The position numbers were made by a program, and so were the translations under genes. A stretch of DNA of 64,000 bases, from IMG/VR virus record IMGVR_UViG_3300023240_001094, positions 1 to 64,000 of that record; one strand, written 5' to 3'. Shown one piece after another: positions 1 through 64,000 of the stretch; the stretch's first letter is position 1, and every line of letters begins with the position of its first letter. The notes under the pieces are model-generated. The model made no database searches and was not told the DNA's origin. It saw only the letters and a list, made by a program, of their open reading frames with translations. Source of the DNA: a virus.

Positions 1-97
1 TCAAAATGGCAGTTACAACCAAAACGTTTGCGAGGATATATAGTCCCCAATACTCTTGGCGTTTTGCTTCACCTGAAAAACTCAAATATTTAGTCAT
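1..97 (-). CDS. DUF805-like membrane protein, truncated at window edge
   Basis: Manual translation MTKYLSFSGEAKRQEYWGLYILANVLVVTAIL resembles the DUF805 N-terminal motif F-S-G-R-A-x-R-x-E-Y-W. Confidence 0.6.
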   Translation of the reverse strand, partial: MTKYLSFSGEAKRQEYWGLYILANVLVVTAIL

Positions 98-111
98 AAT
101 ATAGTTCCTTG

Positions 112-288
112 TTATGCTACTTTAACAACAGTAGCGTTTAATTTGTTTGCAACTTCTGTCGCTGACTTCTCATTATCAAATGTTAGATCAACAACCTTAC
201 TTGGCCTCGTATGCATCTTAGTAATATCGCCTTCGAAAACATAATGCTTAACAAGATTACCGTTACGTTCAATTGCATATACAGTCAT
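112..288 (-). CDS. small hypothetical protein (58 aa)
   Basis: Manual translation MTVYAIERNG...VVKVA*, AAGGAAG RBS upstream. Confidence 0.6.
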   Translation of the reverse strand: MTVYAIERNGNLVKHYVFEGDITKMHTRPSKVVDLTFDNEKSATEVANKLNATVVKVA

Positions 289-304
289 TGATCTTCCTTT
301 TATT

Positions 305-386
305 TGGTATCAGCTAAGGAGTTGAACCTTAAAGTAACTAACTTGACGCCTGAAAGTTATTGTTAATTCGCAAACCTGCGCTGACA
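305..386 (-). ncRNA. degenerate tRNA-like element
   Basis: TGTCAGC/GCTGATA acceptor-like stem, T-arm TAAGG-TTCAACT-CCTTA, terminal CCA; D and anticodon arms non-canonical; lies 4 nt downstream of tRNA-Arg. Confidence 0.5.
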
Positions 387-390
387 TATA

Positions 391-468
391 TGGCACTCCC
401 GGTAGGACTCGAACCTACAACCTGCCGATTAGAAGTCGGCCGCTCTATTCCAGTTGAGCTACGGAAGC
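391..468 (-). tRNA. tRNA-Arg(UCU)
   Basis: Cloverleaf GCTTCCG...CGGGAGT-G-CCA; anticodon arm GCCGA-CT-TCT-AA-TCGGC; T-loop TTCGAGT. Confidence 0.95.
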
Positions 469-475
469 ATTGTTT

Positions 476-940
476 CTATTTATTAAAATCTATTCTATAC
501 TGCTTTCCATCCAATGTAAATAGTAAAGTTGAATAAGAATAAACTTTTTTGGAATTTTCTTTGTATTCAACAACAGTCTCACATTGACGTTCTGTTTTAT
601 ATCCTACGATGACTGATTGTGATTTAGGCTTAGAACCCTTATCAGCACCAATGACTCCGCCCATAACAGCACCAGCTGCGGCACCATTGTCTTTACCAGT
701 AACAGCCTTACCTGCTAAGCCTCCGATGATCATTCCAAGGATAGCACCTTCAGCGGCATTACCTTGCCGAGAACGAGTCTCGTATACCGGAATATCAACA
801 TTGTAACAATGTTTCACATTGACTGGAGTTGAATTATACACTGTTGTATAGTGATCCTTCACTCGAGCATTTACGGAAGCGTCAGCGAACCCTGAGGTTG
901 CTACACTAGATATGGCCATAGCCAAAATTACTGTTTTCAT
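476..940 (-). CDS. exported glycine-zipper 2TM protein
   Basis: Signal peptide plus GAILGMIIGGLAG...GAAAGAVMGGVIG glycine zipper. Confidence 0.75.
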   Translation of the reverse strand: MKTVILAMAISSVATSGFADASVNARVKDHYTTVYNSTPVNVKHCYNVDIPVYETRSRQGNAAEGAILGMIIGGLAGKAVTGKDNGAAAGAVMGGVIGADKGSKPKSQSVIVGYKTERQCETVVEYKENSKKVYSYSTLLFTLDGKQYRIDFNK

Positions 941-941
941 T

Positions 942-998
942 CTACATATTTCCTACCCAGTGGGTCACATCATCGCATGGATCATCACATTTAGACAT
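942..998 (-). CDS. 18-aa peptide MSKCDDPCDDVTHWVGNM
   Basis: GGAGG RBS, first ORF after the GTGTACA...TATAAT promoter at ~1030-1060. Confidence 0.4.
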   Translation of the reverse strand: MSKCDDPCDDVTHWVGNM

Positions 999-1060
999 AG
1001 TATCTACCTCCAACCATATAATCATTATTTATTATACTACGGATTTATAGGTATGTACAC

Positions 1061-1654
1061 CTATTTTGTGACAACTTCTACATTTTTTGGTGTTTTAAAT
1101 TTAACATTGTCGTGCTTATGGTGAAGTACAAATTGTGTATCTGAAAACTCATTAAAGATTCCGTCCCAGATAGGTCGCCAGTTGTTAATCAATCTCATGT
1201 TGTTTGTATCACCGCGATCAGAGTTAAGATAGAAGTCAGTGCAGCTTCTTAGATTAAAGTCAAAAATTGAATCAAAACCATACATATGAATTTCTGTTCC
1301 TTTCAACTTATTTGCCGAATAATGAACTGCCATATGACCACAATTAAAGTCGGTGTAATTGTTAACATAGTCAGGTTTATCTAGATAAAATTCTTTGATC
1401 TGACCGGCCCAGGGTAATCTCATAGCAGGATTCATTTCAAGATATTTGTGAGGTCTAAATCCTAGAATCCACTCCCCAGGCACCTGAACACTCCCCTCAT
1501 GCATGGCTCTCATCATTTTGAAGTCGACCATACAAGTTCCATACACTCCTTCTACGGCGAATGGTGGAAGATTACAAGTGATCTTTAAACCTTTAGATGG
1601 TTTGTAGAGACCTGCGTTGTCACCATTACCCACAACATGAACCACTCTAGACAT
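1061..1654 (-). CDS. hypothetical protein, possibly glycosyltransferase-related (VVGNG and YGFD motifs)
   Basis: ORF track; motifs resemble sialyltransferase/Maf-like folds; last gene of the glycosylation cluster. Confidence 0.5.
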   Translation of the reverse strand: MSRVVHVVGNGDNAGLYKPSKGLKITCNLPPFAVEGVYGTCMVDFKMMRAMHEGSVQVPGEWILGFRPHKYLEMNPAMRLPWAGQIKEFYLDKPDYVNNYTDFNCGHMAVHYSANKLKGTEIHMYGFDSIFDFNLRSCTDFYLNSDRGDTNNMRLINNWRPIWDGIFNEFSDTQFVLHHKHDNVKFKTPKNVEVVTK

Positions 1655-2291
1655 TCATCAATTCCTTAATTTTATATTTACCTTTATAGCCTGTCCAGTG
1701 CATTACCTTAACATCTTTAGGAACGTTGTCGTCCATAATATCAAGACGAAGAGTATTATACTGCTGTGGCAAATCAGTAATATGTATAAGTCTTTTCATG
1801 CCTTCTTTTATCATATGATGTAGAACCTGTTGGTCGCCATCCTTTGGATATAAGGCAACTTCTGAAGCCCAGTCATACATAATAGCCGGAACATCCTGAA
1901 AGGCAACAACACCTGTATTATGCCATTTCTCCATATACCGCTTGCTCCATGGATTATCAATGCCAAGAGCTAGTTTGTTTGGTTCAATATAATTAAAGAT
2001 ATCTGTAATATCACACCTAACTTCACAGTCAGTATCAAGCCAGCAAATCTGGTCAGCAAAATTAGACGCTGTTATCATGGCCTTAGGTTTTTTAAACCAA
2101 CCAACGTCTTGTGTTCGAACACTTTTACGAATTTCTGCATATGCCGATGTTTCCATACCAAAGTCCATGATCATGAGTTCTTCGTTAGGCATATGCTTTC
2201 TAAAGTTATCAACAAACCACGGAAGCATCCATTCTGTTGAAGAATCACAACCTGTAATGAATAATCTAGATAATGTCATATGTTTCGCCAT
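1647..2291 (-). CDS. GT-A fold glycosyltransferase (nucleotide-diphospho-sugar transferase)
   Basis: WLDTDC DxD motif, NTGV, GDQ, HWTG. Confidence 0.75.
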   Translation of the reverse strand: MAKHMTLSRLFITGCDSSTEWMLPWFVDNFRKHMPNEELMIMDFGMETSAYAEIRKSVRTQDVGWFKKPKAMITASNFADQICWLDTDCEVRCDITDIFNYIEPNKLALGIDNPWSKRYMEKWHNTGVVAFQDVPAIMYDWASEVALYPKDGDQQVLHHMIKEGMKRLIHITDLPQQYNTLRLDIMDDNVPKDVKVMHWTGYKGKYKIKELMNV

Positions 2292-2910
2292 AATTATGTT
2301 TCGCCAAGCAGCCAGCTTGTTTCTGAATTGTCGTGAAGCTATCTCTTGCTTCTATTGGCCAAGGGTAATATTCTTGTAACGTAGGAAAGTTCTGTAAACT
2401 AAGGAACACATCAGTAGGAGCAGCATGGCTCTTCGCTTTATCTATAAGAATCTTTGCGCCCCGTGGTGTGATCATATAACCATGAGCGCCTGGAAAGTAT
2501 CTCTTAGATGTAAGCGGATTCACGCCAAGTTGCATTGGCGTTTGAGCTTTACCGTAACTAGGCTTACCGAGATTCATAACGTCTCTAAATTGCTTGAATA
2601 CTGGAATATGATCAACAATAACCGCATCATGCTCAAGTATGAGAAACGTTTCATTTGTAAGAAGGCATTCGTCCCACAGAGCGTAATGAGAAAGAAATGC
2701 CGATAAACAGTTTTCGTATCGTGAATAGACTTCCTTGAATCCTTCAGTAGGAATATTAAACTTTTCTGCAAGCGCAATCGGATTTGCCTTGGGTGTAACA
2801 GCTTTAGATTTTTCGATATCAATGCCAAACTTGGCGCCTGATCTAATACATCTATCAGCAACCTGAACCGAGCGTTCGTTATCTACCATTGTAATTACAT
2901 ATGATTTCAT
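2266..2910 (-). CDS. glycosyltransferase family 25-like
   Basis: SH..LW, LILEHDA, GAHGYMITP, PTD motifs. Confidence 0.8.
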   Translation of the reverse strand: MKSYVITMVDNERSVQVADRCIRSGAKFGIDIEKSKAVTPKANPIALAEKFNIPTEGFKEVYSRYENCLSAFLSHYALWDECLLTNETFLILEHDAVIVDHIPVFKQFRDVMNLGKPSYGKAQTPMQLGVNPLTSKRYFPGAHGYMITPRGAKILIDKAKSHAAPTDVFLSLQNFPTLQEYYPWPIEARDSFTTIQKQAGCLAKHNYGETYDII

Positions 2911-3602
2911 AATGATGTTGTTGAGGGAAGTCCCTGCACCTCTGTATAGAATGTTTTTGTGACACCGAGATTTGGCATAAGTTGCTTACACATAATAGCA
3001 TCATTTGGCCACAGACCGAATTGTGACACTAGAAGTTTAAGGTGTTTTGCTGCATCTGGTTTGATTATATATGCCGAGTTTCCAGCGATCCCCTGTGGAA
3101 CTCTTTCCTCATCAACGGTTGGAACCGGTTGAATATCCGGACCAATTGGATTAATGCTATCGTGGAAATTCTTTGATCTACGTGTTGCACCACGTGGATG
3201 ATTGATGCCAATAATATTATATGCGCTCGGTCCAGCAATCTTAGTATGAAGTTGTTCAATGAAAAGTGCATCGTGTTCAAGTATCAGAAATGGCTCGTCG
3301 CCCTTAGAGCATTGATCCCATAGCTCGTAATGACTTAATGCGCAAGCAATACGAGCAGACTTGTTCTTAGTTGGATACGGAGACTTGAGTAATCCAGATG
3401 CAATATCAAGCTCTTTTCTATCCCAAGGATAGTTCCAGGTCAGCTTATGTTCAATCATTTTCCGACCAACAATATCTGGAGTTACCGCATTAAATCTTTC
3501 AATATCAAATTTATTAAAAACCCTATCAGAACTTTTCTGTAGAGTTTGAAATCCCCTTTCTGAGATAGGATTGTTCTTTACTACGATTCCAAGCGCTTTC
3601 AT
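2907..3602 (-). CDS. glycosyltransferase family 25-like
   Basis: ACALSHYELW, LILEHDA, GNSAYIIKP, PND motifs. Confidence 0.8.
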   Translation of the reverse strand: MKALGIVVKNNPISERGFQTLQKSSDRVFNKFDIERFNAVTPDIVGRKMIEHKLTWNYPWDRKELDIASGLLKSPYPTKNKSARIACALSHYELWDQCSKGDEPFLILEHDALFIEQLHTKIAGPSAYNIIGINHPRGATRRSKNFHDSINPIGPDIQPVPTVDEERVPQGIAGNSAYIIKPDAAKHLKLLVSQFGLWPNDAIMCKQLMPNLGVTKTFYTEVQGLPSTTSL

Positions 3603-4231
3603 TTTGTCACCATAAGAATGGCGCTATCCCCAATAAATTTACCATTTGATTTTTTTCTCGTGTCATATAACGTAGTATCATACGCAATAAGCTCATTCAA
3701 AAAGTCTGCGTATGCAAGACGATTATATTTAGTAGTGTCTTTCAAAAGCCAGGGGTCAGCTAGTTGCTTATCTGTCATAATATCAAATGGCCAAACGTCC
3801 TCGACAAAATACTTTCCATCATCTTTTAGAAATGGTACAGTGTGACGGAATGTGAGTCTGTTTGCCTCTGGCCAGTGGGCACCGTCATCAATGATAATAT
3901 CAAATTTAACTCCTGGCCAAGCATTCTCAATAAGGGCAGTAATATTCGGATCCAGCGAATCCGCTTTAAGATGCTCTACACGTTCCTCATTAAGAATCGG
4001 AATTTCATGCGCCCGTTTGCGAATAAAAATATCTAGACCGTAAATTGTAGCATTAGGAAAATATTCATGCAGCGCAGCCGTGCTTGCGCCCTTGAACACA
4101 CCAATCTCAAGAATGTTAATATGTCTGTATCTAACCGTCTCAAAGTGCGGTTCATATACCTCATTATAAAAGTGTTTAACAGAACCTTTATCAGTCTCAT
4201 GTTTATCAAAAATCTTTAACAGATCACTCAT
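3599..4231 (-). CDS. class I SAM-dependent methyltransferase (sugar O-methyltransferase-like)
   Basis: TDK, LEIGVFKGAS, DIIIDDGAH, YFVED motifs. Confidence 0.85.
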   Translation of the reverse strand: MSDLLKIFDKHETDKGSVKHFYNEVYEPHFETVRYRHINILEIGVFKGASTAALHEYFPNATIYGLDIFIRKRAHEIPILNEERVEHLKADSLDPNITALIENAWPGVKFDIIIDDGAHWPEANRLTFRHTVPFLKDDGKYFVEDVWPFDIMTDKQLADPWLLKDTTKYNRLAYADFLNELIAYDTTLYDTRKKSNGKFIGDSAILMVTK

Positions 4232-4916
4232 TTTCTAGTCTCCAGATGTTTTTTGTAGGACCGCCATCAAAGTCGTATCCAAACATATCTATGTCAGCTT
4301 TATACCAGTCAGCGATAATCTTAATTGTCTCTGGAGTGTAAAGGTCCATATATGATCCTTTGTTTAATGCCGTGACATTACGTGCCTGACTCATTTCTTT
4401 CAAACCAAAATAATCACAGACATCTTGATTATAGTTCTCGAATGAAAGAACATCACACTTTAAATTACCTTCAGTGTCTGTCATATGGTCTAAGGCTGGA
4501 TACCATCCACGAACGGCTCTATGCCACATGTAAGGCATATTACCCCATTTATGTCGCTCTTCAAGAAATGCCTCGAATGAGCTAACATCTGCATAGGACT
4601 TATCAACCTTACGTTCTACTTCAATTACCTTCTTTGCAAAGAAATACCGAGAGACAACACGATCCCAGGGATTTCTGATGATAGCAAATGCGTCTACACT
4701 TGATTGAATGTCTTGCGATAGGTCTTGATATCTTGCATGTTCGTTACCATGATGATCATTATTAGCTTTCATAATACGATGCAGCTCTTGCGTGTATGTT
4801 TTACTAATATGATATTGCTCACTAGCAACAATAATTTTGCTACTTAGTAGTGGGGATTTACGAATTGTCATTCCACCATTTTTAGGAATGTGAATGAATA
4901 GTTTTTTAGTTAACAT
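4224..4916 (-). CDS. sulfotransferase family 2 protein
   Basis: FIHIPKNGGMTI (5'-PSB) and IRNPWDRVVS (3'-PB) PAPS-binding motifs. Confidence 0.85.
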   Translation of the reverse strand: MLTKKLFIHIPKNGGMTIRKSPLLSSKIIVASEQYHISKTYTQELHRIMKANNDHHGNEHARYQDLSQDIQSSVDAFAIIRNPWDRVVSRYFFAKKVIEVERKVDKSYADVSSFEAFLEERHKWGNMPYMWHRAVRGWYPALDHMTDTEGNLKCDVLSFENYNQDVCDYFGLKEMSQARNVTALNKGSYMDLYTPETIKIIADWYKADIDMFGYDFDGGPTKNIWRLENE

Positions 4917-5697
4917 GTTTCATAAGCTCCTCTACATTTTCACCGTGCTTTGGCAATTTATCTTTTAGAAAGAAATGCACAAAGTGTGCCCTTTTGACTG
5001 AGTAATCATCTATTGCTTTATAAAGCGCATTCCACTTCCAGTCTAAGGCTTTGCACCTCATACCAGATTCTTTGACAAACGTGTTAAGTAGCGTTTGATC
5101 CGTTGACCATTTCCATGGGCCTTGTCCATCAATAAATGGCTTGAACTCAGGGCGACGTAGAAACTGCATAGGTGTCTGCCCATTCAAATACTCAGAGAAT
5201 GATTTATTCATTACCATCATTCCCATGTTATAAAAATCAGCGCCAGTCTGAGGATGCCAATTAAACAACTGCTTAAGTGGATTCATGCCATATTGCATAT
5301 TCGAGTAGTTCTTAATCTTGCTGGCATATTGTGCCGTGATTGGCATACTCCGCTCAATCACAGCGCCAAAGTCAAAACCGATAGGAAGATCATCAAAGAT
5401 AATAGGAGCACCAGTGCGAATATAAATATCAGCATCAATAATAGCAATTTGGTCGTATTCTTTAAAATACGCAAACGCATTTTCCTTTTCATAAATTGGA
5501 AGAAACCCCCCATGCTTTTCATATGATTCTTTACTGCGATTTGTCGTAAATGGATCTGGCGCAATCATAAGGGTTGGTGTTCTTTGAACAATATGATCTG
5601 CACCAATCCGCTTTGCATATGCAGCAACAGAATCAGTGCAGTGGTCATACAGCTTGGATTTTTTACCTAGATATACCTGATAAATTAACCTTTTCAT
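4906..5697 (-). CDS. GT-A fold glycosyltransferase (GT8-like)
   Basis: IIDADI, NMGMM, DQTLLN, KWN, HFVHF. Confidence 0.75.
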   Translation of the reverse strand: MKRLIYQVYLGKKSKLYDHCTDSVAAYAKRIGADHIVQRTPTLMIAPDPFTTNRSKESYEKHGGFLPIYEKENAFAYFKEYDQIAIIDADIYIRTGAPIIFDDLPIGFDFGAVIERSMPITAQYASKIKNYSNMQYGMNPLKQLFNWHPQTGADFYNMGMMVMNKSFSEYLNGQTPMQFLRRPEFKPFIDGQGPWKWSTDQTLLNTFVKESGMRCKALDWKWNALYKAIDDYSVKRAHFVHFFLKDKLPKHGENVEELMKHVN

Positions 5698-5915
5698 TTA
5701 GAGTAATCCACAATGCGTTCAGCGATTTCCATTGCTTCTTTCCAACCGGATTTAAATCGGTTGCTTTTATAGCTATATGAAATAAACGATTCCAGACCAC
5801 TGATGCTACTATCAATATCTGTATTAAGATTGCGAGCAATGTTTTCCCACTCACTGCGAAGATTAAGAATTTCAAATACACTCATTTTATTCTCCAGTAG
5901 CATAATTGTAAACAT
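5694..5915 (-). CDS. hypothetical protein
   Basis: ORF track; overlapping operon arrangement. Confidence 0.55.
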   Translation of the reverse strand: MFTIMLLENKMSVFEILNLRSEWENIARNLNTDIDSSISGLESFISYSYKSNRFKSGWKEAMEIAERIVDYSK

Positions 5916-6471
5916 CTTTCCAGTTTCTCATTAATGGAACGTTGTCATAATTCATATTGTGAGAGTGTTCAATTAGAATTGAGTCCAATCCAAGGTCGAG
6001 GCCAAGTTCAGCATTTTCAATCTTGTCTTCAATCCAAATATCACCTGAGTCTTGATATGGAGCAAGAGCTTCGTCTTTATCTGCTCCAGTATCACAATAC
6101 GTGAACTTTTCAAATACGCCAGCACCAAAGAGTTTAATCAAATTTTGCTCACGAAGGCTTTGCGCGTTGCGATCAAGAGACAATGAGGTAATCACGTGAA
6201 ACACATACCCATGTTTTTCGTGAAGTTTGCGCACGTAATGAATAGAGTCGCGAAGTGGGGGAAGGAACCCAATAGCGGCAGACTCATTAAACATCTTTAT
6301 AAAGGAAGTTTTTTTCTTTTTAGTAAGTCCATAACGATCGCCCATGTCATAGGTATTCACAATATCAGCGCGTTCCTTATAACCATGACTTTGCATCCAT
6401 ACGTTAAATGCGTATTCCCAGTTTAGAAGAACTCCGTCAACATCAGTCAAAATTCTCATTATATTCTCCAT
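5887..6471 (-). CDS. HAD-family 5'(3')-deoxyribonucleotidase-like protein
   Basis: DVDGVL motif I, ITS motif II, IEDK motif IV. Confidence 0.8.
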   Translation of the reverse strand: MENIMRILTDVDGVLLNWEYAFNVWMQSHGYKERADIVNTYDMGDRYGLTKKKKTSFIKMFNESAAIGFLPPLRDSIHYVRKLHEKHGYVFHVITSLSLDRNAQSLREQNLIKLFGAGVFEKFTYCDTGADKDEALAPYQDSGDIWIEDKIENAELGLDLGLDSILIEHSHNMNYDNVPLMRNWKDVYNYATGE

Positions 6472-6494
6472 TTCATTGTATAATTCATAGTATA

Positions 6495-6770
6495 CTAAAA
6501 GTTCTTGTTTGTAAACCCCTTACCATACTTTCTTACATTTTTTCCAGTGTACCAATACAGCCAACTGTGTAAACAATGGTCTGCATCCCAGAATACTAGA
6601 AAGTCAATAATCCAAACGATATGGGGTTTATTAGCTTTTTTCCAAGCGTAGTTCCTAGCAGAAAAAGTCTGATTGCTTTCACCTAACATTATAACATTAA
6701 TAAGAACTGATAGTGCAATTGCTATTCTGTTGATATATTGAGCAATAATTTTTAATGGTTTACGAAACAT
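6495..6770 (-). CDS. hypothetical membrane protein
   Basis: ORF track; hydrophobic segment, NQTFSAR, DHC. Confidence 0.6.
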   Translation of the reverse strand: MFRKPLKIIAQYINRIAIALSVLINVIMLGESNQTFSARNYAWKKANKPHIVWIIDFLVFWDADHCLHSWLYWYTGKNVRKYGKGFTNKNF

Positions 6771-6937
6771 TATGCATTTTCTTCCACATCAACTGATTCA
6801 GAGATATTCTTTAAATCATTTCTTGTTAAAAATTTATCATGGTCAACATTTTTAATTCTAATGTCTTTGTCAATTGATTTTGCTTTATGTCTGCCGTATT
6901 TTCTATTACGTGGATCAAAGCGCTTATATTTAGCCAT
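6770..6937 (-). CDS. small basic hypothetical protein (55 aa)
   Basis: Manual translation MAKYKRFDPRNRKYGRHK...; TAATG overlaps on both sides. Confidence 0.6.
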   Translation of the reverse strand: MAKYKRFDPRNRKYGRHKAKSIDKDIRIKNVDHDKFLTRNDLKNISESVDVEENA

Positions 6938-7686
6938 TACTTAATTCCTAGCATCTCTTTCGTCATAATGTAATCACGAACAAAGTCAGAACGAACGATG
7001 TCTTTCCATGTGAATTCAGTCACTTCAAAGGTTGCCATATCCTCAACAATACGCATAAAGTTTAGAATGCCATTTTTCTCATCAGTCTTTTCAAAGTCGG
7101 ACTGGTAATAATCTCCAACAAGAATGATTCGACAGTTGTTTCCAACCCGGGTTGCTACGGTGTCAAGTTCATGGAAGTTAAGATTCTGCATCTCGTCAAC
7201 CAAAATAATAGCATTATGATATGACGTTCCTCTAAGGAATGATGTAGGTTCAAACACCACTCGTTTATTAGCCTCAAGCTTAGACCAAGCTTCTTTGTTA
7301 TTAAAAATTTCACCGAATAGTTGCTGATAAGGCTTTTTGTATGGATCAAGTTTTTCTTCCATGCCAGGAAGGAATCCAATATCACGTGTTGGAACAATTG
7401 AACGAACAATAACGAGTTGCTCATATGGCGTTTCTTTATCAAGTATTTGTTCCATAGCAAAATGGATACCCATAAAGGTTTTGCCTGTTCCTGCTGATCC
7501 AGCTAAGACCAAATGATTAGAGTCTTTTTCCCAATCGTCTTTTGCCTTTTGTTGATTATTAGTCAACGCTTCAAACGGTTTGATATGCTCTAAACGAATA
7601 GCATTAGATGAGTATGATCTAGATGTTGATTGTGTTGCCACGGCCTGAGCCCTTTTTAATTTGTTTCTGCATATCTTTGAATCCAT
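6937..7686 (-). CDS. phoH: PhoH-like ATPase (true start probably downstream of 7686)
   Basis: GSAGTGKT, IGFLPG, FLRG, DEMQN, GDYYQSD, DIVRS. Confidence 0.92.
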   Translation of the reverse strand: MDSKICRNKLKRAQAVATQSTSRSYSSNAIRLEHIKPFEALTNNQQKAKDDWEKDSNHLVLAGSAGTGKTFMGIHFAMEQILDKETPYEQLVIVRSIVPTRDIGFLPGMEEKLDPYKKPYQQLFGEIFNNKEAWSKLEANKRVVFEPTSFLRGTSYHNAIILVDEMQNLNFHELDTVATRVGNNCRIILVGDYYQSDFEKTDEKNGILNFMRIVEDMATFEVTEFTWKDIVRSDFVRDYIMTKEMLGIK

Positions 7687-7855
7687 CAGGAACTTTTAGA
7701 TCGCGGTTTCCTGACACGCTGCTTACTATCTTTGGTGTTGCTAACACTTGCTTTAGGTTTTGATTTTCTTCGAGATTTTTTTGGAGGTCCGTCCAGCTGC
7801 AGGTCACGTCCCACCGCTCCATCGTCTCTTTGTTTTCTATTGTGTATACGGGCAT
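7619..7855 (-). CDS. small hypothetical protein (FmdB-like MPxY start)
   Basis: MPVYTIEN...PKIVS...VPDGFKD; position just upstream of phoH. Confidence 0.65.
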   Translation of the reverse strand: MPVYTIENKETMERWDVTCSWTDLQKNLEENQNLKQVLATPKIVSSVSGNRDLKVPDGFKDMQKQIKKGSGRGNTINI

Positions 7856-8126
7856 ATAGTGCTTTCCAACTTAACCAATTATTTTCAATGTCGTATCGAT
7901 GCATTGTATTCCATTGTTTAGATAAGCTGGAATACAATTGTATATATGTACGATTGCCATACTCACTTTCAACCAAGCGTAGGCAGGTTCCATTTTCACC
8001 AAAAGTAAGTTCATCAATGGTCTTATATTTTATATCACCAAATATACCTGCTTTCTGACGGTCAATAGGCGCTTGTTTAGGAACTCTTTTTTTTCTAGTA
8101 GCGGTAGGTTTCTTCTTTGTTGTCAT
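7686..8126 (-). CDS. hypothetical basic protein; C-terminus overlaps the next gene
   Basis: AGGA RBS; ORF track. Confidence 0.5.
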   Translation of the reverse strand: MTTKKKPTATRKKRVPKQAPIDRQKAGIFGDIKYKTIDELTFGENGTCLRLVESEYGNRTYIQLYSSLSKQWNTMHRYDIENNWLSWKALYARIHNRKQRDDGAVGRDLQLDGPPKKSRRKSKPKASVSNTKDSKQRVRKPRSKSS

Positions 8127-8158
8127 TTTTTATTCCTGGTAATATATGCGCATATGAA

Positions 8159-8752
8159 TCATTTTACACATGCACCGATTCTTCCATTATATTCGGGTGA
8201 AACAATCCACTCATAACCAAGCGAGGTTAAGTCCTCATTGCCACCAAAGTCTGGTATGAATTCACTTATTCCACTCTCAAAATCTGGATTACCTCTCAGA
8301 TGAATTTCAATAACACGATTACCAATATATTCAATATTGATTGTCTCATAGCTATCAATAAGATAATCAATACATTCTGGCATAGGCATCTCGTCTGTTA
8401 CCTTAAACCATTTTTTCCATTTAGTCAGGTCATTAACTGATTTAAGAACACCTTCAACAGCGAATGATTGCTTTTTGTTTACATAGTCAACACTTAGGTG
8501 CCGGCCTTCAAACCATTCACACCAAAAATATCCTAATGGAAAATGCATTGTCTCTATGTCAATCCAGACCTTCTCAGCGCCTTTACCCAGACCAATCATG
8601 TTAACACACGGCCGAACAATATACCAATCTGGCTTAGGAACATCCATTCCAACAGGACCACATACATATCCTAAGCGTCTAGATAGAATGAGTTTATCAA
8701 GAACCCATAAATCCTCTGGCCTTGTCACTGACCATACTTCATCTTCCGTCAT
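8159..8752 (-). CDS. hypothetical protein (ATP-grasp-like)
   Basis: YIVRP, WCEWFEG.H.SVD, NIE..G..VIE.H.R motifs. Confidence 0.55.
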   Translation of the reverse strand: MTEDEVWSVTRPEDLWVLDKLILSRRLGYVCGPVGMDVPKPDWYIVRPCVNMIGLGKGAEKVWIDIETMHFPLGYFWCEWFEGRHLSVDYVNKKQSFAVEGVLKSVNDLTKWKKWFKVTDEMPMPECIDYLIDSYETINIEYIGNRVIEIHLRGNPDFESGISEFIPDFGGNEDLTSLGYEWIVSPEYNGRIGACVK

Positions 8753-9303
8753 TATGCTACCTTAAACCATTGTGGGATATCACGCTTTGACCATGTCATG
8801 GAAAATCGTTCTTGCTTTGTTTGATAGAATGCACGATACGAACCAACAGGATCATTATTATCTATACAGTCAGGCGCTGCACCCATAGCAAGGCGAAATG
8901 GTGTTTGGCCAACATCTGGAATATTGGTAGGAACCTCTTTAAGGATAGTACCAAGATCGTTGAATGACTTATGTGTTTTGCCATAGCGATAAGTATATTC
9001 ATCATGGAGTGCAACAAAATGATCGTAATGCCATTTGTAATTAGTAGCAGATTCCATGGTCCAGACAGTACATGGATGGCCGACATGAACAGCCTTATAT
9101 ATAGTATTGTCATGACGATCAAGCGACCAATGCTTTACCATAGTTTTACCTGACTTAGAAGCAATCTTAGTAAGAGTACCATCAAGAACACGATGAGCAG
9201 TAGAAAGCATCTGTGCTGACTCAAGAATCATTTTAACTACGTGTTTGTCGCACTGTAGCTGTGCTGACTGAATAGGACATGTATCGAGTATAAAGATATT
9301 CAT
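8752..9303 (-). CDS. pyrimidine-dimer DNA glycosylase / endonuclease V-like protein
   Basis: MNIFILD, DKHVVKMILESAQML, HPCTVW, EYTYRYGK.H. Confidence 0.8.
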   Translation of the reverse strand: MNIFILDTCPIQSAQLQCDKHVVKMILESAQMLSTAHRVLDGTLTKIASKSGKTMVKHWSLDRHDNTIYKAVHVGHPCTVWTMESATNYKWHYDHFVALHDEYTYRYGKTHKSFNDLGTILKEVPTNIPDVGQTPFRLAMGAAPDCIDNNDPVGSYRAFYQTKQERFSMTWSKRDIPQWFKVA

Positions 9304-9399
9304 TGTAGACTCCTGTAAATATTATAGACATATTACTATAAGAACCATAGACATGTACATAGTAATAATAGAATAAATCCAACTGGCATTAGTGGTATA

Positions 9400-9434
9400 C
9401 TACCCCCAACCATAAAGCCTCTTTTATTATACCA
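9400..9434 (-). repeat. 35-nt exact repeat, copy 1 (promoter -10 plus G-tract)
   Basis: TGGTATAATAAAAGAGGCTTTATGGTTGGGGGTAG, identical to 54764-54798 (+). Confidence 0.9.
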
Positions 9435-9520
9435 TCGGTGCAACAATCTGTACATATGTATAATGAAAAAAGCCAGATATATTTCTATACCTGGCTCTTA
9501 CTATTATATATCGTTATGGC

Positions 9521-9694
9521 TTACGCTGCTATTTGGAGTGTTTCTTCGATTTCTGCAATATGATCATCTAGATATGCCTTCTTATTAAGTACCTTATACA
9601 TTCTATCCGTTTTTCCTTGTTTTTTATATCTCTCTGCTGCCCAGCCAAGGGAACGAGAATCTTTTTTTAGGCGGTCGATTGTTACTGAAACCAT
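9521..9694 (-). CDS. small hypothetical protein ending LQIAA
   Basis: GGAG RBS then ATG at 9694 (MVSVTIDRLKK...). Confidence 0.6.
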   Translation of the reverse strand: MVSVTIDRLKKDSRSLGWAAERYKKQGKTDRMYKVLNKKAYLDDHIAEIEETLQIAA

Positions 9695-9710
9695 AAGTAT
9701 GTCTCCAAAT

Positions 9711-9744
9711 AAAAAAGGTGCCAACCGCGAAACGGTGGCACCTT
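9711..9744 (-). terminator. rho-independent terminator-like hairpin
   Basis: AAGGTGCCACCG-TTTCG-CGGTTGGCACCTT followed by T-run. Confidence 0.7.
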
Positions 9745-9773
9745 CTGTTTAAGTTTTAAGGTTATGTCTTAAA

Positions 9774-10187
9774 CTATAGCAAGCCAGGGAAAGCCTCCTG
9801 TGCTAACTTGAGTGTCAGACCTTTCACTGGCGGCTTTTTGTTAATCATTTTGCACACCAATTCTGCGTCCTTAGGATGAATTGATTCAACGATCCCAAGA
9901 AAAATCTTTTCACGTTTTACGGCAGGCATTTGTTCGCCTTTGCCGCCCTTTGCACAATATAGAAAGTCTTTGTGTTTTTTGAGTAGTGTAGTAGGAGCGT
10001 TATGTGCATCACATGCTGTGTATGGCACTTCTCCGGCCGGTAGCAACCACTGAATACGAGGATCGAGCGATCCTTGAACAATGTCACGTAGAGCAGCACT
10101 ATTATTCTGCTGCAGTACCATAATCTTTTCCGCTCGTGTTTCAGCTTTAGTAAACTTTTCAAGCACTTCGTAAATCATCAACGCCAT
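9774..10187 (-). CDS. conserved T4-like hypothetical protein
   Basis: LP.GEVPY, KREKIF...ESIHP.DA, AFP motifs; directly downstream of rnh. Confidence 0.7.
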   Translation of the reverse strand: MALMIYEVLEKFTKAETRAEKIMVLQQNNSAALRDIVQGSLDPRIQWLLPAGEVPYTACDAHNAPTTLLKKHKDFLYCAKGGKGEQMPAVKREKIFLGIVESIHPKDAELVCKMINKKPPVKGLTLKLAQEAFPGLL

Positions 10188-11041
10188 TAAACAAATTCTC
10201 CTACACAGTCAATTAGCAAGTTGCAGTTATGTGAAACAAGATACGTGAAAACCTTACTACGGTTTTTACTACGATCCTGTCCTACGAATGTATTTATAAT
10301 TTCCTGGCGCACTACTTCAGGACATTCTGATTCTTCAGTGAGATCAATCATTTTCTTGTTGCGAATATAGTTGCGATAGACATCTCCACCAAGAGCCTTT
10401 GGATCATCCATAAGGAGAGCTTTTTTCTTAGCACTAAGAACAACTTGGCGCCGGCCTTCAACAAACACACGATCGTCAGACAGCACATTTGGAACACCGT
10501 CACCACTATCACCCTTAAGGAAGTGTTCCATCTGTTCAAGACGCGGATTATCTACTGTAATGAATTTCTTTGTTATAGGTGAGTATTGTGCAACATTAGA
10601 GTACTTGTGCAATTGCTTGAAGTCTTTGTCTGACGACACAATCATGATTTCCTCATAGTTACCAAATTCCTGAGACCATTTAACGATTTCAGCAATAGAG
10701 TCATCGGCCTCGCAGCCATATTGGTTGATGGTCTTATACGGAAAGTACTCACCAAGTTCATCAAAAACTTTGTTGATTGTAGAGAACGCAACGTCCCAAT
10801 CGATTTTAGATTCTTCACGTGATAAGCCACGTTTGCCCTTATATTCAGGGTATACCTTCTTGCGCCAGTTGCCACCATTATCACCGATGACAACAACCTC
10901 GCCGTATTTGCTTCCAAACCTTTTGCGATACATACGGATGCTATTAAGGATCATATGCCGAATAAGATTTTCATCACTCCAGTGAGCAGCGCCCATGGCA
11001 ATAGGGGCAATTGAAATTCCTGAATAGTCAATTAAGATCAT
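10187..11041 (-). CDS. rnh: T4-type RNase H (5'-3' exonuclease)
   Basis: MILID, WRKK.YP.YK, EADD, SSDKDF.QL, GDSGDGVPN. Confidence 0.93.
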   Translation of the reverse strand: MILIDYSGISIAPIAMGAAHWSDENLIRHMILNSIRMYRKRFGSKYGEVVVIGDNGGNWRKKVYPEYKGKRGLSREESKIDWDVAFSTINKVFDELGEYFPYKTINQYGCEADDSIAEIVKWSQEFGNYEEIMIVSSDKDFKQLHKYSNVAQYSPITKKFITVDNPRLEQMEHFLKGDSGDGVPNVLSDDRVFVEGRRQVVLSAKKKALLMDDPKALGGDVYRNYIRNKKMIDLTEESECPEVVRQEIINTFVGQDRSKNRSKVFTYLVSHNCNLLIDCVGEFV

Positions 11042-11067
11042 GATGTAGTCCTTTTGTTATATTAATT

Positions 11068-11103
11068 ATATTAGTTATACCACATAGAGTTACCAATGTA
11101 CAC
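11068..11103 (-). promoter_or_regulatory. early-type sigma70-like promoter
   Basis: GTGTACA...TGTGGTATAACTAATATA, same motif as at ~25300 and ~45770. Confidence 0.75.
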
Positions 11104-11105
11104 AC

Positions 11106-11531
11106 CTATTTTAGTAAACTTTGGACATGCGTGCGATGTATCTTACAGTTGATAATTCCATTATAGTAACTATCATCTAGCAAGACATTCCTGTCGAACT
11201 GTTCCTTTGCCTCAAGATAGCCGAGCTCACCTTTAGACTTGCCGAAGTGGATAATTTCGCGGTGGAAATTATCCACGCCGTGCTCAACAAGTCTCTGTTT
11301 TACTAGATCACTTGATCCGTAATACTTCATCCAATCAGACTCAGTAACAGATCTACGCTTGCGCGTTTTACCCTTCAAAGGTTTAAGTGTTTTTTTGGCC
11401 CAGAATTGCTTCTTGCCTACATACTTTTTTGAGTTGGTTTTGTCTGTGATAACGTAGACAAATCCAACCCATTTTTTTAATTCTTCTTCATCAGGTTCGT
11501 AAACCTTACCGCCATAGTGCCACATGACCAC
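11106..11531 (-). CDS. SegE-like GIY-YIG domain protein
   Basis: GFVYVIT...KYVGKK, YYGSS, FHREI, YYN. Confidence 0.75.
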   Translation of the reverse strand: MVMWHYGGKVYEPDEEELKKWVGFVYVITDKTNSKKYVGKKQFWAKKTLKPLKGKTRKRRSVTESDWMKYYGSSDLVKQRLVEHGVDNFHREIIHFGKSKGELGYLEAKEQFDRNVLLDDSYYNGIINCKIHRTHVQSLLK

Positions 11532-11573
11532 AATCCTTATACAACATATTAGTGCTAATGTTGTATATATGCC

Positions 11574-11729
11574 TTAGAATTCTTCGTCGTCATCTCCATC
11601 AAAGAAAGCATGCCCCGACACTTGGCCACACATAGAGCAAAATGAAGGTTCTTCTCTTTCGTCAACTACCACAACCCGAGTCTCTGAGCCACAGTAGTCG
11701 CATTCGCAAATGTATTCTGATAGTTTCAA
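11574..11729 (-). CDS. small zinc-ribbon protein
   Basis: CDYC...CSMC; TTG start after GAGG. Confidence 0.65.
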   Translation of the reverse strand: MKLSEYICECDYCGSETRVVVVDEREEPSFCSMCGQVSGHAFFDGDDDEEF

Positions 11730-11731
11730 TT

Positions 11732-11746
11732 TTATGCCTCGCAGTT
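11732..11746 (-). pseudogene. orphan nrdA 3'-end remnant (NCEA*)
   Basis: AAC TGC GAG GCA TAA mirrors the nrdA end SCEG*, on the far side of the inserted endonuclease gene. Confidence 0.5.
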
Positions 11747-11754
11747 CTAATTTG

Positions 11755-11823
11755 TATAAATAGTAATGTAGGTCACGGAATTGCACTTCCCACCTACTCT
11801 AGAAACAAAAGGAATTCCAGTTC
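11755..11823 (+). promoter_or_regulatory. late promoter TATAAATA plus structured leader, copy A
   Basis: GTAGGT-CAC-GGAA-TTGCAC-TTCC-C-ACCTAC-TCTAGAAACA...TTCCAG; covaries with 59112-59183. Confidence 0.8.
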
Positions 11824-12474
11824 ATGTATATATATATATATGTCTATTATGTTTACGCCTACATCAGACTTGACGGCACACCCTACTATATAGGTAAAGG
11901 GAGGGGCAAAAGAGCATATTCAAAACAACATTCTGTATGGGTTCCTAATAGAGAATCTGGACAAATAGTTATACTTGAAAATAATCTTTCGGAAGTAGGC
12001 GCATTTGCGATTGAAAGAAGACTTATCAGATGGTGGGGCAAGAAACACGAAGGTGGACTACTCTACAATAAAGCCGATGGTGGTGAAGGTAGAAGTGGAT
12101 ATAGTATATCTCGGCCACACACAGAAGAATCTAAGCAAAAAATGTCTAAAGCAAAGCAAGGTAAAAGTTATCCGAGACTTACTTCAGCTAATAGAAAAAC
12201 TGCCGAAAAAAGACGAAATGTCCGTCTATCTGAAGAACATAAAGCCAAAATATCTGCTGGCATGAAAGGTAGAGTTATGACAGAAAATCATAAAGCAAAT
12301 TTATCTAAGGCTAATGTTGGTCGTCCAGTAAGTGACGAAACCCGTTTGAAAATGAAACTAAAAAATTCAGTCAAGTCTACCTGTCCACACTGTGGTAAAG
12401 GAGGTGGTGGTAGCGCAATGAAGCGCTACCACTTTGATAATTGTAAGTCTATTAAACATTCATCCTTCGCATGA
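11824..12474 (+). mobile_element. free-standing GIY-YIG homing endonuclease with NUMOD3 repeats
   Basis: YYVYAY...PYYIGKG, LYN; repeated HTEESKQKMS / LSEEHKAKIS motifs; opposite strand, convergent with nrdA. Confidence 0.88.
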
Positions 12475-14103
12475 AATGCATAGCATGATATCACGCACAA
12501 GTTCTTGTGCTGGATTAGATGACCGCTGGTAGTAGAAAGTTTTTACACCCAAACGCCATCCTTCAATAATCAACGCGTTTATGTCTTTTGTTGATGCAGT
12601 TGGTGGAATCATAAGATTGAGTGATTGGCTCTGGTCTATATATTCTTGTCTTGCAGCAGCCTGCTGAACAACATTAATAGGACTAATCTCAGAGAATGTC
12701 TTAAACACATCTTTTTCATTCTGAGTGAGAAAGTCAAGATGCTGAACAGAACCTTTCCTCATTAAGATTGAATCCCAGGTTGCATCATCATTCTTGCCGT
12801 AATGATCTAGACATCTAGCAAGATAACGGTTCTTATACGTGAAGGACCCTTTAGCCAAATCCTTAACAAAGTAGTTTGATGCAAGTGGCTCGATTGACGG
12901 CGATACTTGACCAAGGATAAATGATGAAGATGTTGTAGGAGCGATGGCGCAACGAGTAAGATTGCGTACATCATAACCCATAAGACCTGACGGAACACCA
13001 TACTCTTCTGCCATTTCCTTTGATGCGTCAAGTGATTTTTCATCGATGAATCTACTAATTTCTTCAGTTAGTTCAAGTGCTTGGAATGACTCAAATGGGA
13101 TCATTTTCTTCTGTAGAAGTGTGTGCCATCCAAGCTGACCAATTCCAAGAGCACGCCAGGTTTTTGCAAAGAGATTGGCCGACTCCATAAACTTAAGACC
13201 TTCTGTTTTGCGGATATATTCTTCCATAACAGCATCAAGGAAATATGTGAGAGTTTCTACAGCGTCAGTATATTTCCATTTGTCCCAGGTAGAAAGGTTC
13301 ATTGATGATAGGTTACACACAAATGTCCATTCATCGCTTGATGGCAGACAGATTTCTGAGCAGAGATTTGACGCCCAGATAGGAATGTTTTTGTCTTTAA
13401 GAACCTGTGGTTTATTGTCATTCACAGTATCAGAGAAGAACAGATATGGATAACCAGTTTCCTTGCGCTTTCTGAGCACCTTAGCCCATACTTCGCGTTT
13501 GTCTGCATCGCCATCAATCATTTCCTGCATCCAGTAATCTGGAATAGTAACACCAATTGAGATATTCTGAATGGTTGCACCAGGTTCACGGATTTCTAGG
13601 AATTCCATAATATCAGGGTTATCAATGTTAAGATAACCAGCAAAAGCCCCGCGGCGAGTGGTACCTTGAGAAATAACGTCAGTGCCAACATCAAACAAGC
13701 GAAGGTAATGAACTGCTCCATCTGCTTTGCCTCCTCCTTTAATTTTACTACCACGTGGTCGAATATCACCAAAATATCCAGATGTTCCTGCGCCGAGTTT
13801 GGTTTGGACACCAACCTCAGCTGTTTTTTGTAGAATAGCCTCAATAGAATCTTCCACGTAAACACCATTACATGAAATAGGAAGCCCTGTTTCTTCACCA
13901 AAATTTGACCATACTGGAGAGGAAAGGCTATAAAAACCCTGACTCATATAATCATAGAACTTGTTAGCAAATCCCGGGTAGTCCAAGATTTCTTCTGCTG
14001 CTTCCGCAATTCTGCGTACGCGATCTTCAGGAGTCACACCTGGTTGTAAATACCCACGACTGAGGAACGTGCGTGAATCGTCGTTTAGCCATTTAAATGC
14101 CAT
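12460..14103 (-). CDS. nrdA: ribonucleotide reductase alpha subunit (no ATP cone; class Id-like)
   Basis: PISC, SNLCSEI, VCNL, AIAPT, KTFYY, C-terminal CISCEG. Confidence 0.95.
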   Translation of the reverse strand: MAFKWLNDDSRTFLSRGYLQPGVTPEDRVRRIAEAAEEILDYPGFANKFYDYMSQGFYSLSSPVWSNFGEETGLPISCNGVYVEDSIEAILQKTAEVGVQTKLGAGTSGYFGDIRPRGSKIKGGGKADGAVHYLRLFDVGTDVISQGTTRRGAFAGYLNIDNPDIMEFLEIREPGATIQNISIGVTIPDYWMQEMIDGDADKREVWAKVLRKRKETGYPYLFFSDTVNDNKPQVLKDKNIPIWASNLCSEICLPSSDEWTFVCNLSSMNLSTWDKWKYTDAVETLTYFLDAVMEEYIRKTEGLKFMESANLFAKTWRALGIGQLGWHTLLQKKMIPFESFQALELTEEISRFIDEKSLDASKEMAEEYGVPSGLMGYDVRNLTRCAIAPTTSSSFILGQVSPSIEPLASNYFVKDLAKGSFTYKNRYLARCLDHYGKNDDATWDSILMRKGSVQHLDFLTQNEKDVFKTFSEISPINVVQQAAARQEYIDQSQSLNLMIPPTASTKDINALIIEGWRLGVKTFYYQRSSNPAQELVRDIMLCISCEG

Positions 14104-14112
14104 TATATTTCC

Positions 14113-15081
14113 TTAAAATAAATCATCTGCTGATACGCCTTGACCACGGGCATAGTCTACTGGTCTGCCATTGAAAAAGTCAACCATGTTGGTTCCATAT
14201 AAACCCTCATCAAACCATCTGGTTTCCTTAATCAAATCTTTGTCATATGTTAATTCACTTGAAAAGCCAATTTGCTCTAGTGATTCAACCATACGCTTCT
14301 TAATGAATTCAACTAGAATTTCTGAGTTCAATCCTGGTACTGAGTATTCACCCATAATCCAACGGATCACTTCCGACTCACAGCGGATTGACTCTTCACA
14401 TTCAAGTCGAATACGATCTTCAAGTTCTTCGTCGAACAGTTCTGGATACTCTTCACGGAGTGTGTTAATCAGTTTAATACCGACCTGAGCATGAAGCATT
14501 TCTTCATTACGCGTGTATTTAACTTGCTGTGCTGTATCCTTAAGGATAGCTTTGTTTTTGTTCATATGCAAGATGATGTAGAACTGGCTGAACAATGACA
14601 CATTCTCAACAAACAATGTGAATAGTGTGATAGCATAGATATACTGTTTACGGTCATCTGCATATACCTTCTTGAGGTACTTACGGAGATAGTCAACACG
14701 GCCAGCAACAACCGGGTGTTTCATGTTTTCTTCAAAGATGTCATTGAGCTGAAGAACTTCAAGGAGCTTTTCATATGCCATGTTATGGATAACTTCAGAG
14801 TTACCCATCGCGTATCCAAGATCACGTAGTGATGGATGTGGTAGGTTATCACCTAGGTTAGACCAAAATGTTTTCACCGCAACTTCTATCTGACCAATTG
14901 CTGATAGTGTGCGGACAAGGATCCGTCTTTCTTCTGGACTCATGTCAGTCTTAAACTGACTATAATCAGACGTGAAATTGAATTCATCAGGAGTCCAAAA
15001 CCCACTCCAAATTGCTTCAATAAAATCCTTGGTCCAAGGGTACATGTCAGGTTTTCTTGAGATTTGTTCTTCGAATAGCAT
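14113..15081 (-). CDS. nrdB: ribonucleotide reductase beta subunit (class Id-like)
   Basis: FWTPDE, QIEVAVK, EVIH...Y, VENVSLF, EEMLH, DFF. Confidence 0.95.
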   Translation of the reverse strand: MLFEEQISRKPDMYPWTKDFIEAIWSGFWTPDEFNFTSDYSQFKTDMSPEERRILVRTLSAIGQIEVAVKTFWSNLGDNLPHPSLRDLGYAMGNSEVIHNMAYEKLLEVLQLNDIFEENMKHPVVAGRVDYLRKYLKKVYADDRKQYIYAITLFTLFVENVSLFSQFYIILHMNKNKAILKDTAQQVKYTRNEEMLHAQVGIKLINTLREEYPELFDEELEDRIRLECEESIRCESEVIRWIMGEYSVPGLNSEILVEFIKKRMVESLEQIGFSSELTYDKDLIKETRWFDEGLYGTNMVDFFNGRPVDYARGQGVSADDLF

Positions 15082-15195
15082 CTAATTTCTCCGGGTAAAG
15101 CTGTATAAGACATCGGTCCTGAAAACTATTTCAGGCAACAGCCTATATTGTTTTGATTTCTGATACCATTATATATAAGATCTCAGGTCTTGTAA

Positions 15196-15241
15196 ACACT
15201 ACATATTGCTATATTCACAAAATATTTTACACCATATTGCC
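15196..15241. promoter_or_regulatory. candidate tandem NrdR boxes overlapping the nrdBA promoter
   Basis: ACACTACATATTGCT and TTACACCATATTGCC start 31 bp apart; the first overlaps the GTGTTTACA -35. Confidence 0.45.
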
Positions 15242-15595
15242 TTAGTCGGCTGGTGGACCTGTTATTGCCTTTTCGTAGTAAGCAATAATTTCTTTCTGTT
15301 GTAGAATGTATCTACGGAGCTCTCCGACACCTATTGATAGGTTTTCATAGCCTTTTGGTGTGATCGCCATAAATGTGACCGATCCACCATGTTCATCAAT
15401 CCTCTTCATAGCCTCGTCGAAGTTTTCTTCTGATACAACGAACCATTCACTATCCGGAAAGTCTATAGGTTTTGGCCAAGCCTGAATAGGGATATTACGT
15501 TCAGTAAATTTGGTCTGTGTTACAATCTCTTTATCAATAGAAGAGGTACAGTTACTCAGAATCAGCAGGGCTGGAATCAACAGGAGTAGTTTCAT
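15242..15595 (-). CDS. o-spanin (outer-membrane lipoprotein)
   Basis: Lipobox LSN-C; overlaps the upstream coiled-coil TM gene, as in T4 pseT.3/pseT.2. Confidence 0.7.
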   Translation of the reverse strand: MKLLLLIPALLILSNCTSSIDKEIVTQTKFTERNIPIQAWPKPIDFPDSEWFVVSEENFDEAMKRIDEHGGSVTFMAITPKGYENLSIGVGELRRYILQQKEIIAYYEKAITGPPAD

Positions 15596-15956
15596 CTTTT
15601 AGTTCCTCTCTTAGTCTGTCAATAGCGTTGTTTATACGAATAGCAAATCCATCAGGATCAGCCTGAGCTTCTCGTACAATATCGATTTGGCTAAATCTTT
15701 TTCTTAATCCATCAAGTTTACCTTCAGCTGCCTGTAGGTTAGCCGTAAGCTCTCTATTGAGTTCTTCATTACGCTCTTGATTTTCTTCCATGGAGTCAAC
15801 AGTCGCCTGAAGGGTCTCGGCTACTGTTTTGAGTTTGATGTTATTTTCACGTAGCAACGCAATTGTTGCCTGAGTCGATGTATAGTACCAATATACTCCA
15901 CGAGACACAGAAGCAACCATTGCTATAATAAAGATTGCAACGTAAATTTTAATCAT
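15552..15956 (-). CDS. i-spanin
   Basis: N-terminal TM followed by long coiled coil. Confidence 0.7.
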   Translation of the reverse strand: MIKIYVAIFIIAMVASVSRGVYWYYTSTQATIALLRENNIKLKTVAETLQATVDSMEENQERNEELNRELTANLQAAEGKLDGLRKRFSQIDIVREAQADPDGFAIRINNAIDRLREELKDETTPVDSSPADSE

Positions 15957-16138
15957 TTCTTATCATCCATATATTGTCTGAATCTTTTAAGAACAACCGG
16001 AGCTTTGTCCTTACGGCGTCGACGGTCTGTTACATTATGTGCTTTAAACCGAGGACCCATATTCTTCGTGTCATTAGGAATACCAGCAGATGCCGCAGTA
16101 TTACCGAGCTCTTCTTCTAGCGGGTTTCTTTGTTTCAT
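15953..16138 (-). CDS. hypothetical protein
   Basis: ORF track; ATGA overlaps. Confidence 0.55.
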   Translation of the reverse strand: MKQRNPLEEELGNTAASAGIPNDTKNMGPRFKAHNVTDRRRRKDKAPVVLKRFRQYMDDKK

Positions 16139-16731
16139 CTAACAATCTCCGATGATGTGATGTATACTTTTTTGTTTGTTCTGATATGAGTTGCTTCATA
16201 GATGTTAATTCCAAAAATAGTGCCGACTGGTTTCGCATCTTCGGCAACCTTTACCTTAGATCCTTTGGCAACTGTCATTTCAACACCTTCAATGATCTTT
16301 TCATTCTTAAGAATATAAACTCCTGGAGACAGTGTTTGATCCTTTAATACGAACCAATTGTTTTCTTCAACCAACAAATCAGTCGGATCAACACCAATGT
16401 CACCAAGACCCTTTAAAATCTTTTTCTCTGATACACTATAGTTTTCTTTAATAAGGTATAATGCGGCGGCATAAGACGCAAGCCGAGAGCTTCCACCTGG
16501 CGCTTTTGCCATAAGACGTTTCACATTAAATACAAGACGATGAAACGGTGTGTAAAAATTCTTAAACGCATCACGGTTTTCAATTGTATTCATTGAATAG
16601 TCTTTGTTGCGTTTTCCTGCAGCATCAATAATGCCTACCTCGAACGCTTTTGTTTTGTCAAATGGTGTTGTAAGAAGTGTGAGAAATCTAAATGTATAGA
16701 CTAAATCACCAGCGCGTTTAATTATACCCAT
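16135..16731 (-). CDS. conserved T4-like hypothetical protein
   Basis: DLVYTFRFL..L..PF, GIID..G, YTPFHRLVFN.KR, SYAAAL.LIKE. Confidence 0.7.
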   Translation of the reverse strand: MGIIKRAGDLVYTFRFLTLLTTPFDKTKAFEVGIIDAAGKRNKDYSMNTIENRDAFKNFYTPFHRLVFNVKRLMAKAPGGSSRLASYAAALYLIKENYSVSEKKILKGLGDIGVDPTDLLVEENNWFVLKDQTLSPGVYILKNEKIIEGVEMTVAKGSKVKVAEDAKPVGTIFGINIYEATHIRTNKKVYITSSEIVR

Positions 16732-16732
16732 A

Positions 16733-17101
16733 TTATAGTTCCTTAAGTTTTTTCTCAATGATTGGATCTGATTCAATATCAGCAAATTGACCAATTCGAA
16801 CGTATTTTAAAAATTCTAAAAATGGTTTAACAGATCGCCAGTGATCGTCATTAAATTTTATAGCAAGTATTCTAAGACTTGCATATGGACCAAATACGTT
16901 AAATATGACTACAAGATGGTTTAAAATTAATCTCGTCTGTAAATCACCTGTTTCAATGTTTCTGTTTAAGAGTCGTTTAACGTACTTAAAACGTTTGAGG
17001 TCAGCATAAAACTCATCCGGATCTATTGTTCCTAAAGGTGAGTAATAATGCTTGACCGCAAACTTTACCAAATTTTCTTCAAGCAATTCATCATTATTCA
17101 T
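16733..17101 (-). CDS. conserved T4-like hypothetical protein
   Basis: EFY.DLKRFKY.KRL, RLILNH motifs. Confidence 0.7.
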   Translation of the reverse strand: MNNDELLEENLVKFAVKHYYSPLGTIDPDEFYADLKRFKYVKRLLNRNIETGDLQTRLILNHLVVIFNVFGPYASLRILAIKFNDDHWRSVKPFLEFLKYVRIGQFADIESDPIIEKKLKEL

Positions 17102-17107
17102 ATTATG

Positions 17108-17416
17108 TTATCTTTTTACCATTCCGGCTACTATATCTAGTAATTTTTTTCTTGAGGATCTACGGTCAAGCTCAACGCCAAATTCTTTACGAGCATATGC
17201 CTCAAGACCTTTTTTAGTCATTGCTTCAATATCATCATGGATACCATTAGTAGTAGTATCTATTACAATTTCTTCCTCAATTTTTACGCCGTTAAACGCG
17301 TCAATATCAGACTGTGAAAGTTTCTGTGACTTAAGTAGTTCCCCAGTCTTGGGGTGGCACCAACCCTTTAGAGTTGGTACCGCATTTTTTGCAAAATTAG
17401 GAGCTGCGATAGCCAT
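17108..17416 (-). CDS. hypothetical protein
   Basis: ORF track. Confidence 0.6.
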   Translation of the reverse strand: MAIAAPNFAKNAVPTLKGWCHPKTGELLKSQKLSQSDIDAFNGVKIEEEIVIDTTTNGIHDDIEAMTKKGLEAYARKEFGVELDRRSSRKKLLDIVAGMVKR

Positions 17417-17418
17417 TA

Positions 17419-18372
17419 TTATTTCCCATCATTCTTTGGCATTGTTTTGTCGCCAGCATCATTGTCCCCAGTTCGCTTTGGTGCTTTCTTTGTCATTGAC
17501 TTAAATGTCTTAAAGTTAAGAGCATTTGTTGCAAGCTCGTCAGTAGCCGGATTCATTGGTGTTGTTCTATCTAGCTCTTTTTTAGCGGATGGTGAAAGAC
17601 CTTCGCCACGAGGAGAGCCATTGTTCATGTTACCATGATTCACTGCTTCATTTTTACCCGACATAGTTGGAGCATCATGTGTACCTTTTTTAAGGCGGCC
17701 AATGATTCGACCACCGCTATTAGCTACAACGAAATCACCGTTGTTTGCAACAGAGGTTCTATGACCGTGGTCTTTTGGCAGTCTTGTTTTACCAAGAGCT
17801 TTTAGCATAAGTTTATGGTTGGCATCGGTTTTAGCTTCGTCTAGTTCAACTTCTTCGTTCATCATTTTTCTGTGCAGCGCCTTAACTTGCTTTGCCCCAA
17901 GGATTACCATGTCCTTTCCGAAGGACGATGTTTGTACAAAAGTAATGCCACCATCAGCTTCGTGAACAGCTTTAACACCGCCACCCAAATCTTGGATTAC
18001 TTTTTTAGCTTCATCCAGTTCTTCAACAGATTCTTGTGTCAGAACTTCAACCTCGGTTTCTTGGCTTTTGCCTTTCATCGATTTTGAAACGCCTTTGCGG
18101 CGCTTATGAAGATATTCATCAGATGAGTCCACATCACCATCGTTATCAATGTCTTTGTCTTTGCGGTCTTTGTGTTTACCTTTAAGAGCCTTGGCATCCA
18201 CTGGATCCATTGCTTCTTTTTTGGTTTTGTCTTCTTTATCCCAAGGAGCTTTAGCAAGGGATACTTTATCCTTTGGTTGTGCTTTAACGCTTGCAAGCGC
18301 TCGGTCTTTAGCTGAAGCTTCAGCAACTTGTGCATATGCTTTTGCCATTGTGAGAATGTCTTTATAGTTCAT
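17419..18372 (-). CDS. putative head-internal protein
   Basis: Charged low-complexity sequence, repeated ELDEAK, DIDNDGDVD EF-hand-like motif. Confidence 0.55.
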   Translation of the reverse strand: MNYKDILTMAKAYAQVAEASAKDRALASVKAQPKDKVSLAKAPWDKEDKTKKEAMDPVDAKALKGKHKDRKDKDIDNDGDVDSSDEYLHKRRKGVSKSMKGKSQETEVEVLTQESVEELDEAKKVIQDLGGGVKAVHEADGGITFVQTSSFGKDMVILGAKQVKALHRKMMNEEVELDEAKTDANHKLMLKALGKTRLPKDHGHRTSVANNGDFVVANSGGRIIGRLKKGTHDAPTMSGKNEAVNHGNMNNGSPRGEGLSPSAKKELDRTTPMNPATDELATNALNFKTFKSMTKKAPKRTGDNDAGDKTMPKNDGK

Positions 18373-18381
18373 TTTATTTCC

Positions 18382-18666
18382 TTACATTAGTAGGTTAGTG
18401 GCAATGGCTCCTGCCGCTGCGATTAAAGCTATCCAAAATAGCTTATTGATTGTTTTTACTGTTTGTGAATTTTCCGATGTCACTTTCTCAAGCGTATCGA
18501 GTTTCTCAGAGAACCTGTTCATACGCTCATATTGCGCAGCATGTTTCTGTTCCATATTCACGAGCTTTACTTCAGCTGTAGCAATAGATACCATAGCATC
18601 GGCTAGCTTATCTATCTTTGCTTCGATTCGGTCTAATCGATTATCGTCGGCCATTAACACTTCCAC
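18382..18666 (-). CDS. coiled-coil protein with C-terminal TM (XhlA/holin-like)
   Basis: RLDRIEAKIDKL coiled coil, hydrophobic C-terminus. Confidence 0.55.
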   Translation of the reverse strand: MEVLMADDNRLDRIEAKIDKLADAMVSIATAEVKLVNMEQKHAAQYERMNRFSEKLDTLEKVTSENSQTVKTINKLFWIALIAAAGAIATNLLM

Positions 18667-18941
18667 CTTCTTAACGACATTGCTTTTCTAGTAGGTCTGC
18701 CCTTATCGTCTTTCATTGGACCGGGATTGCCACTCATTCTTGCACAGAAGCTTTTGCGTCTGCCAGCTGCTTTACTGCCTGCTTTAACTTTACCAGTAAC
18801 CGCCGTTTTAAGATTGCCACCTGTTTTTTTATTATATGCCGAGACTCCAGCCTTGGTCATTCCAGCGCCCCTTTCAGTAGAACGGAAATGCCCCTTGGAA
18901 TCTGCTCCTCTTTCAATTATATATGATTTGAAAGATTGCAT
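18654..18941 (-). CDS. basic putative head-internal protein
   Basis: MQSFKSYIIE N-terminus; RRKSFCARM...SLRRWKC. Confidence 0.65.
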   Translation of the reverse strand: MQSFKSYIIERGADSKGHFRSTERGAGMTKAGVSAYNKKTGGNLKTAVTGKVKAGSKAAGRRKSFCARMSGNPGPMKDDKGRPTRKAMSLRRWKC

Positions 18942-18942
18942 A

Positions 18943-20094
18943 TTAGCTGTCCTTGTCTACTACGTTTTTGTCAACGCGTGCCATACGAATACCGATTTTA
19001 CCGTCAGGCTTAGTATATTTTTCAGGTTTACGGTCTGCTGAGACAACAGCTTCTTGAGTTAACTTATCAACCGCTTTATCTACATACTGAGTACGCTTCA
19101 TATTCTTCACGGCTTTTTTGTTAACGCCAACAGGGCGATCACCTTTAGCATATGCTCTAGCATTATCTGCTTCACGTCTAGCTACGTCTGCTGAAGCTTT
19201 CTTAACATATGAACCAAGAGTCTTTTTTGAAATTTCGTCAAGTTGGGTTTCTTCTTTCATAGAAGAAAGATCCTTTGCAAGCGCTGGTCTAGCCGACATA
19301 GCATTGGCTGCCTTTGATGAGCGTTTAAATTCACCTGATTTTGACTTCTCATGGCCTGCGGCAGTTCTATGCATGGATGCTGCGTCTCTATGATCTCGAG
19401 CCTGTGACATGTTATTCTTACTTAGGTATTTTCCAGCTAGCTTATTATGCTTCTGTTCCATATCGTAATGGACACCCTCGTCCATCTTTTCTTTGTCTTC
19501 GTCCTCGTCTTCGTCGCCACCATGATCGCCAAGTGAGGAGTGAAGACTTTCAATTATAGTGTGAGCCTTAGTAAGTCTATTTTGCATCCACTCAGGAAAT
19601 GACTTACCTGATTCAATATGCTCTTCAATCTCTTCAGCCGCATATTCAATAAATTCAAGTTGCTTCATTGCCATACCGCCTTCGTCACGGGATGCAGGCT
19701 CATCATCTTCCTTAGCTTCTTTTGCCAAAGTCAGTGGCTTATTTTTGTTAAGACGATCTCGCAGAGCTTTTAAGTCAGCTTTTGTTTTATCCATCTTATA
19801 CGCTTTTTTAGTGGTTGCCATACCCGAGTTAGAAACCTTCTTAGTAAGCATATCGAGCGAAATTTCCTGAATGTCAAGACCTTCCTTCTTATATGCCTTA
19901 CGCGATCCGCACGCTTCCTCAACAGATTCTTTTTGGGAATCTTTAAAGTCTTGATCTGTTGGAGCATCCTTTGATCCAGGCTTGCGCATCTTTTCACCAG
20001 AGCCATTTTTAATCCGTCTGCGTTTGGCGTGGATATTATCCCATAAGCCGTTCTTTTCTTCTAACTCAGTTCTGAATTTATTAAAATCAATCAT
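18943..20094 (-). CDS. putative head-internal modular protein
   Basis: GLWDNIHAKR, PEWMQ, LDEISK modules separated by (L/I/M)xE sites. Confidence 0.6.
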   Translation of the reverse strand: MIDFNKFRTELEEKNGLWDNIHAKRRRIKNGSGEKMRKPGSKDAPTDQDFKDSQKESVEEACGSRKAYKKEGLDIQEISLDMLTKKVSNSGMATTKKAYKMDKTKADLKALRDRLNKNKPLTLAKEAKEDDEPASRDEGGMAMKQLEFIEYAAEEIEEHIESGKSFPEWMQNRLTKAHTIIESLHSSLGDHGGDEDEDEDKEKMDEGVHYDMEQKHNKLAGKYLSKNNMSQARDHRDAASMHRTAAGHEKSKSGEFKRSSKAANAMSARPALAKDLSSMKEETQLDEISKKTLGSYVKKASADVARREADNARAYAKGDRPVGVNKKAVKNMKRTQYVDKAVDKLTQEAVVSADRKPEKYTKPDGKIGIRMARVDKNVVDKDS

Positions 20095-21194
20095 TTTGGC
20101 TTGGTCTCTCTATTTTTAATTGATGTTTGTCTTGTTCTTGCTCTGTCCATCATTCTATCATGACGTTTTGCATCCGAAGACTTTTCTCTTTCGATTCTTG
20201 CATTAGCAATATCGATAAATGTTGGGCGCTTGACTTCTTCGGTCTTTTCGCCGGGTGTATTTTTCTTTGCCTTCTTAGTCGATTCAGGTGTTCCCCAATC
20301 AGGCTTATCAGCATACATGCTTTTTTCCTGAAGTGCGACAGAAAAGGGTGCAACATCATATTCAATTACTGGTTGATCAATCTTTTCAACAGAATCAAGC
20401 CACTTGCGATATTTGTTTGCCTTTGATTCAATGATAACATAGTTTGAGCCAAGTTGCTTTACTATGCCAAGTTCACCATTTTCTTTGATAACAACTTTAT
20501 CACCAACTTCAAAAAGTTTTCCGTCAATATAAGATTCTCTAATTGCTGATACCGGCTCAAGTGCGATGTGTTGTTTAAAGTTTGTCTCTTCTTTAAGACC
20601 CATACCTTTACGCACACTATTAAAAAGTTGCTTACTGTCGGCGTTAGAAAACTTCTTTGGAAGACCTTGTGAAAATGCTGTAAAATCATTATCACTAGCA
20701 GCAGCTCGCATTTTCGATGCTGACATGCCATCAACACCTTCAGAATCTGGATCTCTTTCTCCAGCCGATACTACCTTAATATCAGCAAAGTTATAGAATC
20801 CATGGCGAGCCTTTTCAGCATTGTATCTGTTTAGCAGAGCGTTAAACTCATTAACGCGATCAGATCCCACAACCATTACAACCTTGCGGAATCCTTCATT
20901 GTATAGAGAAACTGCTATATCAAAGATATTTTTAATGGATGTGTTCATAAGGATATTGCGCGCATGACGAGGAAACATCTTGCGAGCAAAAAGAATTTTA
21001 TTTTTGTATTGAATAGGGTTCTTTTTAGGGTCTGTTGATTGTGACAAATACATTCTATATGGGTTTTTTCCTGCGGTCGATGCAAGCTTATCTAAAAGCT
21101 TTTCGTGTCCGACCGTTGGCGGATTCATTCTTCCAAATGAGAAGAATACCGTTTTTTCTTCTTCGACGAGGTACTGTCTAAATGATCCAATCAT
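20091..21194 (-). CDS. cytidyltransferase-like (HIGH-fold) protein
   Basis: FGRMNPPTVGHEKL, VVGSDR, SAGERD, MSASKMR. Confidence 0.85.
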   Translation of the reverse strand: MIGSFRQYLVEEEKTVFFSFGRMNPPTVGHEKLLDKLASTAGKNPYRMYLSQSTDPKKNPIQYKNKILFARKMFPRHARNILMNTSIKNIFDIAVSLYNEGFRKVVMVVGSDRVNEFNALLNRYNAEKARHGFYNFADIKVVSAGERDPDSEGVDGMSASKMRAAASDNDFTAFSQGLPKKFSNADSKQLFNSVRKGMGLKEETNFKQHIALEPVSAIRESYIDGKLFEVGDKVVIKENGELGIVKQLGSNYVIIESKANKYRKWLDSVEKIDQPVIEYDVAPFSVALQEKSMYADKPDWGTPESTKKAKKNTPGEKTEEVKRPTFIDIANARIEREKSSDAKRHDRMMDRARTRQTSIKNRETKPK

Positions 21195-21814
21195 TGAGCG
21201 CGCTTTCTGTCCATTTCTTTCTTCCGGACGTCCTTGATCATTTTCTTGGACATGCGGCCGATTCTATTTTGAAAGGAAGGAGTACTAAGACGTTTTTCAA
21301 TCTCAGCTTTTCTCTGTGGGCTAAGATCGCCCTTGGAAGTGTTCTTAATCAGCTTTTGATACACAACGTTTCGAGCTGCTTTGCGAGCTCTTTTTTCGAG
21401 TGTTTCTTTACTTGCAAAACGTCTGGCAGCACGTGCTCGGCCAAGGGCAACCTTTGCCTTGTTTCGGCGCATGTCACGGCCCTTTTTAATACGAGCAGCT
21501 ACTGATAACGCCTCATCAACCTCGGTTGATTCTGAAGTAATCTGATGCACGAGAATAGTATGAACTCCGTCAGGAGATTTAATCTTTTTGTGCTTTGTTT
21601 TATAGCCAATGCCGACGGTTTTGGGATGCTTCCCTTTGTCAATATAATCACTGACAGGATTCTCGTGAGTTGGGTCATTGGATTCGCCTATTGGACCGCC
21701 TTCGCCCACGCTATAATTTCCACGTCTGCGGCGCAGTGCTCTATAGTTGGTGAGATCATCTTCACCTGGCCTATATCTTATTCCCATTGGAAACATGTCT
21801 TTAAATTTTAACAT
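21191..21814 (-). CDS. basic putative head-internal protein
   Basis: VDEAL followed by Arg/Lys-rich region. Confidence 0.6.
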   Translation of the reverse strand: MLKFKDMFPMGIRYRPGEDDLTNYRALRRRRGNYSVGEGGPIGESNDPTHENPVSDYIDKGKHPKTVGIGYKTKHKKIKSPDGVHTILVHQITSESTEVDEALSVAARIKKGRDMRRNKAKVALGRARAARRFASKETLEKRARKAARNVVYQKLIKNTSKGDLSPQRKAEIEKRLSTPSFQNRIGRMSKKMIKDVRKKEMDRKRAQ

Positions 21815-21827
21815 TCAGTTTTTCCCA

Positions 21828-23054
21828 TTATCGACCGGTTTTATCCCAGCCTTTTAAAATCTCTGGCGAAAAGTTGTTGTACGAAAATTCCATTCTATCA
21901 ACAATCTTTACCGCATCACCACCAAGTTTATCAATTGCAACATAACCTTCAGGACCAGTTGTCCTATATCCTGTTGAGGTTTTTACGAAAGTACCAACAT
22001 TAGATAATCTATTAAGAGTATTTATAAGTTTTAATTTTGCTAGAACAATCATCTGTTGGAGATCAAAAACAAGCTTCAGGTTCTTTTTGTTTGCCCCTGA
22101 AAAGAAACTAAGGATATTATCAAGCTTCGCCTGCTTACTGGCCTTGCCTTTTTCAGTTTTTAGTTTGTCAATTTCCTTTTGGAACCGCGCTTTAATCCAA
22201 TTGATAAGACCTGTAACGTGTTTGTTCGTATCGGTAATAACAGTACCTGTTCTGACAAATGAGTTACCATATGTTTCAATTAGCATAGTAAGTTCCGGCT
22301 TTGCTTCCATTTGGCGAAGAGTTGTTCCTGAAATCTGGTTGAATATTTTTCCAGCGTTAGATAGGTATGTATTAACTTCTTCGGTGTCTTTTTTAGTCAT
22401 AGTGAGTGAGCTGTAATCTTTCAACATAGCGTCCTGTGACCACACATTTTTAGATTTCTTAAAGGCCGCAACATTCACCCCATATGATGCTTTCATAAGA
22501 TCAAAGGTTGGACCTGTGTAGGTTGTATGCCATACAATACCGATCTTCTTTGATAGGACATCTCGCGCCATTTCTGTTTTGGCCGGAACAGCGTAAACTA
22601 AAGTGTTCGGGTGGAACGTAACATATTCAGAACCTTTAATCTTTGTTTTGCTAAGATCGCCTGGGCCAAAGAGAAAGTCACCTTGAACGACTCCTTTAAT
22701 TCCTAGCTCCGGAAGATATCTTAAGGCTAGTTTTAGTTTTTCAGCAAGATCGCCTGAAGTGTCATCGTCAACTTCGGCTGGTGTTTTGTAGACCTTTGGG
22801 TTCTTATTAAAAATACCCTTTTTTGCTACAAAGAATTCCCCATCAGACGGATCTATTCCAGCGAATACAGCCGGAGCACCATCCCATTTAACACTCACAT
22901 TACCGGCCTTGACTCCAGACAACATATCACGTAGCTCGCGAAGAGCCAAAATAGCTTGACGAGTGCCATTGACTCCTCCGTAAATAACTTTATCTTCGAT
23001 GTGAGTCATATGTGTATTTTTTTGTTCTGTTATAAAGTTCTTAAAGTTTTCCAT
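21828..23054 (-). CDS. conserved T4-like protein (DUF6267-like)
   Basis: NTHMTHIED, VKWDGAPA, QGDFLF, PEGYVA, KIVDRMEFS. Confidence 0.7.
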   Translation of the reverse strand: MENFKNFITEQKNTHMTHIEDKVIYGGVNGTRQAILALRELRDMLSGVKAGNVSVKWDGAPAVFAGIDPSDGEFFVAKKGIFNKNPKVYKTPAEVDDDTSGDLAEKLKLALRYLPELGIKGVVQGDFLFGPGDLSKTKIKGSEYVTFHPNTLVYAVPAKTEMARDVLSKKIGIVWHTTYTGPTFDLMKASYGVNVAAFKKSKNVWSQDAMLKDYSSLTMTKKDTEEVNTYLSNAGKIFNQISGTTLRQMEAKPELTMLIETYGNSFVRTGTVITDTNKHVTGLINWIKARFQKEIDKLKTEKGKASKQAKLDNILSFFSGANKKNLKLVFDLQQMIVLAKLKLINTLNRLSNVGTFVKTSTGYRTTGPEGYVAIDKLGGDAVKIVDRMEFSYNNFSPEILKGWDKTGR

Positions 23055-24058
23055 TAATTGTCCACCAATAGTATGTCGAAAGCTACAGTATATCTGCCGT
23101 TATTGTCTCGTGTAGTTGCACGGACATCTATATCAGATTTTTCAGGTATAGGAATTGGAACAGTAAATTCATAGTCGTATGGTCCGCCTATTCCAGCGAA
23201 TTCAAAGGTGTGTCCTACTCTGAACGTGGTTTGCCCGCTGTATCTCACATACATAAATCCACTAGCGTCTTTATTTGCTTCGGCAGACGCATTTCCTTTT
23301 AAAAGATATCCTGTTTTACCTGCTGGTATGGTATAGACCGCCATTAGAGTTTGACCTTGCCCAGCAGTAATTCTGGCAACAGTAGTTCCGCCTGCGGCAC
23401 CAGCTTCAATATCAATATTACCGATATTAGTTGTACCTGTATCAGTAACAAAGGCTCTATTCACTCTACGGAAGAGAGTAGTTCCGACTTGATCTGCTCC
23501 TGTTATTGTAATATCTTCTTCTACATAATCCCAGTTGGTATCAAGTCCTTGGACAGTAACGATTAGACCGTTATCGGATGCGTTATTTCGTTCCACATTT
23601 ACAACCGCAGGCGTGTCCAAAGCCGCCCAAGGATATATAGTATTATCCACATCCCACACAGATCCAGTCGTGCTATTAGACATATTCGGAACTGCCCCAA
23701 ACTTATGATTGAATGAGTATCCAGAAATAAGGCCTTGTGCAACTTCCAAATAAAATGGTTTGTTTGAGCCTGCTACAACTGATCCGACAATGTTAGCATT
23801 TACGGTTCCATCTACGGTAATACTACCGCCGTCGTCACTTATTGGAATGGGATTGCCTATATCATTACTAATTTCCACATTACCCGGGATTGTCACATCG
23901 CCCGTGATAGTAATAGATTCGCCACCAATGGAAACCGGGAAGGGGTTATTGCTATCAACGATAACACCGTCCTTTGTGGACAACATCATGACTTCATGGA
24001 TATCATCATTCTTTTGGGGCTTTGACTTATTACCTCTGCTTAAACTGTACTGTGCCAT
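23054..24058 (-). CDS. putative virion structural protein
   Basis: NPFPV and NDIGNPIPI repeats, beta-rich C-terminal domain. Confidence 0.55.
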   Translation of the reverse strand: MAQYSLSRGNKSKPQKNDDIHEVMMLSTKDGVIVDSNNPFPVSIGGESITITGDVTIPGNVEISNDIGNPIPISDDGGSITVDGTVNANIVGSVVAGSNKPFYLEVAQGLISGYSFNHKFGAVPNMSNSTTGSVWDVDNTIYPWAALDTPAVVNVERNNASDNGLIVTVQGLDTNWDYVEEDITITGADQVGTTLFRRVNRAFVTDTGTTNIGNIDIEAGAAGGTTVARITAGQGQTLMAVYTIPAGKTGYLLKGNASAEANKDASGFMYVRYSGQTTFRVGHTFEFAGIGGPYDYEFTVPIPIPEKSDIDVRATTRDNNGRYTVAFDILLVDN

Positions 24059-24909
24059 TAGATAATTTTTCCTCCACCGGTTGGCGCCTTGGCCAGTCTA
24101 TAGCTGGCCATAACATCTATAGAAGCGTGTTTATTAGGACTGTTGAGTCCGCGTGGTTGAATACGAACTTCTAATTTAGCTTCTAGGTCTTTCAGATCGT
24201 CTAACTTTGAGAGTCCCATCATGGAAGCAATTTCATTTTGCTGAGCGGGGGTTATACGGCCAGCCGTATCCACCAACCAAATCTTATCTTTTAAAAACAT
24301 AAACAACAGACTTGCTTTAGCACCACTTTTTAGATTTTTCTTAAACTTTGTTTTATAGTGGTTGACAATCTTATCGCCCATTGCATTACTTTCGATCTTA
24401 GCAATATGATAATTATCAGTGTTACTTGCGAACTCAGAAGCAAACGCCTTTCTGGTATCTTTATCTTTTATTACGCTTAGAGCGCCTGAGTATATTTTCT
24501 TCACGTCCTTCGAAAAGTATTTTTGCAAGTCACTCAATAATCGCTTTGCGTTTTTAGTAGCATCAGGGGTGTTGTTCATAATATTGATCAATTCCTGCTT
24601 AGACTCACTTTTAGTATCCGGGGTAGAGAATTGTCTGCCGTCAAAGATCCAGTCTCTCATCGAACCCATCTGGGCTTTATAATCAGCCTTGTATTCATAG
24701 TGAAGATCTACTATAGTGCCGTCGGAAAGCTTAATTCGATACGCAAAGTCAGGAAATCCAGCATCAAATCCTGCTGGAGAGACAACCGCTTTTGATTCAT
24801 TACCTAGTCTTTCCCCCAATTTTCTAAAGGCATTATTTTCAGCTGCTTGAGCCTTTGCACTTACTCCACGCACTACGTTTTCCTTAATAAATGATTTGAA
24901 TGATTGCAT
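24058..24909 (-). CDS. putative PD-(D/E)xK nuclease with capsid-targeting-like N-terminus
   Basis: MQSFKSFIKE; AE...FPD...EYK. Confidence 0.5.
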   Translation of the reverse strand: MQSFKSFIKENVVRGVSAKAQAAENNAFRKLGERLGNESKAVVSPAGFDAGFPDFAYRIKLSDGTIVDLHYEYKADYKAQMGSMRDWIFDGRQFSTPDTKSESKQELINIMNNTPDATKNAKRLLSDLQKYFSKDVKKIYSGALSVIKDKDTRKAFASEFASNTDNYHIAKIESNAMGDKIVNHYKTKFKKNLKSGAKASLLFMFLKDKIWLVDTAGRITPAQQNEIASMMGLSKLDDLKDLEAKLEVRIQPRGLNSPNKHASIDVMASYRLAKAPTGGGKII

Positions 24910-24942
24910 ATTACGTTTCTCAATTAATAATGTTGTTTCTTC

Positions 24943-24950
24943 TATTTATA
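24943..24950 (-). promoter_or_regulatory. T4 late promoter
   Basis: TATAAATA upstream of the 24909 operon. Confidence 0.75.
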
Positions 24951-24964
24951 CATTTTTGTACAAT

Positions 24965-24990
24965 AAAAAAACCAGCCCGAGAGCTGGTTT
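24965..24990 (-). terminator. rho-independent terminator
   Basis: ACCAGC-TCTCGG-GCTGGT followed by T-run. Confidence 0.75.
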
Positions 24991-25012
24991 AAAGGTTTTC
25001 ATGTTGGAAGAA

Positions 25013-25261
25013 TTAGTGGTTCTTCCAGGCATCTCGCTGGTAGATATATGCATCTACCTTCTCAGCGAAGCGCAGTGGAAGAGACTGATTATAGCGAGCA
25101 ACGCCACGACGATGACCACGGCCCTGAAGCTTTACGTAGTAACGCTCAGTGCGGCCTTCCTCTTTAAGCATACTGTTGCATTTTCTTACGAAACTGCGGA
25201 GTGATGCAATCTGTGGATCGTTTGGAGTGAATGTTCCGAGGTATGAATCAGTGCGTGTCAT
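25013..25261 (-). CDS. small early protein
   Basis: Own early promoter, AAGGAG RBS, own terminator. Confidence 0.7.
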   Translation of the reverse strand: MTRTDSYLGTFTPNDPQIASLRSFVRKCNSMLKEEGRTERYYVKLQGRGHRRGVARYNQSLPLRFAEKVDAYIYQRDAWKNH

Positions 25262-25262
25262 T

Positions 25263-25316
25263 GTGTATCTCCTTTTGATATATTAGTTATACCACATAGT
25301 AATACCAATGTACACA
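25263..25316 (-). promoter_or_regulatory. early promoter plus RBS cassette
   Basis: TGTGTACA...TGTGGTATAACTAATATATCAAAAGGAGATACAC. Confidence 0.8.
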
Positions 25317-25337
25317 GTTATTTTCAATTACTTAAGA

Positions 25338-25892
25338 TTAATTATTAAGCGGGTTGTCAAGCGCTTCCTGTAGAGTTTCCTTTAGGTCAGCGTCAAGTTG
25401 TCGCATGTCTGTATCGATTCTATCTTCAGTTTCTCGCATAGTATCTCGCACGTCCTTTTCAGATTCGCGAATAATGCCTTCAACTTCACGGATAGAAGCG
25501 GTCACATCCTTTGATAGTTGATTCATATCAGCCAACACACTTTCAAGCATTATGTCGATATCTCGTTGTGTTGCTTTGATACGATCCTCGGACATCTCAA
25601 CTTTGTCCTCAATTCTATCCACCAGGTTTTCCATCTTTGTCACGTCATCACGTAAGTCATTTTTAATATCACGCGTGTAGTCAATTGCCGCAGTGAGTTG
25701 AGTTTCAATAACATCGTTCCGGGCTGCAATCGCATCGGTATCAATATTCTGGATAATCTCTTTCATGTCAGTATAGTCTTTATAAAACTCAAAGGCCCCA
25801 TAAGCACCTCCACCAAGCGTCGATAAAGCGGTCAGAATAGCGAACATCCTACCACCTCGAAATGTTGTTCCAGCGAATTCGAATTCAGCCAT
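25338..25892 (-). CDS. TM plus coiled-coil hypothetical protein
   Basis: N-terminal TM, heptad repeats, ALDNPL end. Confidence 0.65.
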   Translation of the reverse strand: MAEFEFAGTTFRGGRMFAILTALSTLGGGAYGAFEFYKDYTDMKEIIQNIDTDAIAARNDVIETQLTAAIDYTRDIKNDLRDDVTKMENLVDRIEDKVEMSEDRIKATQRDIDIMLESVLADMNQLSKDVTASIREVEGIIRESEKDVRDTMRETEDRIDTDMRQLDADLKETLQEALDNPLNN

Positions 25893-25901
25893 CTTATTCT
25901 C

Positions 25902-26246
25902 CTATTTTTTAACTACTGGTTTTGTTGGAGCACCCTTTGCGTATGCCTGTGCTCCAAAAAATGCTCCGACGATTGCAGCAACAGAAACAAAGTATGTTGC
26001 CGCCATATTACCTAGGATAGTTGCAGCTCCATCCAATCCAATAGCAACAGCAATCACAACAGCAAATGGATATAATAGCATTCCAGCAAGAGCGAACCAT
26101 GCCATTTTTCTTTGAGCGTCACGCATTGCATCGGCGTCTTCAAGTTCTTTTCTTTTAAACTCGATATACATTGCATGTTCAGCTGGATCAACGATTCCAT
26201 CACCATTTGTATCTGCGGCATGAATGTCTTTAGTTTCGTCAATCAT
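25902..26246 (-). CDS. 2-TM membrane protein with EF-hand-like motif
   Basis: DTNGDGIVDPAE; two hydrophobic helices. Confidence 0.65.
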   Translation of the reverse strand: MIDETKDIHAADTNGDGIVDPAEHAMYIEFKRKELEDADAMRDAQRKMAWFALAGMLLYPFAVVIAVAIGLDGAATILGNMAATYFVSVAAIVGAFFGAQAYAKGAPTKPVVKK

Positions 26247-27873
26247 ATTGCTGCCTTACCATTTCTCCGTGCTTTACGTCACTTGCTCCATTAAAAAATC
26301 TAGCGTTTGGGTTATCATGGTTTTGATGCGTAGTGTAAATATCTTTTGACTCGTACATTTGTCCATCACTCATCTGTGGTTGATTATATTTTCTAAAATT
26401 TGGGTTATAACCAAGTAAGGCTGACTGAGCATCTTCTGATGTATCACCGGATTTAGCTGCAGCCACTAATATGTCTTCGCCCTCTGGGCTTAATCCTGAG
26501 TCAGATTCTTCTTCCGAACTACCACGCCCCGATTCTATGATAGCTGCTAGTGCATTTGTGATTGCCGTGTCTATTACCGCTGTATCAAACGAGGCAACCT
26601 CGATTTCAATTGAATATAAGCCGTCTTCAGCTAGCAGATCGCCAAAGCCAATATCAGTATTATCAACTCCAATATGACTATTAAAAGATAGCAAATCATT
26701 TACCCCGCTTTCAAATACAATTGAGCCATCATAAGACCGTGATCCCGACAGACCATTCACTAGATTGTTCGATGATATAATTGCCTGAGTAGAACTAAGC
26801 GCAGCTTGATTGCCACTAAAAGAATCGTCAAGGGATGCTGAAGCCCGGGCTGATTGTTGTGCTATATTCTGGGCCGACTCAGAAACAGACGCTGCTGAAG
26901 ATTCTGCATCTCTAGCAACCGATAATGCATCAACATTAGTTGTAACTGGAGGGGTTTCTGCCTGGGATATGGTTTCTTCTACCTGTGTCACAACTTCTGA
27001 TTCGGGTGTAGTGAATGATTCAATTACGGAATAGTCAGTAGGCGATTCTGTCTTAATATATTGTTTTTCAATTGCAGCAAGTTGTTGCTCCTGAGTCGGA
27101 ATGCCAACAGACTTATTAAAGGCGTCTATGTATCCAATACAAGTCGGGCTAGATAGTGGATCCACACCACACTTATCAATTGGGGCCGCGCTGAATATCA
27201 ATTGAAATTGAACATCTTTTACTTCAGGGCCATAATAACCAGACCAATATCCAGCGTCATACCCGTCAACACTAATCACAATTTTGTCTATATCAGAGCC
27301 TGTTAATGTGAACTCCTCAGAGCCAGAAAACTCAGTCCAATTGCTAATTCTATAGTTATAATCGTATGACTTATCCCAGACAATTCCCTCTTTGTCAAAG
27401 AACTGAACGTTTATTTCTAGGAGGTCTTGACTGTATCCATAACCATCTTTGTCATATGGACCAACTGCATTGCTATTTTGAATATACTCTGCGTCGGCGT
27501 TCTTTATTTTCCATGAATACGTGTATCCATTTACTTCAATTCCAGTATCGGCAAATGCTTGTATAGTAGCGTCAATGGTATTAGTCAGTTTCATATTATC
27601 CTCGGGGCGCCAACTAAATCTCATTGTGCCGTCCTGAGATATTTGCGGACAACCTCTATACGCTGGATTTGAATACCAGTCGCCTTGCGTATGGATTGGA
27701 TTACTACCCCATGTGCCGTGACCGGAAGGTCGATAAGTGCAATCTCCCTGGCTGGAAGGTCCAGACCAGGTTGCACTATCATCAATTAAGTTTGGTGTTA
27801 GAGTTTGACTATAAGCCGATTGAGAGTAAAGTAACAAACAACAAGCTGCCAAGTATTTTATTGGCCGCTGCAT
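26239..27873 (-). CDS. exported hypothetical protein
   Basis: Signal peptide; GYWSGYYGP, DPLSSPTC.GY. Confidence 0.65.
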   Translation of the reverse strand: MQRPIKYLAACCLLLYSQSAYSQTLTPNLIDDSATWSGPSSQGDCTYRPSGHGTWGSNPIHTQGDWYSNPAYRGCPQISQDGTMRFSWRPEDNMKLTNTIDATIQAFADTGIEVNGYTYSWKIKNADAEYIQNSNAVGPYDKDGYGYSQDLLEINVQFFDKEGIVWDKSYDYNYRISNWTEFSGSEEFTLTGSDIDKIVISVDGYDAGYWSGYYGPEVKDVQFQLIFSAAPIDKCGVDPLSSPTCIGYIDAFNKSVGIPTQEQQLAAIEKQYIKTESPTDYSVIESFTTPESEVVTQVEETISQAETPPVTTNVDALSVARDAESSAASVSESAQNIAQQSARASASLDDSFSGNQAALSSTQAIISSNNLVNGLSGSRSYDGSIVFESGVNDLLSFNSHIGVDNTDIGFGDLLAEDGLYSIEIEVASFDTAVIDTAITNALAAIIESGRGSSEEESDSGLSPEGEDILVAAAKSGDTSEDAQSALLGYNPNFRKYNQPQMSDGQMYESKDIYTTHQNHDNPNARFFNGASDVKHGEMVRQQYD

Positions 27874-28753
27874 TACTATTATTTCCCTTCTGTGCTTTTG
27901 GCTGTAAGTCCTTGTTTAGGTCCCAGAGAATCTGTGCTTCCATTCCAATTTTACCGTTAAATGGGCATGGAGTTCCTGCCATCATCATAGCGTCAAAGAC
28001 ACCTTTGTCTTGACACATAACAGCAACTGCTGCAACTTTCATGCCCATACTATAGAGCAACTTAGAGTTCTTAAGTCTTTCACAGTTTATATCACGCACA
28101 TGGCCACCGCCAGAGGCGCCGAGAATCTGTGTTTGCACAGATGCTGAATATGACACAGTACATGTATCATTACCACCTGGCATTATCGTCGGCGCAATGG
28201 CAGAAGGAGGTGGTGACGTGACTGTCTGATTCACATCATTCGTGTTACTGTTAATATTCGTATTAGTTGACACCGAATCAACCGAATTGGTATTGGTATT
28301 TGTGCTCACGTTTGTATTCGTTGATGTTGAGTTAACAGTCTGATCAACTATAGAATCTGAAGTAGAAACGTTGGTGTTCGTGTTATTGTTTATCGCTGTA
28401 GAATCTACCGTTGAAGTGCTGTTATTTGTGTTTGTGTTATTAGTACCACCTGACACGACATTATTGTTTGTTGCCGTAGAATTTACGGTTGAGACATTCG
28501 TGTTAGAGTTCGAGGCAGTTGAAGTTACTGTCGAATTATTCACATTGTTATTTGTGTTTGTGCTGGTTATGTTGCTCGTGTTCGTATTGGTATTATTCGA
28601 ATTAACCGTGCTATTTGTAGTTGCATTCGTGTTACTATCAGTAGCAACAAAGCTGGTCGAGTCGTATAATCCATCACTGTCATCGGCAACCTGTGCAAGG
28701 ACAGGACTTCCTAAAAATAATAAAAACATGATAAAGGGCAATGAATTTTTCAT
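27809..28753 (-). CDS. exported Asn/Thr/Ser-rich protein with Cys-rich domain and C-terminal TM
   Basis: Signal peptide; NTNT repeats; SPPPSAIAP, CERLK, AGTPCP. Confidence 0.7.
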   Translation of the reverse strand: MKNSLPFIMFLLFLGSPVLAQVADDSDGLYDSTSFVATDSNTNATTNSTVNSNNTNTNTSNITSTNTNNNVNNSTVTSTASNSNTNVSTVNSTATNNNVVSGGTNNTNTNNSTSTVDSTAINNNTNTNVSTSDSIVDQTVNSTSTNTNVSTNTNTNSVDSVSTNTNINSNTNDVNQTVTSPPPSAIAPTIMPGGNDTCTVSYSASVQTQILGASGGGHVRDINCERLKNSKLLYSMGMKVAAVAVMCQDKGVFDAMMMAGTPCPFNGKIGMEAQILWDLNKDLQPKAQKGNNSNAAANKILGSLLFVTLLSIGL

Positions 28754-28781
28754 TGTATTTCCTCCATGTATTTTATAGAAC

Positions 28782-28789
28782 TATTTATA
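28782..28789 (-). promoter_or_regulatory. T4 late promoter
   Basis: TATAAATA. Confidence 0.7.
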
Positions 28790-28790
28790 C

Positions 28791-28819
28791 AAAAAAAGAG
28801 CGCCACAAGGACGCTCTTT
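28791..28819 (-). terminator. rho-independent terminator
   Basis: AGAGCGTC/GGCGCTCT stem followed by T-run. Confidence 0.75.
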
Positions 28820-28864
28820 AATTAGGAAGGCATGTGGCCTATCCTTATGCCGGCCAGGCAAGTA

Positions 28865-29212
28865 TTAGAAGTTAAAGCCAACACCAACTGTTGCTGTGTC
28901 GTATTTAAAATCTTCGTCTGCAGCAACTGTACCATAGAGAGATACCGTTGAGTTAAGACCGTATGTTGCTTTCGCAGATACACCAGTAAAGTCCATTGAA
29001 CCACCGTCAGTAAATGCTGCTTCTGCATGCATTTTTGGCTCAATAAGGAAGCCAGCCATAGAAACTGCGGGGCCGAATTCGATTGCAGTTGTTTCTGCTT
29101 CGATATCATATTCCACGTCACCAGCGAAGCCGATGCCTGCACCGAGGTCTGCCGCGAATGCAGAAGTAGTAAGAGCAAATGTTGCGGCTGTTGCCAAGAG
29201 AATTTTTTTCAT
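28865..29212 (-). CDS. small outer-membrane beta-barrel-like protein
   Basis: Signal peptide AFA-A, alternating beta pattern, C-terminal VGVGFNF (BAM signal-like). Confidence 0.7.
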   Translation of the reverse strand: MKKILLATAATFALTTSAFAADLGAGIGFAGDVEYDIEAETTAIEFGPAVSMAGFLIEPKMHAEAAFTDGGSMDFTGVSAKATYGLNSTVSLYGTVAADEDFKYDTATVGVGFNF

Positions 29213-29300
29213 GTTATAGTCCTATTAAATTAAAGTTGTTATGAGCCCGTTGATTCATTGCAGTGGAACTCATACTGCTAGGCTTCTATCGTTCGCCACG

Positions 29301-29473
29301 GATACGGTTTCTGTTTCTAGGCCACGTATCAGACCCACATGGCTTATGCCGCTAGGGCAGAACCAAAAGGAGATGCATTTGTGTTTGCATTTAGTAGTTG
29401 TGACTGAATAACGTAGGTCAACACGGTAAACTCCATTTCATTTTCACACCTGTCGATCCTAAATTTCAGCCCC
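29301..29473 (-). ncRNA. ssrA: tmRNA coding piece (permuted two-piece tmRNA)
   Basis: Starts GGGGCTGAAATTTAGGATCGAC; tag frame 29388-29344 = ANTNASPFGSALAA*; ends with alpha-type ...AACAGAAACCG. Confidence 0.9.
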
Positions 29474-29917
29474 ATCATCATTGTTCTTTTTCTTAGCATG
29501 AAAGTTTAAACCAGGACTAACTGCCTTTTTACCTTGGCCTCTAATCCAACCATCAGGAACATCTGCTCCTTCTTTAAAGCAACTTCTTTGAGTAGGATCA
29601 CTAGGATTGTGATACCATTTCAAACCTTGTGTAGAACCTTTGCTTCTTGTATAGGGTCTGTATTTCATACCCTTACGATTAGCATTGCCTTTAGCCGCAC
29701 CCTTTTTACCAGATTCGCTTAACATTTCTCTAACCAATTCTTCTTTAGTTAAGAGACCTGCTAAACCTTGCCAAGCCAATTTATCTTCCCATCTACCATA
29801 CTTCTCATATAGATTTTTATGCGCTTCTGCATGTTCTTCGATGGTAAGTTCTACTAAGTTACTTTCTTCGTCTGATCCGCCCAAATGCTTTGGGATGATA
29901 TGGTGTTTATGTTTCAT
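29459..29917 (-). mobile_element. HNH homing endonuclease in the tmRNA intervening segment
   Basis: HKHHIIPKHLGGSD...NLVELT.EEH..AH; C-terminal KWYHN...PDGWIRG. Confidence 0.88.
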
Positions 29918-29930
29918 TCTAAGCCCTCTT

Positions 29931-29963
29931 ATCTATCCTATTTCTATTTATAATAGGATAGAT
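29931..29963 (-). promoter_or_regulatory. late promoter inside an 11-bp hairpin
   Basis: ATCTATCCTAT-TATAAATAGAA-ATAGGATAGAT. Confidence 0.75.
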
Positions 29964-29977
29964 TTCAAGAACAATCA

Positions 29978-30035
29978 TGGTGAAGCTGCTGGGTACCGCC
30001 CCCAGGTCCAGAATGTGTCCACGTTGCTTCAACGT
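29978..30035 (-). ncRNA. ssrA: tmRNA acceptor piece
   Basis: GAC-CTGGG-GGCGGTA-CCCAG-CAGCTTC-ACCA; alpha-type T-loop; pairs with GGGGCTG giving G3:U70; 5' end approximate. Confidence 0.88.
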
Positions 30036-30117
30036 TTACAAGTTAATTTATACTATTTCGAGCAGTTTGTACACAGCCAATATTATTAATTCATTGGCTG
30101 TGTCATTAATGTATCAC

Positions 30118-30639
30118 TTAGAACGGGGCCGAAGTTGCACCGCTGCGATGCAGAAGCGTGTTATAAAGTGTGTCAATGTTGAAATAAAGGTCTTCAAGTG
30201 ATCCGTTATTATCAACAATGTAGTCTGTCATCCATGGTTCAATTGTCATGGATGACTTTGGTTCTGGAGGAAGATGATCTGAGCGATCGATCCAGATAGT
30301 ATGATCTACTAGACCTGCATTCACAATACCATGAAATTCGCGTTTGTTTCGCAGGCCAGCATAGATGTCAGAAATCTCAAAGATTTCTCGTCCAATAGTT
30401 GCCGGATCATCTGCACACCGCGCAGCAATAAGATTATACCATTCTGAGCGATGAGCACCACGATCTTCGAAGCATTCCTCTACGGTAGTATAACCATATA
30501 ACGGCGCAAGAACCGGAAACACTGTTTTCTCTGCGTTGTGCATGCTTGATGACGCAAACTTAACACCGTATTTCTCTTCTAGATATTCAGCCGCGGTATC
30601 TTTACCATGACGAGCATGACCAATAATAATTAGTTTCAT
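30118..30639 (-). CDS. deoxynucleoside monophosphate kinase-like protein
   Basis: P-loop GHARHGKDT; DYIVDNNGSLEDL. Confidence 0.75.
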   Translation of the reverse strand: MKLIIIGHARHGKDTAAEYLEEKYGVKFASSSMHNAEKTVFPVLAPLYGYTTVEECFEDRGAHRSEWYNLIAARCADDPATIGREIFEISDIYAGLRNKREFHGIVNAGLVDHTIWIDRSDHLPPEPKSSMTIEPWMTDYIVDNNGSLEDLYFNIDTLYNTLLHRSGATSAPF

Positions 30640-31115
30640 TAATCCCAAGTTCCATCCCATTTATAAAAAATATGAACACCGTACCTTACTGTCTCATCCA
30701 TTTGATACGCCCAATGTGGCTTATCAATATAGTCTGCATAGTAAAAAGTAGCGGAGCCCGTGTTGTCTTCTAAAGTGTTATTATAAACTGCTTCAGCCAC
30801 TTTGTAAACCTCTGAATAAAGTTCTTTATTGCCTGGTGTGTGGTTTTTCACAAGGTGTGTCCATGAAAACTGAAACGGTTCAAATACAACCTCACATACG
30901 GTATTTGGCCAGTTGCTATGCGCAACCCTATTCATAGTAACATGAGCAACTGCGCGTTGCCCTTCAATAGATTCTGATCTAGCTTCAAAATATATGTTCT
31001 GTGCCATACATCCAATTTCAGCTGAGTGCTGTTCCTGCTTTGCCGTTGCAGCAACAGCACCCAGTACAAATATTCCGCCGATCATGACGTTCGATAGTAT
31101 ATTTATTGTCATCAT
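30639..31115 (-). CDS. SleB-family cell wall hydrolase
   Basis: CMAQNIYFEARSE, VA.V..NRV, PNTVC.VV, QFSW, HIFY. Confidence 0.9.
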   Translation of the reverse strand: MMTINILSNVMIGGIFVLGAVAATAKQEQHSAEIGCMAQNIYFEARSESIEGQRAVAHVTMNRVAHSNWPNTVCEVVFEPFQFSWTHLVKNHTPGNKELYSEVYKVAEAVYNNTLEDNTGSATFYYADYIDKPHWAYQMDETVRYGVHIFYKWDGTWD

Positions 31116-31194
31116 AGTTCTTACCCTTTGTTAGTACTCTTATAATACATCACAAATGTAAAGTAAACAACTAATCATGTTACTACTTTACCTG

Positions 31195-31881
31195 TTACTG
31201 ATTTGTAACAAACTCATCTACCATCGGGAATACTGTTGCGATTGCCTTAGCAACTTCCCTTGCAACTTCGATATGCTCTTTCTGTGTTCCATTTCCAGAG
31301 CGTAGTTCAATATAGTGGACCCATGAACGAAGTGTGCCATTCATATATATCTTACTTAGAGTATTGCCTTCTGGGAAAACACATCGTGCTTGTTCCTTAG
31401 CAATACCACGTGAGATAGCCCAATCATAAGACTCTCGGGCTTTTTCAATTACACTCAGTTGACGTGCTGCCCATTCACGCTGCAATTCCTGATCTTGAGT
31501 CTCAACGCTATTCTGGCGATTCTTATGGTCTTGAAGTCGTGCTTCTCTCAGAACAAAAGAAACATCAAGACTGTCAGGATCGGCATAACGCTGACTGAAC
31601 TCTTGAAAATAGAAGCTTCTGTGTCGAAGAATTTGGCGTGCAATATCACGTGTTGTGTCAATACCAATGGTTGCATTACACATTTCAAGTGGTGACCAAT
31701 GCTTATGTTTAACGAGATATCTAACCAGCTTTTCACCAGACTCGCTGTTGAACTGATTAGCCGGGTTAGATACTCTCGCGCAGTAAGCGATGAGCTCAAG
31801 AGCATCATCAAAATGCTCTTTAAACTCATCAGCGGGTGCTGGTTGAACTACTAGAAATGCCTTTGGTTTCAGGTAATTCAT
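31195..31881 (-). CDS. thyX: FAD-dependent thymidylate synthase
   Basis: HWSPLE, RQILRHRSF.FQEFSQRY, TQKEH. Confidence 0.95.
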   Translation of the reverse strand: MNYLKPKAFLVVQPAPADEFKEHFDDALELIAYCARVSNPANQFNSESGEKLVRYLVKHKHWSPLEMCNATIGIDTTRDIARQILRHRSFYFQEFSQRYADPDSLDVSFVLREARLQDHKNRQNSVETQDQELQREWAARQLSVIEKARESYDWAISRGIAKEQARCVFPEGNTLSKIYMNGTLRSWVHYIELRSGNGTQKEHIEVAREVAKAIATVFPMVDEFVTNQ

Positions 31882-32183
31882 GTGATGTCATACTCCGATG
31901 CAAGGGCGTTATTCTTTTTCTTGGTTTTTTCAGGGGCAGACTCTGCCATGAACCACTGCTTACCTTCAATGCGAATAAAGCGACGATTGGTTTCTTCCCG
32001 GTTTGGATTTTCAATTGTAATCATCGTGCGGCGCCCTTTACGGCTGGCGTTGAGCTGATTAATGAGGCGGTCCCCAGATGCTTTATAATCGGCACGAACC
32101 GCTGCCTTTGTTGAGCTGCTCACGCTTGAGTGAACACCCTGTGAAATAAAGCCCTTAGACTTTCCGCCTTTACCTTTAGCCAT
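31878..32183 (-). CDS. basic hypothetical protein
   Basis: TIENPNREETNRRFIR motif. Confidence 0.6.
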   Translation of the reverse strand: MAKGKGGKSKGFISQGVHSSVSSSTKAAVRADYKASGDRLINQLNASRKGRRTMITIENPNREETNRRFIRIEGKQWFMAESAPEKTKKKNNALASEYDIT

Positions 32184-32244
32184 AACTATTCTCCTATATG
32201 TGACTAAGTTTATTATATAACGATTTATAAGATTTGTACACTAA

Positions 32245-33612
32245 TTAGATTTTAAAATCTGAAAATCTTTCTTCCATTTTAGAATTGTCAAAGACTGGTG
32301 TATCATTTACCAGATTATCTTCTGCGCCATCAACATCAAAAAGTTTCATCCGAGATTTGTCAATGCCAATAACAAAGCGCTTATGATTGTTTGGATCATT
32401 ATAGCGGTTCTTAAGCTGCTTGACCATGATCTGACCTTGTGCTTCCAATTCTTCATTAGAAACAAGGGCGAACATTAAGTCTGCTGTAGCTGGCAAACCA
32501 AAGGACTCGGAAGTATCCTCAAGCCCAGGATCGGAGCTATTGTAGCCAGTACGAGTTGTTTGTGTTGCAGAGACGATCGGGAGGTCAAACTCAACAGCAA
32601 GGCCACGTAGTTCTTCAGCGATTGCTTTAATGTATGAGTAGCTATTAGTACTTCCTCCCATTTTAATGCGCGACGAAGCACAGATATTTAGATAGTCAAT
32701 AAAGATAATATCTGGGGTAAAGCCCTTTTTGAGTTTCAATTCATTTAAGAGAGCACGGAAGTGGTTTGCGTTTGCAGAACCAGTTGGATACTCTTTTACA
32801 ATCAACTTACCATTTGTTTTTGTTTTAAGTTTGCCGATGCGCTCAACAAAACTTTCCTTAGATAGCGTTTCAATTTCACCAATCGGAATATCGAGTAGGT
32901 TAGCATCAATGCGCTCAGCGATGCGTTCTTCACTCATTTCCATTGTAATGTATAATGCGTTTTTACCTTCACACAATGCGCCGGCAGCAACGTGACACAT
33001 AAACAATGATTTACCAACACCAGTACCAGCCAAAGCGATATTAAGCGATTTGTTAGCAAGTCCACCCTTTGTAATAATATTGAAATACTCAAGGTCGAAT
33101 GGAAGCTTTTCTTCCTGTGAATGATAAAACTCATAGCGAGCATCAACATTTTCAAGATAGTCGTGACCAATGTTTGTATCAAAGGTTACAGCAAGTGCCT
33201 TCGTGAGAATATCAGGCAAAGCATTTTTAGTAAGCTCCTTATGCTTACCATCAATAATACTGATAGACTCCATTACAGCGTTAAACAGTGCTCTGTCTTG
33301 GCACCATTTCTCAGTGTTATTATAAAGCCATTCATCATCAATCTCATCCTTTTTAAAGATTTCAGGGATGATTTCTACAGCATGACGATAGTGTTCGTCG
33401 GACATAGACGGGTTGTTATCCAACTCGATTTTGAATGTTTCGGCCGATGGTAGCTTATTATATTTCGCAACAAACTTTGCAACTTCTTTAAATAACTGAC
33501 TATAGACCCCTTCAAAGTATTCTGGTTTAATGAATGGCAATACACGCCGCATATATTGCTCATTCACTAAAAGATTGCGTAATACCGTTTGTTCAATATT
33601 AGCGTTTATCAT
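32245..33612 (-). CDS. 41: replicative helicase gp41
   Basis: AGTGVGKS, EMSEE, IDYLNI, SATQT, SESFGLPATAD, KNRY. Confidence 0.96.
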   Translation of the reverse strand: MINANIEQTVLRNLLVNEQYMRRVLPFIKPEYFEGVYSQLFKEVAKFVAKYNKLPSAETFKIELDNNPSMSDEHYRHAVEIIPEIFKKDEIDDEWLYNNTEKWCQDRALFNAVMESISIIDGKHKELTKNALPDILTKALAVTFDTNIGHDYLENVDARYEFYHSQEEKLPFDLEYFNIITKGGLANKSLNIALAGTGVGKSLFMCHVAAGALCEGKNALYITMEMSEERIAERIDANLLDIPIGEIETLSKESFVERIGKLKTKTNGKLIVKEYPTGSANANHFRALLNELKLKKGFTPDIIFIDYLNICASSRIKMGGSTNSYSYIKAIAEELRGLAVEFDLPIVSATQTTRTGYNSSDPGLEDTSESFGLPATADLMFALVSNEELEAQGQIMVKQLKNRYNDPNNHKRFVIGIDKSRMKLFDVDGAEDNLVNDTPVFDNSKMEERFSDFKI

Positions 33613-33910
33613 CTGATTCCTTTTCCTCCAGTGCTTTCACTGAGTACGTTAATATAGATGATAATACATTACTTGCGTGTTCTTGTAAACCAGTATTTTC
33701 GTCGGTTAAAGAAAGATCTGGGGAGGAAACAACATCAAAGTTAAACTTTAGATATTCATCATCGTCAGACACAGTAAGCTCGCTAAACTTGATGACAGTT
33801 TCAGTATAGTCCCCAGTGAGAAGGCGAACGTCCCAATTTTCGCCTTCACTAGGAACCAATTCATAATCTACATTCTGTTCGAGTAGAATTGTTTCTTCAT
33901 ATGTGTTCAT
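33599..33910 (-). CDS. gp40-like protein
   Basis: Position between uvsX and 41; LKFNFDV. Confidence 0.55.
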   Translation of the reverse strand: MNTYEETILLEQNVDYELVPSEGENWDVRLLTGDYTETVIKFSELTVSDDDEYLKFNFDVVSSPDLSLTDENTGLQEHASNVLSSILTYSVKALEEKESDDKR

Positions 33911-34989
33911 TAGTCTTCCTCTGGGTCCGCTGATACAATAGCCGGTTGATCTACAATAGCATTCATATCAACAAGTGACTCATGGCCAATCTGATATTGC
34001 TTTTTAAGGAACTCTTTAAAATCAGTATCCTTCATAATTGGATCCCAGAATTCGCCACTGAGAGTATCTTTCTCTCGGCGCTTTGGATCCATAAGCTCAC
34101 CAGTTTCTTGATCAACTCGGCAATACCAACCAGCGCTTGGTTTAGTGACGTATCCGCCAGCCATAGCAGCATCTAGCAGACCGGAGTATTTCTCAACACC
34201 ACCAGACCATGAAACAGAGATAGGAATCTTAGATTTTTCTTTGACGTAACGTGATTTTTCAACGTTGATCACAAAGTCATAGCCCATAATCTCAGTGCCT
34301 GATTTATTTTGGCGACGACCAAGAATCCAGATGTTGTCGGCTGAGTAGTAAATTCCAGTGCCGCCTGAAACAATTGCCTTAGGAAACAGACCAATTTCTT
34401 GATATGTGTGGTTGATAGCCAACATCGGAATGTTCTTCATGGCAAGATATGGAGTAGCCATACGGAACAGGCCTTTAAGAGCTTTTGCGCGCGACATATC
34501 CGCTACTGATTTTTCGTTCAGCGCATCTTCCATTTCTTTCTTAGATGCAAGGTTACCAATAGAGTCAATAACAACAATGACGTTTTCCTTACGGTCAATT
34601 GACTCAAGCTGGTTAATCAGGTCAAATTTAAGTTGCTCCACGTTCATGATTGGTGTGTGAAGAACTCGTGCTGGATCAATACCGAATTGCTTGAAGTACG
34701 ACTGGGGTGAACCAAATTCCGAGTCATAAAATAGGATAACAGCATCCTTATGCTTATCAAGATATGCACCTGCCATAAGCAAAGCAAATGATGTTTTAAA
34801 GTGTTTTGACGGACCAGCCAATACTGTAAGGCCTGAGGAAAGTCCACCGTCACAGTCACCAGAGAGCGCTACGTTAACCATAGGAACGCTTGTTGGAACT
34901 TGATCTTTTTCGTTAAAGAACTTAGATTCAGATAAGATTTCTGTTGTCTTAAGTGTAGAGTTCTTTTTTAGTTTGTCCATAATTGACAT
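33910..34989 (-). CDS. uvsX: UvsX recombinase
   Basis: AGPSKHFKT, YDSEFG, DSIGNLAS, ADMSRAK. Confidence 0.96.
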   Translation of the reverse strand: MSIMDKLKKNSTLKTTEILSESKFFNEKDQVPTSVPMVNVALSGDCDGGLSSGLTVLAGPSKHFKTSFALLMAGAYLDKHKDAVILFYDSEFGSPQSYFKQFGIDPARVLHTPIMNVEQLKFDLINQLESIDRKENVIVVIDSIGNLASKKEMEDALNEKSVADMSRAKALKGLFRMATPYLAMKNIPMLAINHTYQEIGLFPKAIVSGGTGIYYSADNIWILGRRQNKSGTEIMGYDFVINVEKSRYVKEKSKIPISVSWSGGVEKYSGLLDAAMAGGYVTKPSAGWYCRVDQETGELMDPKRREKDTLSGEFWDPIMKDTDFKEFLKKQYQIGHESLVDMNAIVDQPAIVSADPEED

Positions 34990-35017
34990 TCATCATTCTC
35001 CATTAGATAAATTATGT

Positions 35018-35845
35018 TTATTCATATTGTACTTTTTGCTCGATTTCACGCGAGTCTTTTTCATAGTTCTTGCGGTACTCATTATTGGCTTTAATCACCG
35101 CGTCCAATACAGAAAGATCAGGGCAGAAGTTACGAATGGCTGCAGTGTCCTTAGGGAAGCATGAACCACCATAACCGCGTTTACCATCAAAACCTGGAAC
35201 CTTCATATGTGAATGTCCGATTCGTGGATCTGATCCAATAGTATTTGAAATTACATTGTATCTATCACCGGTATTATCTACCATATCTTTCCACTGATTG
35301 AACCATACGACTTTCATAGCAAGAAAAGAGTTAATGCCATACTTAACAAAGCTTGCTTCACTTGCTGTCATATAATGAACAGGAGCCGGATTACAATTTG
35401 AGTTAAACTTGTAGAGGTTTTTAACTCGTTTTGTAAATTCAGGATGGCCACCAAGAACGTGGAACTCAGGATTTAGAAACTCGTCAAAGGCATTTCTCTC
35501 GGTAAGAAATTCAGGGTTATAAACGAAGCGCTTATATGCACAGATATTTTCAATGATATCTGGAGTCACTGTAGACTTGATAATAACTGTTCCTGAGGCC
35601 ATTTGGTGAAGATGTTTAGCCACGGAATTGATGATTGTGTCATCAATTGAACCATCAGGTCCCATAGGCGTTGGAACACACACAAATGTAAAGTCGGCAC
35701 CGAAGTCTTCCATATCATCAATGTTTGAATGACCTTGATACGGATCAACAATCATAATTTCATTTGATGAATTACGAAAACCAAATTCAACGGCTTTTCC
35801 AACGAAGCCGTATCCAATAATAGCAATTTTGGTAATCTTTTTCAT
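35018..35845 (-). CDS. UDP-glucose/GDP-mannose dehydrogenase family protein (short form)
   Basis: GYGFVG, CVPTP, IKSTV.P, NPEFL, K...NSFLA.K, GYGGSCFPKD. Confidence 0.9.
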   Translation of the reverse strand: MKKITKIAIIGYGFVGKAVEFGFRNSSNEIMIVDPYQGHSNIDDMEDFGADFTFVCVPTPMGPDGSIDDTIINSVAKHLHQMASGTVIIKSTVTPDIIENICAYKRFVYNPEFLTERNAFDEFLNPEFHVLGGHPEFTKRVKNLYKFNSNCNPAPVHYMTASEASFVKYGINSFLAMKVVWFNQWKDMVDNTGDRYNVISNTIGSDPRIGHSHMKVPGFDGKRGYGGSCFPKDTAAIRNFCPDLSVLDAVIKANNEYRKNYEKDSREIEQKVQYE

Positions 35846-35982
35846 TAATGCTTCCCTACAGAAAAAACGCTTATAAGGCGAGAGCCTTCTTCAACAGCAC
35901 GACGTTTAACCTCACTTACAGTAATACCATGCTCATCTGCTACTGCTTTATATAGTGCATCGATAGCTTCTTTAGTTGACAT
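35845..35982 (-). CDS. small hypothetical protein (45 aa)
   Basis: Manual translation MSTKEAIDALYKAVADEHG...; overlaps both neighbours. Confidence 0.5.
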   Translation of the reverse strand: MSTKEAIDALYKAVADEHGITVSEVKRRAVEEGSRLISVFSVGKH

Positions 35983-36919
35983 TATAATATCCTTTGTACC
36001 ATGTCATAAATTTCTCGACACCAACCGGTAATGGTGTAGATGGACTATATCCAAGTTTTCTAATCTTTGCTGTATCGGACCAGGTGTCTTTGGCATCAGC
36101 CGGATGCATGTCAGCCAATATACGCTTTGCCTTTTTACCTAGATTAATTTCGATATGATCAACAAAATCAGTTAGTTTAACCTGCTGTCCATAACCAATA
36201 TTATATATCATATCTTCAGGATGTACACGTGAAATGGTGTTGTTCACAAGAATAACTATACCATTAACGATATCATCGATGTATGTAAAGTCACGAGTCA
36301 TGTCACCGTGATTGTAGAGCGTGATCGGATTACCCTTTACGATATTATTGGCAAAGTCAAAGAGTGCCATATCAGGTCGACCCCAGGGTCCGTAGACCGT
36401 AAAGAATCGAAGGCCTGTTGTATTTTTAATTTTAGAGCAGGCAAATTGTGACTCGTTGGCAACCTTTGTCATAGCATATGGATTAGAAGCTCTACCGACA
36501 TTGTCATCCTCAGTCCATGGAAGAGGGTTTCCGACCATACAGCTTGATGTCGAGGCATATAGCACGTGATCTACACCATGCTTAACTGATGCGTTAATAA
36601 GATTCTGTGTGCCGGTTACGTTATTATCAATGTATTTTTGAGGATCGGCGAGCGAGTGTCTCACGCCTGCATAACCAGCCAAATGAATAATCACATCAGG
36701 TTTATGATTACCAATATATTCCTCAACAAACTCGGCATCCTTTAAATCACCATATGGAACTGAAATAGAAAGTTGATCAGCCCGAGCATATTTTAAAGTC
36801 TGGTCATAATAATCATTATAGCTGTCAAATGAGCACACTATATGACCGTCCTCAATTAAACGGTTAATAACATGAAACCCGATGAATCCCGCACCACCAG
36901 TGACTAGTATTTTACTCAT
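35972..36919 (-). CDS. NAD-dependent epimerase, UDP-glucuronate 4-epimerase-like
   Basis: TGGAGFIG, HLAG.AGVR.S, YAMTK, LRFFTVYGPWGRPDMA, RDFTYIDD. Confidence 0.9.
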   Translation of the reverse strand: MSKILVTGGAGFIGFHVINRLIEDGHIVCSFDSYNDYYDQTLKYARADQLSISVPYGDLKDAEFVEEYIGNHKPDVIIHLAGYAGVRHSLADPQKYIDNNVTGTQNLINASVKHGVDHVLYASTSSCMVGNPLPWTEDDNVGRASNPYAMTKVANESQFACSKIKNTTGLRFFTVYGPWGRPDMALFDFANNIVKGNPITLYNHGDMTRDFTYIDDIVNGIVILVNNTISRVHPEDMIYNIGYGQQVKLTDFVDHIEINLGKKAKRILADMHPADAKDTWSDTAKIRKLGYSPSTPLPVGVEKFMTWYKGYYNVN

Positions 36920-37758
36920 CCAAAGATATCCTCAAGGATAGAAGTTTCAGCTTGTTTCTTTTTAACAGCGTCTTTATACGCTTTAGACCACTGCACATGA
37001 CACGCAAGCTGCTTAAGACCTTTCAGTGGACCACTAAGTGCTTCTTTTTCCTTTAGCTTAATATAATCTGGATAGAGAGCCTGTAGCTTAGTGTGAACTT
37101 CATTGATAAGATCAGTTGTTCTATATACTGAACAACCACCCTTTTCATTTGTGACAGCAACCGTCACACGGAACTTTGTTGAAATACGATTCGCATAACC
37201 CTGGGTCAACAACTGAAGATTAGCATCAAAGTCCTGAGCAGTTGGCAAACGGTCCCAGATAAGATCACGTGGTAAGTTTGCAGAGTCAAAATAGCAATTC
37301 GTCATAATACGTGCATTATTCATGATTGGCCAATAGAACTCGGATGGAACAACTGTTGAGGTTGCGAAAGCACCATGGTGAATTCCCTCACTCATCCACG
37401 TATCAAAATCAGTAAAGGCATCATCAAAATCCTGCGGAGTCATTTCACGCGTGGCCCATTTAGTTGTAACATTGTCGGCAGGAGTCGCAGGAGCTTTATG
37501 TTTAAAATAAATAAGATCATCATCAAGAACCATATGCTTTGTTCCATAAAAGTTATCCCAGATCCATTGGCGTGTAGGCGATAGCTTGTTTATTTCCTTT
37601 GGTAGACGAAGTACTTTATTAGGATAGCGCTCGTTCATTGCATCATATTCATGGTCCTGAACAACAAATTGAACCATTGACTTAAATTTGTCAGGCAGGC
37701 GGTTATACGTTTTTTGTTTGTCCATACGACCGAGGGTTGGAATGATTAGATGTTCCAT
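36916..37758 (-). CDS. GT-A glycosyltransferase of the TET/JBP-associated (TAGT) / hmC glycosyltransferase type
   Basis: IIPTLGR, PTRQWI, VLDDD, QDFD..LQLL..GY, GGCS. Confidence 0.75.
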   Translation of the reverse strand: MEHLIIPTLGRMDKQKTYNRLPDKFKSMVQFVVQDHEYDAMNERYPNKVLRLPKEINKLSPTRQWIWDNFYGTKHMVLDDDLIYFKHKAPATPADNVTTKWATREMTPQDFDDAFTDFDTWMSEGIHHGAFATSTVVPSEFYWPIMNNARIMTNCYFDSANLPRDLIWDRLPTAQDFDANLQLLTQGYANRISTKFRVTVAVTNEKGGCSVYRTTDLINEVHTKLQALYPDYIKLKEKEALSGPLKGLKQLACHVQWSKAYKDAVKKKQAETSILEDIFG

Positions 37759-38192
37759 TCAATAAATTCCCATTTTACATTTGCCTCAGATAGCATCTGA
37801 GATGAAAGTTTCCATGATGCCTTCCACTTGTCACTGACATCTTGCAAAGGCATTACTACACGCTTTACACCAACCTGAATAACACCTTTAGCACATTCGG
37901 AACAAACCGGCAAGCCAGTCACATATAAAGTGCAGCCGTCAAGTGACACACCGTTATATGACGCGTTATAGATTAGATTTTGTTCAGCATGTACTATATA
38001 TCTGTATTTTTCCTCGCGCGTATTGAGGCGCTCTGATGTATCGGCTATTCCACGCGGGAAACCGTTAAAGCCCTGTGATAAGACCTGGCCTTTAGATCCA
38101 ACAGCAACAGCTCCAATTTTACTTGACGGATCTTTTGACCAAGATCCAACCTCATATGCCAGTTTTAAATAACGCTCATCCCACGTAGTCAT
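37746..38192 (-). CDS. cd: dCMP deaminase
   Basis: SKDP, GFNG.P, HAE.N, PVC..C. Confidence 0.92.
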   Translation of the reverse strand: MTTWDERYLKLAYEVGSWSKDPSSKIGAVAVGSKGQVLSQGFNGFPRGIADTSERLNTREEKYRYIVHAEQNLIYNASYNGVSLDGCTLYVTGLPVCSECAKGVIQVGVKRVVMPLQDVSDKWKASWKLSSQMLSEANVKWEFIEWNI

Positions 38193-38230
38193 GATATATT
38201 ACTCCAATTTATAATACTACTATACAACAT

Positions 38231-38458
38231 TCACCCTGAAATGTACACATCATTTTTCGGTCGATACCAAACTTTTTGATTATGAATTCTACCGAGAAGA
38301 TCATAAATTGCAGATGTTTCCTCACTAAGGTCTAAAATCTTTTTTGCCGTAGTTGGTGTCTGACAGAGCTTTGAAAGCTCCGCCAGTCTAGTATATAGTG
38401 CCTGTTCAATATGAGAAATATCGTTGACCGTGAGTTTAAAGTTTTCATTAGGTTTCAT
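38231..38458 (-). CDS. hypothetical protein
   Basis: ORF track; LGRIHNQK.WYRP. Confidence 0.6.
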   Translation of the reverse strand: MKPNENFKLTVNDISHIEQALYTRLAELSKLCQTPTTAKKILDLSEETSAIYDLLGRIHNQKVWYRPKNDVYISG

Positions 38459-38460
38459 AT

Positions 38461-39138
38461 TTAAACCTTAACAAGATTGAAATGTTTTTCATACACGTGC
38501 AAGTTCATTACCTGCCAATGTAAGTCACCTTTTTCAACACTAACGCCATGATAATTAAGTGAGTCTACGGCATAATCCATGAGGTACTGTGCCCATGCGT
38601 AGTCATTTTTATATCCGAACACAACATCATTTGATCGCATCTGGCTTACCATATGAAGCTTACCGTCACGGATGTAGAACGTTTGAGCGTTGGTGCAAAT
38701 AAAATCATTCTTACCATTCTCGTTAAACTCAATCCAAATTGAAGGGCGGTTATAGATCATCTGGGCACGACGAGAGTCTGGATTAGAAACAAGCTCTTCA
38801 ATAGCTTTATAATACTGTCCAAAATACTTATGTGAAAACAACAGGTGTCCATAGTTAGAGTTAATTTCGCCATTATCGTTGGCGGTGTATTTCCACGCGG
38901 CTGGTGGTTCCTTATCTTTGTGTATATCATTAATATTTGTAGACATTGAGTTGTACCACTCAATCTCAGACTCAATGTAAGATTTGTTTGGAACACCAAA
39001 AATTGAAGGTTCATCAGCAATAAAGCTAGCACCTAAAATCTCAATTGTTTTTTGCCCAGTTTTATCTGCTGTAAAGTTTTCATTACGAAGTTCGTTTACA
39101 AAATATTCACGGATGGTTTCAACATTAGTTACTGTCAT
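38461..39138 (-). CDS. 42: dCMP hydroxymethylase (gp42-like)
   Basis: NSNYG, SRRA, DFICT, MRSNDVVFGYKNDYAW (Asp at the thymidylate-synthase Asn177 position), LHVY. Confidence 0.88.
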   Translation of the reverse strand: MTVTNVETIREYFVNELRNENFTADKTGQKTIEILGASFIADEPSIFGVPNKSYIESEIEWYNSMSTNINDIHKDKEPPAAWKYTANDNGEINSNYGHLLFSHKYFGQYYKAIEELVSNPDSRRAQMIYNRPSIWIEFNENGKNDFICTNAQTFYIRDGKLHMVSQMRSNDVVFGYKNDYAWAQYLMDYAVDSLNYHGVSVEKGDLHWQVMNLHVYEKHFNLVKV

Positions 39139-39556
39139 TTTTGATTAGTTCCTTTTCATATACTCTGCTTCTCAACCCTGATGAAGAAAAGCGATGATCA
39201 CGTTTGTTAAAATATAGAGAGATGCCGAGTTTACGACATTCATCCTTACCAGTGAAGTCTTTGTCTTTATATTCCTCACCAAGAACTCTAACATTAATTG
39301 GGTACATTGTTATTATATCAAGAAGGTCTAATTCTGTACAATAAACAATTATCTCATCCACATATTTTACTGCAGCAAGTTGAGTGTACCTTTCAACGAT
39401 AGATTGAATTGGTGCATTTTTTTCCGAGCGGTCTTGACTTGGATCTACCTGAAGCCCACATATAAGATACTCGCATTGGTCCTTTGCTTCTCGAAGCATC
39501 TGGATATGCCCTGAATGAAGAAGATCAAAGGTTGATGCAGTGAATCCCACTTTCAT
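39125..39556 (-). CDS. glycerol-3-phosphate cytidylyltransferase-like (TagD-like)
   Basis: TFDLLHSGH, ER, YVDE, SSS. Confidence 0.85.
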   Translation of the reverse strand: MKVGFTASTFDLLHSGHIQMLREAKDQCEYLICGLQVDPSQDRSEKNAPIQSIVERYTQLAAVKYVDEIIVYCTELDLLDIITMYPINVRVLGEEYKDKDFTGKDECRKLGISLYFNKRDHRFSSSGLRSRVYEKELIKNDSN

Positions 39557-39837
39557 TACGACGTGTATCCCTGGGAATATGATACTGTTTGATTAGCACC
39601 GGACTCTGTGTAATATATGTAAATACAAAAGCCAATAATTAGCCAGAAGATTGTAGAATAAAAGAACACTACAATAGGGCTACGTGCCTGGCGTGACGTG
39701 GCGAACACTTTACCCTTTGGTGCAAGGATGTATCTAAACCAAAGGTAGATACGGCCTGGGAGAGCATACAGTGTCCATAAAAGCGTAAAGCTTTGGCGGT
39801 CTAAAACGTCAGGGTTGCTGCTTCTTTTTCGTGCCAT
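39556..39837 (-). CDS. hypothetical membrane protein
   Basis: ORF track; hydrophobic segments. Confidence 0.5.
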   Translation of the reverse strand: MARKRSSNPDVLDRQSFTLLWTLYALPGRIYLWFRYILAPKGKVFATSRQARSPIVVFFYSTIFWLIIGFCIYIYYTESGANQTVSYSQGYTS

Positions 39838-39947
39838 GATATTACTTCCTTTTCACTGGCTTGAGTGGTTTAGTTTTCTTTTTTGTGTTCAAATTCTAGC
39901 GAATTGCACCTGATTTTGTTTTAACGAGTCTTGGCTGCTTTGCCATA

Positions 39948-40394
39948 TTATTTTCCTTTAATTGTAAGTCCGTGAGTTTCATTTCCAGTCTTTAGAGCAT
40001 CTAATACCAAGTCGCGCGGAATATATCCAATGATTTGATAATGAACTGCATCACCAACCTCAAAGTTTTTGCTCCAATCTTTCTTTATATAACTCCATGC
40101 GACAATATTATCAATAATGCCGCGCTCAAGTTTATCTCTAATATAAGCAGAGATGGTAACTTCGCGCTTGGAGTTAACATGTTTAAAGTCACAGTTACCA
40201 AAGAATTTATGAGTTGTATCATATTCATAACCCTCATAAACTGTATGTCCATTATTCAAGGAAGCCTGATGAAACTCAACAAACTCAAAATCCCACTGGC
40301 GGTACGGATCAATACCGGTTCGTGTATCAGTCGAGGCAATTTCGTTGCGGCGAGTGATAAAATCTTCAGTAACAATACCTTTATATTTAGTCAT
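39948..40394 (-). CDS. hypothetical protein, possible nuclease fold
   Basis: E...YD...DFK pattern. Confidence 0.5.
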   Translation of the reverse strand: MTKYKGIVTEDFITRRNEIASTDTRTGIDPYRQWDFEFVEFHQASLNNGHTVYEGYEYDTTHKFFGNCDFKHVNSKREVTISAYIRDKLERGIIDNIVAWSYIKKDWSKNFEVGDAVHYQIIGYIPRDLVLDALKTGNETHGLTIKGK

Positions 40395-41353
40395 TATATT
40401 TTCCTATATGCATATTCCAAAGCACGATTGGCTTCGATTTCAATTGGGCGGTTTTCATACCAACCACCATTTTCCATGTCAAACTGTTTGCATAGTTCAG
40501 CTATCTGTGTCGCGGTTATTGGATATTCCTTTTCAATAGCGCGGGAAGCTATAGCAACCATCATACCATACATTTTTGCATACCATCCTGTATCAGAAAT
40601 GGTTGCGTATTCAAGAGCCATTTTACGTGGCCAAAAGGGGCAATCGTGATAACTTGACCAAAAGATGCCAGTGTTCTGCATTTGATTTTTGCGGTGGCTA
40701 ACAACTTGCTCCACTAGCTCAGGTGGCAGCCTATCGAGAAATGATCCGGTCGCTTTAGCTCTTTCAACATAAGGATACGCAGAAAGAAGATCAGATACGT
40801 TAATAGGCTTACCGTTACCACTAAAAATAAAATTGTCTGCTTGGTTGTAATTAGCAGGAACATAATACATTCGACTAAGGTCTTTACATTGCTTATCACC
40901 AGAGTCATCAAGACGTGATTGAAGTGCAAACCAAAAGTGTTTGATTTCATCAACAGATACGTCACGATCAAGTTCGAATACAAGTCTGAACTTTTTCTTA
41001 TTAGGACGAGAGCTAGCAGTGCTATAACAAACAAAACGCCAATCAGGAACTAGATCACGAACGTATTCGTTTAATTCACCATCAATATCAAGGTCGTCAA
41101 TATCAACAGCACACCAGCCTGCCCAAGCAGTAACATTTTTGTTGGCGCGTTTGGTTCCAGCTTCGTAAACAGCCGGAGAAATAAGTTCTGCATCTAGTTT
41201 TCCTTTCTTAGGTTGATTGGATAAAGCGTATAGGAGTTTCTCTAGCTCATCAAAGCTAGAGAAATCCATTCTGCGGTGCGTTTTGTTGTCATAAATAAAA
41301 CGCTGGCGTTCATCCCACCAACGAGGTGGTTTAAATAGCGTTAGGGATATCAC
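40394..41353 (-). CDS. primase-polymerase-like (AEP) protein
   Basis: AVDIDD, YSTAS, FRLVF, D.QCKD.SR.YYVP. Confidence 0.7.
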   Translation of the reverse strand: MISLTLFKPPRWWDERQRFIYDNKTHRRMDFSSFDELEKLLYALSNQPKKGKLDAELISPAVYEAGTKRANKNVTAWAGWCAVDIDDLDIDGELNEYVRDLVPDWRFVCYSTASSRPNKKKFRLVFELDRDVSVDEIKHFWFALQSRLDDSGDKQCKDLSRMYYVPANYNQADNFIFSGNGKPINVSDLLSAYPYVERAKATGSFLDRLPPELVEQVVSHRKNQMQNTGIFWSSYHDCPFWPRKMALEYATISDTGWYAKMYGMMVAIASRAIEKEYPITATQIAELCKQFDMENGGWYENRPIEIEANRALEYAYRKI

Positions 41354-41756
41354 CGTGATTATCCTCGTGTGATGGAGGTGTCCAGCCGGAAGGCTTAAGA
41401 AGATCAGGAAGACCGAACGGATTTGGTCTGCCGGGCTTCACACCTGGTGATTTTGCCATATTTGCATCATATACCTTATCCCAAGCAGTATTGGCATCAA
41501 CGCCGAATACATCAAGTGTGCCAATGGCAAATACACAGAGATCGATAAGTCCATCAACTACTTCTTCAGAATCACGATCAAAAAGTGCAGCGTCAATAGT
41601 TTCATTCATTTCTTCCATACACATACTAAGTCGGAAGCGAAGATACTTCTTCATTAATTCAGTATCATGGCGGTTTTCAGCAAACCATTTTTTCACACCA
41701 AATTTGTGGTGCATCATTGCGATATCATTTGCCCAATCAGACATGTATTTCTCCAT
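41331..41756 (-). CDS. MazG-like all-alpha NTP pyrophosphohydrolase
   Basis: EEMNE, EVVDGLIDL, ANMAK, KP.GW.PP. Confidence 0.85.
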   Translation of the reverse strand: MEKYMSDWANDIAMMHHKFGVKKWFAENRHDTELMKKYLRFRLSMCMEEMNETIDAALFDRDSEEVVDGLIDLCVFAIGTLDVFGVDANTAWDKVYDANMAKSPGVKPGRPNPFGLPDLLKPSGWTPPSHEDNHGDIPNAI

Positions 41757-41773
41757 TATTATCAGTGATTATA

Positions 41774-42499
41774 TTATACGTTATTATGAAAGGAATGTAC
41801 ATGGTTAAATATGTCATTCCAATCTTGCACAGTTATTGAGGTACTGCACATATAGTTCTTATGCATTGCTGTAGCAAGTGGTCGGTCGTTGCCAGTGAAT
41901 CCCATAGAGTCTCCAAAGAAAGCAATCTTAGAATCCAAGGTAAAATCTCGAAGAATTTGACTTTTATCGGAACCTCTTCTAGAAATGTCAAGTCCTGTTT
42001 CGCCAGCTACCGTTGCGTGTAAGCTTGGAAAGTTGCTATTAAATCTATTTGCAATGCAGGCGCGTTCCGATGTCAGTTTATCATATTTTACATATGACGC
42101 TCTATCCTCGGGTGAAGCAGATCTACCGACAACACTAAAGTTAACCATTCCGACTCGATGTTCAATGTGTTTACCTGTTCTAATACTAAATCCGCTTGCG
42201 CGTAATTCATTCACAAGAAAGGATAAAGCAATCCCTGGAAGTTCCCAAGAATCAGAGAAAACCAATGTGTCTCCTTCATAAACCTCACTTCCACTACACT
42301 GGTAAACACGTTTACATTTGTTGTAGATAGTTTCACCAATCTGCTCTATCGTTTTAGGTCTGTCGCTGCCTGTTACCAAATAGACGTTATTGACGGAACA
42401 AAACTCTAGGAAAAGTTTTGCAAATACTGGATCCATTTTACATCTGCTCGGTGTAAGAGTTCCGTCAACATCAAATATATAATTAACCGAATATGTCAT
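41774..42499 (-). CDS. HAD-IIB phosphomannomutase-like protein
   Basis: FDVDGTLT, VTGSD, E.R.GMVNFS..GR, FFGD....GND. Confidence 0.85.
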   Translation of the reverse strand: MTYSVNYIFDVDGTLTPSRCKMDPVFAKLFLEFCSVNNVYLVTGSDRPKTIEQIGETIYNKCKRVYQCSGSEVYEGDTLVFSDSWELPGIALSFLVNELRASGFSIRTGKHIEHRVGMVNFSVVGRSASPEDRASYVKYDKLTSERACIANRFNSNFPSLHATVAGETGLDISRRGSDKSQILRDFTLDSKIAFFGDSMGFTGNDRPLATAMHKNYMCSTSITVQDWNDIFNHVHSFHNNV

Positions 42500-44987
42500 C
42501 CATAGTCACCTTTTCTTCTGAGGACCAATTAAGAACATCAAGAATAAGCTCGAGAGGTTCAAGAAATGTTTTGCTGAACTGTTTATCATAGTCAACATAA
42601 CGATGTAGTTTAAGCTCTTGAGGAAGGAAGTTCGGGAATGATATAACATTCTGACGAATAGTGTTAGGTGTTTTAAGATAACAGAATTTGATTTTATCAC
42701 CACCTTGAATTAACTCATATGATTGTTCCAAAGAACCTTCCTTAAGATAATGATTATATAGCAAGCTACCGCGAACATGAATAGGAGTGCCCTTTGTAAA
42801 GATAGTCTTTCGGTCTGACCACTTTGCAATTTCGGTTACACCTCGTGGAAAGGCAACGGCCTCAGGTGGTAGTTGCTTAAACTCAGATTTAAATTGTGCA
42901 ATGAATGACTGCGTTGCAATACGGTCACCAGTAAGCATCAACTTAAACACTTCTTTAAATTTATCACGGACAGCCTCGGGTGTAGAAGACTTAATAGCCT
43001 CAATACCCATGATTTTCATCTTAGGTTCCTTATATTGAACACCTTCTGAATTGTGTACATTAAGGATATAGCGCTTTTTGGCAGCCCAGATACCACGATC
43101 AGCAATAACCTCTCGGGCCATAACCATGCGCTTGTCAAAGGCATTCATACGTTCATATAGACTATCGTATGACTTAGCGAGAAGAGGAATGAAATGCTCT
43201 TCACAGATTTTATCAAGAGCTTTAACCGGATCAGTTGGATTAAGCTTTTTCACAAAGGATCCGAAGTTCACATAAACAGAGTCTGTGTCAATAGCAATAA
43301 CATAATCACGGCCTGTTGTACCAAGAACCTTATTCATTTCTGCGTTAATGGTTCGCTCAGCCCATTGAATAGTCAGCTGACCAGAAAGTGTGATACCTTC
43401 AGCCATCCGCATATCGAAGTATCTGAAGTAACGGTTACCAAGAGCACCATAGAGTGAGTTTAGAAGAATTTTAATAGCCATCTGACGGTTTTCAAGCTGG
43501 TTAATTTTGCGTTCAAGCTCGACAGATTTGTTCTGTTGATACTCTTGTTCAGCCCGGAGCATCTCACCTTTAACTTGTTTACGTTCAGAGTAATAGTCAA
43601 CAATAATTTTCGGAAGGAATCCTTGACGATCTTTCCTATATGCAGATCCATTGACTGCAACAGCGACATCCATATCCAGTGCTCGTGGATCTACATCGTT
43701 GTGCATGTAATGTTCTACACCATTAATGAATCGACCATCCATGGATTTAACAAGTGTTTCCGGTGACATGTTATATTGAACAATCAAGTTTGGGTAGAGT
43801 GAGTTAAGGTCAAAGGAAACAACCCACTCATGTGAACCAGTCTGTGGTGCTTTAACGTAGCCACCGGGATATGGATTTTTAATCTTGTTGGTATTGGCTG
43901 GGACCGCGATTTTAGACTTGTTAAGCTCACGGTAGATAATAGAGTCCCATATACCAGTAGTACCAAATGTATCAGAATAGTTAACGCCTGCCTTATAGGC
44001 CATAGTCAAGGCAAGAGTAATCAAATCCATTTTCTCATCAATACGCTCAACAAGTTCAACGTCTTTGATATTATAGTCAATGTACTTTTGATAGTTTTCT
44101 TTATAGAGGTTCTGTAGATTACCATATTCTTCATAGGAAAGTTTACGCTCACCGAGAACAACATAAGCAACATGATCAAGCTTATATGACTCAAGAGCGC
44201 CATATGAATAGCCAAACTTTTTAAACAGCTCGATGTAATCTAGTTGAGAAACACCCTTAATATCATAAGCTGTTTGCTTATTACCCATAACAGTAATTTC
44301 TTGTTGATCTACTAGGTTCCATGGAGAGAAAGCCTTAACAGCTTCTTGAGATCCAAGGTTTGCAATACGATTAAGAATATATGGAACATCAAAGAAGCGA
44401 ATATTCCATCCGGTAATCACGTCAGGATAGTCTGCCTTCCAAAAGGTAATATACATCACGAGCATCTCAATCTCGTTCTTGGCAACATGCTCTTGAACAA
44501 GAAGATGGCTCATCTCAGACTTTGATTTATCCCACTCACCAAAGTGAAATACGTGATACACCTTGGACTTACTTGATTTATGTGTGATCGCAGTAATTGG
44601 ATGTCTTGCTTCATTTGGATGTGGAAAACCATCCTCGGAATGGACTTCAATGTCAATGTTTGCTACATTAACCTTAGACCGGTCAAAGGTAATATCACCC
44701 GGAAATTTTGATGTGATAAACTGGTGAATAAAATTTGACGTGCCATATATCTCGGCATTGGAGATGTCGTCATACCGTTTACTAAATTCACGAGCATCCG
44801 CCATAGTATCAAAATTGATAGGTGCACATGATTTTCCGTCGATGGTTTTCCATTCAGTTTCAGTCTGACTCGGAACAAACATAGTTGGTTTAAACTTATA
44901 TTTGTTAGATACAGGCGTTCCATTCGCGGTGTATCCACGATATAGAATTGAGTTGCCGTAACGGCTAACATTGGTGTAAAAATTCAT
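42483..44987 (-). CDS. 43: family B DNA polymerase gp43
   Basis: DIEV, GWN..FD, YNIKD, SFDLNSLYP, KILLNSLYG, DTDS, KKRY. Confidence 0.97.
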   Translation of the reverse strand: MNFYTNVSRYGNSILYRGYTANGTPVSNKYKFKPTMFVPSQTETEWKTIDGKSCAPINFDTMADAREFSKRYDDISNAEIYGTSNFIHQFITSKFPGDITFDRSKVNVANIDIEVHSEDGFPHPNEARHPITAITHKSSKSKVYHVFHFGEWDKSKSEMSHLLVQEHVAKNEIEMLVMYITFWKADYPDVITGWNIRFFDVPYILNRIANLGSQEAVKAFSPWNLVDQQEITVMGNKQTAYDIKGVSQLDYIELFKKFGYSYGALESYKLDHVAYVVLGERKLSYEEYGNLQNLYKENYQKYIDYNIKDVELVERIDEKMDLITLALTMAYKAGVNYSDTFGTTGIWDSIIYRELNKSKIAVPANTNKIKNPYPGGYVKAPQTGSHEWVVSFDLNSLYPNLIVQYNMSPETLVKSMDGRFINGVEHYMHNDVDPRALDMDVAVAVNGSAYRKDRQGFLPKIIVDYYSERKQVKGEMLRAEQEYQQNKSVELERKINQLENRQMAIKILLNSLYGALGNRYFRYFDMRMAEGITLSGQLTIQWAERTINAEMNKVLGTTGRDYVIAIDTDSVYVNFGSFVKKLNPTDPVKALDKICEEHFIPLLAKSYDSLYERMNAFDKRMVMAREVIADRGIWAAKKRYILNVHNSEGVQYKEPKMKIMGIEAIKSSTPEAVRDKFKEVFKLMLTGDRIATQSFIAQFKSEFKQLPPEAVAFPRGVTEIAKWSDRKTIFTKGTPIHVRGSLLYNHYLKEGSLEQSYELIQGGDKIKFCYLKTPNTIRQNVISFPNFLPQELKLHRYVDYDKQFSKTFLEPLELILDVLNWSSEEKVTMDDIFG

Positions 44988-45062
44988 AGTGCCTCCATAA
45001 TTATATACATTATATCATGCTACAGTAAATCTGTAAACACGTCTCACATCAAATGGCACGTA

Positions 45063-45305
45063 TTATTTTAGCCTGTCTTGATCAATTTTTTTGTAGATAT
45101 CGTATTTACGCATCTCATAGTGACGGTCCACAATATCATTTAGAGTCTCTTGAGCTTCAATAGCCGTGTCAAACTCAAAGCCGTCATGAACGTGATTAAT
45201 AATAGTCCAAAACTGCTCTTTGTCCATAGATGTCATACAATAAATAGACATCGCAGCCATCATAAAATCGAACTCTGTTAGCTCGCTGTAAGCGTCGTCT
45301 TCCAT
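45063..45305 (-). CDS. hypothetical protein
   Basis: GGAGG RBS; late promoter at 45337-45344. Confidence 0.6.
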   Translation of the reverse strand: MEDDAYSELTEFDFMMAAMSIYCMTSMDKEQFWTIINHVHDGFEFDTAIEAQETLNDIVDRHYEMRKYDIYKKIDQDRLK

Positions 45306-45361
45306 AAGAAAATACCTCCATACTATTGTATAGAGGTATTTATAGTCATATATGATGTGAA

Positions 45362-45724
45362 TTAAGCAGCGAAGCGCATTTCTGCTGATTCAGCGCTACA
45401 CTTAAACATTTTACCAGTTGAAGCACATTTGTATACAAATGGCATTTTGTGAGCGCGAGTGTTATATGAAGTAAGCACATCACCGTGCTTGTTTTTCATA
45501 ACCAAACCACGGGCTTTAGCCATTGTCTCAACCAGCTGAGTTGAACGTGATACAGCACCTTTAATTTTTGCTTCAACCTTGATAGTAACTTCAGCATCAG
45601 AGAACCGCATACTGCCAACAGAGATATCCAAACCAGATTTTGTTCCATACTTATCAAGTACAGCCTCCATTTCGGCGCGAAGAGCTTTGAGAGTTGCTTT
45701 GTCGAATTTTGCGATCTTTGTCAT
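45362..45724 (-). CDS. early hypothetical protein ending RFAA
   Basis: Early promoter 45741-45781, GGAG RBS. Confidence 0.7.
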   Translation of the reverse strand: MTKIAKFDKATLKALRAEMEAVLDKYGTKSGLDISVGSMRFSDAEVTIKVEAKIKGAVSRSTQLVETMAKARGLVMKNKHGDVLTSYNTRAHKMPFVYKCASTGKMFKCSAESAEMRFAA

Positions 45725-45740
45725 TGTGTTTATCTCCATT

Positions 45741-45781
45741 TGATATATTAGTTATACCATACGCCGAGATAGATGTACACA
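45741..45781 (-). promoter_or_regulatory. early promoter
   Basis: TGTGTACA...TATGGTATAACTAATATATCA. Confidence 0.8.
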
Positions 45782-45800
45782 GTTATTCTTGATTTTTGTG

Positions 45801-45825
45801 AAAAAAATAGGCCCGAAGGCCTATT
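45801..45825 (-). terminator. rho-independent terminator
   Basis: AATAGGCC-TTCG-GGCCTATT followed by T-run. Confidence 0.85.
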
Positions 45826-45831
45826 CAATTA

Positions 45832-45975
45832 TTATACCCAACCTCTAAGTTGGTTGTTTTGTACTGCTCTCATACGACGTTCAAGATCAGCTAGGTCTGT
45901 TGCCTTTGCGTAGTATGCTTCTTCCATTTCACGTTGTGTTTTTGGAGTCAGTGCATTGAGTATTTTCTTAAACAT
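45832..45975 (-). CDS. DUF3563-like small protein
   Basis: Manual translation ...EEAYYAKATDLADLERRMRA... Confidence 0.65.
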   Translation of the reverse strand: MFKKILNALTPKTQREMEEAYYAKATDLADLERRMRAVQNNQLRGWV

Positions 45976-46225
45976 CTTCGAGATTCCTTCCTTTTACCAT
46001 AGCCAATACTTCATGAAATGAATAGTTTCTATATTCGCTTCTATGTAGCATATCAGCAATCATATAATCAGCTTTATTTTGCTGGCCATCCATGATTACT
46101 TTCAATAGTGTAGAAAAGGATTTTCCGATTGCTCTAGAGAGTCGTGCGGTTCCCGAGGTGATCATGGGTAGGATATCCATTATCACTTTCGTTAAGTAGT
46201 TGTGAGTCAGTAGTATGTGTGTCAT
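45968..46225 (-). CDS. hypothetical protein
   Basis: GAGG RBS before MTHILLTH. Confidence 0.55.
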   Translation of the reverse strand: MTHILLTHNYLTKVIMDILPMITSGTARLSRAIGKSFSTLLKVIMDGQQNKADYMIADMLHRSEYRNYSFHEVLAMVKGRNLEDV

Positions 46226-46268
46226 TTGAGACCTCGTTTTTTCCAATTGAAATTTTACGAGGACGCTG
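46134..46268 (-). pseudogene. orphan hsp20 C-terminal remnant
   Basis: Reads QRPRKISIGK...SQLLNE, compared with the hsp20 end MKPKKIKIGNSQLLTE. Confidence 0.7.
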
Positions 46269-46273
46269 ATATG

Positions 46274-46302
46274 TATAAATAGTGTTGTAAAAACTATTTA
46301 TA
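46274..46302. promoter_or_regulatory. inverted pair of late promoters forming a hairpin
   Basis: TATAAATAG-N11-CTATTTATA directly before the HNH RBS. Confidence 0.7.
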
Positions 46303-46312
46303 GGAATTTAAT

Positions 46313-46864
46313 ATGAAACCTTATAGAAAAATCTGGATTGATAATTTTGGTAATATTCCAACCGATGATGATGGTAGATCATTTGAAATACACCACATTG
46401 ATGGGAATAGTTTAAACAACAATATCTCTAACCTAAAATGCGTCAGTATAAAAGAGCACTACGAAATACATCTTCAACAAGCAAATAAACCCCAGGATCT
46501 AAAAGAGATAAGATCCAAAGCAACAACAAATATGCATAAAAAACTTTTAGCTGAAAACCAACATTGGACAAAAACTGATGAATTTAAACAAAAAATATCT
46601 AAAATATCATCAGAAAGAAATAAAAGATTAGTTGATGAAAAAACTCATAATTTTGTCACAAACAATCCAAGTGTTAAACTGTCCAAGGCTAGTCAACATA
46701 ATTGGCAAAAAGCTAAAAATACAGTACCCTGTTATGATAAAAATGGCAACTACTTGAGAATACCATCCGATGTTTTTCACTCCCAGCAAGGCCCTAAGGA
46801 ATGCTGGGAATATGTGCATAATACTAGCATAGAAGGAAAAAAACGTAAATCACTCAGTGAGTAA
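46313..46864 (+). mobile_element. free-standing HNH homing endonuclease
   Basis: YRKIW...EIHHIDGN..NN.ISNL.C...EH..IH; opposite strand, AT-rich, convergent overlap with hsp20. Confidence 0.85.
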
Positions 46865-47287
46865 CTGAGAATTACCAATCTTTATTTTCTTAGGTTTCAT
46901 TTCCTCTGGGATGGCATACTTCAATTGAATTGCTAGAATGCCGTCTTGAATATCTGCTCCGTGGACTTCCACGTGTTCAGACAATCGAAAGGTGCGTTTG
47001 AATTTCTTCGTGGAAATACCACGGTGAATATACTCGCGACCTTTTGATACATGATCACCTGTTACTGTAAGAGTTCTATCATGTAGCTCAATATTAATAC
47101 CCTCTTTGCTGAAACCAGCAATGGCAAGTTCGATTATATAATCTGATTCGCCATTTTTAAGAATATTGTGAGGTGGATAGTTGTCATACGCGTGTTTTGT
47201 AACATGATCCAACTCTTTGAAGAGGTGGTCAAATCCTACAAAAGCTGCAGGTGGAAATGCGGTTGTGTTGATTCGTCTGCTTGTCAT
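46850..47287 (-). CDS. hsp20: small heat shock protein Hsp20/IbpA-like
   Basis: GFD, YPPHNI, ELAIAGF, HRGIS, DGIL.I.L, PKKIKI. Confidence 0.93.
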   Translation of the reverse strand: MTSRRINTTAFPPAAFVGFDHLFKELDHVTKHAYDNYPPHNILKNGESDYIIELAIAGFSKEGINIELHDRTLTVTGDHVSKGREYIHRGISTKKFKRTFRLSEHVEVHGADIQDGILAIQLKYAIPEEMKPKKIKIGNSQLLTE

Positions 47288-47352
47288 TTCATTCTCCTTT
47301 TTCAAGCAAGATTGTGTGGAGCCAGATTATTCTGCGCTCCACCTTATTTATA
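47288..47352 (-). promoter_or_regulatory. late promoter plus ROSE-like RNA thermometer
   Basis: TATAAATA; GTGGAGC/GCTCCAC hairpin; TCTTGCTT-GAAA-AAGGAGA hairpin sequestering the SD with a bulged G. Confidence 0.7.
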
Positions 47353-47356
47353 TCGA

Positions 47357-47770
47357 CTATCTACTGCCGATGTTATATTTTGGGCATAGTTCCCATTGAT
47401 CTTTTTCTTTATGGGGAATAATCTTAATCAACCTTAAAGGTGCCAATTCAAGACCATCAGATGGTTTTACAAATTGAAGTAATCCCCAATCGCTCAAAAG
47501 AACCGCAATAGTGTTCCTTCGGCCTAGATCATTGTCCTCAAAGTTAGATTTCTTACCATCAAGTAAGAATAGTTCTTTGAAGTGTACAATGAAATATCTA
47601 CCTTGCTTGTGCAAGATATGACATGATTGATATAGTTTTTTATCTTTACGTGAAGCAACACCAATTCGCGTTAATGTTTCTCGCACTTTTAAGAAGTCAT
47701 CAGGCTCTTGTAATAGTACTTCGAGCATATCAGATGGTGCCCATTGGGCGTTATTATTTTCTTTTTCCAC
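47357..47770 (-). CDS. regA: RegA translational repressor
   Basis: DDFLKVRETLTRIGVAS, LYQSCHILHKQGRY.IVHFKELF. Confidence 0.96.
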   Translation of the reverse strand: MEKENNNAQWAPSDMLEVLLQEPDDFLKVRETLTRIGVASRKDKKLYQSCHILHKQGRYFIVHFKELFLLDGKKSNFEDNDLGRRNTIAVLLSDWGLLQFVKPSDGLELAPLRLIKIIPHKEKDQWELCPKYNIGSR

Positions 47771-47942
47771 CTTTACGTACCTTTTCTCTCAAAATAGTTA
47801 TTTGGTCGGATGTGAGAAGAGGTAAGACCTGGCGTGCTTTATCATTACTATAAGCATAATATTCCTTGACCACTTCAACATCATTAACCAATTCAGGTTT
47901 GTTCCATTTAGAAAAGCGTTTGCGTTTCCTAACGCTATTTAT
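47754..47942 (-). pseudogene. duplicated gp62 C-terminal fragment (62 codons, no start)
   Basis: INSVRKRKRFSKWNKPELVNDVEVVKEYY...KGGKRK*; 73 bp (47855-47927) identical to 48113-48185. Confidence 0.88.
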
Positions 47943-48002
47943 ACTAATCCAAATTTTAGACCTTTTATGCGAAGATCAGATACCTCTATAATATAAGATA
48001 CT

Positions 48003-48392
48003 TTATTTACGTTTTCCTACTTTACCACCTTTATACACTTTTTCTTTTAACACTTCCATTTGTTCATTCGTTAATAATGAGATTACTTGTCTGGCCTTTT
48101 CATTGGAATATCCATAATATTCCTTGACCACTTCAACATCATTAACCAATTCAGGTTTGTTCCATTTAGAAAAGCGTTTGCGTTTTCGGACAATGTTAAT
48201 TAGAAAATCGTATTGAAGTTTTTTGTCAAGATGGTGGTATATGTTCATCTCATTTGCCATAAGAACCGTGTCATTGAAGTAGGAAAGAGCCCGGTTGACC
48301 ATATACGCCGAATAGCTTTTTTCAGCAAGATCATCTACCATAATATTCTTTTTGGTAGAATTGATAGAGTTTGCATATTCAAATGGGTTCAT
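48003..48392 (-). CDS. 62: clamp loader small subunit gp62
   Basis: MNPF, NRALSY..DT...ANEMN, QYDFL, RKRKRFSKW, YYGYS.EKA. Confidence 0.92.
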   Translation of the reverse strand: MNPFEYANSINSTKKNIMVDDLAEKSYSAYMVNRALSYFNDTVLMANEMNIYHHLDKKLQYDFLINIVRKRKRFSKWNKPELVNDVEVVKEYYGYSNEKARQVISLLTNEQMEVLKEKVYKGGKVGKRK

Positions 48393-48393
48393 A

Positions 48394-48666
48394 TTATTCA
48401 ATTCCGCTATCAATGGAAGGCCACAAGATTCGTTCAATGGCTTCTTCAAGTTTAACATGTGTGACTTCTGAGGACCGACCTTCAAAAATGCAAACGTCGT
48501 TATAATACAACTGCGGCATTGTGTTATGTCTATTTGCTTTTACAAAGGCATATGCTTCCTCATTAGATTCTATATTAATCTCAGTATATTGTACATCCCA
48601 CTTATCAAGATTCTTTTTAATTGCCTTACAATAGAAGCACTGGTTTTTTGTGTAGACAGTAAGCAT
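48394..48666 (-). CDS. glutaredoxin / NrdH-like protein
   Basis: CFYC, TMPQ. Confidence 0.85.
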   Translation of the reverse strand: MLTVYTKNQCFYCKAIKKNLDKWDVQYTEINIESNEEAYAFVKANRHNTMPQLYYNDVCIFEGRSSEVTHVKLEEAIERILWPSIDSGIE

Positions 48667-48675
48667 ATTCTAATC

Positions 48676-49290
48676 CTAAAATGCGGTGACGGCTTGAATG
48701 ATAGTCTGCATGCGCATTACATCCATAGCAATATCATGGCGAGGATCGTGATGGATAAAATGTTCCTCAAGGCCTTCTGGAATAAAGTTGTTTTTCAAAT
48801 CAGAACCATACGTCAAACCTTCAATAAAGCTGATAGTATCTTTAACTAGCCACCAATCATACGGCGAAGGATATCCAGTTGCCTCCATAAGAGATGATGT
48901 ATAAACGGGATCAAAGGTGTTCCGACGTGTATAAACCTTTTTCAGGTTAGTTGGTTTATTGACAGCAAAGAAGCTATACAAGTCAGCAATCGATTCATCC
49001 ATATCAGATGGCTTAAGTACTGTTCGGGCTTCAGCATTCTGCTTACCCCACCAATCAAGGGTTTCTTTTTGAATCTTCCTGCCGAACGTTTTTACCTGTG
49101 ACTCTACATCAAACTTCATGAACTTACATTTCGAAACAAGTTCATGATATGTATATGGCTGTTCTGAATTAAAACGAACCTCAGCATAGTTAAGTGTAGC
49201 AAGTGATAAAACAACACCATCAGATGGACGTTGAGAAAGTGTTTCGTAATCGTAAATAAGACAATCGTCTAGTCCGTCATAAGCGCTCAT
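48676..49290 (-). CDS. dexA: DexA-like 3'-5' exonuclease
   Basis: DYETL, TLDWW.KQ, FD, HDP.HD. Confidence 0.8.
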   Translation of the reverse strand: MSAYDGLDDCLIYDYETLSQRPSDGVVLSLATLNYAEVRFNSEQPYTYHELVSKCKFMKFDVESQVKTFGRKIQKETLDWWGKQNAEARTVLKPSDMDESIADLYSFFAVNKPTNLKKVYTRRNTFDPVYTSSLMEATGYPSPYDWWLVKDTISFIEGLTYGSDLKNNFIPEGLEEHFIHHDPRHDIAMDVMRMQTIIQAVTAF

Positions 49291-50228
49291 TGTATATTAA
49301 CCTCTGCCATAATTTCAGTCATACACGCAACCAAATTTAGTTCGTGATCGGCAACGAATGCTGCCTTATATTGATAGTCAGCAAGAATAAGAACAAGCTG
49401 TGGAATTGACTGCGGAGCAATCTTTTCATACATGCGATCGTAGATACCACGGATAATAGCCGAAGTATCAAGGTCCATGTTGTTGACAATACACTGCCGC
49501 ATTTTTTTAAAGTCTTTTGCCTTAATAGAAGCAAACAAAGCGTCAAACTGCTCAGAAGAGCCTGATGATGCCGCAGTCATAATAAGCGCGCCGTTGTTTG
49601 AATTACGCTGAACCTCATTAATAACCCGTCGCCAATCTGGTGCATGTTTCATAATAAGTTCGGCAACTTCAGACTTCACATATTCAGTAATACCTTCAGC
49701 TGCAAGAATACCTTCGAGGCGTTCCATAAATTGCATGCATAGGCTTGCCATATCTTTTTTAGTGGTATTAAACTCATATACACCACAGCGAGAATGAAGT
49801 GGTTCAATAATACGATTCTTAAAGTTACACGTTAGAATGAATCGGCAGTTATCAGAAAATTGCTCGATAAAACCACGTAGCGCAGGCTGGGTTGACTGCG
49901 CGTTAAGGTAATCAGCTTCGTCAAGAATAACAACTTTGTAGCCACCGGAAAATGAAACCGTAGATGCAAACTGCTTAATCTTACCACGAAGAGTTTCGAT
50001 ATTACCTTCCTCAGAACCATTAATTACAATATAATCAAGTTCGAGTTCATTACACAGAGCCTTTGCTACTGTGGTTTTACCAAGCCCGGCAGTACCAGTA
50101 AAAAGCATATTCTGCAATTCACCAGTTTCTACCATTGACTGAAATGTATTCTTCAAGGAGATAGGAAGAATGGTTTCAGCTACTGTTTTTGGGCGATATT
50201 TTTCTACCCACAAGAAGTCTTTAGACAT
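49287..50228 (-). CDS. 44: clamp loader large subunit gp44
   Basis: LWVEKYRP, GTAGLGKTT, DEADY, SRC. Confidence 0.96.
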   Translation of the reverse strand: MSKDFLWVEKYRPKTVAETILPISLKNTFQSMVETGELQNMLFTGTAGLGKTTVAKALCNELELDYIVINGSEEGNIETLRGKIKQFASTVSFSGGYKVVILDEADYLNAQSTQPALRGFIEQFSDNCRFILTCNFKNRIIEPLHSRCGVYEFNTTKKDMASLCMQFMERLEGILAAEGITEYVKSEVAELIMKHAPDWRRVINEVQRNSNNGALIMTAASSGSSEQFDALFASIKAKDFKKMRQCIVNNMDLDTSAIIRGIYDRMYEKIAPQSIPQLVLILADYQYKAAFVADHELNLVACMTEIMAEVNIQ

Positions 50229-50289
50229 ATTTACTCCGGTTCAATTGAGTTTCATTATATAAGGGATGGAGTTGAATGTACATATAAAC

Positions 50290-50481
50290 TTATGATTCAG
50301 CTGATTCCACGGCTGCTTGTTCACCAAGCGCAATAAGTTGCACACACTGGTCTCGCAATTGACCGATAGTTGTTAGTTCTTCACCGCGAAAGCCGCCGCG
50401 CTGTACTACAGTATCAATCACGGCCATTGTGCTTCGTGCGACGCGAGACGAGATTTCATTGATTTGTGTTTGGTTAGACAT
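50290..50481 (-). CDS. hypothetical protein
   Basis: IDTVVQRGGFRGEEL motif. Confidence 0.65.
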   Translation of the reverse strand: MSNQTQINEISSRVARSTMAVIDTVVQRGGFRGEELTTIGQLRDQCVQLIALGEQAAVESAES

Positions 50482-50483
50482 TA

Positions 50484-51173
50484 TTAAGCTCCGTATGTTG
50501 ATGATTTTTCAAGTGAGATCCAGTATGTGGCATCACGCTCATCATGTGTAAATTTGGACATAAGTTTCGAAGAGATACCAACCTGATAATCGCCTGGAAG
50601 AATTTTGAGGTTAGCAATATTGAGAATAAGATTAAATTGCTCATGCTCATAAGTTCCTGCAACATCGATAGTAAAGGTATTTGATGTGGCATTCTCTGGA
50701 TCAAATACGGTAAGAGCAACGGCACCGTCGGAAGCAGTAACTGATACTGATGTATGACCAAGGGCTGATGCAGCACGTTTTACACGGTTCAAGGTGTCTT
50801 GATCTAGTGTGAAGTTAACCTCAAAGTTATCCATTGCCATAGCTTTAGACAGCATGATTTCAGCTGGAGATGTAAGCATATCAGTGTCAGTAAAGAAGTA
50901 CTTAATCTTTGAACGTCCGCTTGTATCACCAACAACAGCAAATTTTTCATCGATTTTAAGAACTGGCTCATCAACCAAAGAAAGAACACTCAAGAATTCA
51001 CTGAGATCATAGACACCAAATTCTTGAGGGAACGTTGAATCGACCTCAACACTCGCAAGGATATTGCGGGCTTCAGAGATAGTACTAACACGATTACCTG
51101 TGTTAAATACCATGTTAGAGTTAATGCCTGAAAAGTTCTTCAGGACTTGACTTGTATAATCGGTTAGTTTCAT
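50484..51173 (-). CDS. 45: sliding clamp gp45
   Basis: LKNFSGIN, FGVYDLSEFL, NLKILPGDY, YWISLE. Confidence 0.95.
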   Translation of the reverse strand: MKLTDYTSQVLKNFSGINSNMVFNTGNRVSTISEARNILASVEVDSTFPQEFGVYDLSEFLSVLSLVDEPVLKIDEKFAVVGDTSGRSKIKYFFTDTDMLTSPAEIMLSKAMAMDNFEVNFTLDQDTLNRVKRAASALGHTSVSVTASDGAVALTVFDPENATSNTFTIDVAGTYEHEQFNLILNIANLKILPGDYQVGISSKLMSKFTHDERDATYWISLEKSSTYGA

Positions 51174-51212
51174 GTCATTTTCCTATTCATTATATGGCTA
51201 TTATAAAACATA

Positions 51213-52949
51213 TTACGCAGCTTGTAAACTAAAATCTTTCATCTTACTGAAGTTTTTATCCTTATAGAACTCAAGCTTGTTCTTAAATTTACCCTCGAGG
51301 ATTTCACCCTTATGTGAGATAACAAAAACGTTGGTATCGTCACCAAGAGTATAAAGGATTTTCATGAGGTTATCAACACCATCATGGTCAAGTGACGAGT
51401 CAAACGTTTCATCCAATACCAAAAGATTTGTCGCGACAGAGTTTTTCATCTTTGCGATTTGGCGCCATGTAAATAGTAGTGCCAAATCGATACGCTGCTT
51501 TTCACCTTCAGAAAATGATGCATATGAAAATGCGTCGCGGTGACGCGATCTGATAGTTTCTTGAAATGCTTCATCGAGGTTAAAGTGAACAAAGAAATCA
51601 AGCACCTGCAAATATTGGTTCACAAGGTTATTGATAATAGGAACGTATTGTTTAATTACCTTTGTTTTAATACCAGTGTCCTTAAGCATTTCTCCCATAA
51701 CAGAGTTGTAAGAAGACTCTTCATTAAAGATAAGTCTCTGCTCCATAAGGCTGTTTTGATCTGTTTTCATCACAGTTAGCTCATCGTTGGCATTTCCTAA
51801 ATCACCGGTTCTACCTTCAAGTCTACCAATATCGCTATTAAGAGATGCAATGTTTCCATGCAGGCGGGTAATTGATTGATTGTTGACATTAATTTCAGAC
51901 TGGCGTTCACGGATAAGCTCAGATGCCTCAGTAAATTCCTTAATGCTTTTTTCAATATCACCTGCTTGATTTTGAATCTCGTTGAGAGCATCGTTAAGTT
52001 TGACTGCACGTGTCTTTGCCATTGTCAACTTAGATTTGCGTAAATCTTCTTCAATAGGTTGAGTGCATGTCGGGCAATCGTTATTTTCCTCATAGAATTT
52101 AGCATCAGTTACCACACCCTTGATTTCTGATGTGAACTGTGACTTATAATTAAGTAGCGCCTGGCGTTTGTTCAAAGATGTTGAAAGACCCTCTTGCGTT
52201 TTTACACTATGTGCTTCAATGAAAGTACTAAGCATTGAGCTTTCTTCCTGGATCTGTTTAATTTCAGATTCACATTCAGAAATCTGTGCATGCTTTGCTT
52301 TAATTTCCTCGTCATTCATCTCTGTGATATCACGGATGTACTTTTTCTGTGAGTCGATTTGATTGCGCTTAATGTCAAGCTTATAAGCAATATCCTTCAA
52401 CTTTTCTTTTAAGATAGAATTTTTCTCTTTAATAAGTGAATTCATCTTAGAGAAAACATTAATATCAAGAAGGTCTTCAATAACATCACGGCGGTGCTGT
52501 GCGGATAACTGCATGAAGGGAATAAAACTACTACTTCCTAACACAACAATTTGGTGAAAGGATTTATGGTTTAGCTTAATAATATTCTGCTCAAGAAGCT
52601 TCTGATATTCCTTGGCATGAGAGTCTTGATTAATCATATTGCCATTTTTCCAAATCTCAAAAAGATTTGGCTTAAGACCACGTGTAACCTTGTATTCAGT
52701 TTTACCAACACTGAACGCAATTTCAACAACACACTGTTTGTTATTAATACTATTGACCAACTGAGGCTTGTTGATATTTCTATGTGGTTTACCAAACAGA
52801 GCAAAGGACATTGCATCAAGCATGGTGGATTTACCAGCGCCGTTATGACCGACGATTAGGGTAGACTTTGCGTTTGTTAGGTCAATCTCAGTGAAGTCAT
52901 TACCGGTAGACATAAAGTTTTTCCAGCGAAGAGTTTTAAAATATATCAT
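51213..52949 (-). CDS. 46: recombination ATPase gp46 (Rad50/SbcC-like)
   Basis: GHNGAGKST, CPTC hook, FSEGE, LDE, VISH. Confidence 0.96.
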   Translation of the reverse strand: MIYFKTLRWKNFMSTGNDFTEIDLTNAKSTLIVGHNGAGKSTMLDAMSFALFGKPHRNINKPQLVNSINNKQCVVEIAFSVGKTEYKVTRGLKPNLFEIWKNGNMINQDSHAKEYQKLLEQNIIKLNHKSFHQIVVLGSSSFIPFMQLSAQHRRDVIEDLLDINVFSKMNSLIKEKNSILKEKLKDIAYKLDIKRNQIDSQKKYIRDITEMNDEEIKAKHAQISECESEIKQIQEESSMLSTFIEAHSVKTQEGLSTSLNKRQALLNYKSQFTSEIKGVVTDAKFYEENNDCPTCTQPIEEDLRKSKLTMAKTRAVKLNDALNEIQNQAGDIEKSIKEFTEASELIRERQSEINVNNQSITRLHGNIASLNSDIGRLEGRTGDLGNANDELTVMKTDQNSLMEQRLIFNEESSYNSVMGEMLKDTGIKTKVIKQYVPIINNLVNQYLQVLDFFVHFNLDEAFQETIRSRHRDAFSYASFSEGEKQRIDLALLFTWRQIAKMKNSVATNLLVLDETFDSSLDHDGVDNLMKILYTLGDDTNVFVISHKGEILEGKFKNKLEFYKDKNFSKMKDFSLQAA

Positions 52950-54007
52950 GCGATTTCCAAAGCCTGTGCTTCGATAAGCAAGTTGCGCATCGAAACTTTC
53001 AATTTATCTTTATCCAAATCAGTGTCCACAGCGTCAACATAACTATCGAGAAGTTCAGTGGTATCCTCGACAGATACTGACTCATCCTCCACGTTTTCAC
53101 CAAGAAACTCGTTAAAGTTTTCAGCGATTTTGAGTTCGTAAACCTTCATTGATTGTATTCTATCAATAAATCTATCGAATGTAAATAGATCATTCTTGTT
53201 AATCACAACAACCTTTACAAATTTGTTATTGAGGTGATTGACATCATAAGCGCTATAATCAATATTACTGTCATCATAATTAATTTTTTCAAACAGTGTG
53301 TGTGGATTTCTTACAGCCGTAAGTTCACGCGTAGATGTATCAAGGACGTGGAAATGTTTTGGATCGTGAGCATCAGACCATGTGAATTCTAACTGAGTAC
53401 CTAAATACCTGATGTTATCTTTTTCTGATGCCGTATGAAAGTGACCAGAAATAACCTGCTCAAACCGACTAAATAATTTGTGATCCATACCACTATGTGA
53501 TTGAACACCCTTAAGAACATCAAATCCAGCGAATTCGAGGTGACCGGAAAGCCAATCAGCCTTACATGTCTCAATGAATTGAATTGATTTTGTGTAGTTC
53601 TCTTGGTTAACCCATGGAAGCATGGCCATGTTGAAACCGTTAAGATTCAATACAGTTGGTTCCATATGAATAGTGACTTCGCCCATATAATGACCGAGCA
53701 GCTCTTTCAATGCGTTTAGATCATTTGTGTTCTTATAAAACACATCATGATTGCCAGGAATTATATCCATATGAATATGATGCTTGCGAAGTTTGTCCAA
53801 AAAAGACTTACGGAAAGAATGGAGAGACTTAAAATTGATAAACTTACGGTTATCAAAAACATCACCAAGATGGAGAATACGCTTAATATCATTTTCAATA
53901 AGATAGGGAAAGAAAATATCATTATAAAACAGATCAGCGTTATCCCCAAAAATATTAGATGAGTTTCGAACGCCGCAGTGTGTATCATTTAAAATAGCAA
54001 TTTTCAT
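52946..54007 (-). CDS. 47: recombination nuclease gp47 (Mre11/SbcD-like)
   Basis: DTH, LGD.FD.R, GNHD, GHLE, SGHFH. Confidence 0.96.
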   Translation of the reverse strand: MKIAILNDTHCGVRNSSNIFGDNADLFYNDIFFPYLIENDIKRILHLGDVFDNRKFINFKSLHSFRKSFLDKLRKHHIHMDIIPGNHDVFYKNTNDLNALKELLGHYMGEVTIHMEPTVLNLNGFNMAMLPWVNQENYTKSIQFIETCKADWLSGHLEFAGFDVLKGVQSHSGMDHKLFSRFEQVISGHFHTASEKDNIRYLGTQLEFTWSDAHDPKHFHVLDTSTRELTAVRNPHTLFEKINYDDSNIDYSAYDVNHLNNKFVKVVVINKNDLFTFDRFIDRIQSMKVYELKIAENFNEFLGENVEDESVSVEDTTELLDSYVDAVDTDLDKDKLKVSMRNLLIEAQALEIA

Positions 54008-54008
54008 A

Positions 54009-54647
54009 TTATTCACCAAATATATCGCTGAGATCAGAATCACCTGAATTTATAATTTTAGGATTTTTTTTCTTTGTCTTGGACTTTTCTTTCTTGGCAA
54101 ATGATTTTACTTCAGTATCAAATTCCTTTACCTTGTCAATTCGATTTTTTAGCATACCAATAAAGCCGGCGCCAGCAATAGTGCTCATTTCACTACCATT
54201 CGTGTTGTCAAGGAATTCGCTAATATCAGCCTGAGAGATATACTTGGTCTTGATATCTTGTTGTTTCTTTTCCTTGGCGATACGTCGAAGGAATGCATAC
54301 CAGCAGATTTGCGTAAAGTATGAAAATGCGTTTGGATTTCCACTACGAGTTGCTGCTTCAAGATTATAGTTCATAATGGCCTTTAGACAATTTTCAACAC
54401 CATCCATTACCATTTCTTCACGATATGTGTAACGAATAAAGTTGCCTTTATGCGAAAGGCCTTCAGCAATTTTAAGGAATGACTGTGCAATATAATCAGT
54501 GACTACAGGAAGCTTAACACCAGAGGCTTCTGCTTCCTTAACTGTTTCATAAGGAACACAGGCTTCCCTTACGACTTTAACATATTCAACAACAGCAAGA
54601 CTGAACTCTTTGTTGTTGACATAATGAGGTTTATCTCTTGGTTTCAT
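54009..54647 (-). CDS. 55: late sigma factor gp55
   Basis: HYVNNKEF, KIAEGLS, YTYREEM..DG.EN, NAFSYFTQI...AF.RRI.KEKKQ. Confidence 0.96.
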   Translation of the reverse strand: MKPRDKPHYVNNKEFSLAVVEYVKVVREACVPYETVKEAEASGVKLPVVTDYIAQSFLKIAEGLSHKGNFIRYTYREEMVMDGVENCLKAIMNYNLEAATRSGNPNAFSYFTQICWYAFLRRIAKEKKQQDIKTKYISQADISEFLDNTNGSEMSTIAGAGFIGMLKNRIDKVKEFDTEVKSFAKKEKSKTKKKNPKIINSGDSDLSDIFGE

Positions 54648-54763
54648 AGTAAATTGTTACTCCTAGAATATATTTCTAATTATAAATCAGATCTGAGGGA
54701 ATGTACACAGCAAGATTAATTGTATATTTGCGTGATTAGGGGGTGTACAAGGTGTGGAAACCT

Positions 54764-54798
54764 TGGTATAATAAAAGAGGCTTTATGGTTGGGGGTAG
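54764..54798 (+). repeat. 35-nt exact repeat, copy 2 (promoter -10 plus G-tract)
   Basis: Identical to 9400-9434; preceded by GTGTACA at 54743-54749. Confidence 0.9.
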
Positions 54799-54801
54799 AT
54801 A

Positions 54802-55239
54802 CTAGTGTAGCTTATTCTTTGGATTGAACTTAAGCACGTTAGTATCATCTGGTGTATCATCTAAATCATTAACACTACTATCTATATCATCTGGTGTATC
54901 ATCTAAATCATTAACACTACTATCTATATCATCTTCTTCATCAGCTTTATTCTGTTCAACATGTGTCTCATATTGATCAATAACTTTACGGTCAGGAATG
55001 GCAGAACATATTACAGCACCAGATTGTAATATCATTACTTTGTTTGATTCGTACTGGTGCATCATAAATGGTCTAAAGGTATAAAACCTTACCTGATTTT
55101 CAAAGTCTTCTGTTGATACCAAAGCATATGCGGATTTGATTATAATAATTTCTTCATCAAATTCGTTAATCTCAATATCAATAACATCACATAGGATTTC
55201 TTCACCAGTGATAAGCTTTAGTTGTTTTACATTCATCAT
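54802..55239 (-). CDS. hypothetical protein (Sm-like N-terminus) with 15-aa tandem duplication
   Basis: LKLITGEEILC; DDIDSSVNDLDDTP twice (45-bp unit, ~54844-54933). Confidence 0.7.
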   Translation of the reverse strand: MMNVKQLKLITGEEILCDVIDIEINEFDEEIIIIKSAYALVSTEDFENQVRFYTFRPFMMHQYESNKVMILQSGAVICSAIPDRKVIDQYETHVEQNKADEEDDIDSSVNDLDDTPDDIDSSVNDLDDTPDDTNVLKFNPKNKLH

Positions 55240-56738
55240 TTTATATCTATCTCATAAATTTTATAATCAAATTCCTGTTTAGCGTACATTTTAATGCGCT
55301 CACCGGAATGCTCTAACGTGTAGTTTCTTTTTCCGTGCCAATGTAGGTCGTCAGCAATGTCGAATAGTTTAGCTACTGATCCATCATCTGATTTTCTGAG
55401 TGTTCGTCCGATTGATTGGAGCACTCTGATTTGAGACTTGGATGGGGATGCAAATATGATATTATGCAAATTACGAATATTAATCCCAGTGGAAAAAGTG
55501 CCAAGACTAGCAACAATGATAGCATTCTTTTGTGTCTCCACGATTTTACGGATAGCTTCTCTAACCGATGTGTCAGTCTCGCCTGATACAAAGAACACTT
55601 TGCGCTTTTCGTGTGCCTTAGCTCTGATCTGTTCGAATAGTGGTTTTCCGTGCTTTTCTACAAAATTGAATAGAACGAGTGTGTTTCCATTAAGGTCCAA
55701 AGCAAGATTCGATATAAGCTTATTACGGCCTTCATGTTTTACAATATAGTCAAGTTCTGCTTGATATGTTTGTTTACCCCATGCCTGTCTAATATCCTCT
55801 GGATATTTAAGGAGTAAAACACTAATTTTTAGTTTAGAAAGCGTATTCTCATCTTGCAGTTTCTTTGTGGTCGTTACATTATATATCTTTCCAAAAAGCC
55901 CCTGCAGAACCAATTCGTGGGTTTGTGATCCATCGAGCGTACCTGTTGTACCCCACCTGTATTCGGCTTCTTTACATTTATCCATAATTGTTGTGAGTGA
56001 TTTAGATTTAAAGCCATGACATTCATCACCAATGACGGCACCAAATTGCTCAAACCATTGTGGCGGAAGTTTGTATATTGACTGCCAAGTTGAAATGATG
56101 ATTTCTTTGTCAGTGTTTTTATCTCGTCCAGAATAAATACGGTGGACGCAGTCTTCGGCTGGCATTCCATAGTCTGCGAAGTCGTTGTACATTTGTTCAA
56201 CAAGTGACGTTGTTGGGACAATAACCAAGACTTTCCTGTTTGCCTTCCGTAAGTCCGAAAGATATTTTTGAGCGAGTGTGTAGATGATAAGAGATTTTCC
56301 AGAACCTGTTGGTGAGATAAGGACAGCTCTTTTTCTGTGAAGTGCTTCACAAATTGCGTCAAACTGGTAGTCTCGTATTCCAATAGGTTTACCTCTTGAT
56401 TGTAAGTCTAAATTATCTATGAATAGTTTTATATCTTCTGGATTAATATTAACCAGAGCATCAGGTCGCCCGTAGTAGTTGTTGTGCTCAACCTCAATTT
56501 TATATTCACGTGGACGTGCGAACTCAGCAAGGAAAGGATACAATCCAATAGGTAGCTCAAGTTTGTGTATGTTAAATAGACGGATTTTTCCGTCCCACAC
56601 TTTATTTTTATACGCCGGCATAAACTTATATCCAGGAACAAAAAACGAAAAGAAATCACTTAACTCATTCGCGATTCCGTAATCGCATGAGATGTGCATC
56701 ATAGAGTGGTTTTTATTTTGTACTTTAATTATATCCAT
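55236..56738 (-). CDS. uvsW: UvsW helicase
   Basis: SPTGSGKS, GDECH, TTGT, FSTGIN, QSIGR. Confidence 0.95.
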   Translation of the reverse strand: MDIIKVQNKNHSMMHISCDYGIANELSDFFSFFVPGYKFMPAYKNKVWDGKIRLFNIHKLELPIGLYPFLAEFARPREYKIEVEHNNYYGRPDALVNINPEDIKLFIDNLDLQSRGKPIGIRDYQFDAICEALHRKRAVLISPTGSGKSLIIYTLAQKYLSDLRKANRKVLVIVPTTSLVEQMYNDFADYGMPAEDCVHRIYSGRDKNTDKEIIISTWQSIYKLPPQWFEQFGAVIGDECHGFKSKSLTTIMDKCKEAEYRWGTTGTLDGSQTHELVLQGLFGKIYNVTTTKKLQDENTLSKLKISVLLLKYPEDIRQAWGKQTYQAELDYIVKHEGRNKLISNLALDLNGNTLVLFNFVEKHGKPLFEQIRAKAHEKRKVFFVSGETDTSVREAIRKIVETQKNAIIVASLGTFSTGINIRNLHNIIFASPSKSQIRVLQSIGRTLRKSDDGSVAKLFDIADDLHWHGKRNYTLEHSGERIKMYAKQEFDYKIYEIDIK

Positions 56739-56766
56739 GATTCTATATATACGTCAATAGAAACAA

Positions 56767-56791
56767 CATTAGGGCACTGAATGCCCTAATG
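56767..56791. terminator. hairpin between uvsY and uvsW
   Basis: CATTAGGGCA-CTGAA-TGCCCTAATG. Confidence 0.5.
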
Positions 56792-56811
56792 TGATACAAT
56801 GATTTTAGTGA

Positions 56812-57270
56812 TTAGTTACCGGCTTCGAACATACGCCATTTAATCATATTTCCGATTGTCTGGTGGCGCCATTTGATATTATCAACAATTTCAGTAAGTG
56901 TATCAACTAATATCTTTAGCTCAATTATTTCTTCTTCGGATTTCTGAATATCAGTGTCTGCATCATAGTAGTAATCCATTTCACCCTTAAGAACCTTAAG
57001 TCCCTTAAATGGATCAAATTCCCATCCGCGAGACTGAATCTCTTCCTGAGTCATTTTACCATTATAATATAGCCATTTTGCTTTCAATAAAGTTTTCTGT
57101 GATGCCTGAGCCCGGCGATGCATCATCTTTGCTTCTGCTAAAAACGGAAGATATTTTGCATGCAAAGACGGTGTTTGACGAGAAGCCTCATCAAGTGATT
57201 TTTTATCGATAACAGAGTCTTTTTCCCACATCGTGAGAACCGGTTCAATGTATTTCATATTATACTCCAA
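56812..57270 (-). CDS. uvsY: UvsY recombination mediator
   Basis: W.KDS.ID, LHAKY, YY.GK, I.N.I.W..F.AG. Confidence 0.9.
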   Translation of the reverse strand: MEYNMKYIEPVLTMWEKDSVIDKKSLDEASRQTPSLHAKYLPFLAEAKMMHRRAQASQKTLLKAKWLYYNGKMTQEEIQSRGWEFDPFKGLKVLKGEMDYYYDADTDIQKSEEEIIELKILVDTLTEIVDNIKWRHQTIGNMIKWRMFEAGN

Positions 57271-57293
57271 TTGCTTTGAGCAATTATACCATG

Positions 57294-57803
57294 TTATTCA
57301 GTGATTGTAAACGTTGTATAGTAAAATGTGATGGGGAACGTGATATATGTTACATTATCAACTGTTGACTGAAAGTTAATTGATCCAACATTTGTTGGGA
57401 ATGCTCCCTTATATGTGATCTTATCAATCTGATTGTTATGGCTACTTAGGATCGACAGTGTAATATCATAGAACGTCGTGTCTTGATTTTCAGCTGTAAT
57501 ACTTGATGCGCTCTTTACATTTTGTTCTGCTGTGGATTTGATCCAGTTTAGCATCTCTTTGTATACATTCATATTCTCATCTACAATAGCATCTAAAGAC
57601 AAAGCACCGTATTCAACTTTATCTCCTGGAAGCAATAGATTTGTTCCTCGGAATGGAGCAATTGCAGGCGATACAGACACATCAGGGTGTGTTACTGTTT
57701 GTGCAAAGAATTCTAGGTTTTTAAAGCGTTTTCTATTTACTACAAGCTTAAATCCGTTTGGCTGTAAGAAATTCTGTGACTCTAGTATTGATGTGGTTGT
57801 CAT
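57294..57803 (-). CDS. 3: tail completion protein gp3
   Basis: NFLQPNGF, PGDK, VDEN...Y, AFPT; late promoter at 57826-57833. Confidence 0.85.
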   Translation of the reverse strand: MTTTSILESQNFLQPNGFKLVVNRKRFKNLEFFAQTVTHPDVSVSPAIAPFRGTNLLLPGDKVEYGALSLDAIVDENMNVYKEMLNWIKSTAEQNVKSASSITAENQDTTFYDITLSILSSHNNQIDKITYKGAFPTNVGSINFQSTVDNVTYITFPITFYYTTFTITE

Positions 57804-57855
57804 GTATATACCTCGTTGTTACCACTATTTATATCGGAAAAATATCATTTTATCT

Positions 57856-57909
57856 ATGTACATTCATCCTAGGCTATGGTATAACAGTTATATCAAAAGG
57901 AGATACACA
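57856..57909 (+). promoter_or_regulatory. early promoter plus RBS cassette
   Basis: ATGTACA...TATGGTATAAC...TATATCAAAAGGAGATACACA. Confidence 0.75.
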
Positions 57910-58137
57910 ATGCAATTTATGAAATTTCAATCTGACTTCGGAATCCATCGCGCGGTTAACTGTCCTGTTGAACTTGATATTATTGAGGTGACTAAATGTG
58001 CTCCTGGACGTGATGTTTGGCATACATTTGTTGTATCGACTGAAAAAACATTTGATGAATTTCAAACTTGGTCCGATGCTGTTCGATTTGCAGAACATAA
58101 ATTTGGTGTTAAATTTGACCTCGAGGGAAAAAAATAA
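57910..58137 (+). CDS. small early protein
   Basis: MQFMKFQSDFG... after AAGGAG. Confidence 0.7.
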   Translation: MQFMKFQSDFGIHRAVNCPVELDIIEVTKCAPGRDVWHTFVVSTEKTFDEFQTWSDAVRFAEHKFGVKFDLEGKK

Positions 58138-58337
58138 TGAAATATAAAGTAGAATGGAACCAATGGTATCGCTGTGGGTATCACGGAGATGATGCAGATT
58201 ATGAAGTAGAACGCGCATATTTTAAAACTCTAGATGAGGCAAATGCATATGTGAATGAGCTTATTAGCGGTAAACGCCGCGGAACATATGATATGTCAGT
58301 GAACCGTGATGAAGTTAAAATTATAAAGGAAGATTAA
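58137..58337 (+). CDS. small early protein
   Basis: TAATG coupling; F.TLDEA motif. Confidence 0.7.
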   Translation: MKYKVEWNQWYRCGYHGDDADYEVERAYFKTLDEANAYVNELISGKRRGTYDMSVNRDEVKIIKED

Positions 58338-58517
58338 ATGCAAATTTCTATGATGTATCGCGGGGTTTCTATATACAAGAATGGTGAAAACAAAAAACAC
58401 GTTGCTTGCTTTTTGGATAAAAAGCTCGCTGAAAAATATGCAAAGCAGTGCACCGGCTTGTCAAAATTTGATGACTTTAAAGTTGTCGAAAGCATTCTAT
58501 ATAGAGAGTTTGGTTAA
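58338..58517 (+). CDS. small early protein (59 aa)
   Basis: Manual translation MQISMMYRGVSIYKNG...; AAGGA RBS. Confidence 0.6.
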   Translation: MQISMMYRGVSIYKNGENKKHVACFLDKKLAEKYAKQCTGLSKFDDFKVVESILYREFG

Positions 58518-58551
58518 GAATAAAAAAAGGCAACCCGAAGGCTTAAGTATA

Positions 58552-59111
58552 TCAATATTCACTATATTTCTTATTAGGACTTTTACATCTGTGTGATATA
58601 GTGGTTCTATGAATTCTAGTTAATTTAGATGCTTCTGTGAGTGTTTCATATGTGGAACCATCAATATAGACAGGTTGTGCTCTTGGGTTATCTTTGGGGT
58701 TATCTTTGCCTTTCATGATAGGAAGATGATGATTTCCCGCTGCAAATCTCTTTTGTATAACTTTGAAAGATGAGGCTTTGGTATGGAGTTTGCAATCCTT
58801 ACGGCTTGCTTCTGTTTATCAGTTGGGGTTCTTCCATAAAATGGATTACCTTCTCCACTATTTTTATCTGACATTTTTTTCTTCCATGCCAAAGACTTGG
58901 GTTTCTTTTGCAGCTCTTTAATAGCTTCTGCTTTACTAACCTGTCCGAGTAACATTCTACTGGCAACCAGGTCTTGATGCCATCCGTGTTTGTTGTATAA
59001 ATCAAGATGAGCTTGTGCGTGTTCTTCAATTGTAAGTTCTACTAAATTTGACGGATCGTCTGATCCACCCATATGCTTAGGAACTATGTGATGTTTGTGA
59101 TATATAGTCAT
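58552..59111 (-). pseudogene. frameshifted HNH homing endonuclease (NUMOD3/NUMOD1 tail)
   Basis: HKHHIVPKHMGGSDD.SNL; shifted frames continue NPRAQPVYIDGSTYETLTEASKLL and IHRTTISHRCKS. Confidence 0.8.
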
Positions 59112-59183
59112 GCTGGAACTTTCTTTCTTGTGTTTCTAGAGTAGTTGGATGTTGGTGCATCGTGAACTACATTTATATTTATA
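59112..59183 (-). promoter_or_regulatory. late promoter plus structured leader, copy B
   Basis: TATAAATA; GTAGTT-CAC-GATG-CACCAA-CATC-C-AACTAC-TCTAGAAACA...TTCCAG. Confidence 0.8.
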
Positions 59184-59204
59184 CCCATTGTTATCCACAC
59201 GCAT

Positions 59205-59230
59205 AAAAAAAGAGCGCCGAAGCGCTCTTT
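59205..59230 (-). terminator. gp23 terminator
   Basis: AAAGAGCGC-TTCG-GCGCTCTTT followed by T-run. Confidence 0.88.
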
Positions 59231-59263
59231 AGTTGAGTAACATTGTTACTTATTTCTTGCTTA

Positions 59264-60580
59264 TTATGCAAGGATATTATCGACGCGAAATATGCGATAA
59301 TATTGGTTAGTCTTAGCAGTTGCAAGACCGTCTGCAGGAGTAGCACCAACGAATGGGTTAGAAGCCATGCCGTAGCGTGTCTTGAAACCAATTTTAGGCT
59401 GGAACGTTTCCTCAGCAACGGCGCGAACCATTGTAAGCGGTACGTATGGGCAATAGAATACACCGGCGTCATATGGGTTTGTGCCCTTATAGCCTACGTT
59501 GATGTAATCTGTAGCAGCATATGGATCGATATAGATCTTCATGCGACCGTTAAGAACACCAGCGAATGTGTTGCCTGTATCGTCTACGTTAAGTGTTGTT
59601 GACATTGCAGGAGCATAGTCAAGCATACCTGAAGCTGCAAGAGCAGATGCTACGTCTGAAGATACGATCGCAAAGTTACCTTTACCGCGTCTTGTTTCTT
59701 TAGCAATTACGTTTGCTTCACGCTCAAGCTGAAGAATAAGACCTTTGATCTTCTCTACGCTCCAACGACCATCCGCATCTGTTGACAAGTCAAAGATACC
59801 GTTGATTGCTGTGTTAGCTGTACCAGCACCAGTTTTAGCTTGGCTGTTGATTGTACGGATAACTTCGCGGTTGATTTCTGCAAGAATCTCAGTTGAGAGA
59901 ATGTTTGCAAGCTCTGTTTCAGCATCAAGACCGTGGATTGCTTTCAAGTCTTGTGCAAGTTCTAGGCTGTACTCAGCTTTCAACGCGCGTGATTTCGCAG
60001 TCACTGTCGCTTTTTCGATGGTGAAGCCCATCTCGTTGAATGAAGAACCACCAGTTGAACCAAGTGCTTCGGCGTCAGTCGTTGGCATACCAGAAGCAAC
60101 CGATGGACCTGTGCGATCATTGTTGATTGAGCTGTCTGAGTTGGAGTCTGTAAGACCAGCAAGACCTGATGGTCCACCAGTTTGTGTTACAGATGAGTCA
60201 CCTGAGAACGCAGTGTTAGCTTCGTTGAAGAGAGCTTCTGTTGAGCTTGTTGAACCAGCACCGTAGCGTGATTTCATCGCAAAGATAAGACCAGTTGGGC
60301 CAGTCATTGGCTGAACGCCAGCAACATCATATGCCATCATGTTCGGCATTGCGCGGCGAACAAGTGAGATAAGAACTGGGTTCCAGTTAGCAGTGCCGCC
60401 GGTGTTGTTACCAGGTGCAGCTTCTGTAAGCATGTTGTTTTGAGCAGATTGTGAAGCGAATTCACGCTCTTGGTTCTCAAGAACAACTGCAGTTACGGCA
60501 CGACGGTGAGCGTCTTTAATTTCTGTGCCTTCATTGAGAACTGGTGCCCATTTCTCTGTTAGGTTATCGTATGTGTCCAT
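59264..60580 (-). CDS. 23: major capsid protein gp23
   Basis: KWAPVL, GVQPM.GPTG.IFA, KSRALKAEYS.ELAQDL.A.HG.DAE, FQPKIGFKTRYG. Confidence 0.98.
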   Translation of the reverse strand: MDTYDNLTEKWAPVLNEGTEIKDAHRRAVTAVVLENQEREFASQSAQNNMLTEAAPGNNTGGTANWNPVLISLVRRAMPNMMAYDVAGVQPMTGPTGLIFAMKSRYGAGSTSSTEALFNEANTAFSGDSSVTQTGGPSGLAGLTDSNSDSSINNDRTGPSVASGMPTTDAEALGSTGGSSFNEMGFTIEKATVTAKSRALKAEYSLELAQDLKAIHGLDAETELANILSTEILAEINREVIRTINSQAKTGAGTANTAINGIFDLSTDADGRWSVEKIKGLILQLEREANVIAKETRRGKGNFAIVSSDVASALAASGMLDYAPAMSTTLNVDDTGNTFAGVLNGRMKIYIDPYAATDYINVGYKGTNPYDAGVFYCPYVPLTMVRAVAEETFQPKIGFKTRYGMASNPFVGATPADGLATAKTNQYYRIFRVDNILA

Positions 60581-60592
60581 TGGAATTATTCC

Positions 60593-61525
60593 TTACTTCT
60601 GGGATTTTTTAATTGCGTTTACATATGCAGACATTGAGCCTGAAGTTTCGATTTCGTCGTCGAATGATTCTTCAATTTCTTCTACATGTGATGCTGTGGT
60701 TTTCTTAGTGAAATATGATTCTTTGATAGTTTTCACTTTAGCGGAAAATGTTTCTTCTGATTCGAAGTCAAGGTCCTCAGCAAGGTTTGCCAATTTTTCT
60801 ACTTCTGTTTCAGCAAGACCACGAGCGTGCTCACGGATGACTTCATAACGCTTGAATAGTTCAAGCTCAGATGTCATTTCGATTAGATCACTTGTCTGTT
60901 CGTTAAGTTTAGCTTCAAGAGCTTCAACCTGTTCAGCCAAATCATCAACTAGGTCTACTTTCTCGTCTGGAACTTCCACATAAGATTCTTCGAAAAGATC
61001 CTTAAGCTTTGACATAAACCCTTCTGCGATTTCAGAACGAAGACCGTTTTGAATTGCGAGTTTATTTTCTTCCATCCAATTTTCAACAACGTAGTTTAGG
61101 TAACCGTCAACTTTTTCGACTAGGTCGGTTTTAGTTGTTTCAATTTCCTCTTGAAGAGCTTCTGCATAGTTTTCTTCCATGCGAGCAACTTCTTCTTGGA
61201 GCTTAGAGTTAAGCGCCGCTTCGAAAATCAAACCAGCTTTAGCGCGGAAGCCCTCAGATAGAGTTGCTTCTTCGTTTACAAGTGCGTCAAGATCATCTGT
61301 GAAATCAATATCTTCAGCTTGTAGGCCAGATAGCTTTCCAGATGCTTTTAGATCTGATTTATCAGAATTTTTCTTGTCGCCCTTACGAGCTGGCGCAGTT
61401 TTACCTGCATCTTCTGCTTTTTTAGTAGCAGCGATTGATTGATCTTCTGCATTCTTTGGATCGTGAGCCTCAACAACATTCTCGTCATCATTGAGTTCAA
61501 TATCCTGATTTACTTGATCAGTCAT
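60593..61525 (-). CDS. 22: prohead core scaffold gp22
   Basis: IFEAA, KVDGYL.YV.E.W..EN. Confidence 0.93.
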   Translation of the reverse strand: MTDQVNQDIELNDDENVVEAHDPKNAEDQSIAATKKAEDAGKTAPARKGDKKNSDKSDLKASGKLSGLQAEDIDFTDDLDALVNEEATLSEGFRAKAGLIFEAALNSKLQEEVARMEENYAEALQEEIETTKTDLVEKVDGYLNYVVENWMEENKLAIQNGLRSEIAEGFMSKLKDLFEESYVEVPDEKVDLVDDLAEQVEALEAKLNEQTSDLIEMTSELELFKRYEVIREHARGLAETEVEKLANLAEDLDFESEETFSAKVKTIKESYFTKKTTASHVEEIEESFDDEIETSGSMSAYVNAIKKSQK

Positions 61526-61535
61526 AATTGACTCC

Positions 61536-62192
61536 TTATTTGTTTTTCATTAACGAGAGGAAATTCTTAAATTCACGAACCTGTGTCTCATATAGATCCA
61601 CACGAGGCGCTTTCTTAATTTCAGTCTCTATTCTCTCAATTTCCTGAGCTTCGATAATACCGTTATTCCATACCCATTCCACACCTTCCATAATGCCATT
61701 AACAAAAGCTTGTGGGGCAGATGGATCTTGGACGATGTCAATTGTATTCAACATAAAGTCTTCTTTGACATACATAACGCCATTTCTATTCTCAAGGCTT
61801 CCCATACCACGAGTCGAAACACCTAGTTGCACACCACCTTCGAGTAGACCTTTAACAATCTGTCCCATTGGAGTATCCAATATACGTGCTTTACCCATCA
61901 CATTATTTCCCTCAATTCTGAGGTCTGTAATAAGATGGGATACTTTATCTAAGTTAACAGTTGGACCATCAGGGTGGTTTAGTTCCCCAACTGCTCTCTT
62001 AGTTTTAACTTGGTCTGTGTAATACTTATTTACAGCACCTTCCATAACGTTCTTTGGATAGATGCGACCATTTCTGTTTTTGCCTTCGGACTGAGCAAAG
62101 ATTCCTTCAATGATGTAGTTCTTAGATCCATCATCTTTCTTTTCTACTAGACACTGGACGTCCGTCTCTGTGTATTCAGTGATAAGTTTCAT
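61536..62192 (-). CDS. 21: prohead protease gp21
   Basis: NRNGRIYP, GELNHP, VSH, GVSTRGMGS, D.V.DPSAP. Confidence 0.96.
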   Translation of the reverse strand: MKLITEYTETDVQCLVEKKDDGSKNYIIEGIFAQSEGKNRNGRIYPKNVMEGAVNKYYTDQVKTKRAVGELNHPDGPTVNLDKVSHLITDLRIEGNNVMGKARILDTPMGQIVKGLLEGGVQLGVSTRGMGSLENRNGVMYVKEDFMLNTIDIVQDPSAPQAFVNGIMEGVEWVWNNGIIEAQEIERIETEIKKAPRVDLYETQVREFKNFLSLMKNK

Positions 62193-62416
62193 TTGCTTCC
62201 TGCCATTTTAATAAACTCATTTGCTGCTTTTTTTGCATCATTCAAAGATGAATATGTATCCAACTTTTCATTATCAATGTAAGCAACAAACGAGTTCTTT
62301 TCTTTATGCACCATAACATTATAGCCTTTTACTTTGGCATCAAAAACGTGAGTGCCCTTAGGCATTCCTTTAATCTTTGCTTCTCTGATTTGGCTAAAAT
62401 TTTTCATATGGTTCAC
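62189..62416 (-). CDS. prohead core protein (gp68 position)
   Basis: Synteny; MKNFSQIRE; late promoter at 62433-62440. Confidence 0.6.
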   Translation of the reverse strand: MNHMKNFSQIREAKIKGMPKGTHVFDAKVKGYNVMVHKEKNSFVAYIDNEKLDTYSSLNDAKKAANEFIKMAGSK

Positions 62417-62458
62417 TTTATGTATTCTGTATTATTTATATAGATTTAGATCTTAAGA

Positions 62459-62704
62459 TCACTCGTCTTCATCATTTTCTTCATAATGATCTTCAGCCGC
62501 ATCTTCAAGATCTTCGTCGGTAATCTCATCATCAATAGCATCTTGCCAGATACCCTGAGCAACTGCTACCTTTTCTTGCTCAAGAGCATGATGAACTTTA
62601 CTCATTAATACATCGTTAAACACGTCATTGGCTTTATTAAATTCTGCATTGGCTGCAAAATCAATCATGTTCTCAAGTGGGTTTGTTTGTTCTACTTCAC
62701 TCAT
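62459..62704 (-). CDS. prohead core protein gp67-like
   Basis: Acidic, directly downstream of portal. Confidence 0.7.
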   Translation of the reverse strand: MSEVEQTNPLENMIDFAANAEFNKANDVFNDVLMSKVHHALEQEKVAVAQGIWQDAIDDEITDEDLEDAAEDHYEENDEDE

Positions 62705-62755
62705 ATTATATTCCTATTTATCTACTTTAATATTGATGTTGTGGTTTTGCCCATC

Positions 62756-64000
62756 TTATTTTTCAGGGGTATCATTTTCATCTTGTTTTTGGTCATTAAA
62801 TTCGTCAGCTTCGTCTTGCGCAGGAGCTTCGGAATCAATTTGTTTTGTCATGTGTTTAATGTCTTCATCGTTAAACTGAAGTACGTTACGCATAACCCAT
62901 TCTTTAGAAAAGAACTCGCCAATATAATTCTGAACTTGATCAAGAGACTGTAGTCTTTCCCTCAGTAACTCAGCGTCCTTTAATTCAGTGAAATGGTTAT
63001 CACGCCTGAATTCAAACTGGATCATATTGGAATTTTCATCCCAATCTTCCTCGGTAATGATGTTCTTAAGAATAAGTTGTTTTTTTAGAATTTCTCTAAA
63101 CAACATTGAAAAGCGTTTGCGTAATCTATCAATAAACTTCTGGAATTTTAGCTCATCGCGCGAAATCTCAGTGGAGCGACCAATATTGAATTGGCCTTCT
63201 TGTTCAAGTCTACCAATAGGAACATTCAGTGATTTATATAGGCGTTTTTGGAAATACAGAATGTCATCAATTTGTCCGAGGTTTTCACCACCAGGTAGAG
63301 TTGAAATTTCTGTACCTCTTCCACCTTCACGTCGTGGAAGCCAGAAGTCTTCAAGCATAGACATATGCTTGCGGTCATCTTTAATAGCACCAGTGCTTGC
63401 ATCATAGACAAGTTTGTTTCTGTATCTTGACATAATGCCTTTCATATATTCTTCTGACTTACCTTTTGGTAGGTTGCCAACATCAATATAAAAGATTCTG
63501 CGTTCTGGTGCACGAGCGAGACGATAGATTACCAGTGAATCTTCCATCATGCGCAACTGGTTAATAGGCTTCAGTGCTTTATGTAGATACGAAACAACAT
63601 GTTTATGTGATGCGTCAAGCAATCCCGACGTTGAATATACGACCGAATCCTTTGTTAGCTTAATGCCACTATTCTGTTGACCAGGTTTTTCCTGGTAGAT
63701 ATAATATTCGCTTTGTCCCTCGATAATATTAGCGCCAGTAATTGGATCTTTTTTCTTAATGATCTCTTTTACTTTACGAATCTTTGCGGCGTCAATAGGG
63801 CGAATATCAAGAATGCCCGCAGACGGGTTTTTATCATCAACTACAAGGTGGAAATTATGTCTCCCATCGATGTACCATTTTCTAAAAATATCATGGCCTA
63901 GGTCATTAAACCTGAGCATGTATAGAATGTCGTCAAATTCCTCTTGGATTTTTCCTTTAATGCCATCGGATAGCTTTACCTTATCCATATCTAGGTTGAC
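62756..64000 (-). CDS. 20: portal protein gp20 (5'-truncated by window)
   Basis: WYIDGR, YRLARAPERRIFYIDVGNLP, EDFWLPRREGGRGTEI. Confidence 0.97.
   Translation of the reverse strand, partial: VNLDMDKVKLSDGIKGKIQEEFDDILYMLRFNDLGHDIFRKWYIDGRHNFHLVVDDKNPSAGILDIRPIDAAKIRKVKEIIKKKDPITGANIIEGQSEYYIYQEKPGQQNSGIKLTKDSVVYSTSGLLDASHKHVVSYLHKALKPINQLRMMEDSLVIYRLARAPERRIFYIDVGNLPKGKSEEYMKGIMSRYRNKLVYDASTGAIKDDRKHMSMLEDFWLPRREGGRGTEISTLPGGENLGQIDDILYFQKRLYKSLNVPIGRLEQEGQFNIGRSTEISRDELKFQKFIDRLRKRFSMLFREILKKQLILKNIITEEDWDENSNMIQFEFRRDNHFTELKDAELLRERLQSLDQVQNYIGEFFSKEWVMRNVLQFNDEDIKHMTKQIDSEAPAQDEADEFNDQKQDENDTPEK

Follow-up and report, generated by a model that had tools for sequence, protein, structure and literature searches.

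A covarying two-helix RNA module at the starts of homing endonuclease genes in uncultured T4-like phages, with a possible antisense product

The leaders preceding two unrelated homing endonuclease genes in a 64,000-nt stretch of phage DNA (the whole stretch analysed, here called the window) are, on the evidence of sequence, members of a large family found, in uncultured T4-like phages, where many homing endonuclease genes start. Members of the family have two covarying helices, mismatches distributed asymmetrically between the strands, a conserved spacing of late-promoter boxes, and a constraint at the nucleotide level on codons 2–4 of the gene that follows. Our tentative reading of this module is that convergent late promoters make the endonuclease mRNA and, facing it, a structured cis-antisense RNA of ~65–75 nt that would lie over the ribosome-binding site (RBS) and AUG. 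Among the selfish elements of T4-like phages, homing endonucleases predominate, and to our knowledge control that holds their expression at a harmless level has been described only in a few coliphage cases.

The window is part of the 73 kb that IMG/VR has of a T4-like phage whose capsid protein is 60–66% identical to Kyanoviridae-type homologues (Phage C48C1, Melnitz, HTVC008M and cyanophages); its DNA is present in 20 DNA sequencing runs, all labelled salt lake metagenome, with no RNA runs among them. Both leaders (11755–11826, plus strand; 59183–59109, minus strand) have exactly the layout set out in a preliminary description of this DNA: the box TATAAATA, a 5-nt spacer, a 6-bp stem, CAC on the 5′ strand facing one C on the 3′ strand, then a 4-bp stem and a 6-nt loop, these making up a hairpin (P2) that is followed by T, by CTAGAA...TTCCAG (P3) around the Shine-Dalgarno sequence, and by ATG. 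The features of the two copies are as follows.

11755..11762, plus strand: forward late-promoter box of copy 1 (TATAAATA), from sequence
11768..11797, plus strand: P2 hairpin of copy 1, from sequence, MFE fold and family covariation (outer stem 11768-73/11792-97; inner stem 11777-80/11787-90; loop 11781-86)
11774-76, plus strand: C-A-C bulge of P2, copy 1, its middle base opposite C11791
11799..11820, plus strand: P3 helix of copy 1, formed by 11799-11804 with 11815-11820, the third pair being A.C and the Shine-Dalgarno sequence lying in the loop
11824-11826, plus strand: start codon ATG of copy 1
11824..12474, plus strand: GIY-YIG-type/NUMOD3 homing endonuclease ORF, 216 aa, start M-Y-I-Y (Pfam NUMOD3, E=7.4e-11)
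11827..11834, minus strand: reverse-strand box of copy 1 in codons 2–4, variant TATATATA (spacing to the start of P3′, 6 nt)
11755..11821, minus strand: candidate cis-antisense RNA of copy 1 (P3′, P2′ and U-rich tail; MFE −16.3 kcal/mol, z −1.74)
59176..59183, minus strand: forward late-promoter box of copy 2, from sequence
59141..59170, minus strand: P2 hairpin of copy 2, from sequence and MFE fold
59113..59139, minus strand: P3 helix of copy 2, enclosing the Shine-Dalgarno region, from sequence
59111-59109, minus strand: start codon ATG of copy 2
58713..59111, minus strand: HNH/NUMOD3 endonuclease ORF, 132 aa, start M-T-I-Y-H-K-H-H, from sequence and Pfam
58552-58716: 54-aa ORF after the 132-aa HNH/NUMOD3 ORF, matching a 175-aa homologue in its C-terminal, DNA-binding part
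59099..59106, plus strand: reverse-strand box of copy 2 in codons 2–4, variant GATATATA, 6 nt from P3′
59112..59183, plus strand: candidate cis-antisense RNA of copy 2 (MFE −14.3 kcal/mol, z −1.35)

The GIY...YIG-like N-terminus of the 216-aa ORF was read off the sequence. A small zinc-ribbon ORF on the minus strand starts ~35 nt beyond P2′ of copy 1 (start judged by eye), and the forward box of copy 2 lies downstream of the terminator of a gp23-like capsid gene (59230-59209, from a terminator scan). The window has just two occurrences of a 14-mer spanning the P2/P3 junction, one in each of these leaders; shuffles gave a mean of 0.57 matches, even with two mismatches allowed. Minimum free energy folding returned the 6+4 bp hairpin P2, and P2 only, in both sense copies, while their antisense counterparts folded both hairpins; single-sequence folding z-scores of the window leaders were modest (−0.8 to −1.6).

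Relatives of the two leaders are numerous: at least 162 distinct elements were parsed from IMG/VR loci. In a first scan, with a pattern tied to the 3′ half, 39 stretches matched; roughly half of them carried the full leader, and the rest, lacking box and hairpin, were an unrelated coding-sequence family and were discarded by eye. A second pattern left both helices free (box TATAAATA, spacer, G, five bases, CRCG, 40–70 bases, ATGNNTATTTAT) and gave at least 120 stretches, comprising at least 102 distinct elements. The covariance-model search of IMG/VR loci that had been proposed from the window copies also found further homologues: a core-only model, running from P2 to the end of P3 and excluding box and ATG, recovered 58 copies in 10 large records (2, 3, 3, 4, 8, 1, 13, 16, 3 and 5), and one additional copy in record G002 was found with the first covariance model and missed by the core-only one. 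Because 102 of the 162 elements came from a pattern that demanded TATAAATA, CRCG and ATGNNTATTTAT, only the 50 core-only hits for which loci were available are unbiased with respect to the boxes, and these are specified below wherever they were used. One mis-parsed element (L064) was left out of the counts of bulge-pair identities and inner P3 pairing and two of the 162 were skipped in strand counts, which therefore cover 160.

Copy number ranged from 1 to 16 per large phage record. The core-only model had no hit in five cultured relatives (Phage C48C1, Melnitz-3, HTVC008M, S-SKS1 and S-SSM7), an empty answer that is weakly informative; megablast of both loci against GenBank phages gave no match, and blastn of three query leaders against 50,697 GenBank phage records gave chance hits or none. 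Searched with Rfam 15, the whole window contained only tRNA and tmRNA_permuted at gathering threshold, and in E-value mode neither leader, on either strand, scored above 21.6 bits, compared with thresholds of 40–90.

The genes downstream of the module are homing endonucleases of several kinds. A Pfam scan of all 145 complete, distinct downstream ORFs identified NUMOD3 in 67, GIY-YIG in 12, SegE-type GIY-YIG in 9, HNH in 11, HNH_3 in 8, HNH_5 in 3, a TnsA-like endonuclease in 2 and the I-TevI DNA-binding domain in 2, and many of the remainder appeared by eye to be divergent GIY-YIG-like proteins. (Pfam counts are given because single-linkage protein clustering merged 143/153 proteins through shared NUMOD3-type modules.) The spread from GIY-YIG and HNH to NUMOD3 and TnsA-like ORFs bears out the proposal that unrelated endonuclease families share the leader, and means that the module is specific to homing endonuclease genes rather than to a single nuclease family. 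The phages concerned carry up to 16 module-bearing endonuclease genes. Leader cores were more alike within a genome (identity 0.72–0.75) than between genomes (0.67–0.68), irrespective of protein relatedness, which fits the earlier suggestion of a portable cassette; it fits exchange of cassettes, or co-adaptation with a shared trans-acting partner.

Across the family, P2 consists of a 6-bp outer stem, C-R-C on the 5′ strand, an inner stem of 3–4 bp and a variable loop. The R of the bulge faces a single Y on the 3′ strand, as G-C (66), A-U (15) or A.C (20), G never being found with U. (The bulge was also considered as part of a hammerhead or K-turn and rejected, the core motifs by which those are generally recognised being missing from the sequence.) One linker base separates P2 from P3, in which the outer C-G, the U-A and the A.C at the third position are invariant or nearly so (A.C in 160/160; the first pair is swapped for a compensated U-A in two elements), and the four or five inner pairs vary freely yet remain paired. 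The Shine-Dalgarno sequence sits in the P3 loop and 3′ arm.

Both helices covary strongly; the preliminary description had noted compensatory changes in P2 between the two copies. In a MAFFT alignment of 103 sense cores, which was not fitted to any structure, double changes were present at 15/19 pairs, with 422 compensatory cells; none of 500 shuffles equalled the observed values, and slid controls were 30–41% paired. The inner cells of P3 (k=3–7) were 80.6% paired, compared with 49.7% in shuffles (shuffle maximum 55.4%). Within the subfamily to which the window copies belong P3 is uninformative, because CTAGAA/TTCCAG is invariant there, and it is pairing in the wider family that upholds the CTAGAA...TTCCAG helix with its A.C mismatch.

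Sequences of the late-promoter type face each other across these helices. A late box stands directly upstream of the endonuclease ORF in both window copies, and NATAAATA, which is the cyanophage late consensus (PMC2984593), was found no more than 20 nt upstream in 45/50 core-only hits. T4 late boxes span −13 to −6 (PMC2988020), and on that spacing the +1 of copy 1 falls on the G at 11768. The forward box is separated from P2 by 5 nt in 92/160 elements, and by 3–5 nt in 155/160. P2 and P3 thus lie downstream of the predicted late start, in agreement with the earlier claim that the structure is wholly within the late transcript. No sigma-70-like site was found on the leader strand of the window copies.

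Conservation does not end at the start codon. A block absent from the preliminary description runs on into codons 2–4 (NNT ATT TAT, encoding M-x-I-Y with the start codon), such that nearly all downstream ORFs begin M-x-I-Y, and its heptamer matches the late box exactly when reverse-complemented, creating a second, facing NATAAATA box. This start is not a protein motif, as codons 2–4 are constrained at the nucleotide level: among 48 core-only ORFs, codon 2 was represented by 11 different codons, of which 46/48 occurrences ended in T (background 33%), the Ile codon was ATT in 41/43 (background 39%) and the Tyr codon was TAT in 40/46 (background 73%). Frame-shifted cases kept the nucleotides and not the residues (L209 and L215 start M-I-F; in L189 the block lies 5 nt further in), and an HNH paralogue in the window that has no leader starts M-K-H-K-H-H, with T-I-Y missing. 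By sequence, the heptamer could be either a partner for the box in read-through RNA (a helix P1) or a late box on the other strand.

Several properties of the reverse heptamer are those of a late box. On the reverse strand the 50 core-only hits had NATAAATA in 39, NGTAAATA in 6 and NATATATA in 2, varying at positions 1 and 2 as the forward boxes do. The commonest reverse octamer was AATAAATA, with A at −13, and of the 50 late sites listed for T4, nine have A(−13) instead of T (PMC2988020). Its spacing from P3′ (n=150) was 6 nt in 90, 7 nt in 39 and 8 nt in 18, hence 6–8 nt in 147/150, and with boxes at −13 to −6 both predicted +1 positions fall at or beside the first base of a hairpin. In one element (G002:236867) the forward box is missing, while the helices are kept, the P3 arms are compensated and the reverse box is perfect. 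The window copies have ATATATA on the reverse strand, not ATAAATA, and their reverse box may be weak or dead; the same ATATATA variant serves as the forward box in one relative (L014).

The mismatches left in the helices distinguish the strands, since A.C on the mRNA strand becomes a G.U wobble on the opposite strand. Non-canonical cells on the mRNA strand of 160 elements were almost all A.C or C.A: A.C outnumbered G.U by 11 to 2 in the P2 outer stem, 29 to 0 at the P2 bulge pair, 23 to 0 at P3 position 3 and 36 to 0 at P3 position 4, and the conserved A.C at P3 position 2 was present in 160 of 160 (counts from a fitted parse whose choice of register accepted A.C and G.U equally, and with which MAFFT-based counts agree). 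In the alignment of cores and its mirror, 96.9% of cells were paired on the antisense strand versus 86.6% on the sense strand, with P3′ paired in 97.6% and P3 in 72.0%. The antisense alignment had 426 compensatory cells (0/500 shuffles), against a structure derived by RNAalifold from that same alignment; RNAalifold predicted both helices on the antisense strand only (−15.51 vs −13.17). The antisense core had the lower MFE in 152/160 elements (mean −16.75 vs −12.67 kcal/mol).

These data indicate that selection on the helices has been no weaker on the antisense strand than on the mRNA strand, and suggest that a small antisense RNA, beside the mRNA leader, is a folded product of the module. The reading of the leader as a cis-regulatory mRNA structure was therefore right in that the structure is real, but with A.C-biased mismatches favouring the opposite strand an mRNA leader is probably not the whole story. 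Alternatively, the invariant A.C could serve on the sense strand, to hold the RBS helix in a weak state. The asymmetry was present whichever way the upstream neighbour was oriented (28 A.C vs 1 G.U with the neighbour on the same strand, 67 vs 14 with it on the opposite strand), which argues for a transcript with a promoter of its own.

According to the convergent-promoter reading, which we put forward as possible rather than probable, the element would be a self-contained expression-control module with which free-standing homing endonuclease genes begin, its two late boxes facing each other ~75–90 bp apart. From the forward box, the endonuclease mRNA would begin precisely on the first base of P2, with P3 and its Shine-Dalgarno sequence next and then AUG. 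From the reverse box, transcription would set out one base ahead of P3′, traverse P3′ and then P2′, and stop in the U-rich stretch complementary to the forward box; the writing of this reverse box into codons 2–4 would be the reason why unrelated endonucleases all begin M-x-I-Y. The resulting RNA, of ~65–75 nt, would be fully complementary to the 5′ UTR, Shine-Dalgarno sequence and start codon of the mRNA. The span of the candidate covers RBS and start codon, and P3′ holds the Shine-Dalgarno complement. The helices would be kept mainly for this antisense RNA: since antisense G.U corresponds to A.C in the mRNA, the antisense RNA would be stably folded and the ribosome-binding region of the mRNA weakly paired. 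Translation of the endonuclease would be limited by the antisense RNA, and/or synthesis of its mRNA by convergent transcription. We infer the firing of the reverse box, the existence of the short RNA and its termination at this point, and repression. The U-rich tail passed a simple T-run test in 153/160 elements, but so did 211/306 other TATAAATA sites, and the tail says little independently because it is largely the complement of the forward box; a simple terminator scan of the window, which is blind to bulged stems, called the capsid gene terminator only and not P2′.

An extension of the convergent-promoter reading, in which a new family of cis-antisense RNAs launched from codons 2–4 also acts in trans, as a genome-wide multicopy inhibition capping endonuclease output, we consider unlikely. 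It would follow from the greater likeness of leaders within than between genomes that each antisense RNA acts on all copies.

A sense-only role is conceivable if somewhat doubtful. The module would then be a cis-regulatory leader elaborating the scheme of T4 I-TevI, mobE and segB: in read-through RNA the box would pair with codons 2–4, and the resulting P1 would form with P2 and P3 a three-way junction hiding Shine-Dalgarno sequence and AUG, whereas late transcripts, being without P1 and having a stabilising P2 at the 5′ terminus and a weak P3, would be translated. The 7-nt complementarity of box and codons 2–4 is indeed near-universal; in two simple relatives (L058 and L056, from G001) box and spacer pair perfectly with the start codon and codons 2–4, leaving only the Shine-Dalgarno sequence looped out, which is how the classic T4 leaders are arranged (PMC2988022, PMC3014915), although these sequences are equally perfect as face-to-face boxes, and changes to the box in L215 and L014 are matched in the pairing partner. 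The forward spacer places +1 on the first base of P2 in 92/160 elements, and accessibility of the TIR was 0.495 in late versus 0.447 in read-through transcripts, being higher in the late form in 114/160. Of the helices, however, P2 and P3 use no sequence upstream of the late start; P1 would do so, but it is weak, having a mean pairing probability of 0.21 at 37 °C that exceeds 0.5 in only 30/160, and its flanks pair like shuffles, to within one standard deviation (44/144 vs 40.8 expected; 53/144 vs 50.5), without covariation beyond the seven invariant pairs. A sense-only role also leaves unexplained why mismatches are A.C rather than G.U. Finally, of 143 elements, 88 had an upstream gene on the opposite strand (34 on the same strand, 21 ambiguous), and sense read-through from such a gene is impossible.

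The same 88 neighbours are what might be expected were the reverse box a late promoter for the flanking phage gene, with P3′ and P2′ as the leader of its mRNA, an arrangement that would compensate for insertion and make the endonuclease hard to delete; we regard it as improbable. The zinc-ribbon ORF beyond P2′ of copy 1 is placed as it would require, and T4 endonuclease genes do embed promoters for adjacent genes, for example segG for gene 32 (PMC2988022). Yet the antisense signature and the reverse box were equally strong in the 34 elements with a co-oriented neighbour, to which the 28:1 ratio above belongs; the reverse transcript of window copy 2, which is co-oriented, would run antisense into the capsid gene terminator; and a perfect first base of the reverse box was not enriched in divergent arrangements (20/78 vs 13/29). 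The sense-only leader and the outward promoter are not exclusive readings.

It is very improbable that the module operates as DNA, whether as a recombination hot spot or PeSL-like cassette junction or as an operator, with hairpins in ssDNA or cruciform: the greater likeness of leaders within genomes regardless of protein relatedness, and the identical leader and first four codons across unrelated endonuclease families, would suit such an element, but two helices rich in compensatory changes, around loops that vary, are the mark of a selected folded single strand and not of a duplex site, and the differing DNA-binding modules of the endonucleases make a common autorepressor operator unlikely.

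Whichever product is made, the module is a compact, highly conserved, multi-copy RNA with unusually clean covariation and no counterpart in Rfam, for which it is a ready family candidate. In uncultured aquatic and jumbo phages, the endonuclease genes that it tags span three nuclease superfamilies or more, and with its model the starts of endonuclease genes, and late promoters, can be annotated sensitively in phage contigs from metagenomes. If the convergent-promoter reading is true, the module would represent a general antisense control system for homing endonucleases, and one in which a regulatory DNA signal dictates the N-terminal peptide of unrelated proteins.

An analogy in regulatory logic is IS10/Tn10, where RNA-OUT, a stable stem-loop antisense RNA transcribed from a facing promoter, covers the RBS of the nuclease gene (RNA-IN) and acts in trans among copies. 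In both cases the 5′ end of a mobile nuclease gene is, or by our reading would be, under an antisense stem-loop from a facing promoter. There is no known sequence or structural homology between the two, and the module has T4-type late boxes, two hairpins and an antisense RNA that is predicted. CfrI of cyanophage S-PM2 is a ~225-nt antisense RNA that lies over an endonuclease gene and links it to psbA (PMC2984593). As described, it resembles the module in being antisense to a homing endonuclease gene of a T4-like aquatic phage, the candidate here being ~70 nt and at the 5′ end of the gene.

The promoters of PeSLs are early ones, and what they flank is novel ORFs of all kinds. They are repeated promoter and stem-loop cassettes of T4-type phages, for which modular shuffling has been proposed (PMC2839356, PMC4122927). 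The module differs from them in having late boxes, with no early (sigma-70 type) site found on the leader strand of the window copies, and in being endonuclease-specific. In Aeromonas phage 25, a single case, seg43(25) has a stable hairpin just 5′ of the RBS, which it leaves unsequestered (PMC2988022); going by its description, this hairpin resembles P2. On the motif itself, or on antisense control of endonuclease genes, a literature search that covered few subscription-journal papers found nothing beyond the papers cited here.

Among T4-family endonuclease genes, translation of I-TevI, I-TevII, I-TevIII, segB and Aeh1 mobE is thought to be restricted by RNA structure at the Shine-Dalgarno sequence and AUG (PMC2988022, PMC3014915). 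These genes share with the module a late promoter immediately upstream. Their hairpins, however, are single and lose the 5′ arm in late transcripts, whereas the module has two covarying helices inside the predicted late transcript, a complement of the box in codons 2–4, and mismatches that favour the antisense strand.

One precedent is marine: Dassa et al. 2009 (PMC2677866) reported hairpins upstream of 15/16 free-standing endonuclease ORFs from metagenomic ‘fractured genes’, 10 of them with TATAAATA, and noted two conserved motifs that are mutually complementary. Those hairpins may be the same element or a simple form of it, in which case the module is partly in print already. As regards the preliminary description's ‘possibly undescribed’, Rfam has no match, but endonuclease hairpins had been noted by Dassa et al., and ‘wholly undescribed’ would be too strong. 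The text of that paper (section 14) contains no covariation model, two-helix architecture, antisense reading or Rfam family.

The intervening segment of a phage tmRNA gene is the site of a homing endonuclease gene. This tmRNA gene and four other features of the window are:

29344-30039, minus strand: permuted (two-piece) tmRNA, matching RF04321 of Rfam (59.1 bits, gathering threshold 47)
46274-46302, both strands: perfect 10-nt inverted repeat (late box plus two bases), arms 9 nt apart
58552-59111, minus strand: HNH gene of copy 2, divided between a 132-aa and a 54-aa ORF that overlap
11574-11786, minus strand, opposite to copy 1: small Cys-rich (zinc-ribbon-like) ORF
12460-14103, minus strand: ribonucleotide reductase large-subunit-like ORF, 547 aa

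Between positions 86 and 87 of the RF04321 model the tmRNA match carries approximately 480 extra nt, an insert that has its own late box, at 29952, and contains an HNH endonuclease ORF with the N-terminus M-K-H-K-H-H-I-I-P. The inverted repeat consists of two late boxes back to back, leading on the minus side to a late gene and on the plus side to a further HNH-type ORF (start near 46313), whose Y-R-K-I-W...G-N-I-P motif resembles the HNH_3 group.

The HNH gene behind copy 2 of the leader is either frameshifted or split by nature: its 54-aa ORF matches residues 127–172 of a homologue that is a single 175-aa protein (L036), and gives a weak match to the DNA-binding domain of I-TevI.

Copies of the leader module were present in two IMG/VR jumbo phage records of ~360 kb each (13 in G008, 16 in G009), and several of the G009 copies, all preceding paralogous GIY-YIG genes, had an identical P2 stem. 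Across the family, the same P2 loop sequences recurred in both orientations, several common loops being reverse complements of other common loops; it is as though hairpin tips flip, or as though loop-loop complementarity alone counts.

The Cys-rich ORF beside copy 1 starts ~35 nt past the leader. Its start codon is likely the TTG near 11733, for which GAGG would be the Shine-Dalgarno sequence; the 70-aa version as listed, from GTG 11786, would overlap P2. The copy 1 endonuclease gene itself lies directly after the ribonucleotide reductase-like ORF, in opposite orientation, an arrangement reminiscent of the endonuclease insertions found at nrd genes of T4-family phages.

Follow-up and report, generated by a model that had tools for sequence, protein, structure and literature searches.

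The window, a 64,000-nt stretch of DNA, comes from an uncultured marine T4-like phage whose 73-kb contig is ~43% complete. A preliminary description had placed a six-gene block at 35018-39556, between gene 43 and uvsX, and our profile searches bore this out: the six ORFs are present there, all on the minus strand, and their families match (Table 1). The limits of the block proved too narrow, as the genes for a MazG-like pyrophosphatase and a phosphomannomutase, both placed between the nucleotidyltransferase gene and gp43, also belong to the island. The primase-like protein, with 43-75% identity across relatives, is a conserved landmark of the island and stands outside the pathway. The end of the nucleotidyltransferase gene and the start of gp42 share 14 nt, and the end of the glycosyltransferase (GT) gene and the start of the epimerase gene share 4 nt (ATGA). 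Two small reading frames complete the island. The 75-aa ORF gave zero matches in Pfam and PHROG searches, and the candidate 45-codon ORF begins with an ATG overlapping the end of the epimerase gene and ends with a TAA overlapping the ATG of ugd (TAATG).

Table 1. Genes of the island and other features of the window
Feature	Coordinates	Strand	Basis
gp43	42483-44987		
Phosphomannomutase, HAD-type (eukaryotic-type), 241 aa	41774..42499	-	PF03332
MazG-like NTP pyrophosphatase, 141 aa	41331..41756	-	PF01503, phrog_671
Primase-like protein, 319 aa	40394..41353	-	phrog_9765 DNA primase, E 1e-38
Small HIGH-motif nucleotidyltransferase, 143 aa	39125..39556	-	PF01467
dCMP hydroxymethylase, gp42 orthologue, 225 aa	38461..39138	-	PF00303, T4 enzyme match
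75-aa ORF, in cassette	38231..38458	-	weak homologues in L054, L079
dCMP deaminase, 148 aa	37746..38192	-	PF00383, phrog_174
TAGT-type GT-A glycosyltransferase, 280 aa	36916..37758	-	PF20691, phrog_842
UDP-glucuronate 4-epimerase-like SDR, 315 aa	35972..36919	-	PDB sequence matches
Candidate 45-codon ORF, epimerase-Ugd gap	35845..35982	-	read from sequence
Short two-domain Ugd (mini-Ugd), 275 aa	35018..35845	-	PF03721 + PF00984
UvsX	33910-34989		
ThyX, flavin-dependent thymidylate synthase	31195..31881	-	PF02511, 138 bits
Possible dNMP kinase, 180 aa	30118..30660	-	weak PF21448, E 1e-4, below cut-off
Second glycosyltransferase cluster	1061-5697		

By sequence, the protein with a thymidylate synthase (TS) fold is a true cytosine hydroxymethylase, orthologous to T4 gp42. 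A PDB sequence search matched it to T4 dCMP hydroxymethylase (1b49/1b5e) with 224 bits (E 1.9e-65), and all matches after the T4 enzyme had at most 44 bits; the protein is not a thymidylate synthase. C148, D145, D171, and D179 are all present, as is the motif RSNDVVFGYKND (R168-D179), which the preliminary description had quoted for its cytosine-specifying Asp. The substitution D169N in a TS homologue is described as the mark of 5-hydroxycytosine synthases (PMC13326640). The window protein retains the T4-like Asp (D171) at this diagnostic position, not Asn, and is thus not such a synthase; it reads RSND where PDB chains 9iqu/9iqc read RSQN at the same motif. The dCMP deaminase, also recognized before (PF00383, 70 bits; phrog_174, E 3.6e-40), would feed dUMP to ThyX, which is encoded elsewhere on the stretch as had been noted, so that the TS-fold gene is free to act on cytosine. 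The MazG-like protein (PF01503, 36 bits; phrog_671 nucleotide pyrophosphohydrolase, E 7e-22) may serve as the dCTPase. The dNMP kinase needed for hm-dCMP phosphorylation may, tentatively, be the product of 30118..30660, a gene found also in relatives without gp42. With this set of predicted enzymes, hmC very probably replaces C in the phage DNA.

The hmC pathway of T4 comprises the gp56 dCTPase, gp42, gp1, Cd, and alpha- and beta-glucosyltransferases. The island resembles it in placement between gene 43 and uvsX, in a gp42 orthologue whose active-site strings are identical to those of T4, in the dCMP deaminase, and in a predicted prereplicative route. It differs in having a MazG-like pyrophosphatase as the presumed functional analogue of gp56, ThyX in place of the td gene, and donor-sugar enzymes, of which T4 has none. 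It also differs in the lack of an AGT member on the contig, as found in a search for the AGT family.

The GT had been called TAGT-type, and this assignment stood, with 58.4 bits to PF20691 (cut-off 27.5) and an E value of 7e-34 to phrog_842. Its AF2 model (pLDDT 94.1) has a GT-A fold; among solved structures, TarP came first in a Foldseek search (E 2.4e-6), and viral TAGT proteins match the model with TMq up to 0.82. TarP is also given as the best match of phage DNA GT-A enzymes (bioRxiv 10.1101/2023.12.21.572611). The residues R11, D79-D81, and D176 of the R...DDD...D motifs are conserved. Sequence and model thus support membership in the DNA-glycosylating, TAGT/TarP-like GT-A class. A point on the other side is that at the (E)D(F/Y) motif the window protein has Q where 26/36 relatives have E. 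A homologue of this GT adjoins gene 42 in T-even-like phages (13 of the 40 rows among the matches listed), and the enzyme likely acts on hmC DNA.

The T2/T6 enzyme extends glucosyl-hmC, and a second-step activity of this kind (beta-glucosyl-HMC-alpha-glucosyltransferase) is also the annotation given to the T-even proteins in phrog_842. The window GT could likewise be a second-step enzyme, with the first DNA glucosyltransferase encoded in the 57% of the genome that the contig does not cover and a disaccharide as product, its outer sugar uronic acid or not. Given the incomplete contig and the annotations, we considered this reading and regard it as improbable: the identity to the T-even proteins is just ~23-27%, a profile search of the 73 kb found neither an AGT family member nor a second TAGT, and GT-A enzymes of the same class are reported to have modified 5hmC directly (bioRxiv 10.1101/2023.12.21.572611).

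The phosphomannomutase (PF03332, 66 bits; cut-off 22.4) has the DxDxT motif at D10/D12, and 15/15 of its PDB sequence matches are phosphomannomutases (best, 5ue7, E 4.6e-20). No other sugar gene of the clade is as well conserved as that of the nucleotidyltransferase (63-82% identity), which matches PF01467 with 47 bits and has an HSGH motif at residues 14-17. This enzyme had been described as a TagD-like cytidylyltransferase; the PF01467 family holds, but heptose-1-phosphate adenylyltransferase and ethanolamine-phosphate cytidylyltransferase are at least as close to it as TagD is, and its scores of 68 bits on TIGR02199 and 60 bits on TIGR01518 are far under the respective cut-offs. For the proposed further decoration from a CDP-polyol, we found nothing beyond this family membership. 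Instead, the nucleotidyltransferase gene adjoins the phosphomannomutase gene in the related loci L072 and L094, which points to a sugar-1-phosphate substrate; in L072, the phosphomannomutase, nucleotidyltransferase, epimerase, and Ugd genes are consecutive, which gives the module the look of a single pathway.

The protein taken for a UDP-glucose dehydrogenase does belong to this family but is not full length. It is a conserved short form consisting, by sequence, of PF03721 and PF00984 only, and the C-terminal UDP-binding domain PF03720 was found nowhere on the 73-kb contig by profile search. On TIGR03026 it reaches 129 bits, short of the cut-off of 189.8. Each of the best 120 homologues is 230 to 300 aa long with the same two domains, and the AF2 model (pLDDT 91.3) has UDP-glucose dehydrogenases as top Foldseek matches (TMq 0.76). 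The catalytic residue set is complete, with T92, E112, E116, K168, N172, C229, and D233 invariant in the 22 family members aligned. No tested activity for any short-form Ugd was found in the literature searched. The missing domain and the scores under curated cut-offs could mean that the protein has another substrate or is a relic, in which case there would be no uronate donor and hmC would be bare or carry a neutral sugar. Some loci also have Ugd alone: in five, at most the nucleotidyltransferase joins Ugd between the primase and UvsX, and there is no GT or epimerase. We hold this reading to be quite unlikely, since at least 120 homologues share the same length and the seven catalytic residues are kept in the 22 aligned, which argues for selection acting on the short Ugd, and since in nearly every case it comes with an SDR whose active site is specific for glucuronate.

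This SDR, in which the preliminary description had seen a UDP-glucuronate 4-epimerase-like enzyme with RFFTVYGPWGRPDMA, indeed contains that string. The best PDB matches are 5u4q (247 bits), the Bacillus cereus UDP-glucuronate 4-epimerase BcUGAepi 6zl6 (138 bits), and MoeE5 6kv9 (116 bits). The depositors named 5u4q a dTDP-glucose 4,6-dehydratase, yet it has the RFFTVYGPWGRPDMALF string. Like the latter two enzymes, the window SDR is full length, and its T124/S125/S126, Y148, K152, T174, and R181 align with T126/S127/S128, Y149, K153, T178, and R185 of the B. cereus enzyme. All carboxylate-holding residues of UDP-glucuronate 4-epimerase are thus retained together with the Y/K catalytic pair; a role of Arg185 is described for that enzyme (PMC12338863). 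Among the best 120 homologues, 10/10 functional names are "UDP-glucuronate 4-epimerase," and the short SDRs of other relatives likewise have UDP-glucuronate epimerases as best matches. These comparisons support a UDP-glucuronate 4-epimerase active site, and we classify the protein as UDP-glucuronate 4-epimerase-like.

Sequence comparison identifies gp42 and the deaminase and shows which fold the GT has and which active site the epimerase, and from these a pathway can be proposed. The island would combine a mobile hmC cassette (MazG, gp42, deaminase, and GT-A) with a sugar-donor module constant in the clade. As T4 does, the cassette would swap C for hmC ahead of replication; it would next glycosylate the hmC in DNA. 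With the substrates we infer for the mutase, nucleotidyltransferase, and short Ugd, the phosphomannomutase-type mutase would take the first step from hexose-6-phosphate to hexose-1-phosphate, the small nucleotidyltransferase would make NDP-hexose, the short Ugd would oxidize it to NDP-hexuronate, and the 4-epimerase would convert this to its 4-epimer, which is galacturonate where glucose is the starting sugar. The GT would draw its donor from this phage module, giving hexuronosyl-hydroxymethylcytosine in virion DNA. The phage cytosines are probably sugar coated, and the sugar is possibly a uronic acid. Hexuronosyl-hmC DNA from a phage-built donor is our best reading, held tentatively and a little short of an even chance; we give much the same cautious credence to a phage-made hexuronate as the donor of the GT. 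If true, the anionic base should block restriction and CRISPR nucleases.

We examined co-occurrence in 87 related loci, of which 39 span primase/gp43 to UvsX (17 with gp42 and 22 without). MazG occurs in 16/17 spanning loci with gp42 versus 3/22 without, the dCMP deaminase in 13/17 versus 0/22, and the window's GT subtype in 7/17 versus 0/22. Thus, gp42, MazG, and the dCMP deaminase travel as one cassette in related marine phage contigs. The nucleotidyltransferase, epimerase, and Ugd form a constant core that occurs also without gp42: among the 22 gp42-free spanning loci, the epimerase is found in 15 and the nucleotidyltransferase in 17, the presence of Ugd in spanning loci being fixed by how the sample was built. 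The closest relative, L043 (UvsX and gp41, both 89%), is one of these 22. A TS homologue and Tet_JBP are both missing from five type-A contigs, of which one is 86% complete. Since Ugd, mostly with the epimerase and nucleotidyltransferase, is kept without gp42, the hmC cassette looks inserted into a preexisting sugar module. Contiguity, to which the preliminary description had appealed, is therefore weak evidence, as L043 and 21 other spanning loci have Ugd without gp42.

This distribution also bears on the main rival, that the hmC sugar comes from the host pool, e.g., UDP-glucose, and that the mutase-nucleotidyltransferase-Ugd-epimerase module is an independent, clade-wide metabolic one. Its uronate would then go to other acceptors, perhaps a virion-protein glycan or a polysaccharide of the host envelope, via the second glycosyltransferase cluster, which holds two GT25 genes, weak GT8-like and nucleotide-sugar-transferase-like genes, a methyltransferase, and a sulfotransferase. 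Besides the sugar module without gp42 in 22/39 spanning loci, L043 included, this rival has on its side that GT25 pairs recur in 4/5 large related contigs and that the window alone of 88 loci joins this GT subtype to a full-length epimerase, so that their adjacency could be an accident of cassette insertion. However, AGT-family genes are directly followed by the epimerase gene in 17/18 cases among the 87 loci (one such protein, in L040, is with 112 bits a homologue of T4 DNA alpha-glucosyltransferase), GT4-type genes in 4/4 cases, and another TAGT subtype directly precedes it in 4 cases. Unrelated GT families in the same slot upstream of the epimerase argue for a shared donor, and DNA-type GTs (TAGT and AGT) occupy it in 21 loci and the window. 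Moreover, the module is always among replication genes, never with structural or GT25 genes, and in C48C1, a complete phage, the epimerase and Ugd are present, GT25 is absent, and there is a Tet_JBP dioxygenase cluster of the type usual in DNA hypermodification. We judge this rival somewhat unlikely.

The preliminary description had read the block as a candidate new hypermodification, uronic-acid-glycosylated hmC. The hydroxymethylase, DNA-type GT, and epimerase site behind that reading hold up; its novelty does not, and the contiguity argument and the CDP-polyol are weakened or unsupported. The chemistry is not new because hexuronic-acid 5hmC (433 amu) was reported earlier in Escherichia coli from a GT-A and epimerase pair of contig 57, and also from the contig 91 GT-A alone (2023 preprint, bioRxiv 10.1101/2023.12.21.572611). 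The metaviromic "subclass II" clusters of Pyle et al., compared by their description, share a TarP-like GT-A with R...DDD...(E)D(F/Y) motifs and an adjoining SDR epimerase. They are described as making 5hmC after replication with a C5-methyltransferase and a TET-like dioxygenase, whereas here gp42 is present and a search of the contig found neither of those enzymes. The Pyle pairs are described as drawing on the sugars available in E. coli; in the present phage, Ugd, a nucleotidyltransferase, and a mutase come in addition.

Two other systems share parts of this design. Virion DNA of Bacillus phage SP-15 is described as containing phosphoglucuronolactone, a uronic acid, bound to a modified pyrimidine (PMC5977210), and its genome (KT624200.1), in the part compared, clusters the genes for Ugd, a sugar-1-phosphate nucleotidyltransferase (GalU), and a GT. 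It differs in that the base is given as dihydroxypentyluracil, not hmC, with the uronate phosphate linked (PMC5977210), and in having a full-length Ugd of 436 aa, a GalU-type nucleotidyltransferase, and, in the part compared, no epimerase. The arabinosyl-5-hydroxycytosine systems of RB69 and DLP3 are reported to pair a TS-fold enzyme acting on dCMP with DNA-acting GTs and a phage-encoded route to an NDP-sugar absent from the host, encoded close to the polymerase gene in T4-like genomes (PMC13326640). By the same account, their D169N homologue makes 5-hydroxy-dCMP with flavin, where the window protein keeps D171, and their sugar is arabinose, made via an isomerase, a phosphatase, and a kinase and transferred by GT-B enzymes (PMC13326640).

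The window covers 64 kb of a 73,451-base IMG/VR contig that CheckV estimates to be about 43% complete. Its gp43 DNA polymerase shares 54% identity with that of phage C48C1 (Kyanoviridae) and 46 to 48% with those of cyanomyoviruses. Further T4 core genes, encoding the portal, gp23, UvsW, gp46, terminase, sheath, RNR, RNase H, and PhoH, lie elsewhere on the contig, and a megablast search with the block between gp43 and UvsX against 50,697 phage records found no relative at the DNA level. On these grounds, the source phage is an uncultured marine-type T4-like myovirus.

Every gene of the island is encoded on the minus strand. The six open reading frames (ORFs) of the block in the preliminary description were all present, each matching its named family, and the block is flanked by gp43 and UvsX as had been stated. 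Neighboring genes overlap by 14 nt (nucleotidyltransferase and gp42, the thymidylate synthase [TS]-fold gene), 13 nt (dCMP deaminase and glycosyltransferase [GT]), and 4 nt (GT and epimerase). The 126-nt gap between the epimerase gene and the gene for a short sugar dehydrogenase (Ugd) is exactly filled by a 45-codon ORF, which starts within the end of the epimerase gene and stops on the Ugd start (TAATG). Promoter-like sites (29 versus 25.9 ± 4.7 expected) and terminator-like sites (7 versus 4.8 ± 2.2 expected) over positions 34800 to 42700 were both at chance level.

Genes of the island in order of transcription
Feature	Position	Strand	Place in transcription order
gp43 polymerase	42483-44987	-	first
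Phosphomannomutase-type HAD enzyme (mutase)	41774-42499	-	after gp43
MazG-like NTP pyrophosphatase	41331-41756	-	after mutase
Primase-like protein	40394-41353	-	after MazG
Two small ORFs		-	between primase-like gene and nucleotidyltransferase
Nucleotidyltransferase	39125-39556	-	before TS-fold gene
TS-fold enzyme (gp42)	38461-39138	-	after nucleotidyltransferase
75-aa ORF (ORF75)		-	between gp42 and dCMP deaminase
dCMP deaminase (Cd)	37746-38192	-	before GT
TAGT glycosyltransferase (GT)	36916-37758	-	between Cd and epimerase
SDR epimerase	35972-36919	-	after GT
45-codon ORF	35845-35982	-	between epimerase and Ugd
Short Ugd	35018-35845	-	before UvsX
UvsX	33910-34989	-	last

The TS-fold protein matched the solved T4 dCMP hydroxymethylase over residues 5 to 223 (224 bits, E value of 1.9e-65), far ahead of 9iqu (44 bits), MilA (40 bits), and E. 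coli ThyA (30 bits) in the PDB. Its catalytic cysteine, C148, is found in DFICTN (DFMCTN in T4), and the cytosine-specifying aspartate, D179, is found in YKND (FRND in T4), where T4 D179 corresponds to N177D of E. coli ThyA. D145 is located three residues ahead of C148, as in T4, and was equated with E. coli L143 by counting by hand on the alignment; an acidic residue at this position is reported to admit water and lead to a non-methyl product (PMC13326640). According to the same 2026 paper, N177D homologs of TS may instead be flavin-dependent 5-hydroxy-dCMP synthases, and those of the RB69 gp48 type are marked by Asn at E. coli ThyA D169 (D169N). This identity was considered for the TS-fold gene and rejected, because the residue is Asp in the window (RSND, D171), as in T4. 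PDB chains 9iqu and 9iqc have RSQN here; the depositors name them thymidylate synthase, and we infer that they are 5-hydroxy-dCMP synthases. Taken together, the T4 match, the C148 and D179 strings, and the Asp at the D169 position identify the protein as a T4 gp42-like enzyme of the hydroxymethyl type, as the preliminary description had read it, and the dTMP supply that it had placed elsewhere is covered by ThyX and the dCMP deaminase. We consider it very probable that hydroxymethylcytosine (hmC) replaces C in the phage DNA.

The GT had been described as TAGT type, which held: it passed PF20691 (TAGT) with 58.4 bits (gathering score of 27.5) and also matched phrog_842, and PF20691 is present in all 93 GT homologs but one fragment. 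No solved relative was found by sequence. A structural model built from 36 homologs (pLDDT of 94.1) has a GT-A fold, and its nearest solved structures are TarP and TarS (E value of 2.4e-6 for TarP). Pyle et al. (bioRxiv 10.1101/2023.12.21.572611) likewise report TarP as the best solved match of their phage DNA GT-A enzymes. The nearest viral structures are TAGT proteins and a T4-like "beta-glucosyl-HMC-alpha-glucosyl-transferase." The motifs R...DDD...(E)D(Y/F) are kept, with R11, D80, and D176 each present in 36/36 sequences and D79 to D81 complete in the window; at position 175, the window has Q, and the 36 aligned sequences have E (26 cases), Q (9), or S (1). The GT probably glycosylates hmC in DNA.

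For the sugar donor, the best match of the epimerase was 5u4q (247 bits), which its depositors name a dTDP-glucose dehydratase, followed by the UDP-glucuronate 4-epimerase of Bacillus cereus (BcUGAepi) and MoeE5. Residues T124/S125/S126 (numbered by hand on the alignment), Y148, K152, T174, and R181 correspond to the T-S-S, Tyr/Lys, Thr178, and Arg185 of BcUGAepi, in which Arg185 is reported to hold the galacturonate carboxylate (PMC12338863). Among the best 120 homologs, all 10 functional names given by the sources are UDP-glucuronate 4-epimerase. No NCBIfam model was passed by the protein, the top one being GalE (TIGR01179, 136.6 bits versus a cutoff of 262.3). With the catalytic Tyr/Lys and the carboxylate-binding residues all aligned, the earlier assignment as a UDP-glucuronate-4-epimerase-like SDR is well matched by the predicted protein.

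The dehydrogenase had been called a UDP-glucose dehydrogenase, and this stood only in part. Residues T92, E112, E116, K168, N172, C229, and D233, which we take to be the catalytic set of UDP-glucose dehydrogenases (UGDHs), are invariant in 22/22 aligned members of the short family, but the 275-aa protein consists of the NAD-binding and central domains only (PF03721 and PF00984) and scored below the cutoff of TIGR03026 (129.2 versus 189.8 bits). The UDP-binding domain PF03720 is absent from the whole contig, also as a separate gene, and no GalU-type transferase was found on the contig. The best 120 homologs are all 230 to 300 aa long with the identical two-domain makeup; the short Ugd is not a truncation. 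Its model (pLDDT of 91.3) aligns with UGDHs in the N-terminal and central domains alone (TMt of about 0.5). The closest relatives of the short Ugd among the fetched IMG/VR loci (L016, L017, L018, and L021; 68 to 70% identity) have no other island gene nearby, which means that the gene is also located elsewhere in related genomes.

The description of the nucleotidyltransferase as a TagD-like cytidylyltransferase did not hold up. The protein scored 59.7 bits against TagD (TIGR01518, cutoff of 165.4) and higher, at 68.4 bits, against rfaE domain II (TIGR02199, cutoff of 181.5), and its best PDB match is an ethanolamine-phosphate cytidylyltransferase; across NCBIfam, the PDB, and the protein atlas, these three resemblances weigh alike, and only the HxGH superfamily motif is present. 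The mutase is a phosphomannomutase by Pfam, with 66 bits against PF03332 (cutoff of 22.4), D10 and D12 of the HAD DxDxT motif, and phosphomannomutases as 15/15 of its PDB matches.

We compared the island with related loci. A search with the GT gave 7 related IMG/VR loci, and a profile of the short Ugd gave 594, from which we retained the top 80, for a total of 87. ORFs were called in all of them and labeled by blastp against the proteins of the window and by three-round jackhmmer with the GT and other seeds; seed families were checked by Pfam on representatives. Tallies use the 39 loci that span primase/gp43 to UvsX, excluding the other 48; the short Ugd is present in every sampled locus by construction, and the set includes near-duplicates, with 37 distinct maps. 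gp42 was found in 17 of the 39 spanning loci. MazG occurs in 16/17 loci with gp42 versus 3/22 without, the dCMP deaminase occurs in 13/17 versus 0/22, and the GT subtype of the window occurs in 7/17 versus 0/22. This co-occurrence supports an hmC cassette traveling with gp42, composed of a MazG-type dCTPase, the deaminase, and an hmC-directed GT. The nucleotidyltransferase (10/17 versus 17/22) and the epimerase (8/17 versus 15/22) are independent of gp42. The mutase is found mostly without gp42 (1/17 versus 10/22), with the window as the exception.

The closest relative, locus L043, has UvsX and gp41 89% identical to those of the window, lacks gp42, and has the order gp43, mutase, a 315-aa TAGT of another subtype, primase, nucleotidyltransferase, epimerase, and Ugd. 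From this layout, which we call type A, and the tallies, the phage of the window seems to derive from a type-A genome by two changes: MazG took the place of the other TAGT, and an insertion between nucleotidyltransferase and epimerase brought in gp42, ORF75, Cd, and GT. In type-A relatives without gp42 (L024, L028, L043, L053, and others; e.g., L043:5397-6344), the TAGT between mutase and primase is 311 to 315 aa long and scores 135 to 149 bits. In locus L095 (1005-2985), the slot holds a different modification cassette: ahead of the deaminase and Ugd come a 193-aa short TS-fold gene (38.6 bits) and then a 465-aa amidotransferase resembling asparagine synthase. In the gp42 locus L040 (5221-7070), two radical-SAM-like genes (27 to 30 bits, at or just below the cutoff) lie between the deaminase and an AGT-type GT.

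In the mechanism we propose, hmC would be made as in T4, and the GT-A enzyme would then glycosylate it with a hexuronate made by the phage itself, which would be galacturonate if the pathway begins from glucose. This mechanism would link the GT to the uronate module, made up of the mutase, nucleotidyltransferase, epimerase, and Ugd. Plain contiguity is weakened as an argument because the module also occurs in the absence of gp42, as it does in 22 spanning loci. Other features of gene order favor the link. Counted over all 87 loci, AGT-family genes, which are homologs of the T4 DNA alpha-glucosyltransferase (L040, 112 bits), directly precede the epimerase in 17/18 cases, GT4-type genes do so in 4/4, and the other TAGT subtype does so in 4 cases. 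In the window, the GT and epimerase are translationally coupled. The order in the type-C relatives is GT, C5-methylase-like gene, short SDR, and Ugd, and the short SDR best matches glucuronate epimerases; locus L072 carries mutase, nucleotidyltransferase, epimerase, and Ugd as an uninterrupted run. There is also precedent: a GT-A and epimerase pair is reported to have yielded hexuronic-acid 5hmC in E. coli (Pyle et al.), and phage SP-15, the DNA of which carries phosphoglucuronolactone, is described with Ugd, GalU, and GT in a single cluster (PMC5977210).

The C5-cytosine DNA-methylase-like gene (PF00145, 60 to 70 bits, 396 to 408 aa) adjoins Ugd/SDR in 12/17 gp42 loci and 0/22 without gp42. 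It was seen in L002 to L007, L054, L059, L060, L063, L073, L074, and L090 (e.g., L002:8831-10057 and L054:10794-11984).

The main rival is that hmC receives a neutral sugar supplied by the host, while the uronate module serves other transferases; the window would then have an ordinary T4-type hmC system beside an auxiliary sugar module. In five gp42-less type-A contigs, one of them 86% complete, neither a TS homolog nor a Tet_JBP dioxygenase was found, which implies that their GTs have another acceptor or that the module has a different role. In five loci, the interval contains Ugd but no GT or epimerase, and the window is the sole locus that pairs its GT subtype with a full-length epimerase. 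Candidate users of the uronate are encoded at 1061-5697 of the contig, where further glycosyltransferases lie together with a methyltransferase and a sulfotransferase. Weighing these points against the gene orders and the precedents, we favor phage-made hexuronate as the GT donor only tentatively, at a little under an even chance, and regard the rival as rather unlikely.

This second carbohydrate cluster, on the minus strand, comprises seven consecutive ORFs of about 200 to 260 aa. They include two GT25 proteins, each with about 44 bits, along with a methyltransferase, a sulfotransferase (PF03567; called "galactose-3-O-sulfotransferase" by phrog), and weak GT8-like and nucleotide-diphospho-sugar-transferase-like matches below the cutoff. 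GT25 pairs are present in 4/5 large related contigs; C48C1 has none.

The complete phage C48C1 (L097) has the epimerase and Ugd with neither a TAGT nor a TS homolog, and we had taken it as a counterexample to a DNA role. This was dropped on finding an unannotated cluster (OQ984149.1, 49583-53030) that encodes a 472-aa Tet_JBP dioxygenase (62.6 bits), a 344-aa protein of no family, and a UDP-galactopyranose mutase (177 bits). The cluster suggests that galactofuranose forms the basis of a DNA hypermodification in C48C1, possibly on hydroxymethyluracil; the phage is therefore not a clean counterexample, as it likely hypermodifies its own DNA. The methyltransferase adjoining its gp43 is of the Dam type, not C5.

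An entire clade of marine T4-like phages may have a compact four-enzyme hexuronate route, made up of the HAD mutase, a 140-aa HIGH-motif nucleotidyltransferase, a two-domain dehydrogenase without a UDP-binding domain, and a 4-epimerase. The nucleotidyltransferase may take over from the domain that the dehydrogenase lacks, and the nucleotide carrier of the hexuronate may be other than UDP. Around this constant core, DNA glycosyltransferases (two TAGT subtypes, AGT, and GT4) and base-activation cassettes (gp42 with MazG and Cd, or another kind) would be swapped. The full combination, a clade-wide NDP-hexuronate route of its own, swapped GT and base cassettes, and virion DNA of the window phage with galacturonosyl-hydroxymethylcytosine at every C, is improbable when taken as a whole. 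If true, a uronic acid on cytosine would be seen for the first time in a natural phage genome.

The preliminary description had proposed a new hypermodification, and in this respect it went too far, since the chemistry is not categorically new: hexuronic-acid 5hmC is described in the 2023 preprint of Pyle et al., and a uronate is described on SP-15 DNA. Our literature search found only this preprint on uronic-acid modification of cytosine, and only SP-15 for uracil; nothing relevant was found on C48C1 or on marine myophages with Ugd and dCMP hydroxymethylase. The window resembles subclass II of Pyle et al. in that the GT adjoins a sugar epimerase, with the GT stop and epimerase start sharing nucleotides in the window. 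In subclass II, however, 5hmC is described as arising via a C5-methyltransferase and a TET-like dioxygenase, whereas the island of the window uses gp42. Neither PF12851 (TET-like) nor PF00145 (C5-methylase) was found on the 73-kb, 43% complete contig; the PF12851 search did recover C48C1. As far as our searches reach, three features are new, namely the gp42 route to the glycosylated base, a donor pathway that the phage encodes itself and whose Ugd lacks a domain, and an island of modular build across a large marine clade; the supplements of the preprint may already list such ThyS-associated contigs.

If the hexuronate reading is true, abundant uncultured marine myoviruses would have cytosines coated with negatively charged sugars, with the donor synthesized by the phages themselves, and there would be a natural prereplicative route to a base hitherto known only from heterologous reconstitution. 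It would show DNA glycans being diversified by modules, with GT and base cassettes exchanged around a donor core, and would have a bearing on sequencing, restriction, and CRISPR cutting of such phage DNA. The short Ugd would be of enzymological interest as a minimal sugar dehydrogenase.

Outside the island, one of the few plus-strand genes of the window (11824-12474) has an overlap with the end of the gene for the ribonucleotide reductase large subunit (12460-14103); its product carries the NUMOD3 motif and is likely a homing endonuclease.
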